A stretch of DNA of 64,000 nt from Phyllobates terribilis (lineage: Eukaryota), in NCBI RefSeq assembly GCF_046119375.1, contig NW_027362763.1:101928001-101992000 (forward strand), read 5' to 3'. The stretch's first letter is position 1. Each line of letters begins with the position of its first letter. The position numbers and the translations under genes are program-made. The notes beneath the pieces were generated by a model. That model was not told where the DNA came from, searched no databases, and saw only the letters and a program-made list of their open reading frames with translations. Positions 1 to 64,000 of the stretch are shown here, piece by piece.

Positions 1-2690
1 GAGCAGCAGAGTTTAGGATAGATTGGAGAGGCACAAGAGTGTTGGAAGGGAGGCCACAGAGCAGGAGGTTGCAGTAGTCGAGGCGGGATATGATGAGGGC
101 ATGCACTAGTGTTTTTGCAGAGTCTTTGCTGAGGAATGCATGGATCCGGGAGATGTTTTTGAGTTCGAGTCGGCAGGAGGTGGAAAGGGCTTGGATATGT
201 GGCTTGAAGGAGAGATCAGAGTCCAGGGTTACTCCAAGGCAGCGAGCTTGTGGGACTGGGGAGAGTGAACAGCCATTGACGTTGATGAATAGGTCAGATG
301 GGGGATGTGAATGAGAGGGTGGAAAGATGATGAACTCTGTTTTATCCATGTTGAGTTTTAGAAATCTGTCTGAGAAGAAGGATGAGATGGCGGACAGACA
401 TTGTGGGATTCTGGTTAGTAGGGAGGAGATATCGGGTCCAGAGAGGTAGATCTGTGTGTCATCAGCATAGAGGTGACACTGAAAACCGTGAGACTGAGCT
501 GTCCCAGGCCAAAGGTGTAGATGGAGAAGAGCAGAGGTCCTAGAACTGAACCTTGGGGGACACCGACAGACAGGGGGCGAGATGAGGAGGTGGTGCGTGA
601 GTGGGAGACACTGAATGTCCTGTCTGTTAAGTATGAGGAGATCCAAGATAGAGCCAAGTCCGTGATGCCAAGAGATGAGAGAATCTGGAGTAAGAGGGAA
701 TGGTCCACTGTGTCAAAGGCAGATGACAGGTCCAGAAGGAGGAGGATGGAGTAGTGTTGCTTGGATTTGGCATTTAGTAGGTCGTTGGTGACTTTGGTCA
801 GGGCAGTTTTAGTCGAGTGATGCGGTCGGAAGCCAGATTGCAGGCGGTCGAAGAGGGAGCAGGAGGACAGTTCAAGGTGGACATGTTCTAGAAGTTTTGA
901 GGCAAAGGGGAGGAGTGATATGGGGCGGTAGCTAGTCAGAGAGGAAGGGTCAAGGGAGGGCTTTTTGAGGATGGGTGTGATTGCGGCATGTTTGAAACAT
1001 GAGGGGAAGACTCCGGTTGTTAGTGACAGATTGAAGAGGTGGGTTAGGGTTGGGATGAAGACTGGTAAGGTTAGTGATGAGGTGGGATGGGATTGGGTCA
1101 AGTTCGCAGGTGGTGAGGTGTGATTTGGAGAGTAAAGAGGAGATTTGACCTTCTGTAATGGTGGAGAAGTGGGGTTTGGAGGAGGAGGGTTGAGTAGATA
1201 TGAGGAGGGGTTGTGTGGACTTTAGGCAAAAGTTTTGTCTGATGGTGTCAATCTTCTGTTTGAAGAATGAGGCAAAGTCGTCGGCTGAGATGAGAGAAGA
1301 GGGAGGAGGTGCTGGGGGACGAAGGAGAGAGTTGAAAGTGTTAAATAGCTGTTTAGGGTTGTGAGATAGGGAGGATATGAGAGATGAGAAGTAGGTTTGT
1401 TTTGCTGTAGTGAGTGCGGACTTGAAATTAGTGAGGGATTGCTTGAATGCGATGAAGTGCTCGATGGAGTGAGACCTTTTACATCTCCGCTCCGCAACCT
1501 TGGAGGCCCGGCGCAGTTCTTTTGTAAGTTTAGTGTGCCAGGGTTGCCTGTTGAATGTGCGAGGGGCGATTGAGTCTAGAGCTGAAGCTATTGTGGTGTT
1601 ATATGACGCAGCAACAACATCTGCATCGTGTAAGGAATTTGTCTGTGAGAGGAAGGAGGGATTCAGAGAGAGTGTAGGTCAAGGTGTTTGAGATTTCTGC
1701 GAGGGTGTGTGAGTTTGTGGAGTGGGGATTGTGCACCCGGAGAGGAGAGGGTAGAGAATGTGAGGAGGTTATGGTCAGAGAGGGAGTGGTGAGTTAGAGA
1801 GGTTAGATAGGGAACAGAGGCGGGTGAAGATGAGGTCCAGTGTGTGGCCATCTTTGTGGGTGGGTGTGGAAGACCATTGAGTGAATCCAAAGAAGGAAGT
1901 GAGGGATAGGAGCTTAGAGACAGTCGAGTGGGAAGTGTCAATGGGGATGTTGAAGTCACCCATTATGATAGTGGGGATGTCAGTGGAAAGGAAGTGAAGC
2001 AGCCAGGTGGTGAAATGGTCTAAGAAGGTGGTGGCTTGCCCTGGGGGTCGGTAAACGACGGCCAGTTGGAGGGGGAATAAATGCGCACACAGTGCACCTC
2101 CAAAAGAGGGGAGTGTAATGGAGGGTGGCAGTGGGATTTTGGTGAAAGCGCAGAGTTCTGATAGGAGGAAACCTATGCCTCCACCATGTTTGACATTGGG
2201 GCGGGGGGTGTGGGAAAGGTAGAATCCGCCATATGAAAGGGCAGCTGGGGAGGCTGTGTCAGAGGGAGTGAGCCATGTTTCGGTGATGGCGAGGAAGGAG
2301 AGTTTGTTTGCGATGAAAAGATCGTGGATGAAGGAAAGTTTGTTGCAGACAGAGCGAGCGTTCCATAGAGCTCCTGTTAGTATAGCTGAGGAGGTGGGTA
2401 TTAGTTGGATGGGTATGAGGTTAGAAGGGTTGCGACAGTTTGAGGAAGTTCGTGGATAGGAGGTAGAAGTGACTGTGGGGATATGGCGTGGAGGACCAGG
2501 ATTTGGAGAGATCTCCAGCAGTGAGGAGGAGCAGAGAAAGTGTTAGCAGGTGGGAGGAAGAGAGAGCATGAGGTGGCTGTCTGTGTTTGGAGATCCAGGA
2601 TTGAATGTTGAGGAATAATTCTGAGGAGGAGGTGAGGTGAATTGGGAGGATAGAGGGAGAGATGAAAAGTTCCTTACACATCTGCTAAAA
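1..2690 (-). mobile_element. L2/CR1-clade LINE, decayed ORF2 (APE endonuclease + RT), running off the window start
   Basis: Minus-strand ORF pieces: N-terminal LLLLTAGD (2421-2681), endonuclease MGDFNIPID...PTHKDGHTLDLIF (1775-1963), [49 protein letters not shown] (415-1101); several frameshifts. Confidence 0.85.
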
Positions 2691-3504
2691 GTATTATCTT
2701 GCTATGCTGGATCAGCTGGTCAGTATTTCTTTACCACTCTTAGTTTAAAATTAAGTTGGTTCAAACTGGGCATGCAGTTGATGGGTCACTTGCTCTAGAC
2801 TGCCATTTCATAGCCAGAGTTGCTGTGAGACCAGGACTACTTGTGCTCAGCTTATCAATTCTGACCAGCAGCAACTGACATCAGCGGCTTCAAAGAAAGT
2901 TAGTGTTGTACTGACAAGTATTACTTCTGTATCCGGGTTTAGATATTCAGTCTTGAATTGTACCCACTCTGTGGTTCTACATTCAATCATACGGATGCTG
3001 AGCCTGCTCTGGTCCTGTCTGCTCCTCAACTTGGATACAGAGGTAGAAAATAAATCTCAAGGCACCTTATCAATCAGCTACTTCTCCATTTGCCTTATGT
3101 GACGACAGAACATACTGTACTAATTAATAAATAATTAGTTTAAGGTTATAAAAATTAAAAGTTTGAAAATTGCAATTTTTTTTTAAAAATTTCCCCAAAA
3201 TTACAATATTTTTTTAGAAACGCAAATCCTATTGCCCTAAATTTACCACTAAGTACTATAAGTAATGAAAAAATATTCTCCGAATCACTGATCCATTGAA
3301 GCATTCCAGAGTTGTTGCCACATAGTGACACAGGTCAGATTTAAAAAATTTGGCCTGGTCATTAAGGTTAAAACTGTCACAAAGGGTTTATATACTCTTT
3401 ATTGCCGATATTTGTCTTAATAAATGTATATTGAAACTCCTATTTAGGAGGGTACTCTTGTAGGTTTTCCTTTTTAAATGAGATCTCTACATTTCCCTTT
3501 TTAA

Positions 3505-3800
3505 GCCAGGGTCACACAAGTGTGTAACGCAGCCGAGTGCTATCCAATATTCTATTAAATAGTACTCGGCCCAATGTTATACAGTGCAACAGTGCAGATC
3601 TGCAATGATTTTCTCGTATCGATTCAATATGCTACGAGTGCATTTGAGAATCCGCTCACACGCACCCGTACAAGTCTATGGGTACTTGTGCACATCAGAC
3701 TGCATTCAGATGTCATCCAAGTGAAGTCCAATACATGCTGAGACATGCAATGGAGGAGATGAAGAAATAACTATGTTCGTCTCCTCTGCTCTGATACTCT
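3505..3800. repeat. Short non-autonomous DNA-transposon-like repeat (paralog ~29741-30040)
   Basis: Starts ttaa-gccagggtcacac; homologous block at 29741-30040; right end not resolved. Confidence 0.4.
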
Positions 3801-4899
3801 AGCATGAGAATCACAGCACAGGTGTACAATAACGGAGTTTCATGCAATACTCATACTTGTTAAACTTCCAATAGTTGCGGACCCCACTTCGGATCCAAGA
3901 GTCGGTGCGATACTTTTTGTATGGATCATTGATTGGATTGCAGGCTTCTGCATTTAGACCTAATACAGTACCTGGAAAGCAACACCTTATCATAAACTCA
4001 AGCTGTTGCATAACCTATATAAAACAAACCCATAGGCAAAAATAGTAAAATGTATAATTTATAAAGTTTAGCAATCAATAGAATATACAACAGAAAACAC
4101 ATGTTATGATGGGAAAAAAAGTAAAAAAAACAATGCCCTACAACAGAAGGAATCTGTAAACTCAAGCTGTTAACTTCTGTCAGGGAGTGTAGGGGACATT
4201 TATGTCTCTTATCCATGTTATGTAAATAAAAGCTTATAACCTGACGTTAAATTCATCCATTGGTTTTATAAATTACTTTTGAAAGCTGAAACCCTCCCAA
4301 ATTTGGTTTAGTTTAAAAAAAAAAAATCGGCATCAATGCTAAAATATTGATCATTTAATGAACACAGAATGGTCAGGTTTTGTCGCCCACAAAGTAATGT
4401 GGTGATCAAACAAATAATTATCTTAATACAAATATGTTGCATAACATTGGTGAATGAAGTTGTGGCGCTATTAGTCATATTTAATATTTTGTGTGACTTC
4501 CTTGAGCTTGAAGGACTGCATCCATGCGGTTCACCAATGATTCATACAATTTATTAATAAAGTCATCAGGAATAGCAAAGAACGCAGTCTTGCATGCCTT
4601 CCAGAGTAAATCTACTTTCTTTGGTTTTGTCTTCCAAGCTTCCTCTTTCATCCTACCCTAAACATGCTCAATGATGTTCATGTCTGGTGACTGGGCTGGC
4701 CAGTCCTTGAGCACCTTTCTTTTTTGCCTGGAGGAACTTTGTTGAAGAGATGAATGTATGACATGGTGCACCATCCTGCTGCAGAATTTGACCCCTTTTA
4801 TGATTTGGAATGTAAGAGGTAGCTAGTACTTAATATTTTAGGCTATTGATATTGCCTTCCACCTTGCAAATGTTTCCACACCCCCATACTGAATGTAAC

Positions 4900-6124
4900 T
4901 GTAGCACCCTGAGGATTCGGCTGCTACAGGGGTATTGCACCTCAACCCAGAGGTGTGATATTCCACTCCCGGGTAAGGAAGGAGTGTGGAACTGAGCTCG
5001 GTAGGCTGCATGCACTACATACATCCCATTTCCGAGGAACAGGCCGACGGTACTCCCACTTAGAAATGTGCAGGTACGACCGAGTCTGTTCCTGGCTGGA
5101 GTGGGAGGGGGGTGGTACATCCCATGTAGTGTAGGGGCAGATAGGGGGTGCAGCCTGGGTAAAGTTAGGAGCTCATTGGGTGCTGGTCACCTGAGCTCAC
5201 ACATAGAGGGATATATAAGGTGGGCACCAACTAAGATCAGGGTCAGATGCAGAGGATCAGATGCAGGAAGTGAGTCAGCTGCAGAGAACAAGTCAGGAGA
5301 GGAGAGAAGAAAGACCAAGACCCAGAGTGAGAGGAGAAAGAGAAAGACCCAGAGCACAGAAGAGAAGGGACCCAAGAACCCAAATCAGAGCACCGGGTGA
5401 GGAGTCGGCAAAAGGGTACCGGAACCCAAACTGGTGGGGGTAAAAACAATCCCCAGCCAGAGACCGGAGACCGTGGGCAGCGTCTGTCACGGTCACCCAC
5501 CACATTCACCCCGAAGGCACACCACATGAAGGGTCAGGGAACCCAGGGCCAAGGGTGTCCCAACAGAAGGCCCGAGGGAGCTGGACCTAGGTGGATCACT
5601 GGTGGGGACGGCTGAAGAAAGGACAGAGGGAGAGCTCAGGGCCACGCTCCGGACTTGTTTGGGGGTTGGCTGGATCCAGGACCTGGTGGACGCAGCACGG
5701 CTCGGGTGGTCACTAGCAGCTGGAGTGACCAGTACAACATCTGCAGTAAGTAAACACCCTTAACTGCACAACCCGACTCTGTCTTCACTGCCGTCTGCAC
5801 TACACCACCACAACCCCCATCCTCTGCGCCTGTCCCCTCTGAGGCTATACCCCTCCCGTTGGGGGTTATCTCACCAAGCTGCGCACCCACCATCAGCCTC
5901 AGCGGACCCTGCTGCAGCGGCGGCCACAGTGACCGCATCACAACGGGTGGCGTAGTCGACACAAAAGAACTCTTAATAACATCTGTAGGACTGCCACATA
6001 ACACTGAGCTTGACGCCCTGGGCACGGGACCGGGTCACAGCCGCTCGGAGACTACAACCCCCCCCCATCTGATCCGGTGCCGGGTATTCCCCTCAAAAAG
6101 GAATATGTCCCAGGGGGCGCGTCA
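4900..6124 (+). mobile_element. Solo LTR (Ty3/Gypsy-like 4-bp TSD) inserted in the Tc1 transposase
   Basis: TG...CA ends; TSD TAAC at 4896-4899 and 6125-6128; Tc1 reading frame resumes across it; no gag/pol sequence. Confidence 0.85.
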
Positions 6125-6837
6125 TAACCCCAGACCATGATCTTTCCACCAGGAAATATAACTGTTTTCTGGGTGTATTTTGGATCCATATGGGCTCCAG
6201 TAGGTCTCCTGCAGTATTTGCGGCGGCTGTGGTGTAATTCTACTGAAGATTAATCAGAGAAATCCACCTTCTGCCACTTTTCCAGCATCCATCTGTTTAG
6301 CAGGCTGTGGGACTTTGCAAATGCCACACATTTTTTTTTTATTTGCCTTTTGTTTACTGCTGGCTTCTGGGCACTGATTCGAACATGGAGGCCATTTCGA
6401 GACCGAATCCTACAAACTGTTCTAGTTGACACAGGGACGTGAGGTGACCAGGCCTGTTGGAGCTCTGCTGCAGTGGAAGAGGGGCTTGCTTTGGTTTTTC
6501 TAACCAACAAACGTTCCTCCTGAACAGTTGTCTTGCGGGGTCTACCAGACCTGGGCTTGTCAAAGACATCTCCAGTATCTTCAAATCTTTTTAATTCTTT
6601 GTACTTGACGCTGAGACACATTAAAGGTGCCAGTCACCTCTGCAGTGGATCTGGTCTTCAGCCTCTTGATATTCAAGGCTTTGGTCGCAGGGTAGATTTT
6701 TGGCATGTTGTCAGAGCTCAAGTTGCAGTTCAAGTGAAGGTCTGGGGTGCTGGGTTTCTTTTTATACACACCCACTAATTAACCGATCATTTACTGAGCA
6801 CTGGTGAGGATGTAAACTAGGATTGGGTGCATTATAT

Positions 6838-7214
6838 TGAATTAAAGAAAAAAGTAAAGGTAGCACTCACCGATATGTCTGAAAATATCCTTTATTACTG
6901 CCAACAAAACATGATGTTTTGACACCTGGGACCCGTTGAAGTGCTAGAAGGCAGAGAAACAGCCATAGTCCTCAGTCCTACTCCCCCGCACACCCTTCGG
7001 GGTCCCTGTCCATTCCGCTGGCCAGCATGTTTTGTTGGCAGTAATAAAGGATATTTTCAGACATATCGGTGAGTGCTACCTTTTACTTTTTTTCTTCAAT
7101 GCAATGATTATTTACTTGGTGATGCACCACCGTTCTGGGAGCATTCGTTTTGAAAGTGAATTAATCTGTTAGAGCAGAGGTGGTGCAGTGAATTCTTCTC
7201 TCTGCTTGTGAATC
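6838..7214. mobile_element. Hairpin-forming retroelement remnant (Penelope-like inverted pseudo-LTR) inside the Tc1
   Basis: 13-bp direct repeat GGGTGCATTATAT at 6825-6837 and 7215-7227; ~75-bp inverted arms 6838-6913 / 7026-7100 containing AATAAA and GGTGAGT. Penelope assignment is inference. Confidence 0.5.
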
Positions 7215-7414
7215 GGGTGCATTATATGACCAGGCGACAAAGCTTTTGTCTTGCCAAAATCTGACCATTCGGTGTTCATTAAATGATCAATATTTCAGCA
7301 TTGATGCCAATTTATTTTCTTAACCTAAACCAAATTTGGGAGGGTTTCAGCTTTTAAAAGAGTAATTTATAAAACTATAATGGATGAATTTAACATCAAG
7401 TTATAAGCTTTTAT

Positions 7415-8043
7415 TTACATAACATGGATAAGCGACACAACTTCTGTCAGGGAGTGTACAACATCTATTACCAATTCATCTTCATCGGCTTCCAAATTGG
7501 AGCCATATTTCAAGATGTTTAATATCCAGGGAATATTTAGGTAATTGAAGACCGAGAGAACTGGATGTCGAGAAGAGGGACATGGAGTGAGGAGATGGCC
7601 AAGCATGTTCATGGTGTCTCTTGAAAACCTCTCCCAACGAGCAAGTGGAGGAGAACAGTCTGGACTTTGTCTCCAGTTTATGTAGACTTGGTACATTACA
7701 TCAGTTTTCATTGCTTCGAGCCAGGGGAAATATCCAGTCAAAGCAACAAAAAGAAAAACCCCAAAAGCCCAGGTATCAATAGTAGGGCTCAAGATTAGAT
7801 ATTCCTCTTCTTTCAAGTCACACAACTCTGGAGACATGTACATAATATGTGACATAGACGACATGTAGGTTCCCACAGTTGGGTCAAACCAAATTCAATC
7901 AGCTTGATTTGGTTTGTCTTTGTCCATGAGCAACACGTTGTCCGGCTTCAGGTCCCTGTGCACCAACCCTCTGCCATGCATATATCCAGAGCTGATGATA
8001 TCTGTTTGGCACACCTCTTGACTGCATCCTCAGCAATTCCAAC
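7415..8043 (-). pseudogene. SBK-like Ser/Thr kinase pseudogene copy A, last exon
   Basis: CAG|GTT GGA ATT (VGIAEDAVKRC, matching the SBK1 exon start VGLPED); HRDLKPDN out of frame; DFG changed to EFG; YMSPELC, DTWAFGVFLFVALTGYFPW; several frameshifts; native 3' end replaced by the Tc1 TIR. Confidence 0.85.
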
Positions 8044-8396
8044 CTGCGGAAAACAGATCACTATCAGGAGACTTAGATTTTCTTGTGTAGTGCCTAATCT
8101 AAAGCAAAATTACTAAACTTTGAACATTTTGCTGTTGTTGGGACAGAGTATGCTGCAGTAGGTTAAACTGCTACTGTAATGGTCATGTGAGATAAAATAG
8201 TGCCTTTGGGAATACATTGACCAAGTTAAGGGGTGGAAGAGTGTTTCCGAAGACCCCCACACAAATTATTTCGCTAATTGGCTATTTATGGGGGGTATAT
8301 AGATTCTCTCCCTGACTAGTCTATCACCAGCCTTTGATGTTTCACAATAAAGTATGGGTATATTGTAGAAGAACATATGGAGCTGGCGTTACTTAC

Positions 8397-8595
8397 CTCC
8401 ATTTGAATAAGATGATGCAAGGTGCCTGCCGTTGCCAACTCCTGAGTAAGTACATAGTGGTCCATCGTGCCAAAAAGATTGGATATGTGCTAACGTCAGG
8501 GTGGTCAGAAAGGGTGATTGACAACGACAACTTCATCAGAAAGGTTTGCAATGGAGTTCTGTCCTTCCTCACGAATTTAAGAGCCCCTGGGCCTC
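8397..8595 (-). pseudogene. SBK-like kinase pseudogene copy A, internal exon (subdomains II-V)
   Basis: TTTAG| acceptor, GALKFVRKDRTPLQTFLMKLS..., QELATAGTLHHLIQME, |GTAAGT donor; 1-nt deletion relative to copy B. Confidence 0.8.
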
Positions 8596-11486
8596 CTAAA
8601 GAGAATATAAAGTTTCTATCTGAGATCTTAAAATTTATGAAAATCTAACACATTCCGATCACCACTAGCAATAGACATGAGCGGTTTGCTGGTGGATATC
8701 AATCTTTAATCCTTAAGCTCACTTCTATGAGGCAGCCCAAATATGCTAGTTTGGGGACAGCTTGGATTTACACCAGTTTATTCCCAAATTTATCACTATA
8801 AATCTGATGCCAGATGTGCATTTCATTTTTAAATACAAAGAGGATAAGTGGCAACCAAACACATTTGATTCCTCTAAATTAACTGTTTGGTTTAAAGTAA
8901 GAGAAACGGTGTTCTAATGCGCACAGCCGCCTCACAAAGTTGGCCGAACCAGCGAATTATAGCAGGATTGACTGACTGCGGTGTTTGGCATCCTTCTGAC
9001 TCTCCAGGTGTCAGGGAACAAAGATCAGGAAGATAGAAACTTATTGCACAATTCTTTTGCCTTTTTGAAGCTTAATCACTATCCTAAGTAATACACAAAA
9101 GAACTGTCAGCCACATGATATCTCTTCTAACTAACCCGTACAAAGGAACGTTTGGCTGGGATGGGGACATAAAAATTCAGTGGTTTGAGTTCAATCTAAT
9201 GATGCATTTTTCCTCTATAAAGATAATTTTGACAGTGGCAGTCTAACATTAAACCCAGGACCTCTCAAGCATTTATATGGTCTGAGAACCACAGCTGGAA
9301 AAATCTGGTGGCCACTTATCTCCAGTGAGAGAAAAAAGTATTGGGAGACTGAACTCCAACTTTTTCATCCTTTTTGTCATCTGATGTCTTCTGTCAGGTA
9401 CACATTGGATGGCGTGGCCTATAGGTATATTTAGATGGCCATTTGTATGGTCTGAGTAAAATTGGTCACACAAATGGACATTTGCCTCCAGACCATTGAC
9501 AGATCCAGCTGAATTTGATGTGAACTGTTGACAAGCAGATGCTCATACGCAGAAGTAACAAGGTCTCCATATACTAACACCTATTTTTCCTAACCTCCCT
9601 ATTGTCATATAATACTTATTTAACTCAACATCATGTGCCAATATACATTAGATGGTGATCAAGACCTGACAAATTTGGTAGGTTTGGATGACCTTTGCTT
9701 CTATGTATATGGGCATTTGTACAGCTGATGTAGCTAAAATAATTTGGATCTGCTTGTGATCTACATATAAATATCTCCTCTTTATGGCGAGAAACTCATT
9801 ATGTAATTTATATACATAAATTATCACTTATTTCATTAATCTACATAACTGACCATATTTTGTTTTTGCCTTGTTGACATACCTGTTAATTTGTTCTGTG
9901 CCAGTAAAACTTCTCCATATGACCCCTGGCCCAGCTCCTTGATGACGTTGTAGTGTTTAGAAATTCCTGAATCTCCAAGATTTGGAAGGCGGCCATTGCT
10001 GCTGGGAAGTCACTTTTGGCTAAGCAACAAACTCAATAGGACTCTAAAGGAAAATATAAGGAATATGATTAATACAACATCATGCAGTGATTACATTTCT
10101 GAGTTCTGTGGGCACTCATCATAATTAAGCCCCATGATCATTTAGAAACCCATCATAAACAGATGCGCCAGTCTGGGAAAGGATGGTTGACAACCCTTGT
10201 AAGAAGTATCTTGGTGGGCATATTGGTGGTCATTGATCACAATTGCTTTATGAAAAGGTTAGAGTCCAAATTAGGATAAATCTAAATGGTTCTACAGTAG
10301 TACTGCAGTGTTTGTATCTAGAGATTATTTTTTATATTTTGGAGGAATAGGACAAGTATGAAAATAAGAATCTGTGCTGGGTGTAATATTACTGGAAATG
10401 AGTGATTGCTGTATGATCATTTTGCAAGACCTGTAAACCCATACTAAATAACAATGGCTATACCATTGAAAAATAGTCTTACCTGGGTTGCGTTTTTGGT
10501 GACGTTGATGATAAATTAGGTTCTGCTTCAAAAAGTTGAGTGATCTCACTTTCTTATGGTTTTGTCTGAGAGGTCCTATCTTCACAGAGAAGTTCTCAGG
10601 AATAAATGAACAAGACTCATGTACTTCTATCTTTTATTGGGAAGCAGCTACCTTGCATTGAGGTCAATCTTCCTCCTTTGCCAATTGAATGTCGAAAACC
10701 ATCATATGATTAGAGGAATGTGTCACCTAGAACATGGACATTCATGTAGACCCTATTGTCTTTTAATTAGTAAATTGTCTAAGGAGCTGGTTGTGCCACA
10801 ATGGTACCAGGGAGATGCCCACCTTAATAATGTTTGTGTTGCTAGTAAATTGAAAATGTAATCCATTCTGAATTTATTCTACTCCCTATATTCACATCTC
10901 ACCTTCCTGACCTCCTGCTGCTTTCACCAAAGGAGAAACTGGACCCTTTTTTGTCATGCACGGTTCTTGTATCCTGTGTTTATGGCCATAAACTGACTCA
11001 ACAGATCTTGTAGAGTAGTCTTGTCCCAACTGACATTACATGGAAATAACAACAGAATTGTCTATTTGTCTTACAGTAAAGCTGCTAATACAACTAAGGG
11101 TAAAGGCCCCATACACATTAGATGAAAATAGGGCAACGATCGATCGTTCAATGATTGCCCCAAACACATCACAGAATATATTGGCCAATATTTATTTTTC
11201 GTGTAGTCAGAACTCCTCATCAGCCGAAAAAATCCAACTCCCCCCAACCAGTATGTTAAACAATTATAAATGTTCATCTGTCGAAATCCACAATCGTTTT
11301 TCTACCACAAAGACAACAGTAGCTCATGGTTGAGGTCAGACATTTCATTCTAGATATATCTAATGTGTAGGGGCTTCCGATGTTCCACACCCAGCTCGGA
11401 GTTGGCAGATTTGTAAGGTCTTTTTTTTACGCAAATCTGAGAAAGATCTGCTGGAAAACTAGCAAATTACATCTGCACCAAATTGT

Positions 11487-12377
11487 AACATAGTCTTCCT
11501 TCAACCTTAAAAACTGTTGCGAAGTCCATCTAGTTCAACCCATAGCCTAACATGTTGATCCAGAGGAAGGCAAAAAAAACCCATGTGGCAAACACTAAGC
11601 TCCATATTGGGGAAAAAAATTCCTTCCCGACTCCATACGACAATTAGACTAGTTCCCTGGATCAACGCCCTATCAAGGAATTTAGTATTTATAACCTGTA
11701 ATATTATACTTTTCAAGAAAGGCATCCAGGCCCTTCTTAAATGTTAGAAGTGAATCACTCATTACAACATCATGCAGCAGAGAGGCCCATAGTCTCACTG
11801 CTCTTACAGTAAAGAATCCGCGTCTGATTATGATTAAACCTTCTTTCCTCCAGATGTAGAAGATGCCCCCTTGTCCCCGTCTCTGGCCTCAGAGTAAAAA
11901 GATCAGTAGAAAGGTCTTTGTACTGTCCCCTCATATACTTGTACATAGTAATAAGATCACCCCTAAGCCTTCGTTTTTCCACAGTAAATAACCCCAAGTG
12001 TAATAACCTGTCTTGGTATTGCAGACCCCCCAGTCCTCTAATAACCTTGGTCGCTCTTCTCTGCACCCTCTCTAGTTCAGCTATGTCTTTCTTATACACC
12101 GGAGACCAGAACTGTACACAGTATTCTAAGTGTGGTCGCACTAGTGACTTGTATAGAGGTAAAATTATGTTCTCCTCATGAGCATCTATGCCTCTTTTAA
12201 TGCATCCCATTATTTTATTTGCCTTCTCAGCAGCTGCCTGACACTGGCCACTAAACGTGAGCTTGTCATCCACCAATACACCCAGGTCTTCTTCAGTTAC
12301 AGTTTTGCCCAGTGTTTTACAATTAAGCATATAATTATACATTTTATTTCCTCTGACCAAGTGCATTACCTTACATT
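11487..12377 (-). mobile_element. CR1 LINE, 3' part (RT C-terminus + 3' UTR), split by hAT copy 1
   Basis: KCKVMHL...LVRPHLEYCVQFWSP...ERVQRRATK...EKRRLRGDLITMYKY; aacatagt tail near 11487. Confidence 0.9.
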
Positions 12378-12869
12378 TAGTGTTGAGCCACCCCCGTAGT
12401 GTTCGAGTTCGGTTCGGTTCGTCGAACACCCGTGTGTTCGCCGAACTGTTCGTCGAACACCTTCGAACACCGTTAAAACCAATGGCAGGCAAACAAAAAC
12501 ACATAGAAACACATAGAAAACACCTTCAAAGGTGTCCAAAAGCTGACAAACTGCTCAGAAGACATAACTAACACATGGAAAAGTGACAAGTACATATAGT
12601 CATGCGAAAATAAGAGGTGGAGGAGTAAAAGGAGGGGGAGACACAGATATAGGCATGTCATGCCCTTCTAAAATCCAAAAAGTGAGAAGCCGACACGGCC
12701 AGTCCGCTCCTGCCCGTGCCACCTCCGTGTCGCCGGGTTTGTGCCAGAGCCGCGGTGAACCCTGACGGCCAGCCCCCCTCTCCCAATACTGGTGCCTGTC
12801 CGCTGGTGGGTCGAGCGAGCCCCCCTGTGGTGGAGGCAGCTCTAAGCTTTTTAATTTAAATTGTCTCTC

Positions 12870-13140
12870 TAATTTGAATGAATACACTTTAAATCCATTT
12901 ACAAGGATCTATTGGAGGGCAAGTCTCATGCCAGCAGCCGCGGTAATTCCAGCTCCAGTAGCGTCCACTAAAGCTGCTGCAGTTAAAAAGCTTTTATAAG
13001 GATCGAGCTCGGCTGTCCACCGCAAGGCATCCTACTGCCAGTCCCAGCCGCTATGCCTTGGGGTGCCTCCTGATGCTCTTCACTGAGTATCCCGTGGTCC
13101 CGAAGCATTTCATTTGAAAAAATTAAGTGTCCAAACTACA
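12870..13140 (+). pseudogene. Degenerate 18S rRNA fragment (530-loop region to V4) carried inside the hAT
   Basis: CACTTTAAATCC...ATTGGAGGGCAAGTCTcaTGCCAGCAGCCGCGGTAATTCCAGCTCCA...GCAGTTAAAAAGCT...TTTGAAAAAATTAAGTGT matches conserved eukaryotic SSU rRNA; ~270 bp with many substitutions. Confidence 0.9.
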
Positions 13141-13244
13141 GGTGGTGTAGCTTGCTTAACAGCCGGGATAATCCGCTGACTAGCAGACACTGCTACTAGG
13201 CACAAAGTATTTCCTGGGCTAGATGCAGTTAAAAATTTGTAATT

Positions 13245-15068
13245 AGATACTCTCGTTGGATGCTGAGAAAGCATTCCATAGAGTCTCCTGGCACGCCATA
13301 TATGATTCTCTTAAAAAGCTTGGGGTAGGGGTCTAGGGGACCCTTTTATAGCCAAAATCACGGCCCTGTATCGCAATACGTCACCTAGGCTGAAGATAAA
13401 TGGAACTGTAGCACCCTGAGGGCTCGGTTGCTAAAGACGTATTGCACCTCACCCAGAGGTGTGATATCTCACTCTCAGGTAAGGATGGAGTGTGGATCAG
13501 GACCCGACACCTGCATGCATTACACCACATTGCCGTGGGGCAGGGCGACCAATATGCCCCTGAGATGGGCACGACAGTCCCTGTCCCTGGCTGGAGTGGG
13601 GGGAGGGAACACTGAGGAAGGGGAACCCTGTAGTGCAGGAGCAGGGAGGAAGCAGTTCCTGGGTGCATTGAGAAGGGAGTATAAAAGGTGGGCACCATCT
13701 TAGTTCAGTGCAGAGAAGTCTGAGCAGAAGTGGCAGGGAGCAGGGGCTCTGCATGAGCTCTGCTCCAGAGGCGGGCCTAGTAACAGAGGCCCAGGCCTGG
13801 AAGAGGGAGAAGGAAGGAAGAGGAGCGGAGAAGGCTCCAGGAACGAGGAATGAAGGGATCCCAGGGGTGCGGACGGGCGAGTCGCCACCGCACGCCCGAA
13901 TCCACCTGCGTGGAGGGGTCAGGCCAAAGGGGGAGACCGGTCCCCGAACTAGTGGAGGCAGGAAACGACCCTCAGCTAGAAACCGGAGGCTCTGACATTT
14001 TATGTGGCGCAGCCCCTCGCTACACCCGCTAGGAAGGCACCACATAGGGTCAGGGAAACTGGCGCCAAGTTTACCAAGAGGAGGCCCGAGGCAGCCGGAC
14101 AGAAGTGTTGGTAAGAAAGGCCAGACAAAGGACACACAAAGGGGGTCCTGTGAAGTGCTCCAAAGTTATCTGGGAGTTGTCTGAGCCCCTCACCTGGTGA
14201 GCACAGTACGACGTGGGCAGCCGTTACCTGCAGATGTGGTCTGGATAATAAGAACTGTGAGTAAAGGCCCTGAACTGCATCACTGACTCCGTGTCGTTAC
14301 TGCTGCTGCCCTGCACCATCACCCCCATCCTCCGCATACACTGCCCTGAGGCTATACTCCTCCCGTGGGGAGTTATGCTACGCTCTGCTGCACCCACAAC
14401 ACCAGCCTCAGTGGTCTGCCCTGTAGCGGCGGTTCACTCTGACCGCAATCCACGGGTGGCGTAGTCGGACATTTAAACATGAAAACCACATAAATAGTTC
14501 CGCCACTGGTTTGACCGCCCTGAGCCACGGAACTGGGTCGCCGCCACGAAGACTACAACCACCAGCATCCACCAAAAAGGGTCCGGCTCCGGGTGTCCCA
14601 AGGCCCAGGGGGTGCGTCAGAACATTTTCATCACCTTTCACAATCACCAATGGGACAAGGCAGGGATGTCCTCTGTCCCCTCTCTTATACATCCTAGTGA
14701 CGGAGCACCTGCTCTCATCAATTCGCCATAACCCCAATATTAGGTGGATTGAGGTGGGAGGCACTGAGTACAAGTGCTCTCTATTTGCTGATGATGTCCT
14801 AGTATATATCACTCAATCACATATATCCATCCATGCTGTTATGGCTGAAATAGATCACTTTGTTACATGGTAAAATTTTAAAATCAATGCAGCGAAGTCT
14901 GAGGCCCTCGATGTCTCCCTCCCCAAATCCATATAGGATTCCATCCAGTCCAACTTTCCCTTTGCCTGGCCCTCACAGGGTATCAAATACTTAGGAATTC
15001 CTATTCATAGAGACCTCTCCCATCTATGTTATCTTAATTTTGGGCCCTTTATTGAACAACTCCATACA
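13245..15068 (+). mobile_element. L1/Tx1-type RT fragment inside hAT copy 1, interrupted by a solo LTR
   Basis: LDAEKAFHRVSW...INGT|FSSPFTITNGTRQGCPLSPLLY...SLFADD...GIKYLGI; the frame is continuous when 13407-14623 is removed. Confidence 0.85.
13407..14619 (+). mobile_element. Solo LTR, same superfamily as 4900-6124
   Basis: TGTAGCACCCTGAGG...GGTGCGTCA; TSD GAAC (13403-13406, 14620-14623). Confidence 0.85.
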
Positions 15069-15069
15069 G

Positions 15070-16635
15070 ACCACGGTTGGCAAGTTAGAACTGTAAGATT
15101 CACTACGTGAACCACTGGTGTTTTGTGGAAAAGCACATGTACACTGCGTTCCAAATTATTATACAAAAAGTGTTTAGGAGTGATAAGGGAAGAATTTGTT
15201 TGTGAGTTAAACTCATTGATGGTGATGTGTGTCAGGGCTCTTTATATCACTGTAAGCAATTGCAGACACCTGTGCTAATTAGTTTGGCAGGTGTGTCCAA
15301 TGAAAGGCAAGACTACTTAAGAAGGCTCTCTCACATTATTAAGCAGCCTACATTTTCTGCCAAAATGGGAAAGAAAAAGGATGTGTCGGCTGCTGAGAAG
15401 CAACAAATTGTGGAGTGTTTAGGTCAAGGCATGACTACAATCAACATTGTGCGATGATCAGGATGAAGTGTCCTGGCAATCAAGAAGTATGTAGCTGATT
15501 CACAGTACACATGTGTGCGTGCTGATAAGGGCAAATTGAGGACTCTTTCCTACAGGCAATTACGTCAGGTTGAAAGAGCAGCGGCAAAAAAGCCTTGTCA
15601 TAGCAGCAGACAAGTTTTTGAAGCTGCTGGTGCCTCCAACGTCCCCCGAACAACAAGATGCAGGGTCCTTCAGAGGTTTGCAGCTGTGCATGCGCCATCC
15701 TGTCGACCTCCTCTATCCACTTCACACAAGCAGAAACGGCTCCAGTGGGCCAAACATTACATGAAGACTGATTTCAAAACTGTTTTGTTCACGGATGAGT
15801 GCCGTGCAGCGCTCGATGGTCCAGATGGATGGAGTGGAGGATGGCTGGTTGATGGACACCCCACGCAAACACGGCTACAGCGCCAACAAGGAGGAGGTGG
15901 AGTAATGTTTTGGGCTGGAATCATGGGGCGAGAGATTGTCGGCCCCTTTAGGATCCCTGAAGGCGCTAAAGATGAACTCCATAATGTATGTGGATTTTCT
16001 CAAACAGCACTTCCTGCCATGGTTCAAGAAGAAGAACCGTGTATTTCACAGCAAGATCATTTTTCTGCATGATAATGCACCATCTCATGCTGCACATAAA
16101 ACATCTGCATCTCTGGCTGATATGGGCATAAAAGGGGACAAACTTATGGTGTGACTCCCATGCTCCCCTGACCTCTACCCCATTCAGAACCTTTGGAGCA
16201 TCATTAAAAGGAGTGTCTATGATGGCGGGAGGCAGTTCACATCTAAGCAACAGCTCTGGGAGGGTATTCTGTCCTCATGCAAAACAATTGAAGCAGAAAC
16301 CATCCAAAACCTGACAAATTCAATGGACGAGAGAGTTCAGAAGCTCCTTTCGAACAAGGGGTCCTATGTGAAAATGTAACATCACCTAGAATAAAGTTTT
16401 GAGTTGAAAACTGTTTGATTTCAGTTTCTAACAACCTGCTAATGCTTATAATTTCAAAAATGACCATTTTTTTGGTCTTTATTAAAATGAAAAGGTTGAT
16501 CGAAAAGTTTGGGGGATCTAAGAGTGTGGCAACCCAGTAGTCATGATTACTTCGAATTCTGACAATATGAGGGTCATGCTGCAGGTAGTGCAGCAAGAAG
16601 GCACTTATGTGTCTTGCGCATCTCGGAGCCCCAAA
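15070..16635 (-). pseudogene. Relic of a diverged second hAT transposase segment (15070-15141 and ~16510-16635), split by the Tc1
   Basis: The pieces align to 17290-17360 and 17450-17580 of the intact ORF (LHYLQHDPHIVRIRSNHDYWVATLLDP vs LHYLQHDPRIVRIRNNPDYWVATLLDP). Confidence 0.8.
15142..16500 (+). mobile_element. Tc1-like element with DD37E spacing (TRT-like), right end truncated, inside hAT copy 1
   Basis: TA|CACTGCGTTCCAAATTATT start; transposase 15365-16379 MGKKKDVSAAEK..., LFTDEC, HDNAPSH, SPDLYPIQNLW; 37 codons between the second D and the E position (E mutated to Q); stops and frameshifts. Confidence 0.85.
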
Positions 16636-16837
16636 ATTATTTTCCGGGCTAGATGCAGCTAAAAATTATTTTTAATTTTAAATCTGGTGAAGCTTTAGTA
16701 TAGATGGCCTAATAGGATCAGTGCTGCACACTGCTACAAAGCCCAAATTATTTTCCAGTCAAGATACAGATAAACATGATTAGTAATTTGAAAGCTTAAA
16801 ACGGTTGGTAGGGTGATTTTAACCAATCATCAAGCTT

Positions 16838-19800
16838 TTACTCTCCCCAGGATGACACAGGGGTAGAAAAGTCGTTTCGGATCCATGATTTGTTCATCTT
16901 TATGAACGTGAGTCTGTCTACATTATCAGTGGAGAGCTGCGTGCGCTTATCTGTCAGCACACCACCAGCAGCGCTGAACACACGTTCAGACAGAACGCTG
17001 GCTGCGGGGCATGACAAGATCTCCAAGGCGTAAGTGGCTAGCTCCGGCCATTTATCCAGATTGGAAGCCCAAAAAGAGCAAGGGTCCAGTGACACAGTCG
17101 TGGCTTCAATGTTTACTTGGAGATACTCCTGTACCATCGTCTCTAGGCGTTGACTATGTGTCAGACTTCTTGTCTCCTGTGGCCTTGCAAAGGATGGGCT
17201 AAAAAAGTGGTGAAATGATTCCGCAAAATTGATGTTACCAGCAGATACTGTGGTTCTGTTACGGTTTGAGTGCTGAACACTTGACGGTCCCACGGTTGGC
17301 AAGTTGGAACTGTGAGATTCACTACGTGCACCACTGGTATTTTGTGGAAAAGCACATGTAAGATTCTGCAACAGTCTCTGCTGATACTCCTGCATGCGTG
17401 CATCCCTTTCTATGGCAGGAATAATTTCTGCAAATTTACTTTTGTACCGGGGATCTAACAGTGTGGCAACCCAGTAGTCAGGATTATTTCTAATTCTCAC
17501 AATTCGAGGGTCATGTTGCAGGTAGTGCAGCAAGAAGGCACTCATGTGTGTTGCGCATCCAGGAGCACCAAGTCCCTGTTGTGTTGGTGGCGAGGTAACA
17601 ATCATGCTTCCTTCCTCTGTCCTCTCCCCCCAACCTCGCACAACAGAAATGTGATCAAGGTCTCCCTCATCTGATGAGTCTTCCATCAGTTCGTCCTCCA
17701 CTTCTTCCTGGGCTCCTGCACCTTCCTCACTAGTTTGGCTGCTACCATGCGCCCTGGTAAAACCATCTCCCTCACCCTCACATGCCTGCCGCCTTGGTGC
17801 TGCCGACCGTCTGGACCTTGCAGATGTTAGCCCTTCCGCATACAACTCCTCCTCCTCTACTTCCTCCACCTCCTCTTGTGCCACCACCTGACTCCGAATT
17901 CTGTTTAACATGTGCTCCAGCATGTAAATCACCGGAATAGTCATGCTGATAATGGCATCGTCAGCACTAAACATCTTCGTCGCCATTTCAAAACTGTGCA
18001 GAAGGGTGCATAGGTCCCTGATCTGAGACCACTCCTCCAGCGTGATTTGCCCCACCTCTGAATCTCGTTGGCCCAGGCTATACGTCAGAACGTATTGCAC
18101 CAGGGCTTGTCGGTGCTGCCACAGTCGCTGCAACATGTGCAGAGTTGAATTCCACCGGGTAGGCACATCGCATTTTAGCCGGTGAAGTGGCAGGCCCAAC
18201 GACTTCTGTAGAGATGTAAGTCGCTGAGCTGCGGGATGCGAACGGCGGAAGTGAGCACACAGCGACCGTGCCCTCTGCAGAAGGCCATCTAGTCTGGGAT
18301 AGTGGGCTAAAAATTGCTGGACAACCAGGTTCAACACGTGAGCCATACAAGGCACGTGTGTGACATTGCCCCGGCGAAGGGCCGCACCCAGGTTTGCAGC
18401 ATTGTCGCACACGGCCTTCCCTGGTTTCAGGTCCAGTGGAGACAACCATTCATGAAATTGGTTCTCCAGAGCTGACCACAACTCCTCAGCTGTGTGACTC
18501 ACATTTCCCAGACATTTCAATGTAAAAACCGCCTGACGTTGAGCCCTACTGCCAGCATAGTAAGGAGGTGTGCAGGATCCCTTCTGCGCAGTTAGAAAGC
18601 TTGTGGCATGACCAGACAGGCTTTGGGTGCAGGTGGAAGACCGAGAGGAGGTTGAGGAGGCAGAAGCAGTGGAGGAACTTTGACATAAAGAGGATTGACG
18701 CACAACTCGTGGGGACGGCAAGACTTGGACAGCAGCCCCTTGTCCTGCTGTCACCATAGTTACCCAGTGCCCAGTCAGCGACATGTAACGCCCCTGTCCA
18801 TGCCTACTTGTCCAAGTGTCTGTGGTGAAATGCACCCTGTCACACACAGAGTTTCTCAAAGAAGCGGTGATGTTGTGTGCGACATGCTGGTGGAGCGCAG
18901 GCACACCTTTCTTTGAGAAGTAGTGCCGACTGGGCATCTGGTACTGGGGCACTGCGACGGACATAAGGTCTCGAAAATCCTCTGTGTCCACCAGGCGGAA
19001 AGGCAGCATTTCTGTAGCCAAGAGCTTGCAGATGGTGAAATTCAACCTCTTAGCTTTCTCATGGCTAGTAGGAAATGGTCTTTTACTTGTCCACATCTGA
19101 GGGACCGAGGGCTGGCTATTGTGCTTAGACGGGGTTGATAAGGGTGTCCCCGGCAAACTGCCGGTCTGTGAGGAAGATGCAGGCGGACATGTTAGGTTGC
19201 CTTGATCCAAAGGTGGTGCTATCGATGTCGGACAGCGCTCAAGACCAGCTGGTGTTACCACCTCCAAAGAAAATGATGACCTGCCAATCACGCTGGCTGT
19301 TGCGGGTAAAGAGGTGGCAGGTCTGCGCCCCAAAACAGGTGTGACTGCTGTCCCCCCAGTCACAGAGGATGAAGAGGCCGCGGATGCACAAGATATGGCA
19401 GACGGTGGTTGGCCCGGCCGGCTAGACCGCATTGTAGCACACTGAGCTTCCCACTGCAACTTATGCTTCATGTCCATGTGCCGGTTCATGCATGAAGTAC
19501 TCAAACTATGTATTTTTTGGCCTCTACTTAGCTTTTGCTGACAAATGTTACAGATAACACGAGTTGGGTCATCTTTATCGATCTGAAAAAATGCCCAGGC
19601 TATGCAAGGCTTAGCACCCATGCGACCTGAAGAGCCACCACGACTTGTGGTGAGAGGCAGAGTTGTGTTTGAGGATGCAGTTGTTGACGTGCTTCCAGTA
19701 CTACGTCTCTGTCCAGGAAGGCGCAACCTGACCTCGTCGTCACTAGCATCTTCCTCCACCTCCTCTGCTGACCTCATCTCTTGGCTGACTGTGGGTTGAC

Positions 19801-20515
19801 AGTAAGTGGGATCTCCGACCTCATCATCATCACCCTGTGCGTTATCACACCCGTCGTCCTCAGAGCCAACCTGTTCCTGCCCTGACAAAAAACTAAAGTT
19901 GTCGCTCCAATCAGGTATTTGAGTCTTATCATAGTCTTCCTCATTGTCTCCACCAACAGGAGTTACAGTTTGGGAATGAGGGTCTACATTATGGTCAGAA
20001 CCTTCTGCGTCTGGTCCTGGATCCGACTCATAAAGATTCTGGGCATCAGTGCAGATCATTTCCTCGTCTGGATTCACAGAAGCGCTGGAGTCGACCTCTG
20101 ATTCCCAGGCTATAGTATGAGTAAACAGCTCTGCAGACTCAACCATCTGTTCTACCTCATACTCAGACGGGCAGCTGGAGATTTGGGAGCTGTGAGGAAG
20201 CAAGTGCGATTTGGGTGACACCTTTGAGGACTGGAGTATTTGTGATGTTGAAGTTGATGTGGAGGAGAGCCCACTTAAAGGAGCACTTGATATCCGTTGA
20301 AGCACCTGCTGTTTTTGTGCCTCATCTGGAATTTGTAGCGATTGGCGTGGCCGTAAGAAAGGGATCTGATCACATTGTCCGCTAAAAGAAGTAGACATTT
20401 TAGTTTGGCTGGAAGATGGTCTTTCTTCTGCACCTACCCCACGGACACAACCTTTTTTCCCCTTCCCAACACGCCTATTCCCCTTTCCACCAGCAGCAGG
20501 CCTTTTTCCACTCAT
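16838..20515 (-). CDS. hAT (Ac-type, ZBED4-like) transposase, uninterrupted 1225-aa ORF
   Basis: BED finger (W-x2-F...CNIC...HMDMKH); catalytic motifs TTDTW, VCDNA, SERVFS; CMAH; PTRWNST; C-terminal dimerization domain (WPELATYALEILSCPAASV). Confidence 0.92.
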   Translation of the reverse strand: MSGKRPAAGGKGNRRVGKGKKGCVRGVGAEERPSSSQTKMSTSFSGQCDQIPFLRPRQSLQIPDEAQKQQVLQRISSAPLSGLSSTSTSTSQILQSSKVSPKSHLLPHSSQISSCPSEYEVEQMVESAELFTHTIAWESEVDSSASVNPDEEMICTDAQNLYESDPGPDAEGSDHNVDPHSQTVTPVGGDNEEDYDKTQIPDWSDNFSFLSGQEQVGSEDDGCDNAQGDDDEVGDPTYCQPTVSQEMRSAEEVEEDASDDEVRLRLPGQRRSTGSTSTTASSNTTLPLTTSRGGSSGRMGAKPCIAWAFFQIDKDDPTRVICNICQQKLSRGQKIHSLSTSCMNRHMDMKHKLQWEAQCATMRSSRPGQPPSAISCASAASSSSVTGGTAVTPVLGRRPATSLPATASVIGRSSFSLEVVTPAGLERCPTSIAPPLDQGNLTCPPASSSQTGSLPGTPLSTPSKHNSQPSVPQMWTSKRPFPTSHEKAKRLNFTICKLLATEMLPFRLVDTEDFRDLMSVAVPQYQMPSRHYFSKKGVPALHQHVAHNITASLRNSVCDRVHFTTDTWTSRHGQGRYMSLTGHWVTMVTAGQGAAVQVLPSPRVVRQSSLCQSSSTASASSTSSRSSTCTQSLSGHATSFLTAQKGSCTPPYYAGSRAQRQAVFTLKCLGNVSHTAEELWSALENQFHEWLSPLDLKPGKAVCDNAANLGAALRRGNVTHVPCMAHVLNLVVQQFLAHYPRLDGLLQRARSLCAHFRRSHPAAQRLTSLQKSLGLPLHRLKCDVPTRWNSTLHMLQRLWQHRQALVQYVLTYSLGQRDSEVGQITLEEWSQIRDLCTLLHSFEMATKMFSADDAIISMTIPVIYMLEHMLNRIRSQVVAQEEVEEVEEEELYAEGLTSARSRRSAAPRRQACEGEGDGFTRAHGSSQTSEEGAGAQEEVEDELMEDSSDEGDLDHISVVRGWGERTEEGSMIVTSPPTQQGLGAPGCATHMSAFLLHYLQHDPRIVRIRNNPDYWVATLLDPRYKSKFAEIIPAIERDARMQEYQQRLLQNLTCAFPQNTSGARSESHSSNLPTVGPSSVQHSNRNRTTVSAGNINFAESFHHFFSPSFARPQETRSLTHSQRLETMVQEYLQVNIEATTVSLDPCSFWASNLDKWPELATYALEILSCPAASVLSERVFSAAGGVLTDKRTQLSTDNVDRLTFIKMNKSWIRNDFSTPVSSWGE

Positions 20516-20632
20516 TTTGGTGGTTAACTAATTCACAACTCTGGAGTTGTTTGCACAAAAAAACAATGGATGGTAACCGAGCAGAGCTGAGTGGCCAAAC
20601 TGTGGTATTAGGCCAAAACTATTGGCTGGGTT

Positions 20633-20810
20633 AGATGCAGAAAAAAATTATTTTTAATTTGCAACCTGATGGAGGTCAGTATAGATGGACTAATAGACCA
20701 AGTCCCACACACCGCTAGAAGCCCAAATATTTTTTCAGAGCTAGATGCAGAAAAAAATTATATTCAGTTTGCAACCTGATGGAGGTCAGTATAGATGGAC
20801 TAATAGAATG
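20633..20810. repeat. ~110-bp internal module of the hAT: 2 tandem copies here, 3 in copy 2 (43323-43620), relatives at ~13190-13245 and ~16640-16770
   Basis: Repeated TAGATGCAGAAAAAAATTA...CCTGATGGAGGTCAGTATAGATGGACTAATAG at 110-bp spacing. Confidence 0.8.
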
Positions 20811-21720
20811 ATGCTATGCCCAAAAGATTTTACTTCACTAGGTGCAGTAAAAAAATTGGTATTCTATACACAGGTGTTATATCTTGCAACACAGGCTACT
20901 CCACTGACTAACACACTCTGCAATAGGCCAAAAAGGATTAGCTTTGCTAGATTCAGCCAAATGCTGTGAAAAAAACTTGCACAGCACTGGCACAGACCTG
21001 CCTGGCAAAAACTGATAGGAACTCATGTAACCTAGTCCTGAAAAGGACTCCAATTACAATTAGTCTTTACTCCCACAATCTATCTATTTAAGAGCACAGA
21101 CCTCCCTGATAAAAGTCGTAGGAAATGCTGTAACCTAGTCCTTAAAAGGACTGCAATCATAACTATTCCCTAGTCCCAAGCTATCTGTATATTTGTGCGA
21201 AAATTGGCTTGAAATTAACAAGGTATAGCGCACACAGCAACAGCGGTGCCGTCTAACACGCAGCTGCAGCAGTGAGAAAATGGTGGCGACGGGGAAAATG
21301 GCTTGGTCTTATAGGGCAAGGACATGTGACATACACTGCCAATCACACATGCCCTTGCTTGTGTGAAAAAAAGCACTTCGCTCCGTGTGTGCGCTGCTGA
21401 TAGATTGACAGATTGCACCTCCCCACTGCAAATGCGGGAAAGAGAAAAAAAAATGGAGATCTTCATTGTTCCTGCAGAGATCCATCCCCTGCCCCTCCCC
21501 CCGCCCCGCTGTACACTCAAACTGCGTATTAACATTAATTTTCATCATTACTGAGAAAAAATCCAGTTATGATTTTGGTGCACGAACAGTTATCGAACAT
21601 AACCTCGAACAGCCGAATTTTTCTCAAATTGTTCGTGTTCGCCGACCGGCTCGAACACCGCCCAAAACAGCTCGAATTTGAGATTGGCAAACAGTTCGAG
21701 TAGAACAACGCTCATCTCTA

Positions 21721-21910
21721 CTTACATTTATCCCCATTAAAGCTCATTTGCCATTTATCAGCCCAAGCTTCTAGTTTACTTAGATCCTCCTGTAATATAA
21801 AATTGTCCTCCTCAGTATTGATTACCCTGCAGAGTTTAGTGTCATCTGCAAATATTGAAATATTACTCTGTATGCCCCCTACAAGGTCATTAATAAATGT
21901 TAGAAAGAAG
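21721..21910 (-). mobile_element. CR1 LINE, 5'-truncated remainder
   Basis: FINDLVGGIQSNISIFADDTKL...WADKWQMSFNGDKCK joins in frame to 12377 when the hAT and one TSD are removed. Confidence 0.9.
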
Positions 21911-22527
21911 TTTGGATTAAAAATTGTTTGGATAATGAAGGACGCAAAGAAATAATACTCTTAAAATCAAGACAAAATATCAGAAGTAAAATATTTTTTT
22001 TAATTTCAAATGTCATTTAGGATTACTTCTTCCTCATTCTAACTAATTTGTTTGAATTCATTTATAAATCCAGATTCTACAACAGATTCTGCTCAGAAAA
22101 TTTAGGAAGCATTTGGGTGAGATTTGTAAAATGTCAGCCCCTTATTTGCTGCAGTAATACACTGTCGACATTACCTGCGCAGACTCAGAACATCTGAATG
22201 AGGCTTTCTGGGAATTTATTTATTTTTATACACATTAAAATGTTTATCAGTGCGCTCAATCGGATTTTTACCCATTTTCTGTCCATGTCCATTTTTCCTC
22301 ATCAGTGGTCCATCTGGTTTTCTTATGCAAAAAAAAAAATTTCAAGCTTCTACCTATTAAATAGTAAAAATGGAAAGACAGTGCCCTCAGGTTGTCCATG
22401 TGTCATCCATAAACAGTCCCATAGCCTGTTATCTATCTATCTATTGTCTCACATCTATCTCAGATCTTTCAGCTGACAATTATCTCATGTGTATGGGGGG
22501 CTCCACAGCATTTGGTCTTGTCTCTTA

Positions 22528-22713
22528 GGCAGCATTCACACATTCAGTATTTGGTCAGTTTTTTAAATCATTATTTGTAAGCCTATACCAGGAGTGTGTG
22601 AAAAATGCCAAAGTGATGCAAGTGTTTCTATTATACTTTTTCCTCTGATTGTTCCACTCCTGATTTTTGGCTTATAAATATTGATGTAAAATACTGAACT
22701 TGTGAACGTGGCC
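22528..22713. mobile_element. PIF/Harbinger-type MITE
   Basis: GGCAGCATTCACA...TGTGAACGTGGCC imperfect TIRs with TTA on both sides. Confidence 0.6.
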
Positions 22714-22935
22714 TTACAGATGTGCTCACAATTTGGAGCGGTCTCTGATCAATGATCTCAGTGACAGATGACTTTCACATAGAACAGATCACATGTGGAG
22801 ACCACCATAGATCTACAGCTTCTAGAATTGCATGTTGTACAATGAAAAGTTATATTGCGGTACCCTGTTACCCAGAAAAATCGATGAAAATGCTTTTATG
22901 CCCAAAAATGACAAAAGTATTCTCTGAGTGATACC

Positions 22936-23417
22936 NNNNNNNNNNNNNNNNNNNNNNNNNNNNNNNNNNNNNNNNNNNNNNNNNNNNNNNNNNNNNNNNN
23001 NNNNNNNNNNNNNNNNNNNNNNNNNNNNNNNNNNNNNNNNNNNNNNNNNNNNNNNNNNNNNNNNNNNNNNNNNNNNNNNNNNNNNNNNNNNNNNNNNNNN
23101 NNNNNNNNNNNNNNNNNNNNNNNNNNNNNNNNNNNNNNNNNNNNNNNNNNNNNNNNNNNNNNNNNNNNNNNNNNNNNNNNNNNNNNNNNNNNNNNNNNNN
23201 NNNNNNNNNNNNNNNNNNNNNNNNNNNNNNNNNNNNNNNNNNNNNNNNNNNNNNNNNNNNNNNNNNNNNNNNNNNNNNNNNNNNNNNNNNNNNNNNNNNN
23301 NNNNNNNNNNNNNNNNNNNNNNNNNNNNNNNNNNNNNNNNNNNNNNNNNNNNNNNNNNNNNNNNNNNNNNNNNNNNNNNNNNNNNNNNNNNNNNNNNNNN
23401 NNNNNNNNNNNNNNNNN
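22936..23417. other. Assembly gap (482 N)
   Basis: Run of N. Confidence 1.
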
Positions 23418-23820
23418 AGCACAGGGGCTCCTTCAGGCAGGATTTTTGTAATATTGAAAAGTATCACCCTGAGAATCCCTTTTGTCAATTTTTGGGCATA
23501 AAAGAATTACCTGTGGATGTTCTCAGAGGGGCTTCACTTGTAGCCAATAGCATCACATTAGCCCCTCAGTGCTGCTCCTATATGGTCACTGTACTAATGA
23601 GCCGCACAATAACCAACCATGCGTTTCCTGTAGCCTCTGGTGTCCCTTTCTCCCTGGAAGCCAGGTTCATTTAGATCATTAAAAGATTTTGTTTTTAAAT
23701 ATTGTTAAACATGAATAGCATTTAATTTTTTATTTAACTAGTTTCAGATTTCAGTGATCTGATCACAGCTGTAATCGGTGGAGATCTCAGCAGTAAGATC
23801 TCCATTATGATATTACATAA

Positions 23821-25272
23821 TCTTTGAAAATTCTTGGAGAACAGGAGAAGTCCCAGAAGACTGGAGAAGAGCAAATGTTGTTCCTATCTTCAAAAAGGGG
23901 AAGAAGGTGGACCCAGGGAACTATAGGCCGGTGAGTCTGACTTCTATACCAGGAAAGATCTTTGAACAAATTATTAAACAACATGTATGTAAGTACATGG
24001 ATAAGAATGAAGTGATTAACCAGAGTCAGCATGGGTTTGTAACTAACAAGTCATGTCAGACTAACTTAATTTCCTTCTATGACAGAATCACTGACTGGGT
24101 GGACCAGGGAAATGCTGTAGATATAGTATATCTTGACTTCAGCAAAGCATTTGACAAAGTATCTCACACCATCCTTATTGAAAAAAATGACCAAGTATGC
24201 AATGGACCAGGCAACAGTTAGGTGGATTCATAACTGGCTTGGTGATCGGACTCAAAGGGTTGTTGTAAATGGCTTCACATCCAGCTGGATGAATGTCTCA
24301 AGTGGGGTACCACAGGGCTCCGTCCTGGGACCTGTATTGTTCAACATCTTTATCAATGATTTAGATGAAGGAATTGAGGGTAAACTGATTAAATTTGCTG
24401 ATGACACAAAGCTAGGAGGGATAGCTAATACTAGAGAAGAGAGAGAGAGGATTCAAAAAGACCTAAATAAACTGGAGAAGTGGGCAGCAACCAACAGAAT
24501 GGTTTTTAACAGGGAAAAATGCAAAGTACTACATCTGGGCAATAAAAATGAAAAAAGCATATACAGAATGGGAGGAATAGAGCTAAGCAACAGTACATGT
24601 GAAAAAGACTTGGGTATATTAATAGATCATAGACTGAACATGAGTCAACAGTGTGATGCAGCAGCAAAAAAGGCAAATACAATTCTGGGATGTATTAACA
24701 GAAGCATACAGTCTAGATCACGTGAAGTCATTATCGGTCTTTACTCCTCTTTGGTCAGACCTCATCTGGAATACTGTGTACAGTTTTGGGCACCACATTT
24801 TAAAAAAGACATAGACAAACTGGAGCAAGTTCAGAGAAGAGCGACCAGAATGGTGACTGGTCTGCAAACCATGTCCTATGAGGAACGGTTGCAGGATTTG
24901 GGAATGTTTAGCTTGCAAAAAAGAAGACTGAGAGGAGACTTAATAGCTGTCTACAAATATGTCAAGGGCTGTCACATTGTAGAAGGATCATCTTTATTCT
25001 CATTTGCACAGGGAAAGACTAGAAGCAATGGGATGAAACTAAATGGGAGGAGACACAGATTAGATATTAGAAAAAACTTTTTGACAGTTAGGGTGATTAA
25101 TGAGTGGAACAGGCTGCCACGAGAGGTGGTGAGTTCCCCTTCAATGGACGTCTTCAAACAGAGGCTGGACAGACATCTGTCTGAGATGATCTAGTGAATC
25201 CTGCTTTGAGCAGGGGGTTGGACCAGATGACCCAGGAGGTCCCTTCCAACTCTACCATTCTATGATTCTATG
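23821..25272 (+). mobile_element. 5'-truncated CR1 LINE with long RT frame and (ATTCTATG)n tail
   Basis: [49 protein letters not shown]; one frameshift near 24185; ends attctatgattctatg. Confidence 0.92.
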
Positions 25273-25339
25273 AACTCACTAGAGAAATTAAAGAAATCAA
25301 AATTTGAAATACAACAGACACAAACTATGGATAAAAATT

Positions 25340-25650
25340 TGTCCACGGTATAAATTAAATTGACAAATTCTCCTATTTAAAATCTTTCAGATTTTATCAC
25401 AAAATGTAAACTCTGCAGACTTTATCCTTAATCTAAAAATTTATTTTTGAGAACTTTTAACCCTGGGAAACAAGCGCCTCACCTCCAGCAAACTTCTCTT
25501 CATCAGCAACCGCAAATATACTGTCCCCATTTTCCCAATATTTCCTCTAAAATGTATGACGAAGATGTCTGTCTGGGAACCTATCACTCATCATGAAGGT
25601 TTGATCAATCAAGCCATCCCGTCGTTAACCTTTTGAGCCCCAGCCAGCAG
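25340..25650 (-). pseudogene. Decayed SGNH-hydrolase-like ORF fragment (paralog ~47270-47600)
   Basis: The paralog translates WLGLGCQ*WDGLIDQTF...PDIFVIHLRGNIGKMG...LMKRRMMDVRSLFP...LNRRI, resembling the PDxLVIHxGGND block of retroelement-borne SGNH domains; stops present. Confidence 0.4.
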
Positions 25651-26129
25651 ACCCTTACTCGAACGTTGGATTTTTTGTTTTATAATTTTGTGAATAAAAC
25701 ATGTCTGAAATTTCCAAATCATCACATTCTTCTTTACACATTTTCTTTTGGAATTGGGGTTGCACATTATTTATCTTTCTTACTCCACAAACAGAACAAG
25801 TTTTAATCAAATAAAGACACAAGTTTTCCCAATTGTGCTGAGGAGGAAGCAGACAACACATGTGCTGTGGAGCTGTCCGGAGTTATCGGTAACAATATTT
25901 TGGGATGATGGAATATGTGGTATATATACTGTAACAGGAGATTGGGACAGAAGTGATGTTACTCTAATATGGAAGGAAATAATTAAAATGATGATGTAAA
26001 ATATAAATTATTAAAATAACCTATAATTAACAAATGTTTCATCTGAATATTGTATGAAGAAATTATCTGTATTTTATCCATCGATCTTGTATATCTACAT
26101 TTTTGTGGGAAAAAGTATAATTTTCATCT

Positions 26130-26830
26130 TTGGGAGCAAGTCAGGGCTCGGAAGGGAAGGAGCACCATTTGACTTTTGGAAAGCAAACGTGTCTGGAATA
26201 GATAGTGGACACCATGTCATGTTTGTGGAGCCCCTGATGTGCCTAAATGGTGGAAACCTGCCACAGGAGACCCCATTTTGAAAACTATACTTCTCAAGGA
26301 ACTAAGAGGTGCGGTGAGTGCCTTGAACCCACAGGTGCTTCACAGAATTTTATAATGTTGAGCTGTGAAAATGAAAAAATACATTTTTTCCAACAAAATT
26401 GTTGATTCGGCCCCAATTTTTAATTTTCACAAGGATAACCAAAGAAAATGGTCTATACATTATTTATTTTTTTTTTTTTTAAGCAATTTCCCCTGAGTAC
26501 ATCAAAGCCCCATATGTGGTAGAAAATAACGAACTTCTTTTAAAGCAGAATGCAAAACTCAAAAGGGAAGAAGAGCCATAGTGGTGCACAGAATTTGCTG
26601 AAATGGTTTGAGGGTGCCATGTCATATTAGCAGAACTCCTAAGGTGTCAGAACAGGAGAACTCCCATAAGTGACCCCATTTTACAAACTACTCCCACAAT
26701 TGATTTCATTCAGGGGTGCCATGAGCATGTTCGGTCACAGTATGTCATACCGTTGGACAGTGAGGAAAAAATAATTACATTTTGTTCTAAGTATGCCAAA
26801 ACCCTATATGTAATTGGGAAACACTTTTTA
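26130..26830. repeat. Internal fragment of a large non-autonomous DNA-transposon-like repeat (paralog ~48660-49370)
   Basis: Homologous block in both units; termini not resolved. Confidence 0.4.
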
Positions 26831-26861
26831 GGCACAATGGAAACCTCAGAAGAGTAGGAGC

Positions 26862-27799
26862 TAGTTATGACCTAGCACTAAAATGCTCGGATACGCTTTA
26901 CTTGGGTCGAGGAAATCCTAATGCTCGGGTGCTCGACCTGAGTAACGAGTACACTGTAAATCAATGGGGAAACTCGAGCATTTTTCTAGTGACCCTGCAT
27001 GAGCAGTGCATACAGCTGAATTTCACTGCCACAAAATGACAAGGTGAGATATGGCTTGGTGTATGACGTTAGCAACTGAAAAAAATTGTTTTAAAATAGA
27101 GCTGAATTTCAACCCCACCAAATGACAAGATGAACTACTATGGCTTACTTTTTTTTCACTTGCTAATGTGAAACAGCATTTTTAAAGGTGTACTCGTGCA
27201 TGGAGCACAATAGAAGCAGTGCACGACAGACTTCTGTGACATGGGCCCTGCTGTCTGTGTGGATCTTGGTAATGGTACAAGAAGAAAAAAAAATCTGCTG
27301 TAAGGTCGATTTCACAGCCACACAGGACAATAGCGATCTAAACTATCTGACTTGGGCGGTTGCTTCTATCTAACTAGCTAAAATCTCTCAGTATACAGGA
27401 ACAGCTCATGTCCACTTTCTATATTGAGGACATTGTTTTTTTCAGCAGCCAATGGCACAAGCCCTTGTCTGGACAGTGGGGATGCTCACTGCACCCTGAT
27501 TGGCTAGCCGCACACATAGTTAGGAAAAAAATTACAAGTGCGCCACTCCTCTGAGCACTTCAGAGCTCTCCCCAGCCCCTCCCCTCATCAAACCCCTCCC
27601 CCCGCTCATCATACACCACCACTATGCTAGCTATAGTATTTAGTTGCAACACAATAATTTCCCGCACTTTTTCACCAGTTTTACCTATTTTTGCAGATTT
27701 TAATAAAAAATGCTGGTTTCCGATCACTAATCCGAATGTGCCATTTTGTGCCGAATTTGAAACTTGCGCTTGTTTTTTGAACATATTCGCTCATCACTA
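26862..27799. mobile_element. Old non-autonomous hAT-like element predating the duplication (paralog ~49370-53055, later interrupted)
   Basis: Right end CGCTCATCACTA, degenerate left end TAGTTATGA..., CTCG/CGAG subterminal motifs; no clean TSD. Confidence 0.5.
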
Positions 27800-28050
27800 G
27801 TCCTCACTTCTCAGATGTTTACAGACTGATGGCAATGACATATCTCAAGATATATCTCCCCTCTACTTTTTACACCAATTTCTAAATGCGTTAATATTTT
27901 CAAATGTGACAAGAAAAAGTCCAACGTTCACCTTCTAATCTGTTTCCTATAGTATGTTGTAAAGAAACTATATAAGAAATTTCCAAATCATTGCATACTT
28001 GTTCTCTATAGATCTTATGCAGTGACCCAATTGTTTTGGAATTGGGGTTA

Positions 28051-28490
28051 TCTATAATATAACGCTACAAGCGTCCCTCTGTCCGAAGCCACTATAGACT
28101 GCGCATGTGTGACGCGCAGTCTGGCTCCAGACAGAAGACTGCATCCAGCCGTTACAGGTAATAGGAGTGTATACCGCGATCTCCGGCTTACCTGACCCGG
28201 AGGAGCATTGCCGCAGCACCTCTGTTCTGGCCGGAAGCGGAATGTGGCGTCTGAATCGGCGCATGTACATAGCGCGCTATCCGCTGCCATTTTACTGAAG
28301 ACACATTGAGACCGGATAGCGCAGTATGGGCACACGCATACTCTAGCGACACACTTCTCCCCCAGCTTCCGGATGGGGCCAGCACATAACCGGATGGGGA
28401 TACAGGATGGGGGCGGCATGTAGCAGGATGGGGGAGCATATACCAATAAAAATGTTCACCACCCGGGCATAAAACAGGTTCAATAGCTAG
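28051..28490 (+). mobile_element. Non-autonomous Helitron-like element
   Basis: 5' TC, 3' CTAG, inserted between A (28050) and T (28491) without TSD; paralogous site ~53300-53320 is empty. Confidence 0.65.
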
Positions 28491-28679
28491 TATTATATAA
28501 TAATGGGAGCCGTGCTGTGTCGGACAGATAATCAATTTAAGGAATGACTTTCATATTTGTATCCATTTACAAGCCTCCAGAGAACCAATGTTCTCACAAA
28601 TCCACTGGGTGCTGTATGTATGGAGGGGAAGACAACTGAGAATGAAGATTAAATTCTAAATCTATAAATAATCCATGCA

Positions 28680-28930
28680 AAATATTGAATTTTCTAGGCA
28701 CCATTTCAGGGAATACAATGGTGTATAGAATGAGGGGGAGAAGGCAGCTAGTGATTGATACAATTCTACCCAACATGGAAAGTTTAATTTTTTTTCCACA
28801 TTTACTTTTCTTCTAAGCTTCCAAAAAAACCCATTCCCGAGACCAAATATTTAACCTAATAATGTCCTCAATACAGGGTGAAACATTGATCCCCAGATAT
28901 TTTAACCCAAATTCCTCAGGCACAGATTGG
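28680..28930 (-). mobile_element. Old L1-like ORF2 fragment
   Basis: LKYLGINVS and LSMLGRIVSITSCLLPLILY resemble L1 post-RT motifs. Confidence 0.4.
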
Positions 28931-29271
28931 TTTCAACAATATTGCAAATATACAGAAATGTAACATCCAGGCATGTAGCCCATTGTAAACTTTAGGGGAC
29001 AGATATACAGTATTGTGGAAAAGTTTTAGGCAGGTGTGAAAAAAATGCTGCCTAGTAAGAAGCTTCCAAAAAACAAATGTTAATTATTTATTTTTATCAA
29101 TTAATAAAATACAAACGGAACAAAACATAAATCTAAATAAAATAAATATTTGACCACCCTTTGCCTTCATCAGTTCTTCTAGGTACTTGTACTTGCACAC
29201 AGTAGTTGAAGGAGGTTTTTCCAAATATTTGGTAGTTGAGGAAGTTCAGTTCTCAATTTTGTTGCTTTACT

Positions 29272-29735
29272 TCAAGACCTTAATTTTCCAAGGAAATTTA
29301 AGGTAAATTTAAGGTAATTGAAGATGGAGAACTGACTGTTGAGGAGAGGTACATTGAGTGAGGAGATTGTCAAATGTGTATTGGCTTCTCTCGACATCTC
29401 CCAACAAGCAGGTGAAGTGCAGTCTGGACTGTGTCTCCAGTTAATGTAGGCTTGGTACATTGGATCGTTTTCCATTGCTTCACACCAGGGGAAATATCCA
29501 GTCAAAGCAATGAAGAGAAGAACTCCAAAAGCCCAGGAATATATATATATAGTAGGGCTCAAGATTAAATATTCTTTCAAGTCACACAACTCTGGAGACA
29601 TGTACGGGATTATGTGACATGGATAACGCATAGGTACCCACAGGTTGGGTTGAACCAAAGTCGCTCAGCTTGATTTGGTAACAGTCTTTGTCCATGAGCA
29701 ACACATTGTCCGGCTTCAGGTCCCTGTGCACCAAC
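29272..29735 (-). pseudogene. SBK-like kinase pseudogene copy C (partial last exon)
   Basis: In-frame VHRDLKPDNVLLMDKDCYQIKLSDFG, then a frameshift; YMSPELC, WAFGVLLFIALTGYFPW; 5' part missing. Confidence 0.85.
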
Positions 29736-30490
29736 TCTTTATCATATAGTCGTGTATAACAGTCGAGTGCTGTCCAATGTTATACTGGATAGCGCTCTGT
29801 CCAATGTTATACAATGCGACAGTGCAGAAATGCAATGATTTTCTCGTGTCGATTCGGCATGCTGCGATTGCATCTGAGAATCTGCTGACACACACCCATA
29901 CAAGTCTCTGGTTACGTGTGAAACATTTGACTGCACTCGGATGTCATCCAAGTGAAGTACAGTATACGCCGAGACAGGCAATGGAGGAGACTAAGAAATT
30001 ACTTGGTCTCCTCTGCACCTGTGCTGTGATTTTCATTTGAGGATTGGAGCACAGTATTGGAGTATTATATGCAATACTCACACATGTTAAAGGTTCCTCT
30101 ACTTTGCATAATTGCAGACCCCTCAGATGTTTTGAATACAAAGACGTGGTAGGAATGATCACCCCACCATATCCCTCCATAAAGTCTTAATGAATTTCCA
30201 CTTTGGATCCATGAGTCAGTGCGATACTTTCTGTATGGATCAATATAAATGGATTGCAGGCTTTGGTAATAAGACGTAATGCAGAACCCATAAAGCAGCA
30301 CATTATAATAAACTCAAGCTGTTACATAACCACTATAGAGCAAACCCAGAGGCAAAAATAGTAAAATGTGTAATTTATTAAGTTTGGCAATCGATAGAAT
30401 ATACAACAGAAAACATATATTATGGTGGAAAAAAGTAAAAAAAAACAATGCCCTACTACAGAAGGAATCTGTAAACTCAAACTCAAGCTG

Positions 30491-31092
30491 TCAGTTGTCC
30501 CCTACGTCTATTACCAATTCATCTTCATCAACTGCCAAGTTGGAACCATACTCCAAGATGTTTAATTTCCAGGGAATATTTAGGGAATCTAAGACCGAGA
30601 GAACTGGATGTCAAGAAAAGGGACATGGAGTGAGGAGATTGCAAAACATGTTCATGGTGTCTCTTGAAAATCTCTCCCAATGAGCAGATGGAGGAGAACA
30701 GTCTGGACTTTGTCTCCAGTTTATGTAGACTTGGTACCTTACATCAGTTTTCATTGCTTCTAGCCAGGGGAAATATCCAGTCAAAGCAACAAAAAGAACA
30801 ACCCCAAAAGCCCAGATATCTATAGTAGGGCCCAAGATTAGATATTCCTCTTCTTTCAAGTCACACAATTCTGGATACATGTACTGAATAATATGTGACA
30901 TGGACGACACATAGGTTCCCACAGGTTGGGTCAAACCAAAGTCACGCAGCTTGATTTGGTAAGTCTCTGTCCATGATCCACACATTGTCCGGCTTCAGGT
31001 CCCTGTGCATCAACCCTCTACCATGCATATAGTCCAGAGCTGATGATAACTGTAATGAGCACCTCCTTGACTGCATCCTCAGGAATTCCAGC
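30491..31092 (-). pseudogene. SBK-like kinase pseudogene copy B, last exon
   Basis: CAG|GCT GGA ATT CCT; HRDLKPDN; RDFG; DIWAFGVVLFVALTGYFPW; native end ELVIDVGDN-TGA (30491-30493); frameshifts. Confidence 0.85.
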
Positions 31093-31430
31093 CTGCAGAA
31101 AACAGATAAGACACTGCACAAGAAAATCTCATAATATTTATCTAAAGCAAAAATACTAAACTTTGATCATTTTGCTGCTGTTGGGACAGAGGATGCTGCA
31201 GTAGGTGAAACTGCTACTGTGATGGTCATGTGGCATAAAATGGTGCTTTAGGAAACCCTCTTCCACCCTTTGACAGGGACAATGTATTCACAAAGACCCC
31301 CACACAAATTTAGTTAATTGGCTATGATTAATGGGGGGGGGGTATATAGATTCTCCCCCCTGACTGGTGTATTACCAGCCCTTGATGTTTCACAATAAAG
31401 TATGGGTATATTGTATGGAGCCTTACTTAC

Positions 31431-31643
31431 CTCACTTTGGATAAGATGATGCAAAGCGCTGGATAAGATGATGCAAGGTGCCTGCCGTTGCCAACTCCTG
31501 AGTCAGTACATAGTGGTCCATTGTGCTAATAAAGATGGGATATGTGCTGATGTCAGAAAGGGTGATAGACAACGACAACTCCATCAGAAAGGTTTGCAGT
31601 GGAGTTCTGTCCTTCCTCACGAATTTTACAGCCACTGCGCCTC
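31431..31643 (-). pseudogene. SBK-like kinase pseudogene copy B, internal exon
   Basis: GGAVAVKFVRKDRTPLQTFLMELS...QELATAGTLHHLIQ; a 22-nt tandem duplication causes a frameshift; AG and GT sites intact. Confidence 0.8.
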
Positions 31644-31876
31644 CTAAAGAGAAAAAAAATTTCATAAATTTTAAGATCTCAAACATTATATTCGAACACA
31701 TTCCCATCACCACTAGCAATAGACACGAGCGGTTTGCTGGTGGATATCAATCCTTAATCCTCAAGCTCACTTCTGACGCAGCCCAAATATGCTAGTTTGG
31801 GGACAGTTTGGATTTACACCATTTTAATCCCTTATTTACCATAATAAATCTGATGCCAGATGTGTTTGGTGGTCAC

Positions 31877-32176
31877 TAGCGTTGAGCGAGTATGTTCTGT
31901 CCGAGTATGCTCGGACCAAGCTCTGAGTAGTTACAGCTGCTCGGTGATATGGTTGAATCGCTCCCGTGTGCATGATTTGCAACGGTTTGACAGCTTTATT
32001 ACATGGGAGGAATGTGTAAGAAATAGACATTCCTCACATGTAATAAAACTGTCAAACAGTTGCAAATCATGCACACGGGAGCGATTCAACCATATCACCG
32101 AGCAGCTATAAATACTCGGAGCTCGGCCTGAGCATACTCGGCGAAAGGATTAATAGAACATACTCGCTCAACACTA
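31877..32176. mobile_element. 300-bp hAT MITE
   Basis: TAGCGTTGAGCGAGTATGTTC / GAACATACTCGCTCAACACTA; TSD GTGGTCAC (31869-31876, 32177-32184); long internal palindrome. Confidence 0.9.
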
Positions 32177-35000
32177 GTGGTCACTTATCCCTTTTTTATT
32201 TAAAAATGAAATGCACATTTGATTAAACCATGCAGTTAATTTAGAGGAAAATAAGAGAAACCGTGTGAGGCTGCTGTGCACATTAGAACTAAGTTGACCG
32301 AACCAGCGAATTAGTGCAGAATTGACTATCTGAGGGGTTTGGCATCCTTCCAACTCTCCAGATAGATGTCAGGGAACAGAAAGATCAGGAAGATAGAAAC
32401 TTATTGCACAATTGTTTGTTTTTTGGAGCTTTAAAAATCACTATCATAAGTAATACACAAAAGAACTGTCAGCCTCATGATATCTTGTCTGACTAACCCG
32501 TACAAAGGAATGTCTGGCTCGGATGGGGATATAAAAATTCAGCTGTTTGAGTTCAATCTCATGATGTATTTTTCCTTCATAGAGATAATTTTGACAGCGG
32601 CTATCTAACATTAAACCCAGGACCTCTCTCAAGCATTCATGTGTTCTCTATGATAGAGCCACTGCTGGAATAATCTAGTGGCCACTTATCTCCAATGAGA
32701 AAAAAAGTATTGAGAGGCTGAACTCCCAACTTTTTCATCCTTTTTGTCACCTGATGTCTTCTGTCAGGTACACATTTGATGGCGCAGCCTATAGATATAT
32801 TTAGATGGCCATTTGTATGGTCTGAGAGTAAAATTGGCCACACAAATGGATATTTTTCTACAGACCTTTGGCAGATCCAGCTGAATTTGATGTGAACAGT
32901 TGACAAGCAGATGCTCATACACAGAAATATCAAGGTCTCGTATACTAAAAATTGCTATCAAGCTAAGACCTATTTCTCCCGATCTCCCTATTGTCATATG
33001 ATACTTATTTAACCCAGCATCATGTGTCTGGAAAGAGTTGACCATTGCTGCTATGCGTATGGGCTTTTTTATATCTGATGTAGCTAAATATAATTTGGAT
33101 CTGTCTGTGATCTACATATAAATATCCCAGCTCTATGGCCAGATAAACTCATTATTTCATTTTTATGCATAATTACCACTTTTATTTCATCAATCTACAT
33201 AACTGACCATATTTTGTTTTTTTGCCTTGTTGGCATACCTGTTAATTTGTTCTGTGCCAGTAGAACTTTTCCGTTTGACCCGTGGCCCAGATCCTTGATG
33301 ACATTATAGCATTCAGAAATTTCCTGAATCTCCAAGATTTGGAAGGCAGCCATTGCTGCTTGGAAGTAGCTTTGGGCTAAGCAGCAGAAACTCAGTAGGA
33401 CTCATAAAGGAAAATATAAGTAATTGATTAATACAGCATCATACAGTGATTACATTTCTGAGTTCTGTGGGCACTCATCATAATTAAGCCCCATGATCAT
33501 TTAGAAACCCATCATAAAAAGATGTGCCAGTCTGGGAAAGGATGGTTGACAACCCTTGTAAAAAGTTACTTGGTGGGCATATTGGTGGTCACTAACCTTT
33601 TCATAAAGCAATTGCGATCATAGACAAAATTAGGATAAATCTAAATGGTTCTACAGTAGAACAGAAGTGTTTTTTATCTAGAGATTAGTTTTTATATTTT
33701 TGAGAATTAGGACAAGTAAGAAAATTAATCTGTGCCTGGTGTAATGTTACTAGAAATGAGAATGGTTGGTTGGTTGTTTGATCATATGGCAAGAATACCT
33801 CATCACCATAATAAATAAGCGGATATACCTTTGAAAAGTAGTCTTACCTGGGTTGGGTTTTTGGTGAAGTTGATGATAAATTAGGTTCTGCTCCAAAAAG
33901 TTGAGTGATCTCACTTATGATTTTGTCTGAGAGGTCCTAGCTCCACAGAGAAGTTCTCAGGAATAAATGAACAAGACCCATGTACTTCTAGCTTTTATAG
34001 GGAAGCAGCTAACTGGCAATTAGGTCCATCCTCCTCCTTTGCCAGTTGGATGTCATAAACCTCCATAGGATTACAGAGGAATGTGTCACCTAGAACATGG
34101 ACATTCATGTAGACCCTATTGTCATTTAATTAGTAAACAGTCTGTCTAAGGAGCTGGTTGTGCCACAATGGTACCAGGGAGGCCCCCACCTTAGTATTTT
34201 GTATTTCTAGTAAATTGCAAATGTTCTGAATTTATTCCACCACCCTATATTCACGTCACACCTTCCCGACCTCCTGCTGCTTACACCAAAAGTTTTTGGT
34301 TCTTGTCGCCAGTGTTTATGGCCATAAACTGACTCAATATATCTTGTAGAATAGTCTTGTCTCAACTGACCTTAGCCCCTTCACAACCCTGAGATTTTCC
34401 CTTTTTTTGCATTTTCGTTTTTTGCTCCCCTTGTTCCCAGAGCCATAGCGGTTTTATTTTTTGGTCAATATGGCCGTGTGAAAAAAAAAAAATAGCGCCA
34501 TTTTCTAAGACTTGTAGCATCTCCATTTTTTGGGATCTGGGGCCAGATGAGGGCTTATATTTTGCACACCGAGCTGAAGTTTTTATTGAAACCATTTTGG
34601 GGTAGATTCGATGTTTTGGTTGCCCGTTATTGCATTTTATTGCAATGTTGCGGCGACCACATAACGTAATTCTGACGTTTTAGAATTTTTTTCTCTTTAC
34701 ACCGTTTACCGATAGGATTAATTCTTTTTTTATATTGATCGGGCGATTCTGAACACGGCGATACCAAATGTGTATGTAGGTTTTTTTTTTCATTTTAATT
34801 TGAATGGGGCGAAAGGGGAGTGATTTAAACCTTTTTATATTTTAATTTTTTAAATATTTTTAAAAACCTTTTTTTTTTGCTTGCTTCTATTGTCTCCATA
34901 GGAGACTAGAAGCAGCACTTGTCTCATCGCCTCTACTACATACAGATGATCAGCAGATCACCTGTATGTAGCAGAAATGGTCCTGTGCTATGAGCGCCGA

Positions 35001-35015
35001 CCACTAGGTGGCGCT
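35001..35015 (+). promoter_or_regulatory. CTCF-consensus motif CCACTAGGTGGCGCT within the piggyBac-like element
   Basis: Match to the CCASYAGRKGGCR consensus; binding not shown. Confidence 0.4.
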
Positions 35016-35545
35016 CATAGCAACCAGCTCATGACAACCACTGGTTATGACTAGTGTTGAGCCACCCCCGTAGTGTTCGAGTTCGGTTCGGTTCGTCGAA
35101 CACCCGTGTGTTCGCCGAACTGTTCGTCGAACACCTTCGAACACCGTTAAAACCAATGGCAGGCAAACAAAAACACATAGAAACACATAGAAAACACCTT
35201 CAAAGGTGTCCAAAAGCTGACAAACTGCTCAGAAGACACAACTAACACATGGAAAAGTGACAAGTACATATAGTCATGCGAAAATAAAAGAGGTGGAGGA
35301 GTAAAAGGAGGGGGAGACACAGATATAGGCATGTCATGCCCTTCTAAAATCCAAAAAGTGAGAAGCCGACACTGCCAGTCCGCTCCTGCCCGTGCCACCT
35401 CCGTGTCGCCGGGTTTGTGCCAGAGCCGCGGTGAACCCTGATGGCCAGCCCCCCTCTCCCAATACTGGTGCCTGTCCGCTGGTGGGTCGAGAGAGCCCCC
35501 CTGTGGTGGAGGCAGCTCTAAGCTTTTTAATTTAAATTGTCTCTC

Positions 35546-35815
35546 TAATTTGAATGAATACACTTTAAATCCATTTACAAGGATCTATTGGAGGGCAAGT
35601 CTCATGCCAGCAGCCGCGTAATTCCAGCTCCAGTAGCGTCCACTAAAGCTGCTGCAGTTAAAAAGCTTTTATAAGGATCGAGCTCGGCTGTCCACCGCAA
35701 GGCATCCTACTGCCAGTCCCAGCCCCTATGCCTTGGGGTGCCTCCTGATGCTCTTCACTGAGTATCCCATGGTCCCGAAGCATTTCCTTTGAAAAAATTA
35801 AGTGTCTAAACTACA
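35546..35815 (+). pseudogene. Degenerate 18S rRNA fragment in hAT copy 2
   Basis: Near-identical to 12870-13140; 1-nt deletion in GCCGCG(G)TAA. Confidence 0.9.
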
Positions 35816-35919
35816 GGTGGTGTAGCTTGCTTAACAGCCGGGATAATCCGCTGACTAGCAGACACTGCTACTAGGCACAAAGTATTTCCTGGGCTAGATG
35901 CAGTTAAAAATTTGTAATT

Positions 35920-37733
35920 AGATACTCTCGTTGGATGCTGAGAAAGCATTCCATAGAGTCTCCTGGCACGCCATATATGATTCTCTTAAAAAGCTTGGGG
36001 TAGGGGTCTAGGGGACCCTTTTATAGCCAAAATCACGGCCCTGTATCGCAATACGTCACCTAGGCTGAAGATAAATGGAACTGTAGCACCCTGAGGGCTC
36101 GGTTGCTACAGACGTATTGCACCTCACCCAGAGGTGTGATATCTCACTCTCAGGTAAGGATGGAGTGTGGATCAGGACCCGACACCTGCATGCATTACAC
36201 CACATTGCCGTGGGGCAGGGCGACCAATATGCCCCTGAGATGGGCACGACAGTCCCTGTCCCTGGCTGGAGTGGGGGGAGGGAACACTGAGGAAGGGGAA
36301 CCCTGTAGTGCAGGAGCAGGGAGGAAGCAGTTCCTGGGTGCATTGAGAAGGGAGTATAAAAGGTGGGCACCATCTTAGTTCAGTGCAGAGAAGTCTGAGC
36401 AGAAGTGGCAGGGAGCAGGGGCTCTGCATGAGCTCTGCTCCGGAGGCGGGCCTAATAACAGAGGCCCAGGCCTGGAAGAGGGAGAAGGAAGGAAGAGGAG
36501 CGGAGAAGGCTCCAGGAACGAGGAATGAAGGGATCCCAGGGGTGCGGACGGGCGAGTCGCCACCGCACGCCCGAATCCACCTGCGTGGAGGGGTCAGGCC
36601 AAAGGGGGAGACCGGTCCCCGAACTAGTGGAGGCAGGAAACGACCCTCAGCTAGAAACCGGAGGCTCTGACATTTTATGTGGCGCAGCCCCTTGCTCCAC
36701 CCGCTAGGAAGGCACCACATAGGGTCAGGGAAACTGGCGCCAAGTTTACCAAGAGGAGGCCCGAGGCAGCCGGACAGAAGTGTTGGTAAGAAAGGCCAGA
36801 CAAAGGACACACAAAGGGGGTCCTGTGAAGCGCTCCAAAGTTATCTGGGAGTTGTCTGAGCCCCTCACCTGGTGAGCACAGTACGACGTGGGCAGCCGTT
36901 ACCTGCAGACGTGGTCTGGATAATAAGAACTGTGAGTAAAGGCCCTGAACTGCATCACTGACTCCGTGTCGTTACTGCTGCTGCCCTGCACCATCACCCC
37001 CATCCTCCGCATACACTGCCCTGAGGCTATACTCCTCCCGTGGGGAGTTATGCTACGCTCTGCTGCACCCACAACACCAGCCTCAGCGGTCTGCCCTGTA
37101 GCGGCGGTTCACTCTGACCGCAATCCACGGGTGGCGTAGTCGGACATTTAAACATCAAAACCACATAAATAGTTCCGCCACTGGTTTGACCGCCCTGAGC
37201 CACGGAACCGGGTCGCCGCCACGAAGACTACAACCACCAAAAAGGGTCCGGCTCCGGGTGTCCCAAGGACCAGGGGGTGCGTCAGAACATTTTCATCACC
37301 TTTCACAATCACCAATGGGACAAGGCAGGGATGTCCTCTGTCCCCTCTCTTATACATCCTAGTGACGGAGCACCTGCTCTCATCAATTCGCCATAACCCC
37401 AATATTAGGTGGATTGAGGTGGGAGGCACCGAGTACAAGTGCTCTCTATTTGCTGATGATGTCCTAGTATATATCACTCAATCACATATATCCATCCCTG
37501 CTGTTATGGCTGAAATAGATCACTTTGTTACATGGTAAAATTTTAAAATCAATGCAGCGAAGTCTGAGGCCCTCGATGTCTCCCTCCCCAAATCCATATA
37601 GGATTCCATCCAGTCCAACTTTCCCTTTGCCTGGCCCTCACAGGGTATCAAATACTTAGGAATTCCTATTCATAGAGACCTCTCCCATCTATGTTATCTT
37701 AATTTTGGGCCCTTTATTGAACAATTCCATACA
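35920..37733 (+). mobile_element. L1 RT fragment in hAT copy 2, split by a solo LTR
   Basis: Near-identical to 13245-15068. Confidence 0.85.
36082..37284 (+). mobile_element. Solo LTR in hAT copy 2
   Basis: TG...CA; the same GAAC TSD and junctions as 13407-14619. Confidence 0.85.
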
Positions 37734-37806
37734 GACCACGGTTGGCAAGTTAGAACTGTAAGATTCACTACGTGAACCGCTGGTGTTTTGTGGAAAAGCA
37801 CATGTA

Positions 37807-39169
37807 CACCGCGTTCCAAATTATTATGCAAAAAGTGTTTAGGAGTGATAAGGGAAGAACTTGTTTGTTTGTCAGTTAAACTCATTGATGGTGATGTGTG
37901 TCAGGGCTCTTTATATCACTGTAAGCAATTGCAGACACCTGTGCTAATTAGTTTGGCAGGTGTGTCCAATGAAAGGCAAGACTACTTAAGAAGGCTGTCT
38001 CACATTATTAAGCAGCCTACATTTTCTGCCAAAATGGGAAAGAAAAAGGATGTGTCGGCTGCTGAGAAGCAACAAATTGTGGAGTGTTTAGGTCAAGGCA
38101 TGACTACAATCAACATTGTGCGATGATCAGGATGAAGTGTCTTGGCAATCAAGAAGTATGTAGCTGATTCACATTACACACGTGTGCGTGCTGATAAGGG
38201 CAAATTGAGGACTCTTTCCTACAGGCAATTACGTCAGGTTGAAAGAGCAGCGGCAAAAAAGCCTTGTCATAGCAGCAGACAAGTTTTTGAAGCTGCTTGT
38301 GCCTCCAACGTCCCCCGAACAACAAGATGCAGGGTCCTTCAGAGGTTTGCAGCTGTGCATGCGCCATCCTGTCGACCTCCTCTATCCACTTCACACAAGC
38401 AGAAACGGCTCCAGTGGGCCAAACATTACATGAAGACTGATTTCAAAACTGTTTTGTTCACGGATGAGTGCCGTGCAGCGCTCGATGGTCCAGATGGATG
38501 GAGTGGAGGATGGCTGGTTGATGGACACCCCACGCAAACACGGCTACAGCGCCAACAAGGAGGAGGTGGAGTAATGTTTTGGGCTGGAATCATGGGGAGA
38601 GAGATTGTCGGCCCCTTTAGGATCCCTGAAGGCGCTAAAGATGAACTCCATAATGTATGTGGATTTTCTCAAACAGCACTTCCTGCCATGGTTCAAGAAG
38701 AAGAACCGTGTATTTCACAGCAAGATCATTTTTCTGCATGATAATGCACCATCTCATGCTGCACATAAAACATCTGCATCTCTGGCTGATATGGGCATAA
38801 AAGGGGACAAACTTATGGTGTGACCCCCATGCTCCCCTGACCTCTACCCCATTCAGAACCTTTGGAGCATCATTAAAAGGAGTGTCTATGATGGCGGGAG
38901 GCAGTTCACATCTAAGCAACAGCTCTGGGAGGGTATTCTGTCCTCATGCAAAACAATTGAAGCAGAAACCATCCAAAACCTGACAAATTCAATGGACGAG
39001 AGAGTTCAGAAGCTCCTTTCGAACAAGGGGTCCTATGTGAAAATGTAACATCACCTAGAATAAAGTTTTGAGTTGAAAACTGTTTGATTTCAGTTTCTAA
39101 CAACCTGCTAATGCTTATAATTTCAAAAATGACCATTTTTTTGGTCTTTATTAAAATGAAAAGGTTGAT
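37807..39169 (+). mobile_element. DD37E-type Tc1 in hAT copy 2 (transposase remnant 38034-39048)
   Basis: Same TA site and same truncated right end as 15142-16500. Confidence 0.85.
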
Positions 39170-39505
39170 CGAAAAGTTTGGGGGATCTAAGAGTGTGGCA
39201 ACCCAGTAGTCATGATTACTTCGAATTCTGACAATATGAGGGTCATGCTGCAGGTAGTGCAGCAAGAAGGCACTTATGTGTCTTGCGCATCTCGGAGCCC
39301 CAAAATTATTTTCCGGGCTAGATGCAGCTAAAAATTATTTTTAATTTTAAATCTGGTGGAGCTTATTATAGATGGCCTAATAGGATCAGTGCTGCACACT
39401 GCTACAAAGCCCAAATTATTTTCCAGTCAAGATACAGATAAACATGATTAGTAATTTGAAAGCTTAAAACGTTTGGTAGGGTGATTTTAACCAATCATCA
39501 AGCTT

Positions 39506-42500
39506 TTACTCTCCCCAGGATGACACAGGGGTAGAAAAGTCGTTTCGGATCCATGATTTGTTCATCTTTATGAACGTGAGTCTGTCTACATTATCAGTGG
39601 AGAGCCGCGTGCGCTTATCTGTCAGCACACCACCAGCAGCGCTGAACACACGTTCAGACAGAACGCTGGCTGCGGGGCATGACAAGATCTCCAAGGCGTA
39701 AGTGGCTAGCTCCGGCCATTTATCCAGATTGGAAGCCCAAAAAGAGCAAGGGTCCAGTGACACAGTCGTGGCTTCAATGTTTACTTGGAGATACTCCTGT
39801 ACCATCGTCTCTAGGCGTTGACTGTGTCAGACTTCTTGTCTCCTGTGGCCTTGCAAAGGATGGGCTAAAAAAGTGGTGAAATGATTCCGCAAAATTGATG
39901 TTACCAGCAGATACTGTGGTTCTGTTACGGTTTGAGTGCTGAACACTTGACGGTCCCACGGTTGGCAAGTTGGAACTGTGAGATTCACTACGTGCACCAC
40001 TGGTATTTTGTGGAAAAGCACATGTAAGATTCTGCAACAGTCTCTGCTGATACTCCTGCATGCGTGCATCTCTTTCTATGGCAGGAATAATTTCTGCAAA
40101 TTTACTTTTGTACCGGGGATCTAACAGTGTGGCAACCCAGTAGTCAGGATTATTTCTAATTCTCACAATTCGAGGGTCATGTTGCAGGTAGTGCAGCAAG
40201 AAGGCACTCATGTGTGTTGCGCATCCAGGAGCACCAAGTCCCTGTTGTGTTGGTGGCGAGGTAACAATCATGCTTCCTTCCTCTGTCCTCTCCCCCCAAC
40301 CTCGCACAACAGAAATGTGATCAAGGTCTCCCTCATCTGATGAGTCTTCCATCAGTTCGTCCTCCACTTCTTCCTGGGCTCCTGCACCTTCCTCACTAGT
40401 TTGGCTGCTACCATGCGCCCTGGTAAAACCATCTCCCCCACCCTCACATGCCTGCCGCCTTGGTGCTGCCGACCTTCTGGACCTTGCAGATGTTAGCCCT
40501 TCCGCATACAACTCCTCCTCCTCTACTTCCTCCACCTCCTCTTGTGCCACCACCTGACTCCGAATTCTGTTTAACATGTGCTCCAGCATGTAAATCACCG
40601 GAATAGTCATGCTGATAATGGCATCGTCAGCACTAAACATCTTCGTCGCCATTTCAAAACTGTGCAGAAGGGTGCATAGGTCCCTGATCTGAGACCACTC
40701 CTCCAGCGTGATTTGCCCCACCTCTGAATCTCGTTGGCCCAGGCTATACGTCAGAACGTATTGCACCAGGGCTTGTCGGTGCTGCCACAGTCGCTGCAAC
40801 ATGTGCAGAGTTGAATTCCACCGGGTAGGCACATCGCATTTTAGCCGGTGAAGTGGCAGGCCCAACGACTTCTGTAGAGATGTAAGTCGCTGAGCTGCGG
40901 GATGCGAATGGCGGAAGTGAGCACACAGCGACTGTGCCCTCTGCAGAAGGCCATCTAGTCTGGGATAGTGGGCTAAAAATTGCTGGACAACCAGGTTCAA
41001 CACGTGAGCCATACAAGGCACGTGTGTGACATTGCCCCGGCGAAGGGCCGCACCCAGGTTTGCAGCATTGTCGCACACGGCCTTCCCTGGTTTCAGGTCC
41101 AGTGGAGACAACCATTCATGAAATTGGTTCTCCAGAGCTGACCACAACTCCTCAGCTGTGTGACTCACATTTCCCAGATATTTCAATGTAAAAACCGCCT
41201 GATGACGTTGAGCCCTACTGCCAGCATAGTAAGGAGGTGTGCAGGATCCCTTCTGCGCAGTTCGAAAGCTTGTGGCATGACCAGACAGGCTTTGGGTGCA
41301 GGTGGAAGACCGAGAGGAGGTTGAGGAGGCAGAAGCAGTGGAGGAACTTTGACATAAAGAGGATTGACGCACAACTCGTGGGGACGGCAAGACTTGGACA
41401 GCAGCCCCTTGTCCTGCTGTCACCATAGTTACCCAGTGCCCAGTCAGCGACATGTAACGCCCCTGTCCATGCCTACTCGTCCAAGTGTCTGTGGTGAAAT
41501 GCACCCTGTCACACACAGAGTTTCTCAAAGAAGCGGTGATGTTGTGTGCGACATGCTGGTGGAGCGCAGGCACACCTTTCTTTGAGAAGTAGTGCCGACT
41601 GGGCATCTGGTACTGGGGCACTGCGACGGACATAAGGTCTCGAAAATCCTCTGTGTCCACCAGGCGGAAAGGCAGCATTTCTGTAGCCAAGAGCTTGCAG
41701 ATGGTGAAATTCAACCTCTTAGCTTTCTCATGGCTAGGAGGAAATGGTCTTTTACTTGTCCACATCTGAGGGACCGAGGGCTGGCTATTGTGCTTAGACG
41801 GGGTTGATAAGGGTGTCCCCGGCAAACTGCCGGTCTGTGAGGAAGATGCAGGCGGACATGTTAGGTTGCCTTCATCCAAAGGTGGTGCTATCGATGTCAG
41901 ACAGCGCTCAACACCAGCTGGTGTTACCACCTCCAAAGAAAATGATGACCTGCCAATCACGCTGGCTGTTGCGGGTAAAGAGGTGGCAGGTCTGCGCCCC
42001 AAAACAGGTGTGACTGCTGTCCCCCCAGTCACAGAGGATGAAGAGGCCGCGGATGCACAAGATATGGCAGACGGTGGTTGTCCCGGCCGGCTAGGCCGCA
42101 TTGTAGCACACTGAGCTTCCCACTGCAACTTATGCTTCATGTCCATGTGCCGGTTCATGCATGAAGTACTCAAACTATGTATTTTTTGGCCTCTACTTAG
42201 CTTTTGCTGACAAATGTTACAGATAACACGAGTTGGGTCATCTTTATCGATCTGAAAAAATGCCCAGGCTATGCAAGGCTTAGCACCCATGCGACCTGAA
42301 GAGCCACCACGACTTGTGATGAGAGGCAGAGTTGTGTTTGAGGATGCAGTTGTTGACGTGCTTCCAGTACTACGTCTCTGTCCAGGAAGGCGCAACCTGA
42401 CCTCGTCGTCACTAGCATCTTCCTCCACCTCCTCTGCTGACCTCCTCTCTTGGCTGACTGTGGGTTGACAGTAAGTGGGATCTCCGACCTCATCATCATC

Positions 42501-43205
42501 ACCCTGTGCGTTATCACACCCGTCGTCCTCAGAGCCAACCTGTTCCTGCCCTGACAAAAAACTAAAGTTGTCGCTCCAATCAGGTATTTGAGTCTTATCA
42601 TAGTCTTCCTCATTGTCTCCACCAACAGGAGTTACAGTTTGGGAATGAGGGTCTACATTATGGTCAGAACCTTCTGCGTCTGGTCCTGGATCCGACTCAT
42701 AAAGATTCTGGGCATCAGTGCAGATCATTTCCTCGTCTGGATTCACAGAAGCGCTGGAGTCGACCTCTGATTCCCAGGCTATAGTATGAGTAAACAGCTC
42801 TGCAGACTCAACCATCTGTTCTACCTCATACTCAGACGGGCAGCTGGAGATTTGGCAGCTGTGAGGAAGCAAGTGCGATTTGGGTGACACCTTTGAGGAC
42901 TGGAGTATTTGTGATGTTGAAGTTGATGTGGAGGAGAGCCCACTTAAAGGAGCACTTGATATCCGTTGAAGCACCTGCTGTTTTTGTGCCTCATCTGGAA
43001 TTTGTAGCGATTGGCGTGGCCGTAAGAAAGGGATCTTATCACATTGTCCGCTAAAAGAAGTAGACATTTTAGTTTGGCTGGAAGATGGTCTTTCTTCTGC
43101 AGATGTTACTGTTGCTTTAACACCTACCCCACGGACACAACCTTTTTTCCCCTTCCCAACACGCCTATTCCCCTTTCCACCAGCAGCAGGCCTTTTTCCA
43201 CTCAT
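39506..43205 (-). pseudogene. hAT transposase copy 2, frameshifted near the C-terminus
   Basis: 2-nt deletion at ~39823 (actgtgtc vs actatgtgtc) separates a 1143-aa ORF from the 39506-39805 frame that carries SERVFS and the dimerization domain. Confidence 0.9.
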
Positions 43206-45511
43206 TTTGGTGGTTAACTAATTCACAACTCTGGAGTTGTTTGCACAAAAAAACAATGGATGGTAACCGAGCAGAGCTGAGTGGCCAAACTGTGGTATTA
43301 GGCCAAAACTATTGGCTGGGTTAGATGCAGAAAAAAATTATATTCAATTTGCAACCTGATGGAGGTCAGTATAGATGGACTAATAGAACAAGTCCCACAC
43401 ACTGCTAGAAGCCCAAATATTTTTTCAGAGGTACTGTAGATGCAGAAAAAAATTATATTCAATTTGCAACCTGATGGAGGTCAGGATAGATGGACTAATA
43501 GAGAAAGTCTGACACACTACTAGAAGGCCAAATATTTTTTCAGAGCTAGATGCAGAAAAAAATTATATTCAATTTGCAACCTGATGGAGGTCAGTATAGA
43601 TGGACTAATAGAATGATGCTATGCCCAAAAGATTTTACTTCACTAGGTGCAGTAAAAAAATTGGTATTCTATACACAGGTGGTATATCTTGCAACACAGA
43701 TAGGCTACTCCACTGACTAACACACTCTGCAATAGGCCAAAAAGGATTAGCTTTGCTAGATTCAGCCAAATGCTGTGAAAAAAACTTGCACAGCACTGGC
43801 ACAGACCTGCCTGGCAAAAACTGATAGGAACTCATGTAACCTAGTCCTGAAAAGGACTGCAATTACAATTAGTCTTTACTCCCACAACCGATCTATTTAA
43901 GAGCACAGACCTGCCTGATAAAAGTCGTAGGAAATGCTGTAACCTAGTCCTTAAAAGGACTGCAATCACAACTATTCCCTACTCCCAAGCTATCTGTATA
44001 TTTGTGCGAAAATTGGCTTGAAATTAACAAGGTATAGCGCACACAGCAACAGCGGTGCCGTCTAACACGCAGCTGCAGCAGTGAGAAAATGGTGGCGACG
44101 GGGAAAATGGCTTGGTCTTATAGGGCAAGGACATGTGACATACACTGCCAATGACACATGCCCTTGCTTGTGTGAAAAAAAGCACTTCGCTCCGTGTGTG
44201 CGCTGCTGATAGGCTGACAGATTGCACCTCCCCACTGTAAATGCGGGAAAGAGAAAAAAAAATGGAGATCTTCATTGTTCCTGCAGAGATCCATCCCCTG
44301 CCCCTCCCCCCACCCCGCTGTACACTCAAACTGCGTATTAACATTAATTTTCATCATTACTGAGAAAAAATCCAGTTATGATTTTGGTGCACGAACAGTT
44401 ATCGAACATAACCTCGAACAGCTGAATTTTTCTCAAATTGTTCGTGTTCGCCGAACGGCTCGAACACCGCCCAAAACAGCTCGAATTTGAGATTGGCGAA
44501 CAGTTCGAGTAGAACAACGCTCATCTCTAGTTATGACCATGCATCGGTGACACGCAATCACGTGACGGGGTCACCGATGGGCGGGGTAAGTGATGCGCTT
44601 CTGACGCGGCGCTGTTAAATGCCGCTGTCAGATTGACAGCGGCGTTTAACATGTTAACAGCCGTGGGTGGATTGCGATTCCACCCACGGCTGTTGCGGGC
44701 ACTTGCCAGCTGTAATCAGCTGACATGTGCCCGGTTCAGTGCAGGCTCAACGCCGGAACCCTCACTGAACTGGGGATTACAGCCCGTGCTTACTAATACG
44801 ACACAGGCTGTAAAGTGGTATTATTACATGGAAATAATATTACTGTCTATTTGTCCTATAGTAAAGCTGCTAATACAACTAAAGGTAAAGGCTCCATACA
44901 CATTAGATGAAAATGTGGAAACAACCAATCGTACAGTGATTGCCCCAAACACTACACAGAATATATCAGACTATATTCATTTTTTTGCGTAGTAAAAACT
45001 CATAATCTGCTGAAAAAAAATCTAACTCTGAACCAGTGTGTTCAACAATCTTAAATGTTCATCTTCATTTATCGAAATCCACAATCGTTCCTTTGCACCA
45101 CACAGACAAGTCGTTCATTATGGTTGAGGTCATTCTTGATATATCTAATATGTAGGGGCTTCCGATGTTTGTTTATCCCCCATCAGTGGTGCATCTGGTT
45201 TTCTTATCCAAAAAAAAAAAAAAATTCCAAGCATCTTCTACCTATTAAATAGTAAAAATGGAAAGCACTTAGTGCACTCATGTTGTCCATTTCATCTGTT
45301 TTTTTTTCTTTTACTGAACTTGTGAACGTGGCCTTACAGATGTGCTCACAATTTGGAGCTGTCTCTGATCAATGATCTCGTTGGCAGATGACTTTCACAC
45401 AGAAGGGATCACCTGTGGAGACCACCATAGATCTACAGCTTCTAGAATTACATGTTGTGCAATAAAAAGTTATATTGTGGTACCATATTAGCCAGAAAAA
45501 TCGATGTAAAT

Positions 45512-45745
45512 ACTTTTATGGCCAAAAATGACAAAAGTATTCTCGGAGTGTTCCCTTTTTTTAGGATAACCAGAAAATTATATATCTTTGTAAGCTTTGA
45601 GAGCACAGGGGCTCCTTCAGGCAGGATTTTTGTAATATTGCCTGAAGGAGCCTTTGTGCTCTGAAAGCTTGCAAATATATATTTTTCTGCTTACCCAATA
45701 AAGTTATCACTCTGAGAATTCGTTTGTCAGCTTTGGGCATTAAAG
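45512..45745. repeat. ~110-bp-arm hairpin (Penelope-like inverted pseudo-LTR)
   Basis: 45512-45623 is the inverse of 45638-45745; contains AATAAA and a CTGAAG-GAGC..GCTC-TGAAAGC motif. Family assignment is inference. Confidence 0.55.
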
Positions 45746-46067
45746 ACTTACATGTGGATGTTCTCAGAGGGGCTTTACTTGTAGCCATTAGCATCACATT
45801 AGCCCCTCAGTGCCACTCCTATGTGGTCACTGGTTATTGTGCAGCTCATATAATCAGGCTTTGCCCATAGCCTCAGGTGTCTCCTTCTCCCCAGGAGCCA
45901 AGTTTCCATTTGGTACATTTATATCATTAATAAAATGTATTTAACATTATTTAAAAAAAAAAATCTAATTAAATTCTATTCATGTTTAACTAGTTTCAGA
46001 CTTCTGTGACCTGATCACAGCTGCAATCTGTGGAGATCTCAGCAGTAAGTTCTCCATTATGATATTA

Positions 46068-47191
46068 TGACAAGCCCAGGGGATGGGGATGACTCGGTTA
46101 CCCGGGCCTTTAGCCTTAAGGAGGTCGCGGTGGTCGGCTCCCGGGCCCGTACTCTGGGGTCTCTTTAAAAAGGCGTTGATAGATGTTAAGTTTATAAAAG
46201 TTCGTGACGCCACCTGTGGTTTCTGTTGATATTCACCAGCACTTCGCAGTCCGCTGAGGCCGGTGATAAGGCAGCTAGATGGTATAGCTCCAGACAGGTG
46301 GAGCTGGGCCTCAGGGCAGTATCGGAACGGGGATGCAGGACAAGGAGACTCAGCTGAGTCGGAGCAAGAACAGGGACGGACACAAAAGTCACTTCAGTAC
46401 CTTTTACTGATGGAAATTCAGGCACTCCCCGGAGCACTGTAGGGTGAAGGGTGTATGTCTGGATCCTCCCCAATCAGCAGGTTTTGGGCCTCCTGGTTCT
46501 TGCTGCTGCGTAATAAGTTTCTGACCTGCCTGGAGCTAGGCCTAACTTTGTCTCTGTCCTGCGCTGGCTGACCTTGTGGTAGAGCCTTCTCTTGGAGTGC
46601 ACGCTCCCGACCTACGGGGCCTATGTGTCTCCTGGCTCTGGTACGTATCAGCACTTTAGCGATCCTGGGACCTGTAGTTCTCCAGGGATTCCGGTTTATC
46701 TTACTGGGTCGTGGAGATCCCGGTAAGCTTCGGACCCGGTGTCCGGTAACTGCTTCTTCGGGGTGAGCTAGTTAAGCTCCTCTGCCCCCTATGAACTAAC
46801 TCTCTACTCCTTCGCCTACGGCCTACTCGGACCCTCAATAGGCTACTCACACTAACGGTAGCGTGCCGCTCTTCACCGATCTTATGGTGCCGGCACACCT
46901 CAAGCTCACCTCTCTGAGCTACACGGAGTCTTGATCTGGAAGCTCCACTGCAGGCTGACCTCTCTCAGGCTTCTACTGCAGGAACTCTCTCAACAGGTTT
47001 GCTCTCTGTCAATTCCAGTCTAGACTAACGGCTGCCTGGCTCCACCTTCCCTTTTATATCCCTAACTGGCTCCCTCTGGTGGTCTGAGGTGGAAGGTGGA
47101 GATGTGTGAATGGTTATGGGGGCCTCTTGTGGAGGAATCCATCAATACACCCTTCCAGGAGTTGTGATACCAAGCACAGCTGGGCTTCACA
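46068..47191 (-). mobile_element. Solo LTR of a second family
   Basis: TGACAAGCCCAG...CTGGGCTTCACA; TSD ATTA (46064-46067, 47192-47195); orientation inferred from a minus-strand TATA-like motif near 47050. Confidence 0.8.
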
Positions 47192-50100
47192 ATTACATAA
47201 CTCACTACTTACAGAAATTAAAGAAATCGAAATTTGAAATACAACCAATGCTATAATGGTGGATAAAATTTTTTTTCCACAGTATAAATTAAATTGACAA
47301 ATTCTCCTATTTAAAATCTTGCTGATCGTATCACAAAATTTAAGCTCAGCAGACTTTACTCTTAATGATCTAAAAATTATTTCTGAGAACTTTTAACGCT
47401 GGGAAACAAGCTCCTGACATCCATCATACGTCTCTTCATCAGGAACCGCAAATATACGGTCCCCATTTTCCCAATATTTCCTCTGAGATGTATGACGAAG
47501 ATGTCGGGGTCTGTGAACCTATCACTCATCATGAAGGTTTGATCAATCAGGCCATCCCATCATTGACATCCGAGCCCCAGCCAGCAGACCCTTACTCGAA
47601 CGTTGGATTTTTTTTTATAATTTTGTGAATAAAACATGTCTGAAATTTCCAAATCATCACATTCTTCTTTACACTTTACACATTGTCTTTTGGAATTGGG
47701 GTTGCACATTATTTGTCTCTTACTCCACAAACAGAACAAGTTTTAATCAAATAAAGACACAAGTTTTCCCAATTGTGCTGAGGAGGAAGCAGACAACCTT
47801 ACATGTGCTGTGGAGCTGTCCGGAGTTATCGGTAACAATATTTTTGGATGATAGAAAATGTGGTATATACTGTAACAGGAGATTGGGACAGAAGTGATGT
47901 TACTCTAATATGGTAGAAAATGATTAATGATTATGTAAAATATGAATTAAGATAACCTATAATTAATGAACAAATGTTTCAGCTGAATATTGTATGAAGA
48001 AGTTATCTGTATTTTATCTATCGATCTTGTATATCTATCGCTTATCTACTTGTTATAATTTTCTCCAATATCCCTAGCTAAACACATCTATAATATATAT
48101 TGGATAAATATGCTCCAACATTGATTTTCAAAATGTCAGGCATTCTCCTTCTTGGTGTTGCAATTGCAAAGGATTTGAAAATGACTTTAAACAAGAGCTG
48201 AAATGTCGCTATGTCTCATATGTTTTGCATGGAATAAAATACTTCTTGGATTTTTCGCAGTGCTGCTCTATTTAGTCTTTTTGCAAATAGGTAGGTGGAT
48301 GGATTCATGGAAAGGTAGACACAGCGGGTGAAATAAGCATTGAACTTGTCTCCAATTTTGTTTCGAAGGGTAAAAAATGTAATCATCAATTTTGCATTTC
48401 TACAACAAATTTACAAAACATTTTTTTAGGGACCACATCACATATGAAGTGACTTTGAGGGACCTGTATGACAAATACCCCAAAGTGACACCATTCTAAA
48501 AACTGCACACCTAAAATTACTCCAAACCATATTCAAGACGTTTATTAACCTTTCACGTGCTTCACAGGAATTAAAGCAAAGTGGAAGAAAAAAAAAAAAT
48601 TTAAGGCTAAAGCAACATTTTTTTCGGAAAAAGTAAAATTATAATTTTTGGGCATACAGCTGGGCTTGCAAAGGAAGGAGCACCATTTGACTTTTGGAAA
48701 GCAAACTTGTCTGGAATAGATAGTGGACACCATGTCATGTTTGTGGAGCCTCTGATGTGCCTAAATGGTGGAAAACTGCCATTTTGAAAACTATACTTCT
48801 CAAGGAACTATGAGGTGTGGTGAGCACCTTGAACCCACTGGTGCTTCACAGAATTTTATAATGTTGAGCTGTGAAAATGAAAAAATAATACATTATTCCA
48901 ACAAAACTGTTAATTCAGCCCCAATTTTTAATTTTCACAAGGTGAACTAAAGAAAATGGACTGTACATTTTTTTTTTCATGCAGTTTCTCCTGAGTACGT
49001 CAATGCCCCATATGTGGTAGAAAATAACTAACTACTTTTCAAGCAGAGTTCAAAGCTCTAAAGGGAAGAAGCGCCATAGTGGTGCTCAGAATTTGCTGGA
49101 ATGGTTTGAGGGTGCCATGTCATATTAGCAGAACTCCTAAGGTGTCAGAACAGGAGAACTCCCATAAGTGACCCCACTTTACAAACTACTCCCCCAAATG
49201 AATTCATTCAGGGGTACAATGAGCATGTTGACACCGTGGGTGGGTCACAGTATGTCATACCATTGGACAGTGAAGAAAAAATAATTAGATTTTCTTCTAA
49301 GAATGCCAATACCCTATATGTAATCAGGAAATACTTTTTAGGCAAAATGGAAACCTCAGCAGGGTAGGAGCTAGCACTAAAATGCTCAAGTACTCGTTAC
49401 CTGGGTCGAGTAAATCGTAATGCTCGGGTATTCAACCCGAGTAACGAGTACGATGTAAGCCAATGGGAAACTCTAGCATTTTTCTGGTGCCCCCCCCCCC
49501 CAGAGGACTGAAGGGGGTTTAAAAATTGGTCAGATCTAGCCTGCTGTATCACATTTGTCATAGAACAAAATAGATTTTTTACTCTGCATAAGCAGTGCAT
49601 ACAGCTGAGTTTCAACGCCACAAAATTACAAGATGAGCTATAGCTTAGTGTATGACATTAGCAACTGAAAAAATGTAGGGTTTTTGTTTTTTTCTGCAAC
49701 AGCTCTGCACACAACTGAATTTCAGCATCACTATATGAAAAAGTGAGATATGGTTTGCTGTATCATATTAGTCACAGAAGTTTTTTTTTTTTTTTTTTAC
49801 TCTGCATACAGCTGAATTTCAACCCCACAAAATAACAAGGTGGACTACTATGGCTTGCTGTTCACATTAGTAGGTGAAAAAAAAGATTTTTAATGGTGTA
49901 CTCGTGCATGGAGCACAACAGCGTTCTATGAAATGGGCCCTGCTGTCTTTGTGTGGACTTCAGTAATGGCACAAGAAAAAAAAATCTGCTGGAAGTTCGA
50001 TTTCACAGCCACACAAGGCACTAGATTATCTGACTTAGAGATTTTAGCTAGTTAAATAGGCGGTTGCTTCTCAGTATACAGGAGCAGCATCAGCAGCAGC

Positions 50101-50469
50101 CTCTGTGACATGCTTTAATCGGAAAATGGCGCTAACACAGCATGTCCACTCTTTATATGGAGAGGACATGTGATTTCAGCAGCCAATGGCACAAGCCCTA
50201 GTGTCTGGACAGTGGGGATGCTTCCTTCACCCTGATTGGCTAGCTGCGATTTGTACACATAGTTAGGGGAAAAAAAAAAAAAAAAAATTACAAGTACATC
50301 ACTCCTCTGAGCACTTCTGAGCTCTCACAAGCCCCTCCCTGCAACAAACAGGTCCCCCTCACTCATCATACACCACCACTATGCTAGCCGAAGTGTTAAA
50401 TACTTTAGTTGCAATGCAATCATTTCCAGCACTTTTTCACCGAATTTTACTGATTTTTGACAATATTAA

Positions 50470-51757
50470 CCCCTTAACCCCCGGAGCATTTTTCGTTTTT
50501 GCATTTTCGTTTTTGCTCCCCTTGTTCCCAGAGCCATAGCGTTTTTATTTTTTGGTCAATATGGCCATGTGGGGGCTTATTTTTTGTGGGACGAGTTGTA
50601 CTTTTCAACGCCATTACTAGTTTTACCATATCCTGTACGGGAAAACGGGGAAAAAAATTCCAAGTGTGGTAAAATTGCAAAAAAAGTGCAATACCACAGT
50701 TGTTGTTTATTTATTTTTTTTACCACGTTCACTGAATGCTAAAACTGACCTGCCCTTCTTATTCTACAGGTCATTACGAGTTTATAGACACCAAACATGT
50801 ATAGGTTCTTTTATATTTAAGTGGTGAAAAAAAATTCCAAAATTTGGTAATAAAAAAATAAATAAAAAAATAGCGCCATTTTCTAAGACCCGTAGCGTCT
50901 CCATTTTTCGTGATCTGGGGCTGGTTGATGGCTTATTTTTTGCGCGCCGGGCTGACGTTTTTATTGATAACATTTGGGGTAGATCCGATGTTTTGATCGC
51001 CCGTTATTGCATTTTATTGCAATTTTGAGGCGACCAAAAAACGTAATTCTGGCGTTTAGAATTTTTTTTCTCGTTACGCCGTTTACCGATCGGATTAATT
51101 CTTTTTTTATATTGATCGGGCGATTCTGAACGCGGTGATACCAAATATGTGTATGTGTTTTTTTTTTATATATATATTTTATTTTGAATGGGGCGAAAGG
51201 GGGGTGATTTTAAACTTTTATATTTTTTTTATTTTTTTTTATATTTTTAAAAACTTTCTTTTTTTTTTACTTTTTGCATGCTTCTATAGTCTCCATAGGA
51301 GACTAGAAGCAGCAACTATCCGATCGCCTCTGCTACATACAGGGGACGAGCAGGTCCCCTGCATGCAGCAGAAATGGTCCTGTGCTATGAGCGCCGACCA
51401 CTAGGTGGCGCTCATAGCGACAAGATCATGACAACCACAGACTTCTGCTGCAGACCCTGGGTTGTCATGCACGCCCATCGGCGACCCGCCATCACGTGAC
51501 GGGGTCGCCGGTGGGCGGGGCTTATGACGCGCTACCCGGAAGCGCGCGTTAAATGCTGCTGTCGGAGATTGACAGCGGCATTTAACATGTTAACAGCCGC
51601 GGGTGGATCGCGATTCCACCCGCGGCTGTTGCGGGCACATGTCAGCTGTAAGAATCAGCTGACATGTGCTCCGTTCAGTGAGGGCTCAGCGCAGCAGCCC
51701 TCACTGAACGGGGGGATCGCAAATATGCGTACTAATACGTCCCCGGTAAGTAAGGGG
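50470..51757. mobile_element. piggyBac-like non-autonomous element
   Basis: TTAA|CCCCTTA...TAAGGGG|TTAA (50466-50469, 51758-51761); single TTAA at the paralogous site 27700-27703. Confidence 0.85.
51398..51412 (+). promoter_or_regulatory. CTCF-consensus motif CCACTAGGTGGCGCT
   Basis: Identical motif to 35001-35015 in the same repeat family. Confidence 0.4.
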
Positions 51758-51774
51758 TTAATATAAAATGCTTG

Positions 51775-52967
51775 TGACGCGCCCCCTGGGACATATTCCT
51801 TTTTGAGGGGAATACCCGGCACCGGATCAGATGGGGGGTTGTAGTCTCCGAGCGGCTGTGACCCGGTCCCGTGCCCAGGGCGTCAAGCTCAGTGTGATGT
51901 GGCAGTTCTACAGATGTTACTAAAGTTCTTTTGTGTCGACTACGCCACCCGTTGTATTGCGGTCACTATGGCCGCCGCTGCAGCAGGGTCCGCTGAGGCT
52001 GATGGTGTTGGTGCAGCTATTGATAGTATAACCCCCAACGGGTGGGGTATAGCCTCAGGGGGTCAGGTGCAGAGGATGGGGGTTGTAGTGGTGCAGCATA
52101 GATGTTAAAGGAAGACAGAGTCGGGTTGTGCAGTTTAGGGTATTTACTCACTGCTGATGTTCCGGTCACTCCAGCTTCAAGTGACCACCCGAGCCGTGCT
52201 GCATCCACCAGGTCCTGGATCCAGCCAACCCCCAAACAAGTCCGGAGCGTGGCCCTGAGCTCTCCCTCTGTCCTTTCTTCAGCCGTCCCCACCAGTGATC
52301 CACCCAGGTCCAGCTCCCTCGGGCCTTCTGTTGGGTGACCCTTGGCCTTGGGTTCCCTGACCCTCCGTGTGGTATGCCTTCGTGGTGGATGTGGTGGGTG
52401 GCCGTGGCAGACGCTGCCCACGGCCTCCGGTCTCTGGCTGGGGATTGTTTTTACCCCCACCAGTTTGGGTTCCGGTACCCTTTTGCTGACTCCTCACCCG
52501 GTGCTCTAATTTGGGTTCTTGGGTCCCTTCAGTCTTCCCCCTCTGGGTCTTTCTCTTTCTTTCTCCTCTCTCTCTCTCTCTCTAGGGCTCTGCTCTGCTC
52601 CTCTTCCTGATTCTGACAGACTGACCCTGATTCTAGTTGGTGCCCACCTTATATATCCCTCTATGTGTGAGCTCAGGTGACCAGCACCCAATGAGCTCCT
52701 ATCTTTACCCAGGCTGCTCCCCCTATCTGCCCCTACACTACTTGGGATGTACCACCCCCCTCCCACTCCAGCCAGGAACAGACTCGGTCGTACCTGCACA
52801 TTTCTAAGTGGGAGTACCGTTGGTCTGTTCCTCGGAAATGGGATGTATGTAGTGCATGCAGCCTACCGAGCTCAGTTCCACACTCCATCCTTACCCGGGA
52901 GTGGAATATCACACCTCTGGGTTGAGGTGCAATACCCCTGTAGCAGCCGAATCCTCAGGGTGCTACA
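51775..52967 (-). mobile_element. Solo LTR closely related to 4900-6124, opposite orientation
   Basis: TGACGCGCC...GGGTGCTACA; TSD CTTG (51771-51774, 52968-52971). Confidence 0.88.
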
Positions 52968-54243
52968 CTTGTTTCCGATCACGAATCTGAATGTGCCATA
53001 TTCATGCCGAATTTGAAACTTGTGATTTTGTTTTTCAAACATATTCGCTCATCATTAGTCCTCACTTCTCAGATGTCTACAGACTGATGGTAATGACATA
53101 TCCCAAAAGATGTGTCTCCCCTATACTTTTTACACCAATTTCTAAATGCGTTAATTTTTTCAAATAAGACAAAAACCAGTCCAACATTAACCTTCTAATC
53201 TGTGTCCTATAGTATGTTTTAAAGAAAATATTTAAGAAATTTCCAACTCATTGCATACTTGTTCTCTATAAATTTTATGCAGCGTTCCAATTGATTTGGA
53301 ATTGGTGTTTTATTATATAATAATGGGAGCCGTGCTGTGTCGGGCAGATAATCAATTTACGGAATGACTTGCATATTTGTATCCATTTACAAGTCCCAAG
53401 AGAGCCAATGTTCTCACAAATCCACTGGGTGCTGTATGTATGGAGGGGAAGACAACTGAGAATGAAGATTAAATTCTAAATCTATAAATAACACAGGTCT
53501 GGGACTAAAAAGCTGTTTCATTATATGAAAATAATTTCCATGTATTTTGGTGTTTTGATAATGAAAAAAAATATTGAAAAAAAATCCAAAGCATCAGGAC
53601 TTGCCACAAACCTATAGGTTATTCTGCTAACTCTGGTGTGAATCATTGGCAGGCAGCTTATATTCTTTCCCCATTAACATCAATAGGAACTGCGGGACTG
53701 GCTGGTGGCAGCACTGGTTAGTGATATAATGAAAGGTCCTTGTTAGTGTTGAGCGAGCACTAAAATGCTCCGGTGCTCGAAGCTCGGGCCGAGCTCGCCA
53801 TGATACTCGGGTGCTCGACCCGAGCAACGAGCCCAATGTTAGTCTATGGGAGACTCTAGCATTTTTTGCGGTGGCACCCCCGGCAGTCTTTTAAAAGCCT
53901 AAAAAGTGCCCAAAGCGATAGTGACAGTGCTCAAATGACATGGGCACAGCATGGGGATCGCCCCAGGAAGCATTTCTGACCCCAGGTCACTGCTGTCAAC
54001 AACGTGGTCAGAGGTATTAAGCCTCTTTTACAGGCTCACAGTAAAACGTTCAAAAACGAAAGTGAAACTTTTTTCCTGTGAAATATGTTAAGGAACATCC
54101 TTTCCAGGGTAAAGACTTGTGTATAAGTTAAAATAAATGACCAAAAACAAAAATACTCCTCCACACCTTCGGCTATGTTCACAAGTAGCATTTTTTATGC
54201 GTTTTTGCACTTTTGTATTGCTTTCAACTATGACAAATGCATT

Positions 54244-55276
54244 TGACTCGCCCCCTGGGCCGTGGGGCACTCGGATCCGGGCAATAGGGAACGATGGGAG
54301 TAGTAGTGGCAACCCGGTTCCGTGGCTCAGGGTGGTCAGGCCAGTGGTAGTCCGTTATGTGCTATTGATTATGTCCGACTACGCCACCCGTGGATTTGCG
54401 GTCATTAGGAACCGCCGCTGCAAGGCAGACCGCTGGGGCTGATGATGTATGCAGCTGGGATGGTGTGACTCCCCACGGGAAGAGTGCGGCCCCAGGGCAG
54501 TGTTGTGGATGTTGGGAGTGATGGTAGTGAGAGTCTCAGTGCTGATAGTGCTGGAGGAGCAAGGAGCACGCAGACAACAGGTTGCAGTCCAGGGTCTTTA
54601 CTAGAACAGGTAAATTGACCCACAAACAGTCCCAGCTAGGAGGGGACCTGGATGTCTGAGAGCAATGGGGAAATGGGCCCTGGTCAGGGTGAGGGTGTAA
54701 GCCTACCGTGCTTTCTGTGCTCCTTCAGGCTATCTCCTCGTTATAGGGTAACAGCCCACGTTTCCGAGCTTTCCGTGTATTCTCGCCTGTATGGCCTGCG
54801 ACGTAGGTTCCTTTCTGCTCCCAGCCTTGTACGGCTTTGCTGGTCCCTTCTGTTGTGGCAGGGCCTCCAGGCTTCTTAGCCCAAGGAATATACAGTCCCC
54901 TGCGGACTGGTTATCTGCTGGGGGATGTGGAATCCTCCCAGCCTCAGACACCAAAGTCTGGTAAATTAAGTCCGTTATCTGCCAAGACAGGCTCTCTTCG
55001 CCTCTTGTCTCTGGCTTGTGGCTCTCCTACTGCCACACTTCCTCATAGGGTGCAATACAACTGTCCCTCTCTGCTCTGGGACCTGAATCCTGAGACAGGT
55101 CGTCCAGCTCTCTCTAACCCTTCCCCCAGCACCAGCTTTTATAGGGGCAGCCAGCTCCCCCTACTGGCCTGAGACAGGAGGCATTGCATGCTAATGTTAC
55201 CCTGACTAGAGAACCTCCCCCTTGCTCTCAGACACAGCTTTAATTACACTTGTGGCATCCAGGCCAGGGTGACACA
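54244..55276 (-). mobile_element. Solo LTR inside hAT copy 3
   Basis: TGACTCGCCCCCTGGG...GGGTGACACA; TSD CATT (54240-54243, 55277-55280). Confidence 0.82.
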
Positions 55277-55459
55277 CATTCACCGTGAAATGTCATTTTA
55301 ACATTTTACAACCTTATCTGGCCATGTGTTGTGTGACACATGCTTAAAGTGCTGAAAAGACCAGGGAACAGCATGGGGAAGACCCCTGGAAGCATCTCTG
55401 ACTCCCAGGTCACTGTCTAAAAGTGTGCCCATCATAAGTGATCCTTACCGCATCAGAAG

Positions 55460-56720
55460 ATGCAGACTTGCAACTATCCCCATGCAAGTTCTAGTCCCAG
55501 GGCAGTGTTCAATTGTACCTCCCCCATTCCTTGCAATACAAGCGCAAGTATGCAGCCTGCCACCCACCCACCCCCAGGCTGCAATACCATACTGCTTGCT
55601 TGAACTTGAAATTGAGCCTTTTAGGCATGTGGAGGCGGAATCAGGCCACCACGTCATGGCTGTGTTGGTGGCCTGGAACCCATACTCAGTCCCCAGCCGC
55701 CCGGCGGCCGGGTGTCCATACTCTGTCCCCAGCCGCACCATGGCCGGGAGTCCACACACGGTCCCCAGCCGCCTGGGGGCAGCCGGGTGTCCATAAACGG
55801 TCCCCAGCCTCCCCTATTTCTCCTTGGAACATCCCCCCCACACACTTTTCTTAGCCCGGCCTGCTTTAGGCAGCATTGGACAAGCCCACCAGAGAACCAG
55901 ACTCCTCCGGTGGGCCCTGACTTCTCCATCGGTGGAGTTGAGAGTGCCAAGGTGAGGAGCATGATGATGATGATAGAAGTTAGCATCTGCTATGTTTTCT
56001 TTTAATGCAAGTGTAAGTGTGCAGCCTGCCACCCACCCACCCCCAGACTGCAATTCCATACTGCTAGCCTGCACTTGAAATGGGGCCTTTTAGTTTGGAG
56101 GAGGCCGAAGCTGGCCACTACCTCATGGCTGCTTCGGCAGCAAGGTATCCATACTCAGTCCCCAGCCGCCCATATTTGTCCTGGTGTGCCTTATACATAA
56201 GATTAAGCGCGTATACTAAAACATTACCTGTGCCCTCCCCAGTGCATTTAGTGGGAAGGAGAGCCTATTCCGCTGTAGTGTGTGCATGCCAAACCCCTGT
56301 TCATGGTACATGCGAAGATGCCTCCCACCTTGCACCGGTCGTTGCAGACTTGCAACTATCCCCATTCAAGTCCTTGTCCCAGGGCAGTGTTCAATTGTAC
56401 CTCTCCCATTCCTTGCAATGCAAGCGCAAGTATGCAGCCTGCCACCCACCCACCCCCAGGCTGCAATACCATACTGCTTGCTTGCACTTTAAATTGGGCC
56501 TTTTAGGCATGTGGAGGCGGAATCTGGCCACCACGCCATGGCTGTGTCGGCGGCCTGGTATCCATACTCAGTCCCCAGCCGCCTGGTGGCCGAGCCCACC
56601 GGACTATCAGACTCCTCCGGTGGGCCCTGGCTTCTCCATCAGGGGAGTTGAGAGTACCAAGGTGAGGAGTATGATGAGGATGATGGAAGCTAGCATCTGC
56701 TTTGTTTTGTTGTAATGCAA
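55460..56720. repeat. Complex internal tandem repeats of hAT copy 3
   Basis: ~240-bp block at 55462 and 56342 (partial at ~56005); ~95-bp block at 55897 and 56607; ~32-bp CCATACTCAGTCCCCAGCCGC units at 55680-55810. Confidence 0.75.
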
Positions 56721-57198
56721 GCGCATGTATGTAGTAGCGGCTAGGCCTGAGGTGGTCAGCGTTTTGACGCATATCCTAACTCCTCCGAGGATTGCTGGAT
56801 GTTTTCCTGCTACTATCCAAGTTCTATGACTCCCGTTAAAACATAGCTTCAGGTGATAAATGATGGATGAGGTAGTGGCAAAGGAGAGAGCAGGAGGAAC
56901 AGGGACCATTCACATCAATATCAGGCCAGTCAACCAGATATGTATTGTAGTATATGTTTCTTTAACAAAAGGAGCGTTTTGGCTACACAGTTATAGGGCA
57001 TACAGTGAGTGCAATGCCTACCAAAAATTTTGAGCCACTCCAATGCCCCTTGGAAATGACATGGAGGTCAGAGGGCGTTAACTAAACCTTTTTTTCCATT
57101 TATAGCAACTGGGTAACCCATGCACTGTTGGCCTAAGCAGTGAATGGAAGGCTTTCCAAAAATTATGAGGAACTGCAATGCCCCTTACAAGAGCCATG

Positions 57199-58200
57199 TG
57201 TGGCACCGCAGGGGTCTGGTCACCACAGTAATAGAGATATTACGTCGGAGAGCAAGTGGGAGGTTTCCTGGTCAGGATCCCTTAAACATGCAACATCCTC
57301 CTGCCCCAATCCTGGGAGGGGAGAATTCTGCCCTTAAACTGGATCTGGGGCGGGGTTGAGTGAGTCAGAGAACAGTCGGTCAGAGTGAGAGCAAGGGAAA
57401 GTAACAGCAAGGAGCTCTGAAGGAGCTAAGAGCTAAAGACCAGGGGCTGGAAGCTGAGCTGAGCTCGCCCTGGCAGAAGACAATAGGAACCGGACACAGG
57501 AGTCCGAAGCTGTGAGGACTTGTATATCCAGCAGCAGAAACCAGCCGGCAGGGGATTTCAGGTCCTCTGGCCATAGAAGCCCGGAGGCTCAGTCACAAGC
57601 AAGGGACCAGCACCGCCGTCGTGGAGCGGAGGCTAACAGAAGGCCCCAAGTCACCAGCCATACGGGTGAGCACTACACGGTACACTCGGGGACGTGGGCT
57701 ACTTCTACCCGCTTACAGCAAGGTAGCCAGGAAGAGTGCAGACAGACGGGGAGGCCTACAACTCCACCTGGCCAGGGGAACTCCTGCTTGCTCACAGACT
57801 GACCAGGCCTCTTATGCTAGCCAGTACTCCCGGGAGGGTCTACCTTATAATCATCAGTAAAGACCCTGAACTGCACTGCAAAGACTGAGTGGTTCCTGCT
57901 GCGCTTGTGCACCATCACCCCCATCATCCACACTCACTGCCCTGAGGCTATACTCCTCCCGAGGGGAGTTATCCCATTCTATGCTGTGCACACAACACCA
58001 GCCTCAGCGGTCTGCCTCGCAGCGATGGTACTCCCTGACTGCAATCCACGGGTGGCGCAGTCGGACAATTAACCTCAAAACCTAAGAGACTGCCACTGGT
58101 TTGACTAGCCTGAGCCATGGGACCGGGTCACCGCCACAGAGACTACAGACCCCAGAGACCCGGCACCGGGTATCCCACACACGGCCCAGGGGGCGCGTCA
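57199..58200 (+). mobile_element. Solo LTR inside hAT copy 3
   Basis: TGTGGCACCGCAGGGG...GGGGGCGCGTCA; TSD CATG (57195-57198, 58201-58204). Confidence 0.85.
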
Positions 58201-58459
58201 CATGCAGTACAGGATATTACAAACATAAGTCCCATTATTGGGGAGTGGATGTCCCATAGTATTTGCTTATGCTTTCCAAGCAAAAGCTGCCAAAAATTAG
58301 GACGGAGGAACTTGCAATGCTGGCACCCTGGTGGTATAGTGGTGGTGGAGGCTGAGGATAAGGAGAAGATAAAACAGCCGAAACGAGGAAGCGTATACCC
58401 ATGTGTGGGTGTGAAGTGGTGCATGGGAATACACCTCCCGAAATAACACAGTGGATTTG

Positions 58460-61400
58460 ACTTTGTTACTCTGCTGTCATTTGGTGGTGATGAGAAGTCT
58501 GGCCCAATCCAGCCCTTGTTCATTTTGATAAGGGTCAGCTTGTCAGCATTGTCAGTTGACAGGCGAGTGCACTTATCAGTTATAATTCCCCCAGCGGCAC
58601 TAAAAACACGCTCCGATAACACGCTAGCGGCAGGGCAGGCCAGGACCTCCAAGGCGTACAGAGCGAGTTCATTCCAAGTGTCCAGCTTGGATGCCCAATA
58701 ATTAAAAGGCACAGAGGAATCACGGAGGATGCTCGTACGATCGGCAAGGTACTCCCTCACCATCTTTTGAAACTTTCACTCCTTGTGAGAGTACCCCGCG
58801 CCTCAGGGCCTGTAAGCTGGGTGGGTGTCAGAAAACTGTCCCAGAATGTTGACAGTGTTCCCCTGCCTCTGCTGGATTGGAGTTGCATATCTCTCGCCTG
58901 TACGCCTTGGTTGGGCAACGAACTGTGACCTCTGCCGCTAGCGTGTTCAGATGGGAATTTTTTTAAGAGTTCTGCAGCAAGGGCCTTCTGGTATTGCCCC
59001 ATTTTTGTAGACCTCTCCACCTCAGGAATAAGAGTGAAAGTTCTCCTTGTAGTGGGGGTCTACAAGTGTCACCAACCAGTAATGACTGTCGCCCAACATT
59101 TTGACAACGCGAGGGTCACGGTTAAGGCAGCGCAACATAAAGTCAGCCATGCGTGCCAGACTGGTAATGGGCAAGATTTCCGTGTCCTCCTCAAGATGAT
59201 GACGGACCATGCTCTCCTCGTCCTCGTCCTCCTCGTCCTCTTCCTCCTCCCCTCCGGCCACCCACGCTGAACCGACGGTATGACACTTGTACAGGTACTA
59301 CCGTCTACAACGCATGATAGCAGCTCCTGTTCTTCCTCCTCCTCCTCCTCCTCCGGGATGAGATGAGGCTGGGCTGTGTGTAATCGCCCGCTACGGCTTC
59401 TTGATCCATCTCCTCCTCCTCCTCCTCCGGGATGAGATGAGGCTGGGCTGTGTGTAATGGCCCGCTACGGCTTCTTGATCCATCTCCTCCTCCTCCTCCT
59501 CCTCCTCCTCCTCCGGGATGAGATGAGGCTGGGCTGTGTGTAATCACCCGCTACGGCTTCTTGATCCATCTCCTCCTCCTCCTCCTCCGGGATGAGATGA
59601 GGCTGGGCTGTGTGTAATCGCCCGCTACGGCTTCTTGATCCATCTCATCATACTCTGGCTGTAATGCCTCCTCTTTAATTCTCTGCAGAGAGCATTGCAA
59701 AAGACAGACAAGTGGGATGCTGACACTAATGATGGCGTCATCGCCACTCACCATCTTGGTGGCCTCCTCAAAGTTTGTCAGGATGGTACATATGTCAGAC
59801 ATCCAGGTCCATTCCTGAGGTCTTATGTGTGGAGTCTGACCTGAATATCGACGGCCTTGTTACAGCTGGTACTCCACAACTGCTCTCTTCTGCTCACAAA
59901 TCCTTTGCAACATGTGGAGGGTAGAGTTCCAACGTGTGGGGACATCACACACCAGTCGGTGTGCCGGAAGCTGCAAATGCTGCTGCAACACAGCAAGGGC
60001 GGAGGGAAGCTGTAGCCGACTTGCGAAAATGAGCTGACAGGCGGCGTACTTTCACGAGCAGATCTGGCAACTCTGGGTACGATTTAAGAAACCGCTGAAC
60101 CACGAGGTTAAGCACATGAGCCAGGCATGGTATGTGTGGGATCTCGCCTCGCCTCAGAGCCGACACCAGGTTACAGTCATTGTCACACACGACCATGCCG
60201 GGATGTAGGTTCAGCGGTCTCAGCCACAGATCTGCCTGCTCTTTCACAGCTGTCCACAACTCACAAGCAGTGTGAGGTTTATCACCTAAGCTTATGAGTT
60301 TCAGCACAGCCTGTTGCCGCTTGGCGGAGGCAGTACTGCAATGCTTCCAGCTTGTAACTGATGTGGTGATATCTGAGATGGAGGCTGAACATGAGGAGGA
60401 GGAGGAGGAGGATGCGCAGGAGCTGTACACTGTGGGGGCAACTCTGACTGACATAGGGCCCGCAATCCTCAGTGTGGGGAGGATGTGTTCCGTCCCAAGG
60501 TCCGACTGGGTCCCGGCTTCCACTATGTTTACCCAGTGTGCCGTCAGGGAGATGTACCGTCCCTGGCCACAAGCACTTGTCCACGTGTCTGTTGTCAGGT
60601 GGACTCTCCCAGTAACTGCGTTGAGGGCACGGCAGATGCTTTGGGACACGTGCTTGTGTAGTGCGGGGATGGCACACCGGGCAAAATGGTGTCGGCTGGG
60701 GACCGAGTACCGAGGGACGGCCACCGCCATAAGATTGCAGAAGGATTCCATCTCCACCAGCCTAAAAGGCAGCATTTCCAATGCAAGCAGTCGTGAAATG
60801 TGCGAATTTAGGACTGTGGCCTGTGGGGCGTTAGCTGCGAATTTCCACTTTCGTTCAAAGGTCTGGGATATGGACAATTGAACGCTGTGGTGGGATGTGG
60901 ACGTTGATGCTGTTTCTTGAGAAACTGCCATAACAAGTGAAGACTGAGAGGAGGGGGCATCTTTACATGCAGTATGGACAGGGGATTGCCTTGCACACAC
61001 AACAGGGGGTTCTATTGCACGCACAACAGTGGAAGAAGCAGTGGTGACACCCGCTGACACTGGTCGTGGACCCTGGGTTTCGCCCCACAGTCGGGTGCTT
61101 TGCTGCCATGTGCCTGATCATGCTGGTGGTGGTCAGGCTGGTAGTTTTGTCACCCCTGCTGATGCTGGCATGGCAGGTGGAACATATGCCTTTTTGGGGT
61201 TATCAGCAGAGTCTTTAAAAAAATTCCAGACTCTGGAAGACCTACCGCTTGTACTGGCAACGTCCCTCGTGTTGGTGTTACGGGGAATGGTTGCCTGCCT
61301 TCTGTCTGCGACCACCACACTGCTTCTTCCTGCCTGTTGGGGTACTCTACCCCCCCTTGTGTGCTGCTGGCCTCACTCTGCATGTCCTCCTTCCACGTTG

Positions 61401-62021
61401 GGTCAGTTACTAGATCATCCACCACCTCCTCCTCCTCTTCCACTTGCGCACCACGATCCTCCTCCTCACTTCCTGGCAATTGTGTCTCGTCATCGTCCAT
61501 CTCTTGTGACAGATTGCCAACGTCGACTTCCTGTGGCCTGGCTGTTCTAATATTTGGGCATCGCAACATGGGATCTCCTCTTAAACCACTTCAAGCGTAT
61601 CAGGCGAGGGGCCCAAATATGGAAATGGACCAGTGAACAGCAATTCAGAGTGTCCAAGTGTGGGATCACTTGCTGTCTGACGACACTCGGCATGGTGGGA
61701 GGAAGGAGCATCAGGGTGAGGAGGAGTATGCAGTCGAGACTCATGGCTACTAAGAGTTGACCGTTTGGAAGACAGACCGGAGGTGGTGGTGCCCAGGTAA
61801 CTGGAAGTATTGTCTGCTATCCAATTAATAACCTGTTCACACTGATCAGTTCTCAATACTGGTGTTGTTCTGTGCTTCCCTAGTAATTCGGTCAAGAAGT
61901 GGGAGCGAGAAGATGTGGCTGATGGTTGTGGCACATTTTCACCTTGGCCACGGCCCCGTCCTCTGCACAAACCATCACCAGAACGTCCACTTCCACGTCC
62001 CTTGCCACGCGCCTTGCCCAT
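58460..62021 (-). pseudogene. hAT transposase pseudogene (copy 3 family)
   Basis: MGKARGKGRG start; RVWNFF, VHLTTDTWTS, VCDND, PCLAHVLNL, ASVLSERVFSAAGG spread over several frames. Confidence 0.88.
59325..59645. repeat. Minisatellite in the transposase acidic region: 4 cores with variable (CTC)n, periods 74/86/74 bp
   Basis: Core CGGGATGAGATGAGGCTGGGCTGTGTGTAAT...CTTGATCCAT starts at 59354, 59428, 59514 and 59588. Confidence 0.9.
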
Positions 62022-62089
62022 TGTAAATGAAGTAAAATAGCTTACACTTGCACTGTCAATGGAAAAAGGGTAATAAAGAGTAGATTAGA

Positions 62090-62570
62090 ACCGTGGAAGG
62101 GGAAAACCACAGTTATTGTTTACTGGGGTATACCACACTTTTTAAATAGAGATATTTGTGGCTGAACAGTGAGTGACACACTCAAACTGCTTTTGGATAG
62201 TACAGCGATTTGACCCATGGAACTGCGAAACCACACTGGGATGTCGGGCCTACACAAGACTATTTTCAACAGATATATTTTTGTGTCACAACAGTCAGGA
62301 GACACTACTGTTTTTCTTTACGGAAAAAACTACCAAAAGCTGAATAATAGAGATTATTTACCGTGGGATGGCAAAACCACAGTTCTTGTTTACTAGGGTA
62401 TACCACACTTTTTTAAATAGAGATATTTGCGGCTGAACTCAAACTGCTTTTTTTTTTTAGATACCAAAGGCCCAAAACTGGATAGTACAGAGGTTTGAAC
62501 CGTGGAAGTGCAAAACACTTCGGTTTCTCTAGCCTACACCAGACTATTTTCAACAGTTATATTTGTGTCT
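62090..62570. repeat. ~270-bp tandem duplication upstream of the copy 3 transposase
   Basis: ACCGTGG...AAAACCACAGTT...TATACCACACTTTTTAAATAGAGATATTTG at ~62090 and ~62360. Confidence 0.7.
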
Positions 62571-63290
62571 GAAAAATCAGAGACACGCTTTTTTTTTTTG
62601 GGGGGGGGACACACCAAAAGGTTAATAAGATGGGTATTTGTACAGTGTGAAGGAGGAAAAAAAAAGAGGATTTAGATGAAAAAAAAAGGATTTTTTCCTG
62701 GCCCCTGACACCTGGTGCGAAGTCCAGCAATTTCAGCAACAGGAGCACACAGGACTGTAATGCAGCGTTTGCTGGTATAACCACTGTGTCTCCTATACAG
62801 CCTGCCTGCCTGGTATCTGGGATGGATATTAGTCCTGAAAAGGACTTTGTGTTTGTTCTGGCAGCCTTTACAGACCCTACACTAACTATTTTGCAGTTTA
62901 TATCTCTCCCTAAATCAGCAGCGCTGTCCCTACACTGTCTAATCCGGAGCGACTGTGTCCATGATGGCGGCGCCCCGTTTTAAATACTCGAGGTGACGCT
63001 GTGCGGCCAGCCAATCACTGTAATGCCCACAACCAACATGGCTGCAGCATTACAGTGACTGGCTGGCAATCCCTGCATGTTCATTGTAAAGAGCGCCAAA
63101 CATGCAGGGCGGAGACCCGAGCTCCCGCCCGAGTAACCCGGAAATGCTCGGTGCTCGCCGAACATCCCGAGTAGCGTGATGCTCGGGCGAGTACCGAGCA
63201 GTGTCGAGCATGTTCGCTCAACACTAGTCCTTGTGCTTTCAAGAAACTTGCATTGGAATTTCATTCATCAACCTTGTTTCCCCAAAAGTT

Positions 63291-64000
63291 ATGGCTTTGC
63301 GCAAGTGTATTAATTCGTCTGACCGTTTGTTTCATTTGTGCTGAATATACAGTGTTGAATCAACAGCTGAATATTACAGACTTTGTGAAAAAAAGTATAC
63401 TTTGCATACTTCGAACTAAAACTTGGAGATCAAGATAAAGTTTGGGCACCTCATAAAGTGTGCAAATGGTGTGTTGAGAACCTCCGAAATTGGTTCAAGG
63501 GTAAGAAAAAAGCTTTCCATTATGGGATTCCTATGGTATGGTGAGAGCAACAGAACCATAGTGACAACTGTTTCTTTTGTTCATGCAATTTGAAAGGGTA
63601 TTATTCCAAATGCAAGCATTCCATTTCATGGGCCAATATTCACTCAGCAATTTGTCCCACCCCCCATGGCACAGATATACCAGTACCCAAGGCCCCTGCT
63701 ACCTTGTAAGAGATACCCAGCTCTGATGAAGGTGGAATCATACCATAACCAGATGACGAAACAAGTTCTGCCTTTGACGATGATACAAAACTATTTTTTT
63801 TTTTTCCAGGTGGAGATGATTGATTTAGTAAGAGACTTGAATCTTCCCAAAGATGCCGCTGAGTTACTCTGATCAAGGCTCAAAAGCAGGAATTTATTGT
63901 TACCAGGAGTCTTTTTCATGATTCAGATATCGTGAAAAGGAGTTTGTTCCTTACTTTGCTCAGGAAGACAAGTTAGTTTATTACATAGATTTTGAAGATT
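63291..64000 (+). pseudogene. Chapaev3-like transposase pseudogene, N-terminal part
   Basis: MALRKCINSSD..CFICAEY...LKLGDQDKVWAPHKVC...YGIPMVW*EQQNHSDNCFFC...DLVRDLNLPKDAAELL*SRLK; stops and frameshifts. Confidence 0.65.

Follow-up and report, generated by a model that had tools for sequence, protein, structure and literature searches.

A 64,000-nucleotide stretch of the genome of Phyllobates terribilis (contig NW_027362763.1, positions 101,928,001 to 101,992,000; hereafter, the window) contains two copies of a 9.4-kb element that has the ends of a hAT transposon and an interior filled with pieces of other sequences. This raises the question of how such a composite was assembled, whether it moved as one unit, and whether it represents a Pack-type but autonomous carrier of foreign DNA, as a preliminary description of the locus proposed. 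Comparison of the copies showed that the whole 9.4-kb composite, once its interior had been completed, was transposed as a unit on at least one occasion. This follows because the copies share their termini and internal junctions but have different target site duplications (TSDs), different hosts, and non-homologous sites. We consider it probable that the element is an autonomous-looking hAT of a dendrobatoid-wide family, whose non-coding left arm was filled with debris and which was mobile afterwards. In a genome so rich in repeats, the composite is explained by nested insertions and, probably, error-prone repair, and it does not represent a novel type of carrier.

Two copies of one composite element

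The features of the locus are collected in Table 1. The two copies are in the same orientation, 22,674 bp apart from start to start. The full alignment covered 9329 bases, of which 75 were mismatched (99.2% identity), and contained 10 indels, one of them a 115-bp tandem unit that copy 2 has in addition. These substitutions and indels are evenly distributed along the length of the element. All 19 internal landmarks tested, cargo junctions included, were either the same in both copies or differed at 1 of 25 bases, in agreement with the earlier claim that the copies are near-identical and have every internal junction in common.

The similarity between the copies ends exactly at the terminal inverted repeats (TIRs). 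Copy 1 is flanked by the exact 8-bp TSD CTTACATT (12370–12377 and 21721–21728), and copy 2 by GTTATGAC (35044–35051 and 44530–44537), which is equally exact and, as previously described, different in sequence. For each copy, the probability of such a match by chance is 4^-8. The Ac-type target preference nTnnnnAn is fitted by GTTATGAC, and by CTTACATT at position 2 only, with just two sites to compare. The element ends, TAGTGTTGAGC and TAGAGATGAGC, are inverted repeats that match at 9 of 11 positions and start with TAG. The hexamer CGAACA occurs 14 times in the element, and 12 of these occurrences are located within 250 bp of an end (6 per end). The 8-bp TSD, the short TIRs, and a transposase with the typical domains place the element in the hAT superfamily.

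The composite was thus either cut and pasted or copied by post-excision repair. That its cargo was assembled first and the composite then moved intact, as had been proposed, is borne out by the termini, the TSDs, the sites, the low divergence, and a paralogue of the copy 2 site that is still empty (see below). The locus provides a clean sequence-level case of a hAT that moved recently within a giant frog genome saturated with repeats, and of a DNA transposon that stayed mobile despite 4–5 kb of nested and patched-in sequence.

Table 1. Features of the composite hAT element, its two copies, and their hosts (window coordinates)
Feature	Position	Strand	Basis or remarks
Copy 1, composite hAT element	12378..21720	- (transposase gene strand)	9343 bp; self-BLAST, full alignment
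Copy 2, composite hAT element	35052..44529	-	9478 bp; self-BLAST, full alignment
Left terminal region	12378..12810	.	11-bp TIR TAGTGTTGAGC, then clustered CGAACA/TGTTCG subterminal motifs
18S rDNA-derived fragment, copy 1	12811..13175	+	Rfam RF01960, 74.2 bits, E 1e-18
Displaced ~110-bp repeat-array piece	13117..13262	.	66–71% identical to 20850–20961 and 16661–16791
L1-type ORF2 RT fragment, internal	13247..15070	+	~610 bp of L1 sequence; RVT_1 1.1e-10
Solo LTR in L1 fragment	13407..14619	+	1213 bp, TG..CA ends
Own-transposase relic	15071..16629 (15071–15143 + 16512–16629)	-	Matches 17290–17360 and 17449–17571
Tc1/mariner element in relic, at TA	15144..16511	+	Left end present; right end and TIR missing
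Second displaced ~110-bp repeat-array piece	16622..16803	.	74–77% identical to 20613–20815
hAT transposase ORF, copy 1, intact, 1225 aa	16838..20515	-	Pfam zf-BED, Dimer_Tnp_hAT
Repeat array upstream of ORF	20595..21194	.	Degenerate ~105–115-bp tandem units; one unit more in copy 2
Right terminal region	21195..21720	.	Subterminal CGAACA motifs and TIR (TAGAGATGAGC, minus strand)
Copy 2 transposase gene, broken	39506..43205	-	Comparison with copy 1 ORF
Host 1, 5'-truncated non-LTR retrotransposon	11385..22296 (11385–12377 + 21721–22296)	-	Interrupted by copy 1
Host 2, MITE-like repeat	34375..44822 (34375–35051 + 44530–44822)	.	Interrupted by copy 2

Composition of the left arm

The 18S piece is the sole host, non-transposon DNA found in the element. 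It is decayed, with one hairpin gone, and measures up to ~365 bp by Rfam, of which ~285 bp is contiguous (model positions ~477–780 at ~12854–13137; core match of 64.5 bits). Its counterpart in copy 2 (35487–35850) matched RF01960 with 69 bits. The fragment occupies the same internal position in copies with different TSDs, which amounts to transduplication in the broad sense. The origin of the ~110-bp repeats from 18S, considered on account of a common 12-mer, was rejected, as ~2–3 chance 12-mers are expected in 9.3 kb; no rRNA signal was detected in the repeat arrays by Rfam.

The reverse transcriptase (RT) fragment had its best solved-structure match to human L1 ORF2p (1e-13), compared to 0.007 or worse for R2. 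It is truncated at both ends, with at least one frameshift, two in-frame stops, and one insertion (the solo LTR), and it adjoins a repeat-array piece on one side and the transposase relic on the other. No 3' end, poly(A), or TSD of its own was found. The RT is L1-like, but with these features the piece is unlikely to be a primary insertion. The relic next to it was correctly described as present in both copies, but it is not foreign, because it derives from the element's own transposase gene. Its two pieces are 94% and 89% identical to the intact gene, are separated by the Tc1 element, and lack the 88 bp between them. Relatives of the transposase also matched the relic at the protein level. 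The junction between the relic and the second displaced array piece has a 4–6-bp microhomology (CCAA/CCCAAA).

The solo LTR has TG..CA ends and a short TSD (GAAC at 13403–13406 and 14620–14623), with the L1 codon phase relative to GAAC being the same on either side. Its boundaries agree with those of related, independent solo LTRs at 4900–6124 (TSD TAAC) and 51775–52967 on the minus strand (TSD CAAG). The earlier observation that the L1 piece is split by a solo LTR with the same GAAC in both copies was confirmed, as were the junctions of a Tc1 element at the same TA and with the same truncated end. This element, a probable Tc1/mariner transposon, matched HTH_Tnp_Tc3_2 (5e-5, below the Pfam cut-off) and DDE_3 (0.017), and, among sequences of solved structures, Tc3 (3e-4) and Sleeping Beauty (8e-3). 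Its transposase gene is broken by at least one frame change between the HTH- and DDE-bearing frames and by the 3' truncation. The LTR and the Tc1 element have insertion signatures of their own (GAAC and TA, respectively) and were therefore inserted into the element, not captured by it; both are ordinary nested insertions.

Origin of the patchwork

None of the patchwork fragments carries the hallmarks of an insertion, and microhomology was found at the junction of one of them or more. From this arrangement and the one clear microhomology, we infer that the 18S, L1 RT, and relic patchwork is best explained as error-prone break-repair filler. Such post-excision filler is known for Ac/Ds and P elements, and the composite resembles it in its patchwork of short fragments, in having pieces of its own sequence out of order, and in the short microhomologies. 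Classic abortive gap repair in maize (Ac/Ds) and Drosophila (P elements) leads to shortened, non-autonomous derivatives; in contrast to these, the composite keeps the full gene and both ends beside the patchwork.

In the proposed sequence of events, an earlier excision would have left a double-strand gap, in which error-prone, template-switching repair laid down the filler (~285 bp of 18S, ~130 bp of repeat array, ~610 bp of L1 RT, ~190 bp of the element's own transposase gene, and the array again). An LTR retrotransposon would then have been inserted and collapsed to a solo LTR, and a Tc1 element would have been inserted and later lost its right end in a deletion. The last move would have been a short-range hop, for which the transposase came either from the element itself or from a sibling copy. 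A similar patchwork would also result from stepwise insertion of the fragments and subsequent deletions. The debris is passenger DNA with no evident function. Its movement along with the element helps explain scattered rDNA and transposon fragments and chimeric transposon annotation.

Transposase gene and mobilization

The copy 1 ORF encodes a long low-complexity N-terminal extension (roughly 300 aa), a BED zinc finger, an RNase-H-like core, and the hAT C-terminal dimerization domain. Pfam matches to zf-BED (PF02892, 4e-10) and Dimer_Tnp_hAT (PF05699, 9e-14) were above the cut-offs, and comparison with the Hermes transposase gave 2e-19 to 4e-20. Residues D566, D704, C723, H726, W788, and E1177 are shared with 15–16 of 16 anuran relatives. 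No introns were detected in the gene. Compared to copy 1, the gene of copy 2 has one frameshifting deletion and two in-frame insertions, with no nonsense change. The codons of the two ORFs differ at 15 non-synonymous and 4 synonymous positions, so the differences between the copies look neutral.

Both the transposase ORF and the two ends are complete in copy 1, and the ends have served in an actual transposition. The term autonomous, used for the element in the preliminary description, is plausible in view of the intact ORF of copy 1 and its conserved hAT motif residues; it does not extend to copy 2, in which the ORF is broken. Alternatively, the composite may have been a passenger, moved in trans by another copy of the family or by a related hAT family, with the intact ORF of copy 1 reflecting recency. 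The codon differences, which show no visible constraint since the split, are in line with this, as is the broken ORF of copy 2. An intact ORF at 0.8% divergence is also compatible with recency alone, and the window contains two or more other hAT lineages that have the TIR core TAGNGNTGAGC in common with the composite. However, the ORF of copy 1 is complete with every conserved motif residue present, the termini beyond the 11-bp core occur within the window at copies 1 and 2 alone, and the gene of the second hAT is broken and only 35–55% identical at the protein level. We regard mobilization in trans as possible but rather unlikely, and prefer the reading of an autonomous-looking element that moved with its debris.

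Comparison with known elements and the question of cargo

The composite resembles vertebrate hATs of the Ac/Tol2 type in its 8-bp TSD, short imperfect TIRs, and clustered subterminal motifs. As in these elements, for which Hermes serves as the structural reference, one transposase combines a BED finger, a DDE core, the CxxH and RW motifs, and a C-terminal hAT dimerization domain. It differs from the Tol2 type in its 1225-aa intronless ORF with the low-complexity N-terminus and in that about 4.4 kb of it is debris. Tol2 is about half the length of the 9.4-kb composite. It moves 10–11 kb without loss of efficiency and generates 8-bp TSDs (PMC8151067), and the size of the composite is within this capacity. 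A complete hAT with a captured histone H3 sequence was described in Pseudocercospora and related fungi (PMC6710886). Like the composite, it bears a transposase, and the sequence between its TIRs includes host-derived DNA that multiplied together with the element. In the fungi, however, the captured sequence is a protein-coding gene in hundreds of copies (PMC6710886), whereas the composite is a vertebrate element with a decayed 18S piece and two visible copies. Turmoil-1 of Caenorhabditis elegans, a DNA transposon that is not a hAT, contains protein-coding fragments within its terminal repeats (PMC2572040), and thus is likewise an animal DNA transposon that incorporated host-derived sequence. 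Known hAT biology is left unchanged by the composite, as its size is within capacity and capture by complete hATs has precedent.

Pack-TYPE elements (Pack-MULE, Pack-CACTA, and Pack-hAT) are, like the composite, TIR- and TSD-bearing elements in which internal non-transposon DNA is duplicated on moving. By definition, they are non-autonomous and carry coding-gene fragments (PMC8903248). In contrast, copy 1 of the composite has a transposase ORF of its own, and the open frames of its left arm match RT and Tc1 transposase domains only, with no fragment of a host coding gene among them. The label Pack-type is thus not supported. Similarly, the four kinds of foreign cargo initially counted are reduced to one of host, non-transposon origin, the 18S piece, since the LTR and the Tc1 element are nested insertions and the relic is the element's own.

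The original interpretation, an autonomous carrier lineage that habitually captures and spreads foreign DNA, is doubtful to our mind. The 18S and internal L1 fragments are indeed inside the TIRs and moved with the element, and the relic is ~9% diverged from the live gene, which suggests that the composite arm was carried for much longer than the 0.8% split between the copies. On the other hand, insertion signatures of their own mark two of the four items of cargo, the open frames that were scanned contain no host protein-coding fragment, the definition of Pack-TYPE elements requires them to be non-autonomous (PMC8903248), and a single cargo configuration was seen. Furthermore, the window contains another hAT, of 9.5 kb, that is also filled with repeats, as predicted by passive accumulation in a transposon-saturated genome. 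Equally doubtful is the broader claim that the family is a mobile, self-sufficient vertebrate hAT with repeated repair-mediated capture and spread of host and transposon fragments. If true, many copies with different captured inserts, including rDNA, would be expected genome-wide, and the family would be an animal counterpart of the plant transduplicating elements that has kept its own transposase.

Insertion sites and the surrounding duplication

The copies are flanked by a tandem duplication, the units of which are 79–89% (typically 85%) identical by self-BLAST. Copy 1 is located between segments B and C of unit 1, and copy 2 between segments A and B of unit 2. Local reinsertion in the same orientation was reported for hAT-like clusters (PMC8903248). 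Host 1, earlier described as a CR1 but not assigned to a clade by comparison with sequences of solved structures, has an RVT_1 match (1.4e-5) at 21721–21960 on the minus strand, and its reading frame runs on across copy 1 when one copy of the TSD is discounted. No counterpart of host 1 was found in duplication unit 2. Host 2 has no counterpart in unit 1; there, the segments A and B that flank it adjoin each other directly at 11035–11038. Comparison within the window thus upheld the earlier statement that the hosts are different and that each is missing from the other unit. An uninterrupted paralogue of host 2 is present at 50470–51771 and contains the copy 2 insertion site once, as an empty site. 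The end of this paralogue is GGGG followed by TTAA, which makes the earlier designation of host 2 as a piggyBac-like MITE plausible. An assembly gap is present at 22936–23417, at a distance of 1.2 kb from copy 1.

In a genome rich in repeats, and with a scaffold gap this close to copy 1, one of the copies could be an assembly artefact, caused either by wrong joining of a haplotype or by double placement of a collapsed repeat. This is very improbable, given the 75 substitutions and 10 indels spread evenly between the copies, the four junctions to distinct host sequence with the matching TSD opposite, and the location of the gap outside both the element and host 1. Least credible of all is an origin of the two copies by segmental duplication or gene conversion instead of transposition, which would suit their same orientation in two units of one tandem duplication but already fails on the sequence, as the positions are non-homologous, the host repeats differ and are each missing from the other unit, and similarity ends at the TIRs, with an exact 8-bp TSD for each copy. 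That the copies are not parts of the segmental duplication, as had been stated, is further supported by their divergence of 0.8%, compared to ~15% in the flanks.

Relatives and other hATs in the window

The family is represented in Ranitomeya variabilis, R. imitator, P. terribilis, and Anomaloglossus baeobatrachus by protein fragments that are 72–89% identical. Full-length protein relatives in anurans are 45–50% identical and annotated as ZBED4/6-like. Exact look-up found no database record of the copy 1 protein, and two metagenome scans with the TIR and transposase peptides gave no match. Pieces of the composite's transposase are already inside the gene models of other poison frogs, which calls for caution in gene annotation. 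P0071 of R. imitator, examined for conserved cargo, was dropped as uninformative on this point, because its gene model is a chimera that includes a WD40 gene.

For the TIR core TAGNGNTGAGC, 9 occurrences were counted in the window, compared to 0.5 expected. It belongs to at least three hAT lineages and is also present in other TSD-flanked elements. The second large hAT in the window (9.5 kb) is unrelated, with a perfect TSD and nested repeats of its own. Its being full of such repeats indicates that long, junk-laden hATs are normal here. Because an LTR piece lies 3' of its gene as well, an LTR-like sequence ancestral to these hATs was considered, but rejected. The LTR pieces are ~76% identical, compared to 35–55% for the transposases, and the LTR of the composite has its own TSD; the LTR pieces were therefore read as independent insertions.

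Position of the two copies relative to the tandem duplication

Self-comparison of the window revealed an old tandem duplication (~3520-28062 versus 29752-53320, units 1 and 2) with 79-89% identity and, inside it, just one pair of segments with much higher similarity, 12378-21724 and 35052-44533. This pair represents the two copies of the composite hAT (copy 1 and copy 2). In unit 1, the homologous segments A and B adjoin at 11035-11038. In unit 2, A stops at 34374 and B begins at 44823, with copy 2 and its host 2 (the MITE-like repeat that it splits) between them. Unit 1 carries host 1, a non-LTR retrotransposon with its RT encoded on the minus strand, and copy 1, which splits it, between the end of B (11384) and the restart of homology at 22297; the equivalent points in unit 2 are only ~140 bp apart. 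By coordinate arithmetic, the reading frame of host 1 runs on across copy 1 when one TSD copy is discounted. An uninterrupted paralogue of host 2 is present at 50470-51771, where the insertion site occurs once; it ends in GGGG followed by TTAA. The copies occupy non-homologous positions (the A/B gap in unit 2, after B in unit 1) and different hosts, and so are not part of the segmental duplication, as the preliminary description had held. Both units have since been struck independently by several TE insertions. The only N run in the window is at 22936-23417.

Identity, ends and target sites of the two copies

Full alignment of copy 1 (12378-21720, 9343 bp) with copy 2 (35052-44529, 9478 bp) gave 99.2% identity, with 75 mismatches at 9329 aligned positions and 10 indels, one of which adds a 115-bp tandem unit to copy 2. 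The copies thus have arrays of ~110-115-bp repeats, upstream of the transposase ORF, that are one whole unit apart in length (20595-20815 in copy 1, 43285-43613 in copy 2). The similarity between the copies begins exactly with TAGTGTTGAGC on the left and ends exactly with the reverse complement of TAGAGATGAGC on the right; as inverted repeats, these ends match at 9 of 11 positions. Copy 1 is bounded on both sides by the exact 8-bp direct repeat CTTACATT and copy 2 by GTTATGAC, the chance probability of each repeat being 4^-8. The two TSDs differ and both are exact. The longer terminal sequences of the composite hAT had no other occurrence in the window. All 19 internal landmarks compared, cargo junctions included, were identical between the copies or differed at 1 of 25 bases, so the two near-identical elements have every internal junction in common.

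Anatomy of the composite hAT

The features of copy 1, with which copy 2 is colinear, are listed in the table. The hexamer CGAACA/TGTTCG occurs six times in the terminal 250 bp at each end and only twice in the other 8.8 kb, a clustering that is the usual subterminal pattern of hATs.

Features of copy 1 of the composite hAT and of other hATs in the window
Feature	Position	Strand	Remarks
Left terminus	12378-12810		subterminal CGAACA/TGTTCG
18S fragment	12811-13175		Rfam, 74 bits
Displaced repeat piece	13117-13262		belongs to the ~110-bp repeat array of the element itself
L1-type RT fragment	~13247-15070		best solved-structure match L1 ORF2p, 1e-13
Solo LTR	13407-14619		TG..CA ends; GAAC on each side; splits L1 fragment
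Transposase-gene relic	15071-15143 + 16512-16629		94% and 89% identity to live gene
Tc1	15144-16511		splits relic; starts directly after TA; right end absent
Second displaced repeat piece	16622-16803		joined to relic via CCAA/CCCAAA microhomology
Transposase ORF	16838-20515	minus	
Repeat array	20595-21194		
Right terminus	up to 21720		
hAT MITE	31877-32176		300 bp; same TIR core; perfect TSD GTGGTCAC
Third large hAT	53744-63226		9483 bp; TAGTGTTGAGCGA at both ends; perfect 8-bp TSD GTCCTTGT

The 18S fragment matches positions ~477-780 of the Rfam model contiguously, yet in decayed form. The L1-type RT fragment is an internal part only, its 3' end, poly(A) and TSD all being absent. The boundaries of the solo LTR that splits it correspond to those of two related solo LTRs in the window with their own 4-bp TSDs (TAAC and CAAG), and, measured from GAAC, the codon phase of the L1 fragment is equal to the left and right of the LTR. 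These related LTRs, at 4900-6124 (TAAC) and 51775-52967 on the minus strand (CAAG), are 91% identical to each other; the nested LTR is of a related family, with 67-74% identity to them over alignable stretches. The relic, which derives from the element's own transposase gene, also lacks 88 bp.

Transposase and its relatives

The 1225-aa product of the copy 1 ORF contains a BED finger and a hAT dimerisation domain and matches the Hermes transposase. The presumed catalytic or motif residues D566, D704, C723, H726, W788 and E1177 are common to 15-16 of 16 anuran relatives. Full-length relatives are just 45-50% identical and carry ZBED4/6-like annotation in frogs. Fragments of the same family (72-89% identity) were found in Ranitomeya variabilis, R. 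imitator, Phyllobates terribilis and Anomaloglossus baeobatrachus, often within chimeric gene models. The window DNA is from a vertebrate, and the protein relatives indicate a dendrobatoid frog. In four of the models from R. imitator and P. terribilis (P0001, P0002, P0003 and P0071), transposase fragments of 74-89% identity are joined to host or TE domains with which they have no relationship (DUF4174, chromo/RT, C2H2 zinc fingers and WD40); the fusions reflect either exonisation or chimeric annotation.

A single frameshifting deletion and two in-frame insertions distinguish the transposase gene of copy 2 from that of copy 1; nonsense changes are absent. The 15 non-synonymous and 4 synonymous codon differences between the copies look like a neutral pattern.

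Formation and movement of the composite hAT

The common junctions and the two different TSDs show that the composite already had its full structure when the two copies arose, and that they arose by hAT-type transposition. The observation in the preliminary description is real and clean. Its interpretation was partly right: assembly of the interior followed by an intact move is supported, and the element's own transposase may have done the moving. The spacing of 22.7 kb and the common orientation of the copies fit local reinsertion, which is on record for hAT-like clusters (PMC8903248), and the size of the element is inside known hAT capacity (PMC8151067).

Our disagreement centres on the term "cargo", of which four foreign kinds had been proposed. 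The LTR and, in all likelihood, the Tc1 were not captured by the composite hAT but inserted into it, each with an insertion signature of its own (GAAC and TA). The rest of the left arm, the debris-filled non-coding side, consists of short internal fragments and the element's own pieces out of order, and probably arose when a gap left by an earlier excision was repaired with template switching. Alternatively, stepwise insertions could have been followed by trimming through deletions. The left arm probably formed long before the last move, judging by the ~9% divergence of the relic from the live gene versus 0.8% between the copies.

The Pack-type label does not apply either. Pack-TYPE elements are by definition non-autonomous and carry coding fragments (PMC8903248), whereas the composite hAT looks autonomous and carries no such fragments. 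Its precedent is a complete hAT with host DNA aboard, already documented in fungi (PMC6710886).

Other hATs in the window

The window contains nine occurrences of the 11-bp TIR core, where 0.5 would be expected. The core also bounds the hAT MITE, which is present in duplication unit 2 only, and the debris-laden third large hAT; long debris-filled hATs are thus common in the window. Together with the fungal precedent and the Pack-TYPE definition, these elements make the composite hAT less surprising. The third hAT has a broken transposase gene of a different family (minus strand, ~58143-61060; Dimer_Tnp_hAT, 1.4e-9) and also holds LTR-like pieces and tandem repeats. Two LTR-like pieces inside it, at 54238-54952 (minus) and 57499-58206 (plus), are ~710 bp each, inverted and 67% identical, with their LTR 3' ends facing outwards.

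At the unit 1 counterpart of the MITE site (~8818-8880), the site occurs once, within a ~45-bp stretch inverted relative to unit 2. A lone TIR-like end is located at 27789-27799 (minus), and sequences at 26862-26985 and 49368-49497, paralogous positions in both units, show homology of a subterminal kind to the third hAT's left end; these are probably remnants of an older hAT that predates the duplication. Elsewhere, the GC-neutral sequence at positions 1-2000 has a strong excess of G over C (skew 0.54) and resembles a coding repeat read on its antisense strand.
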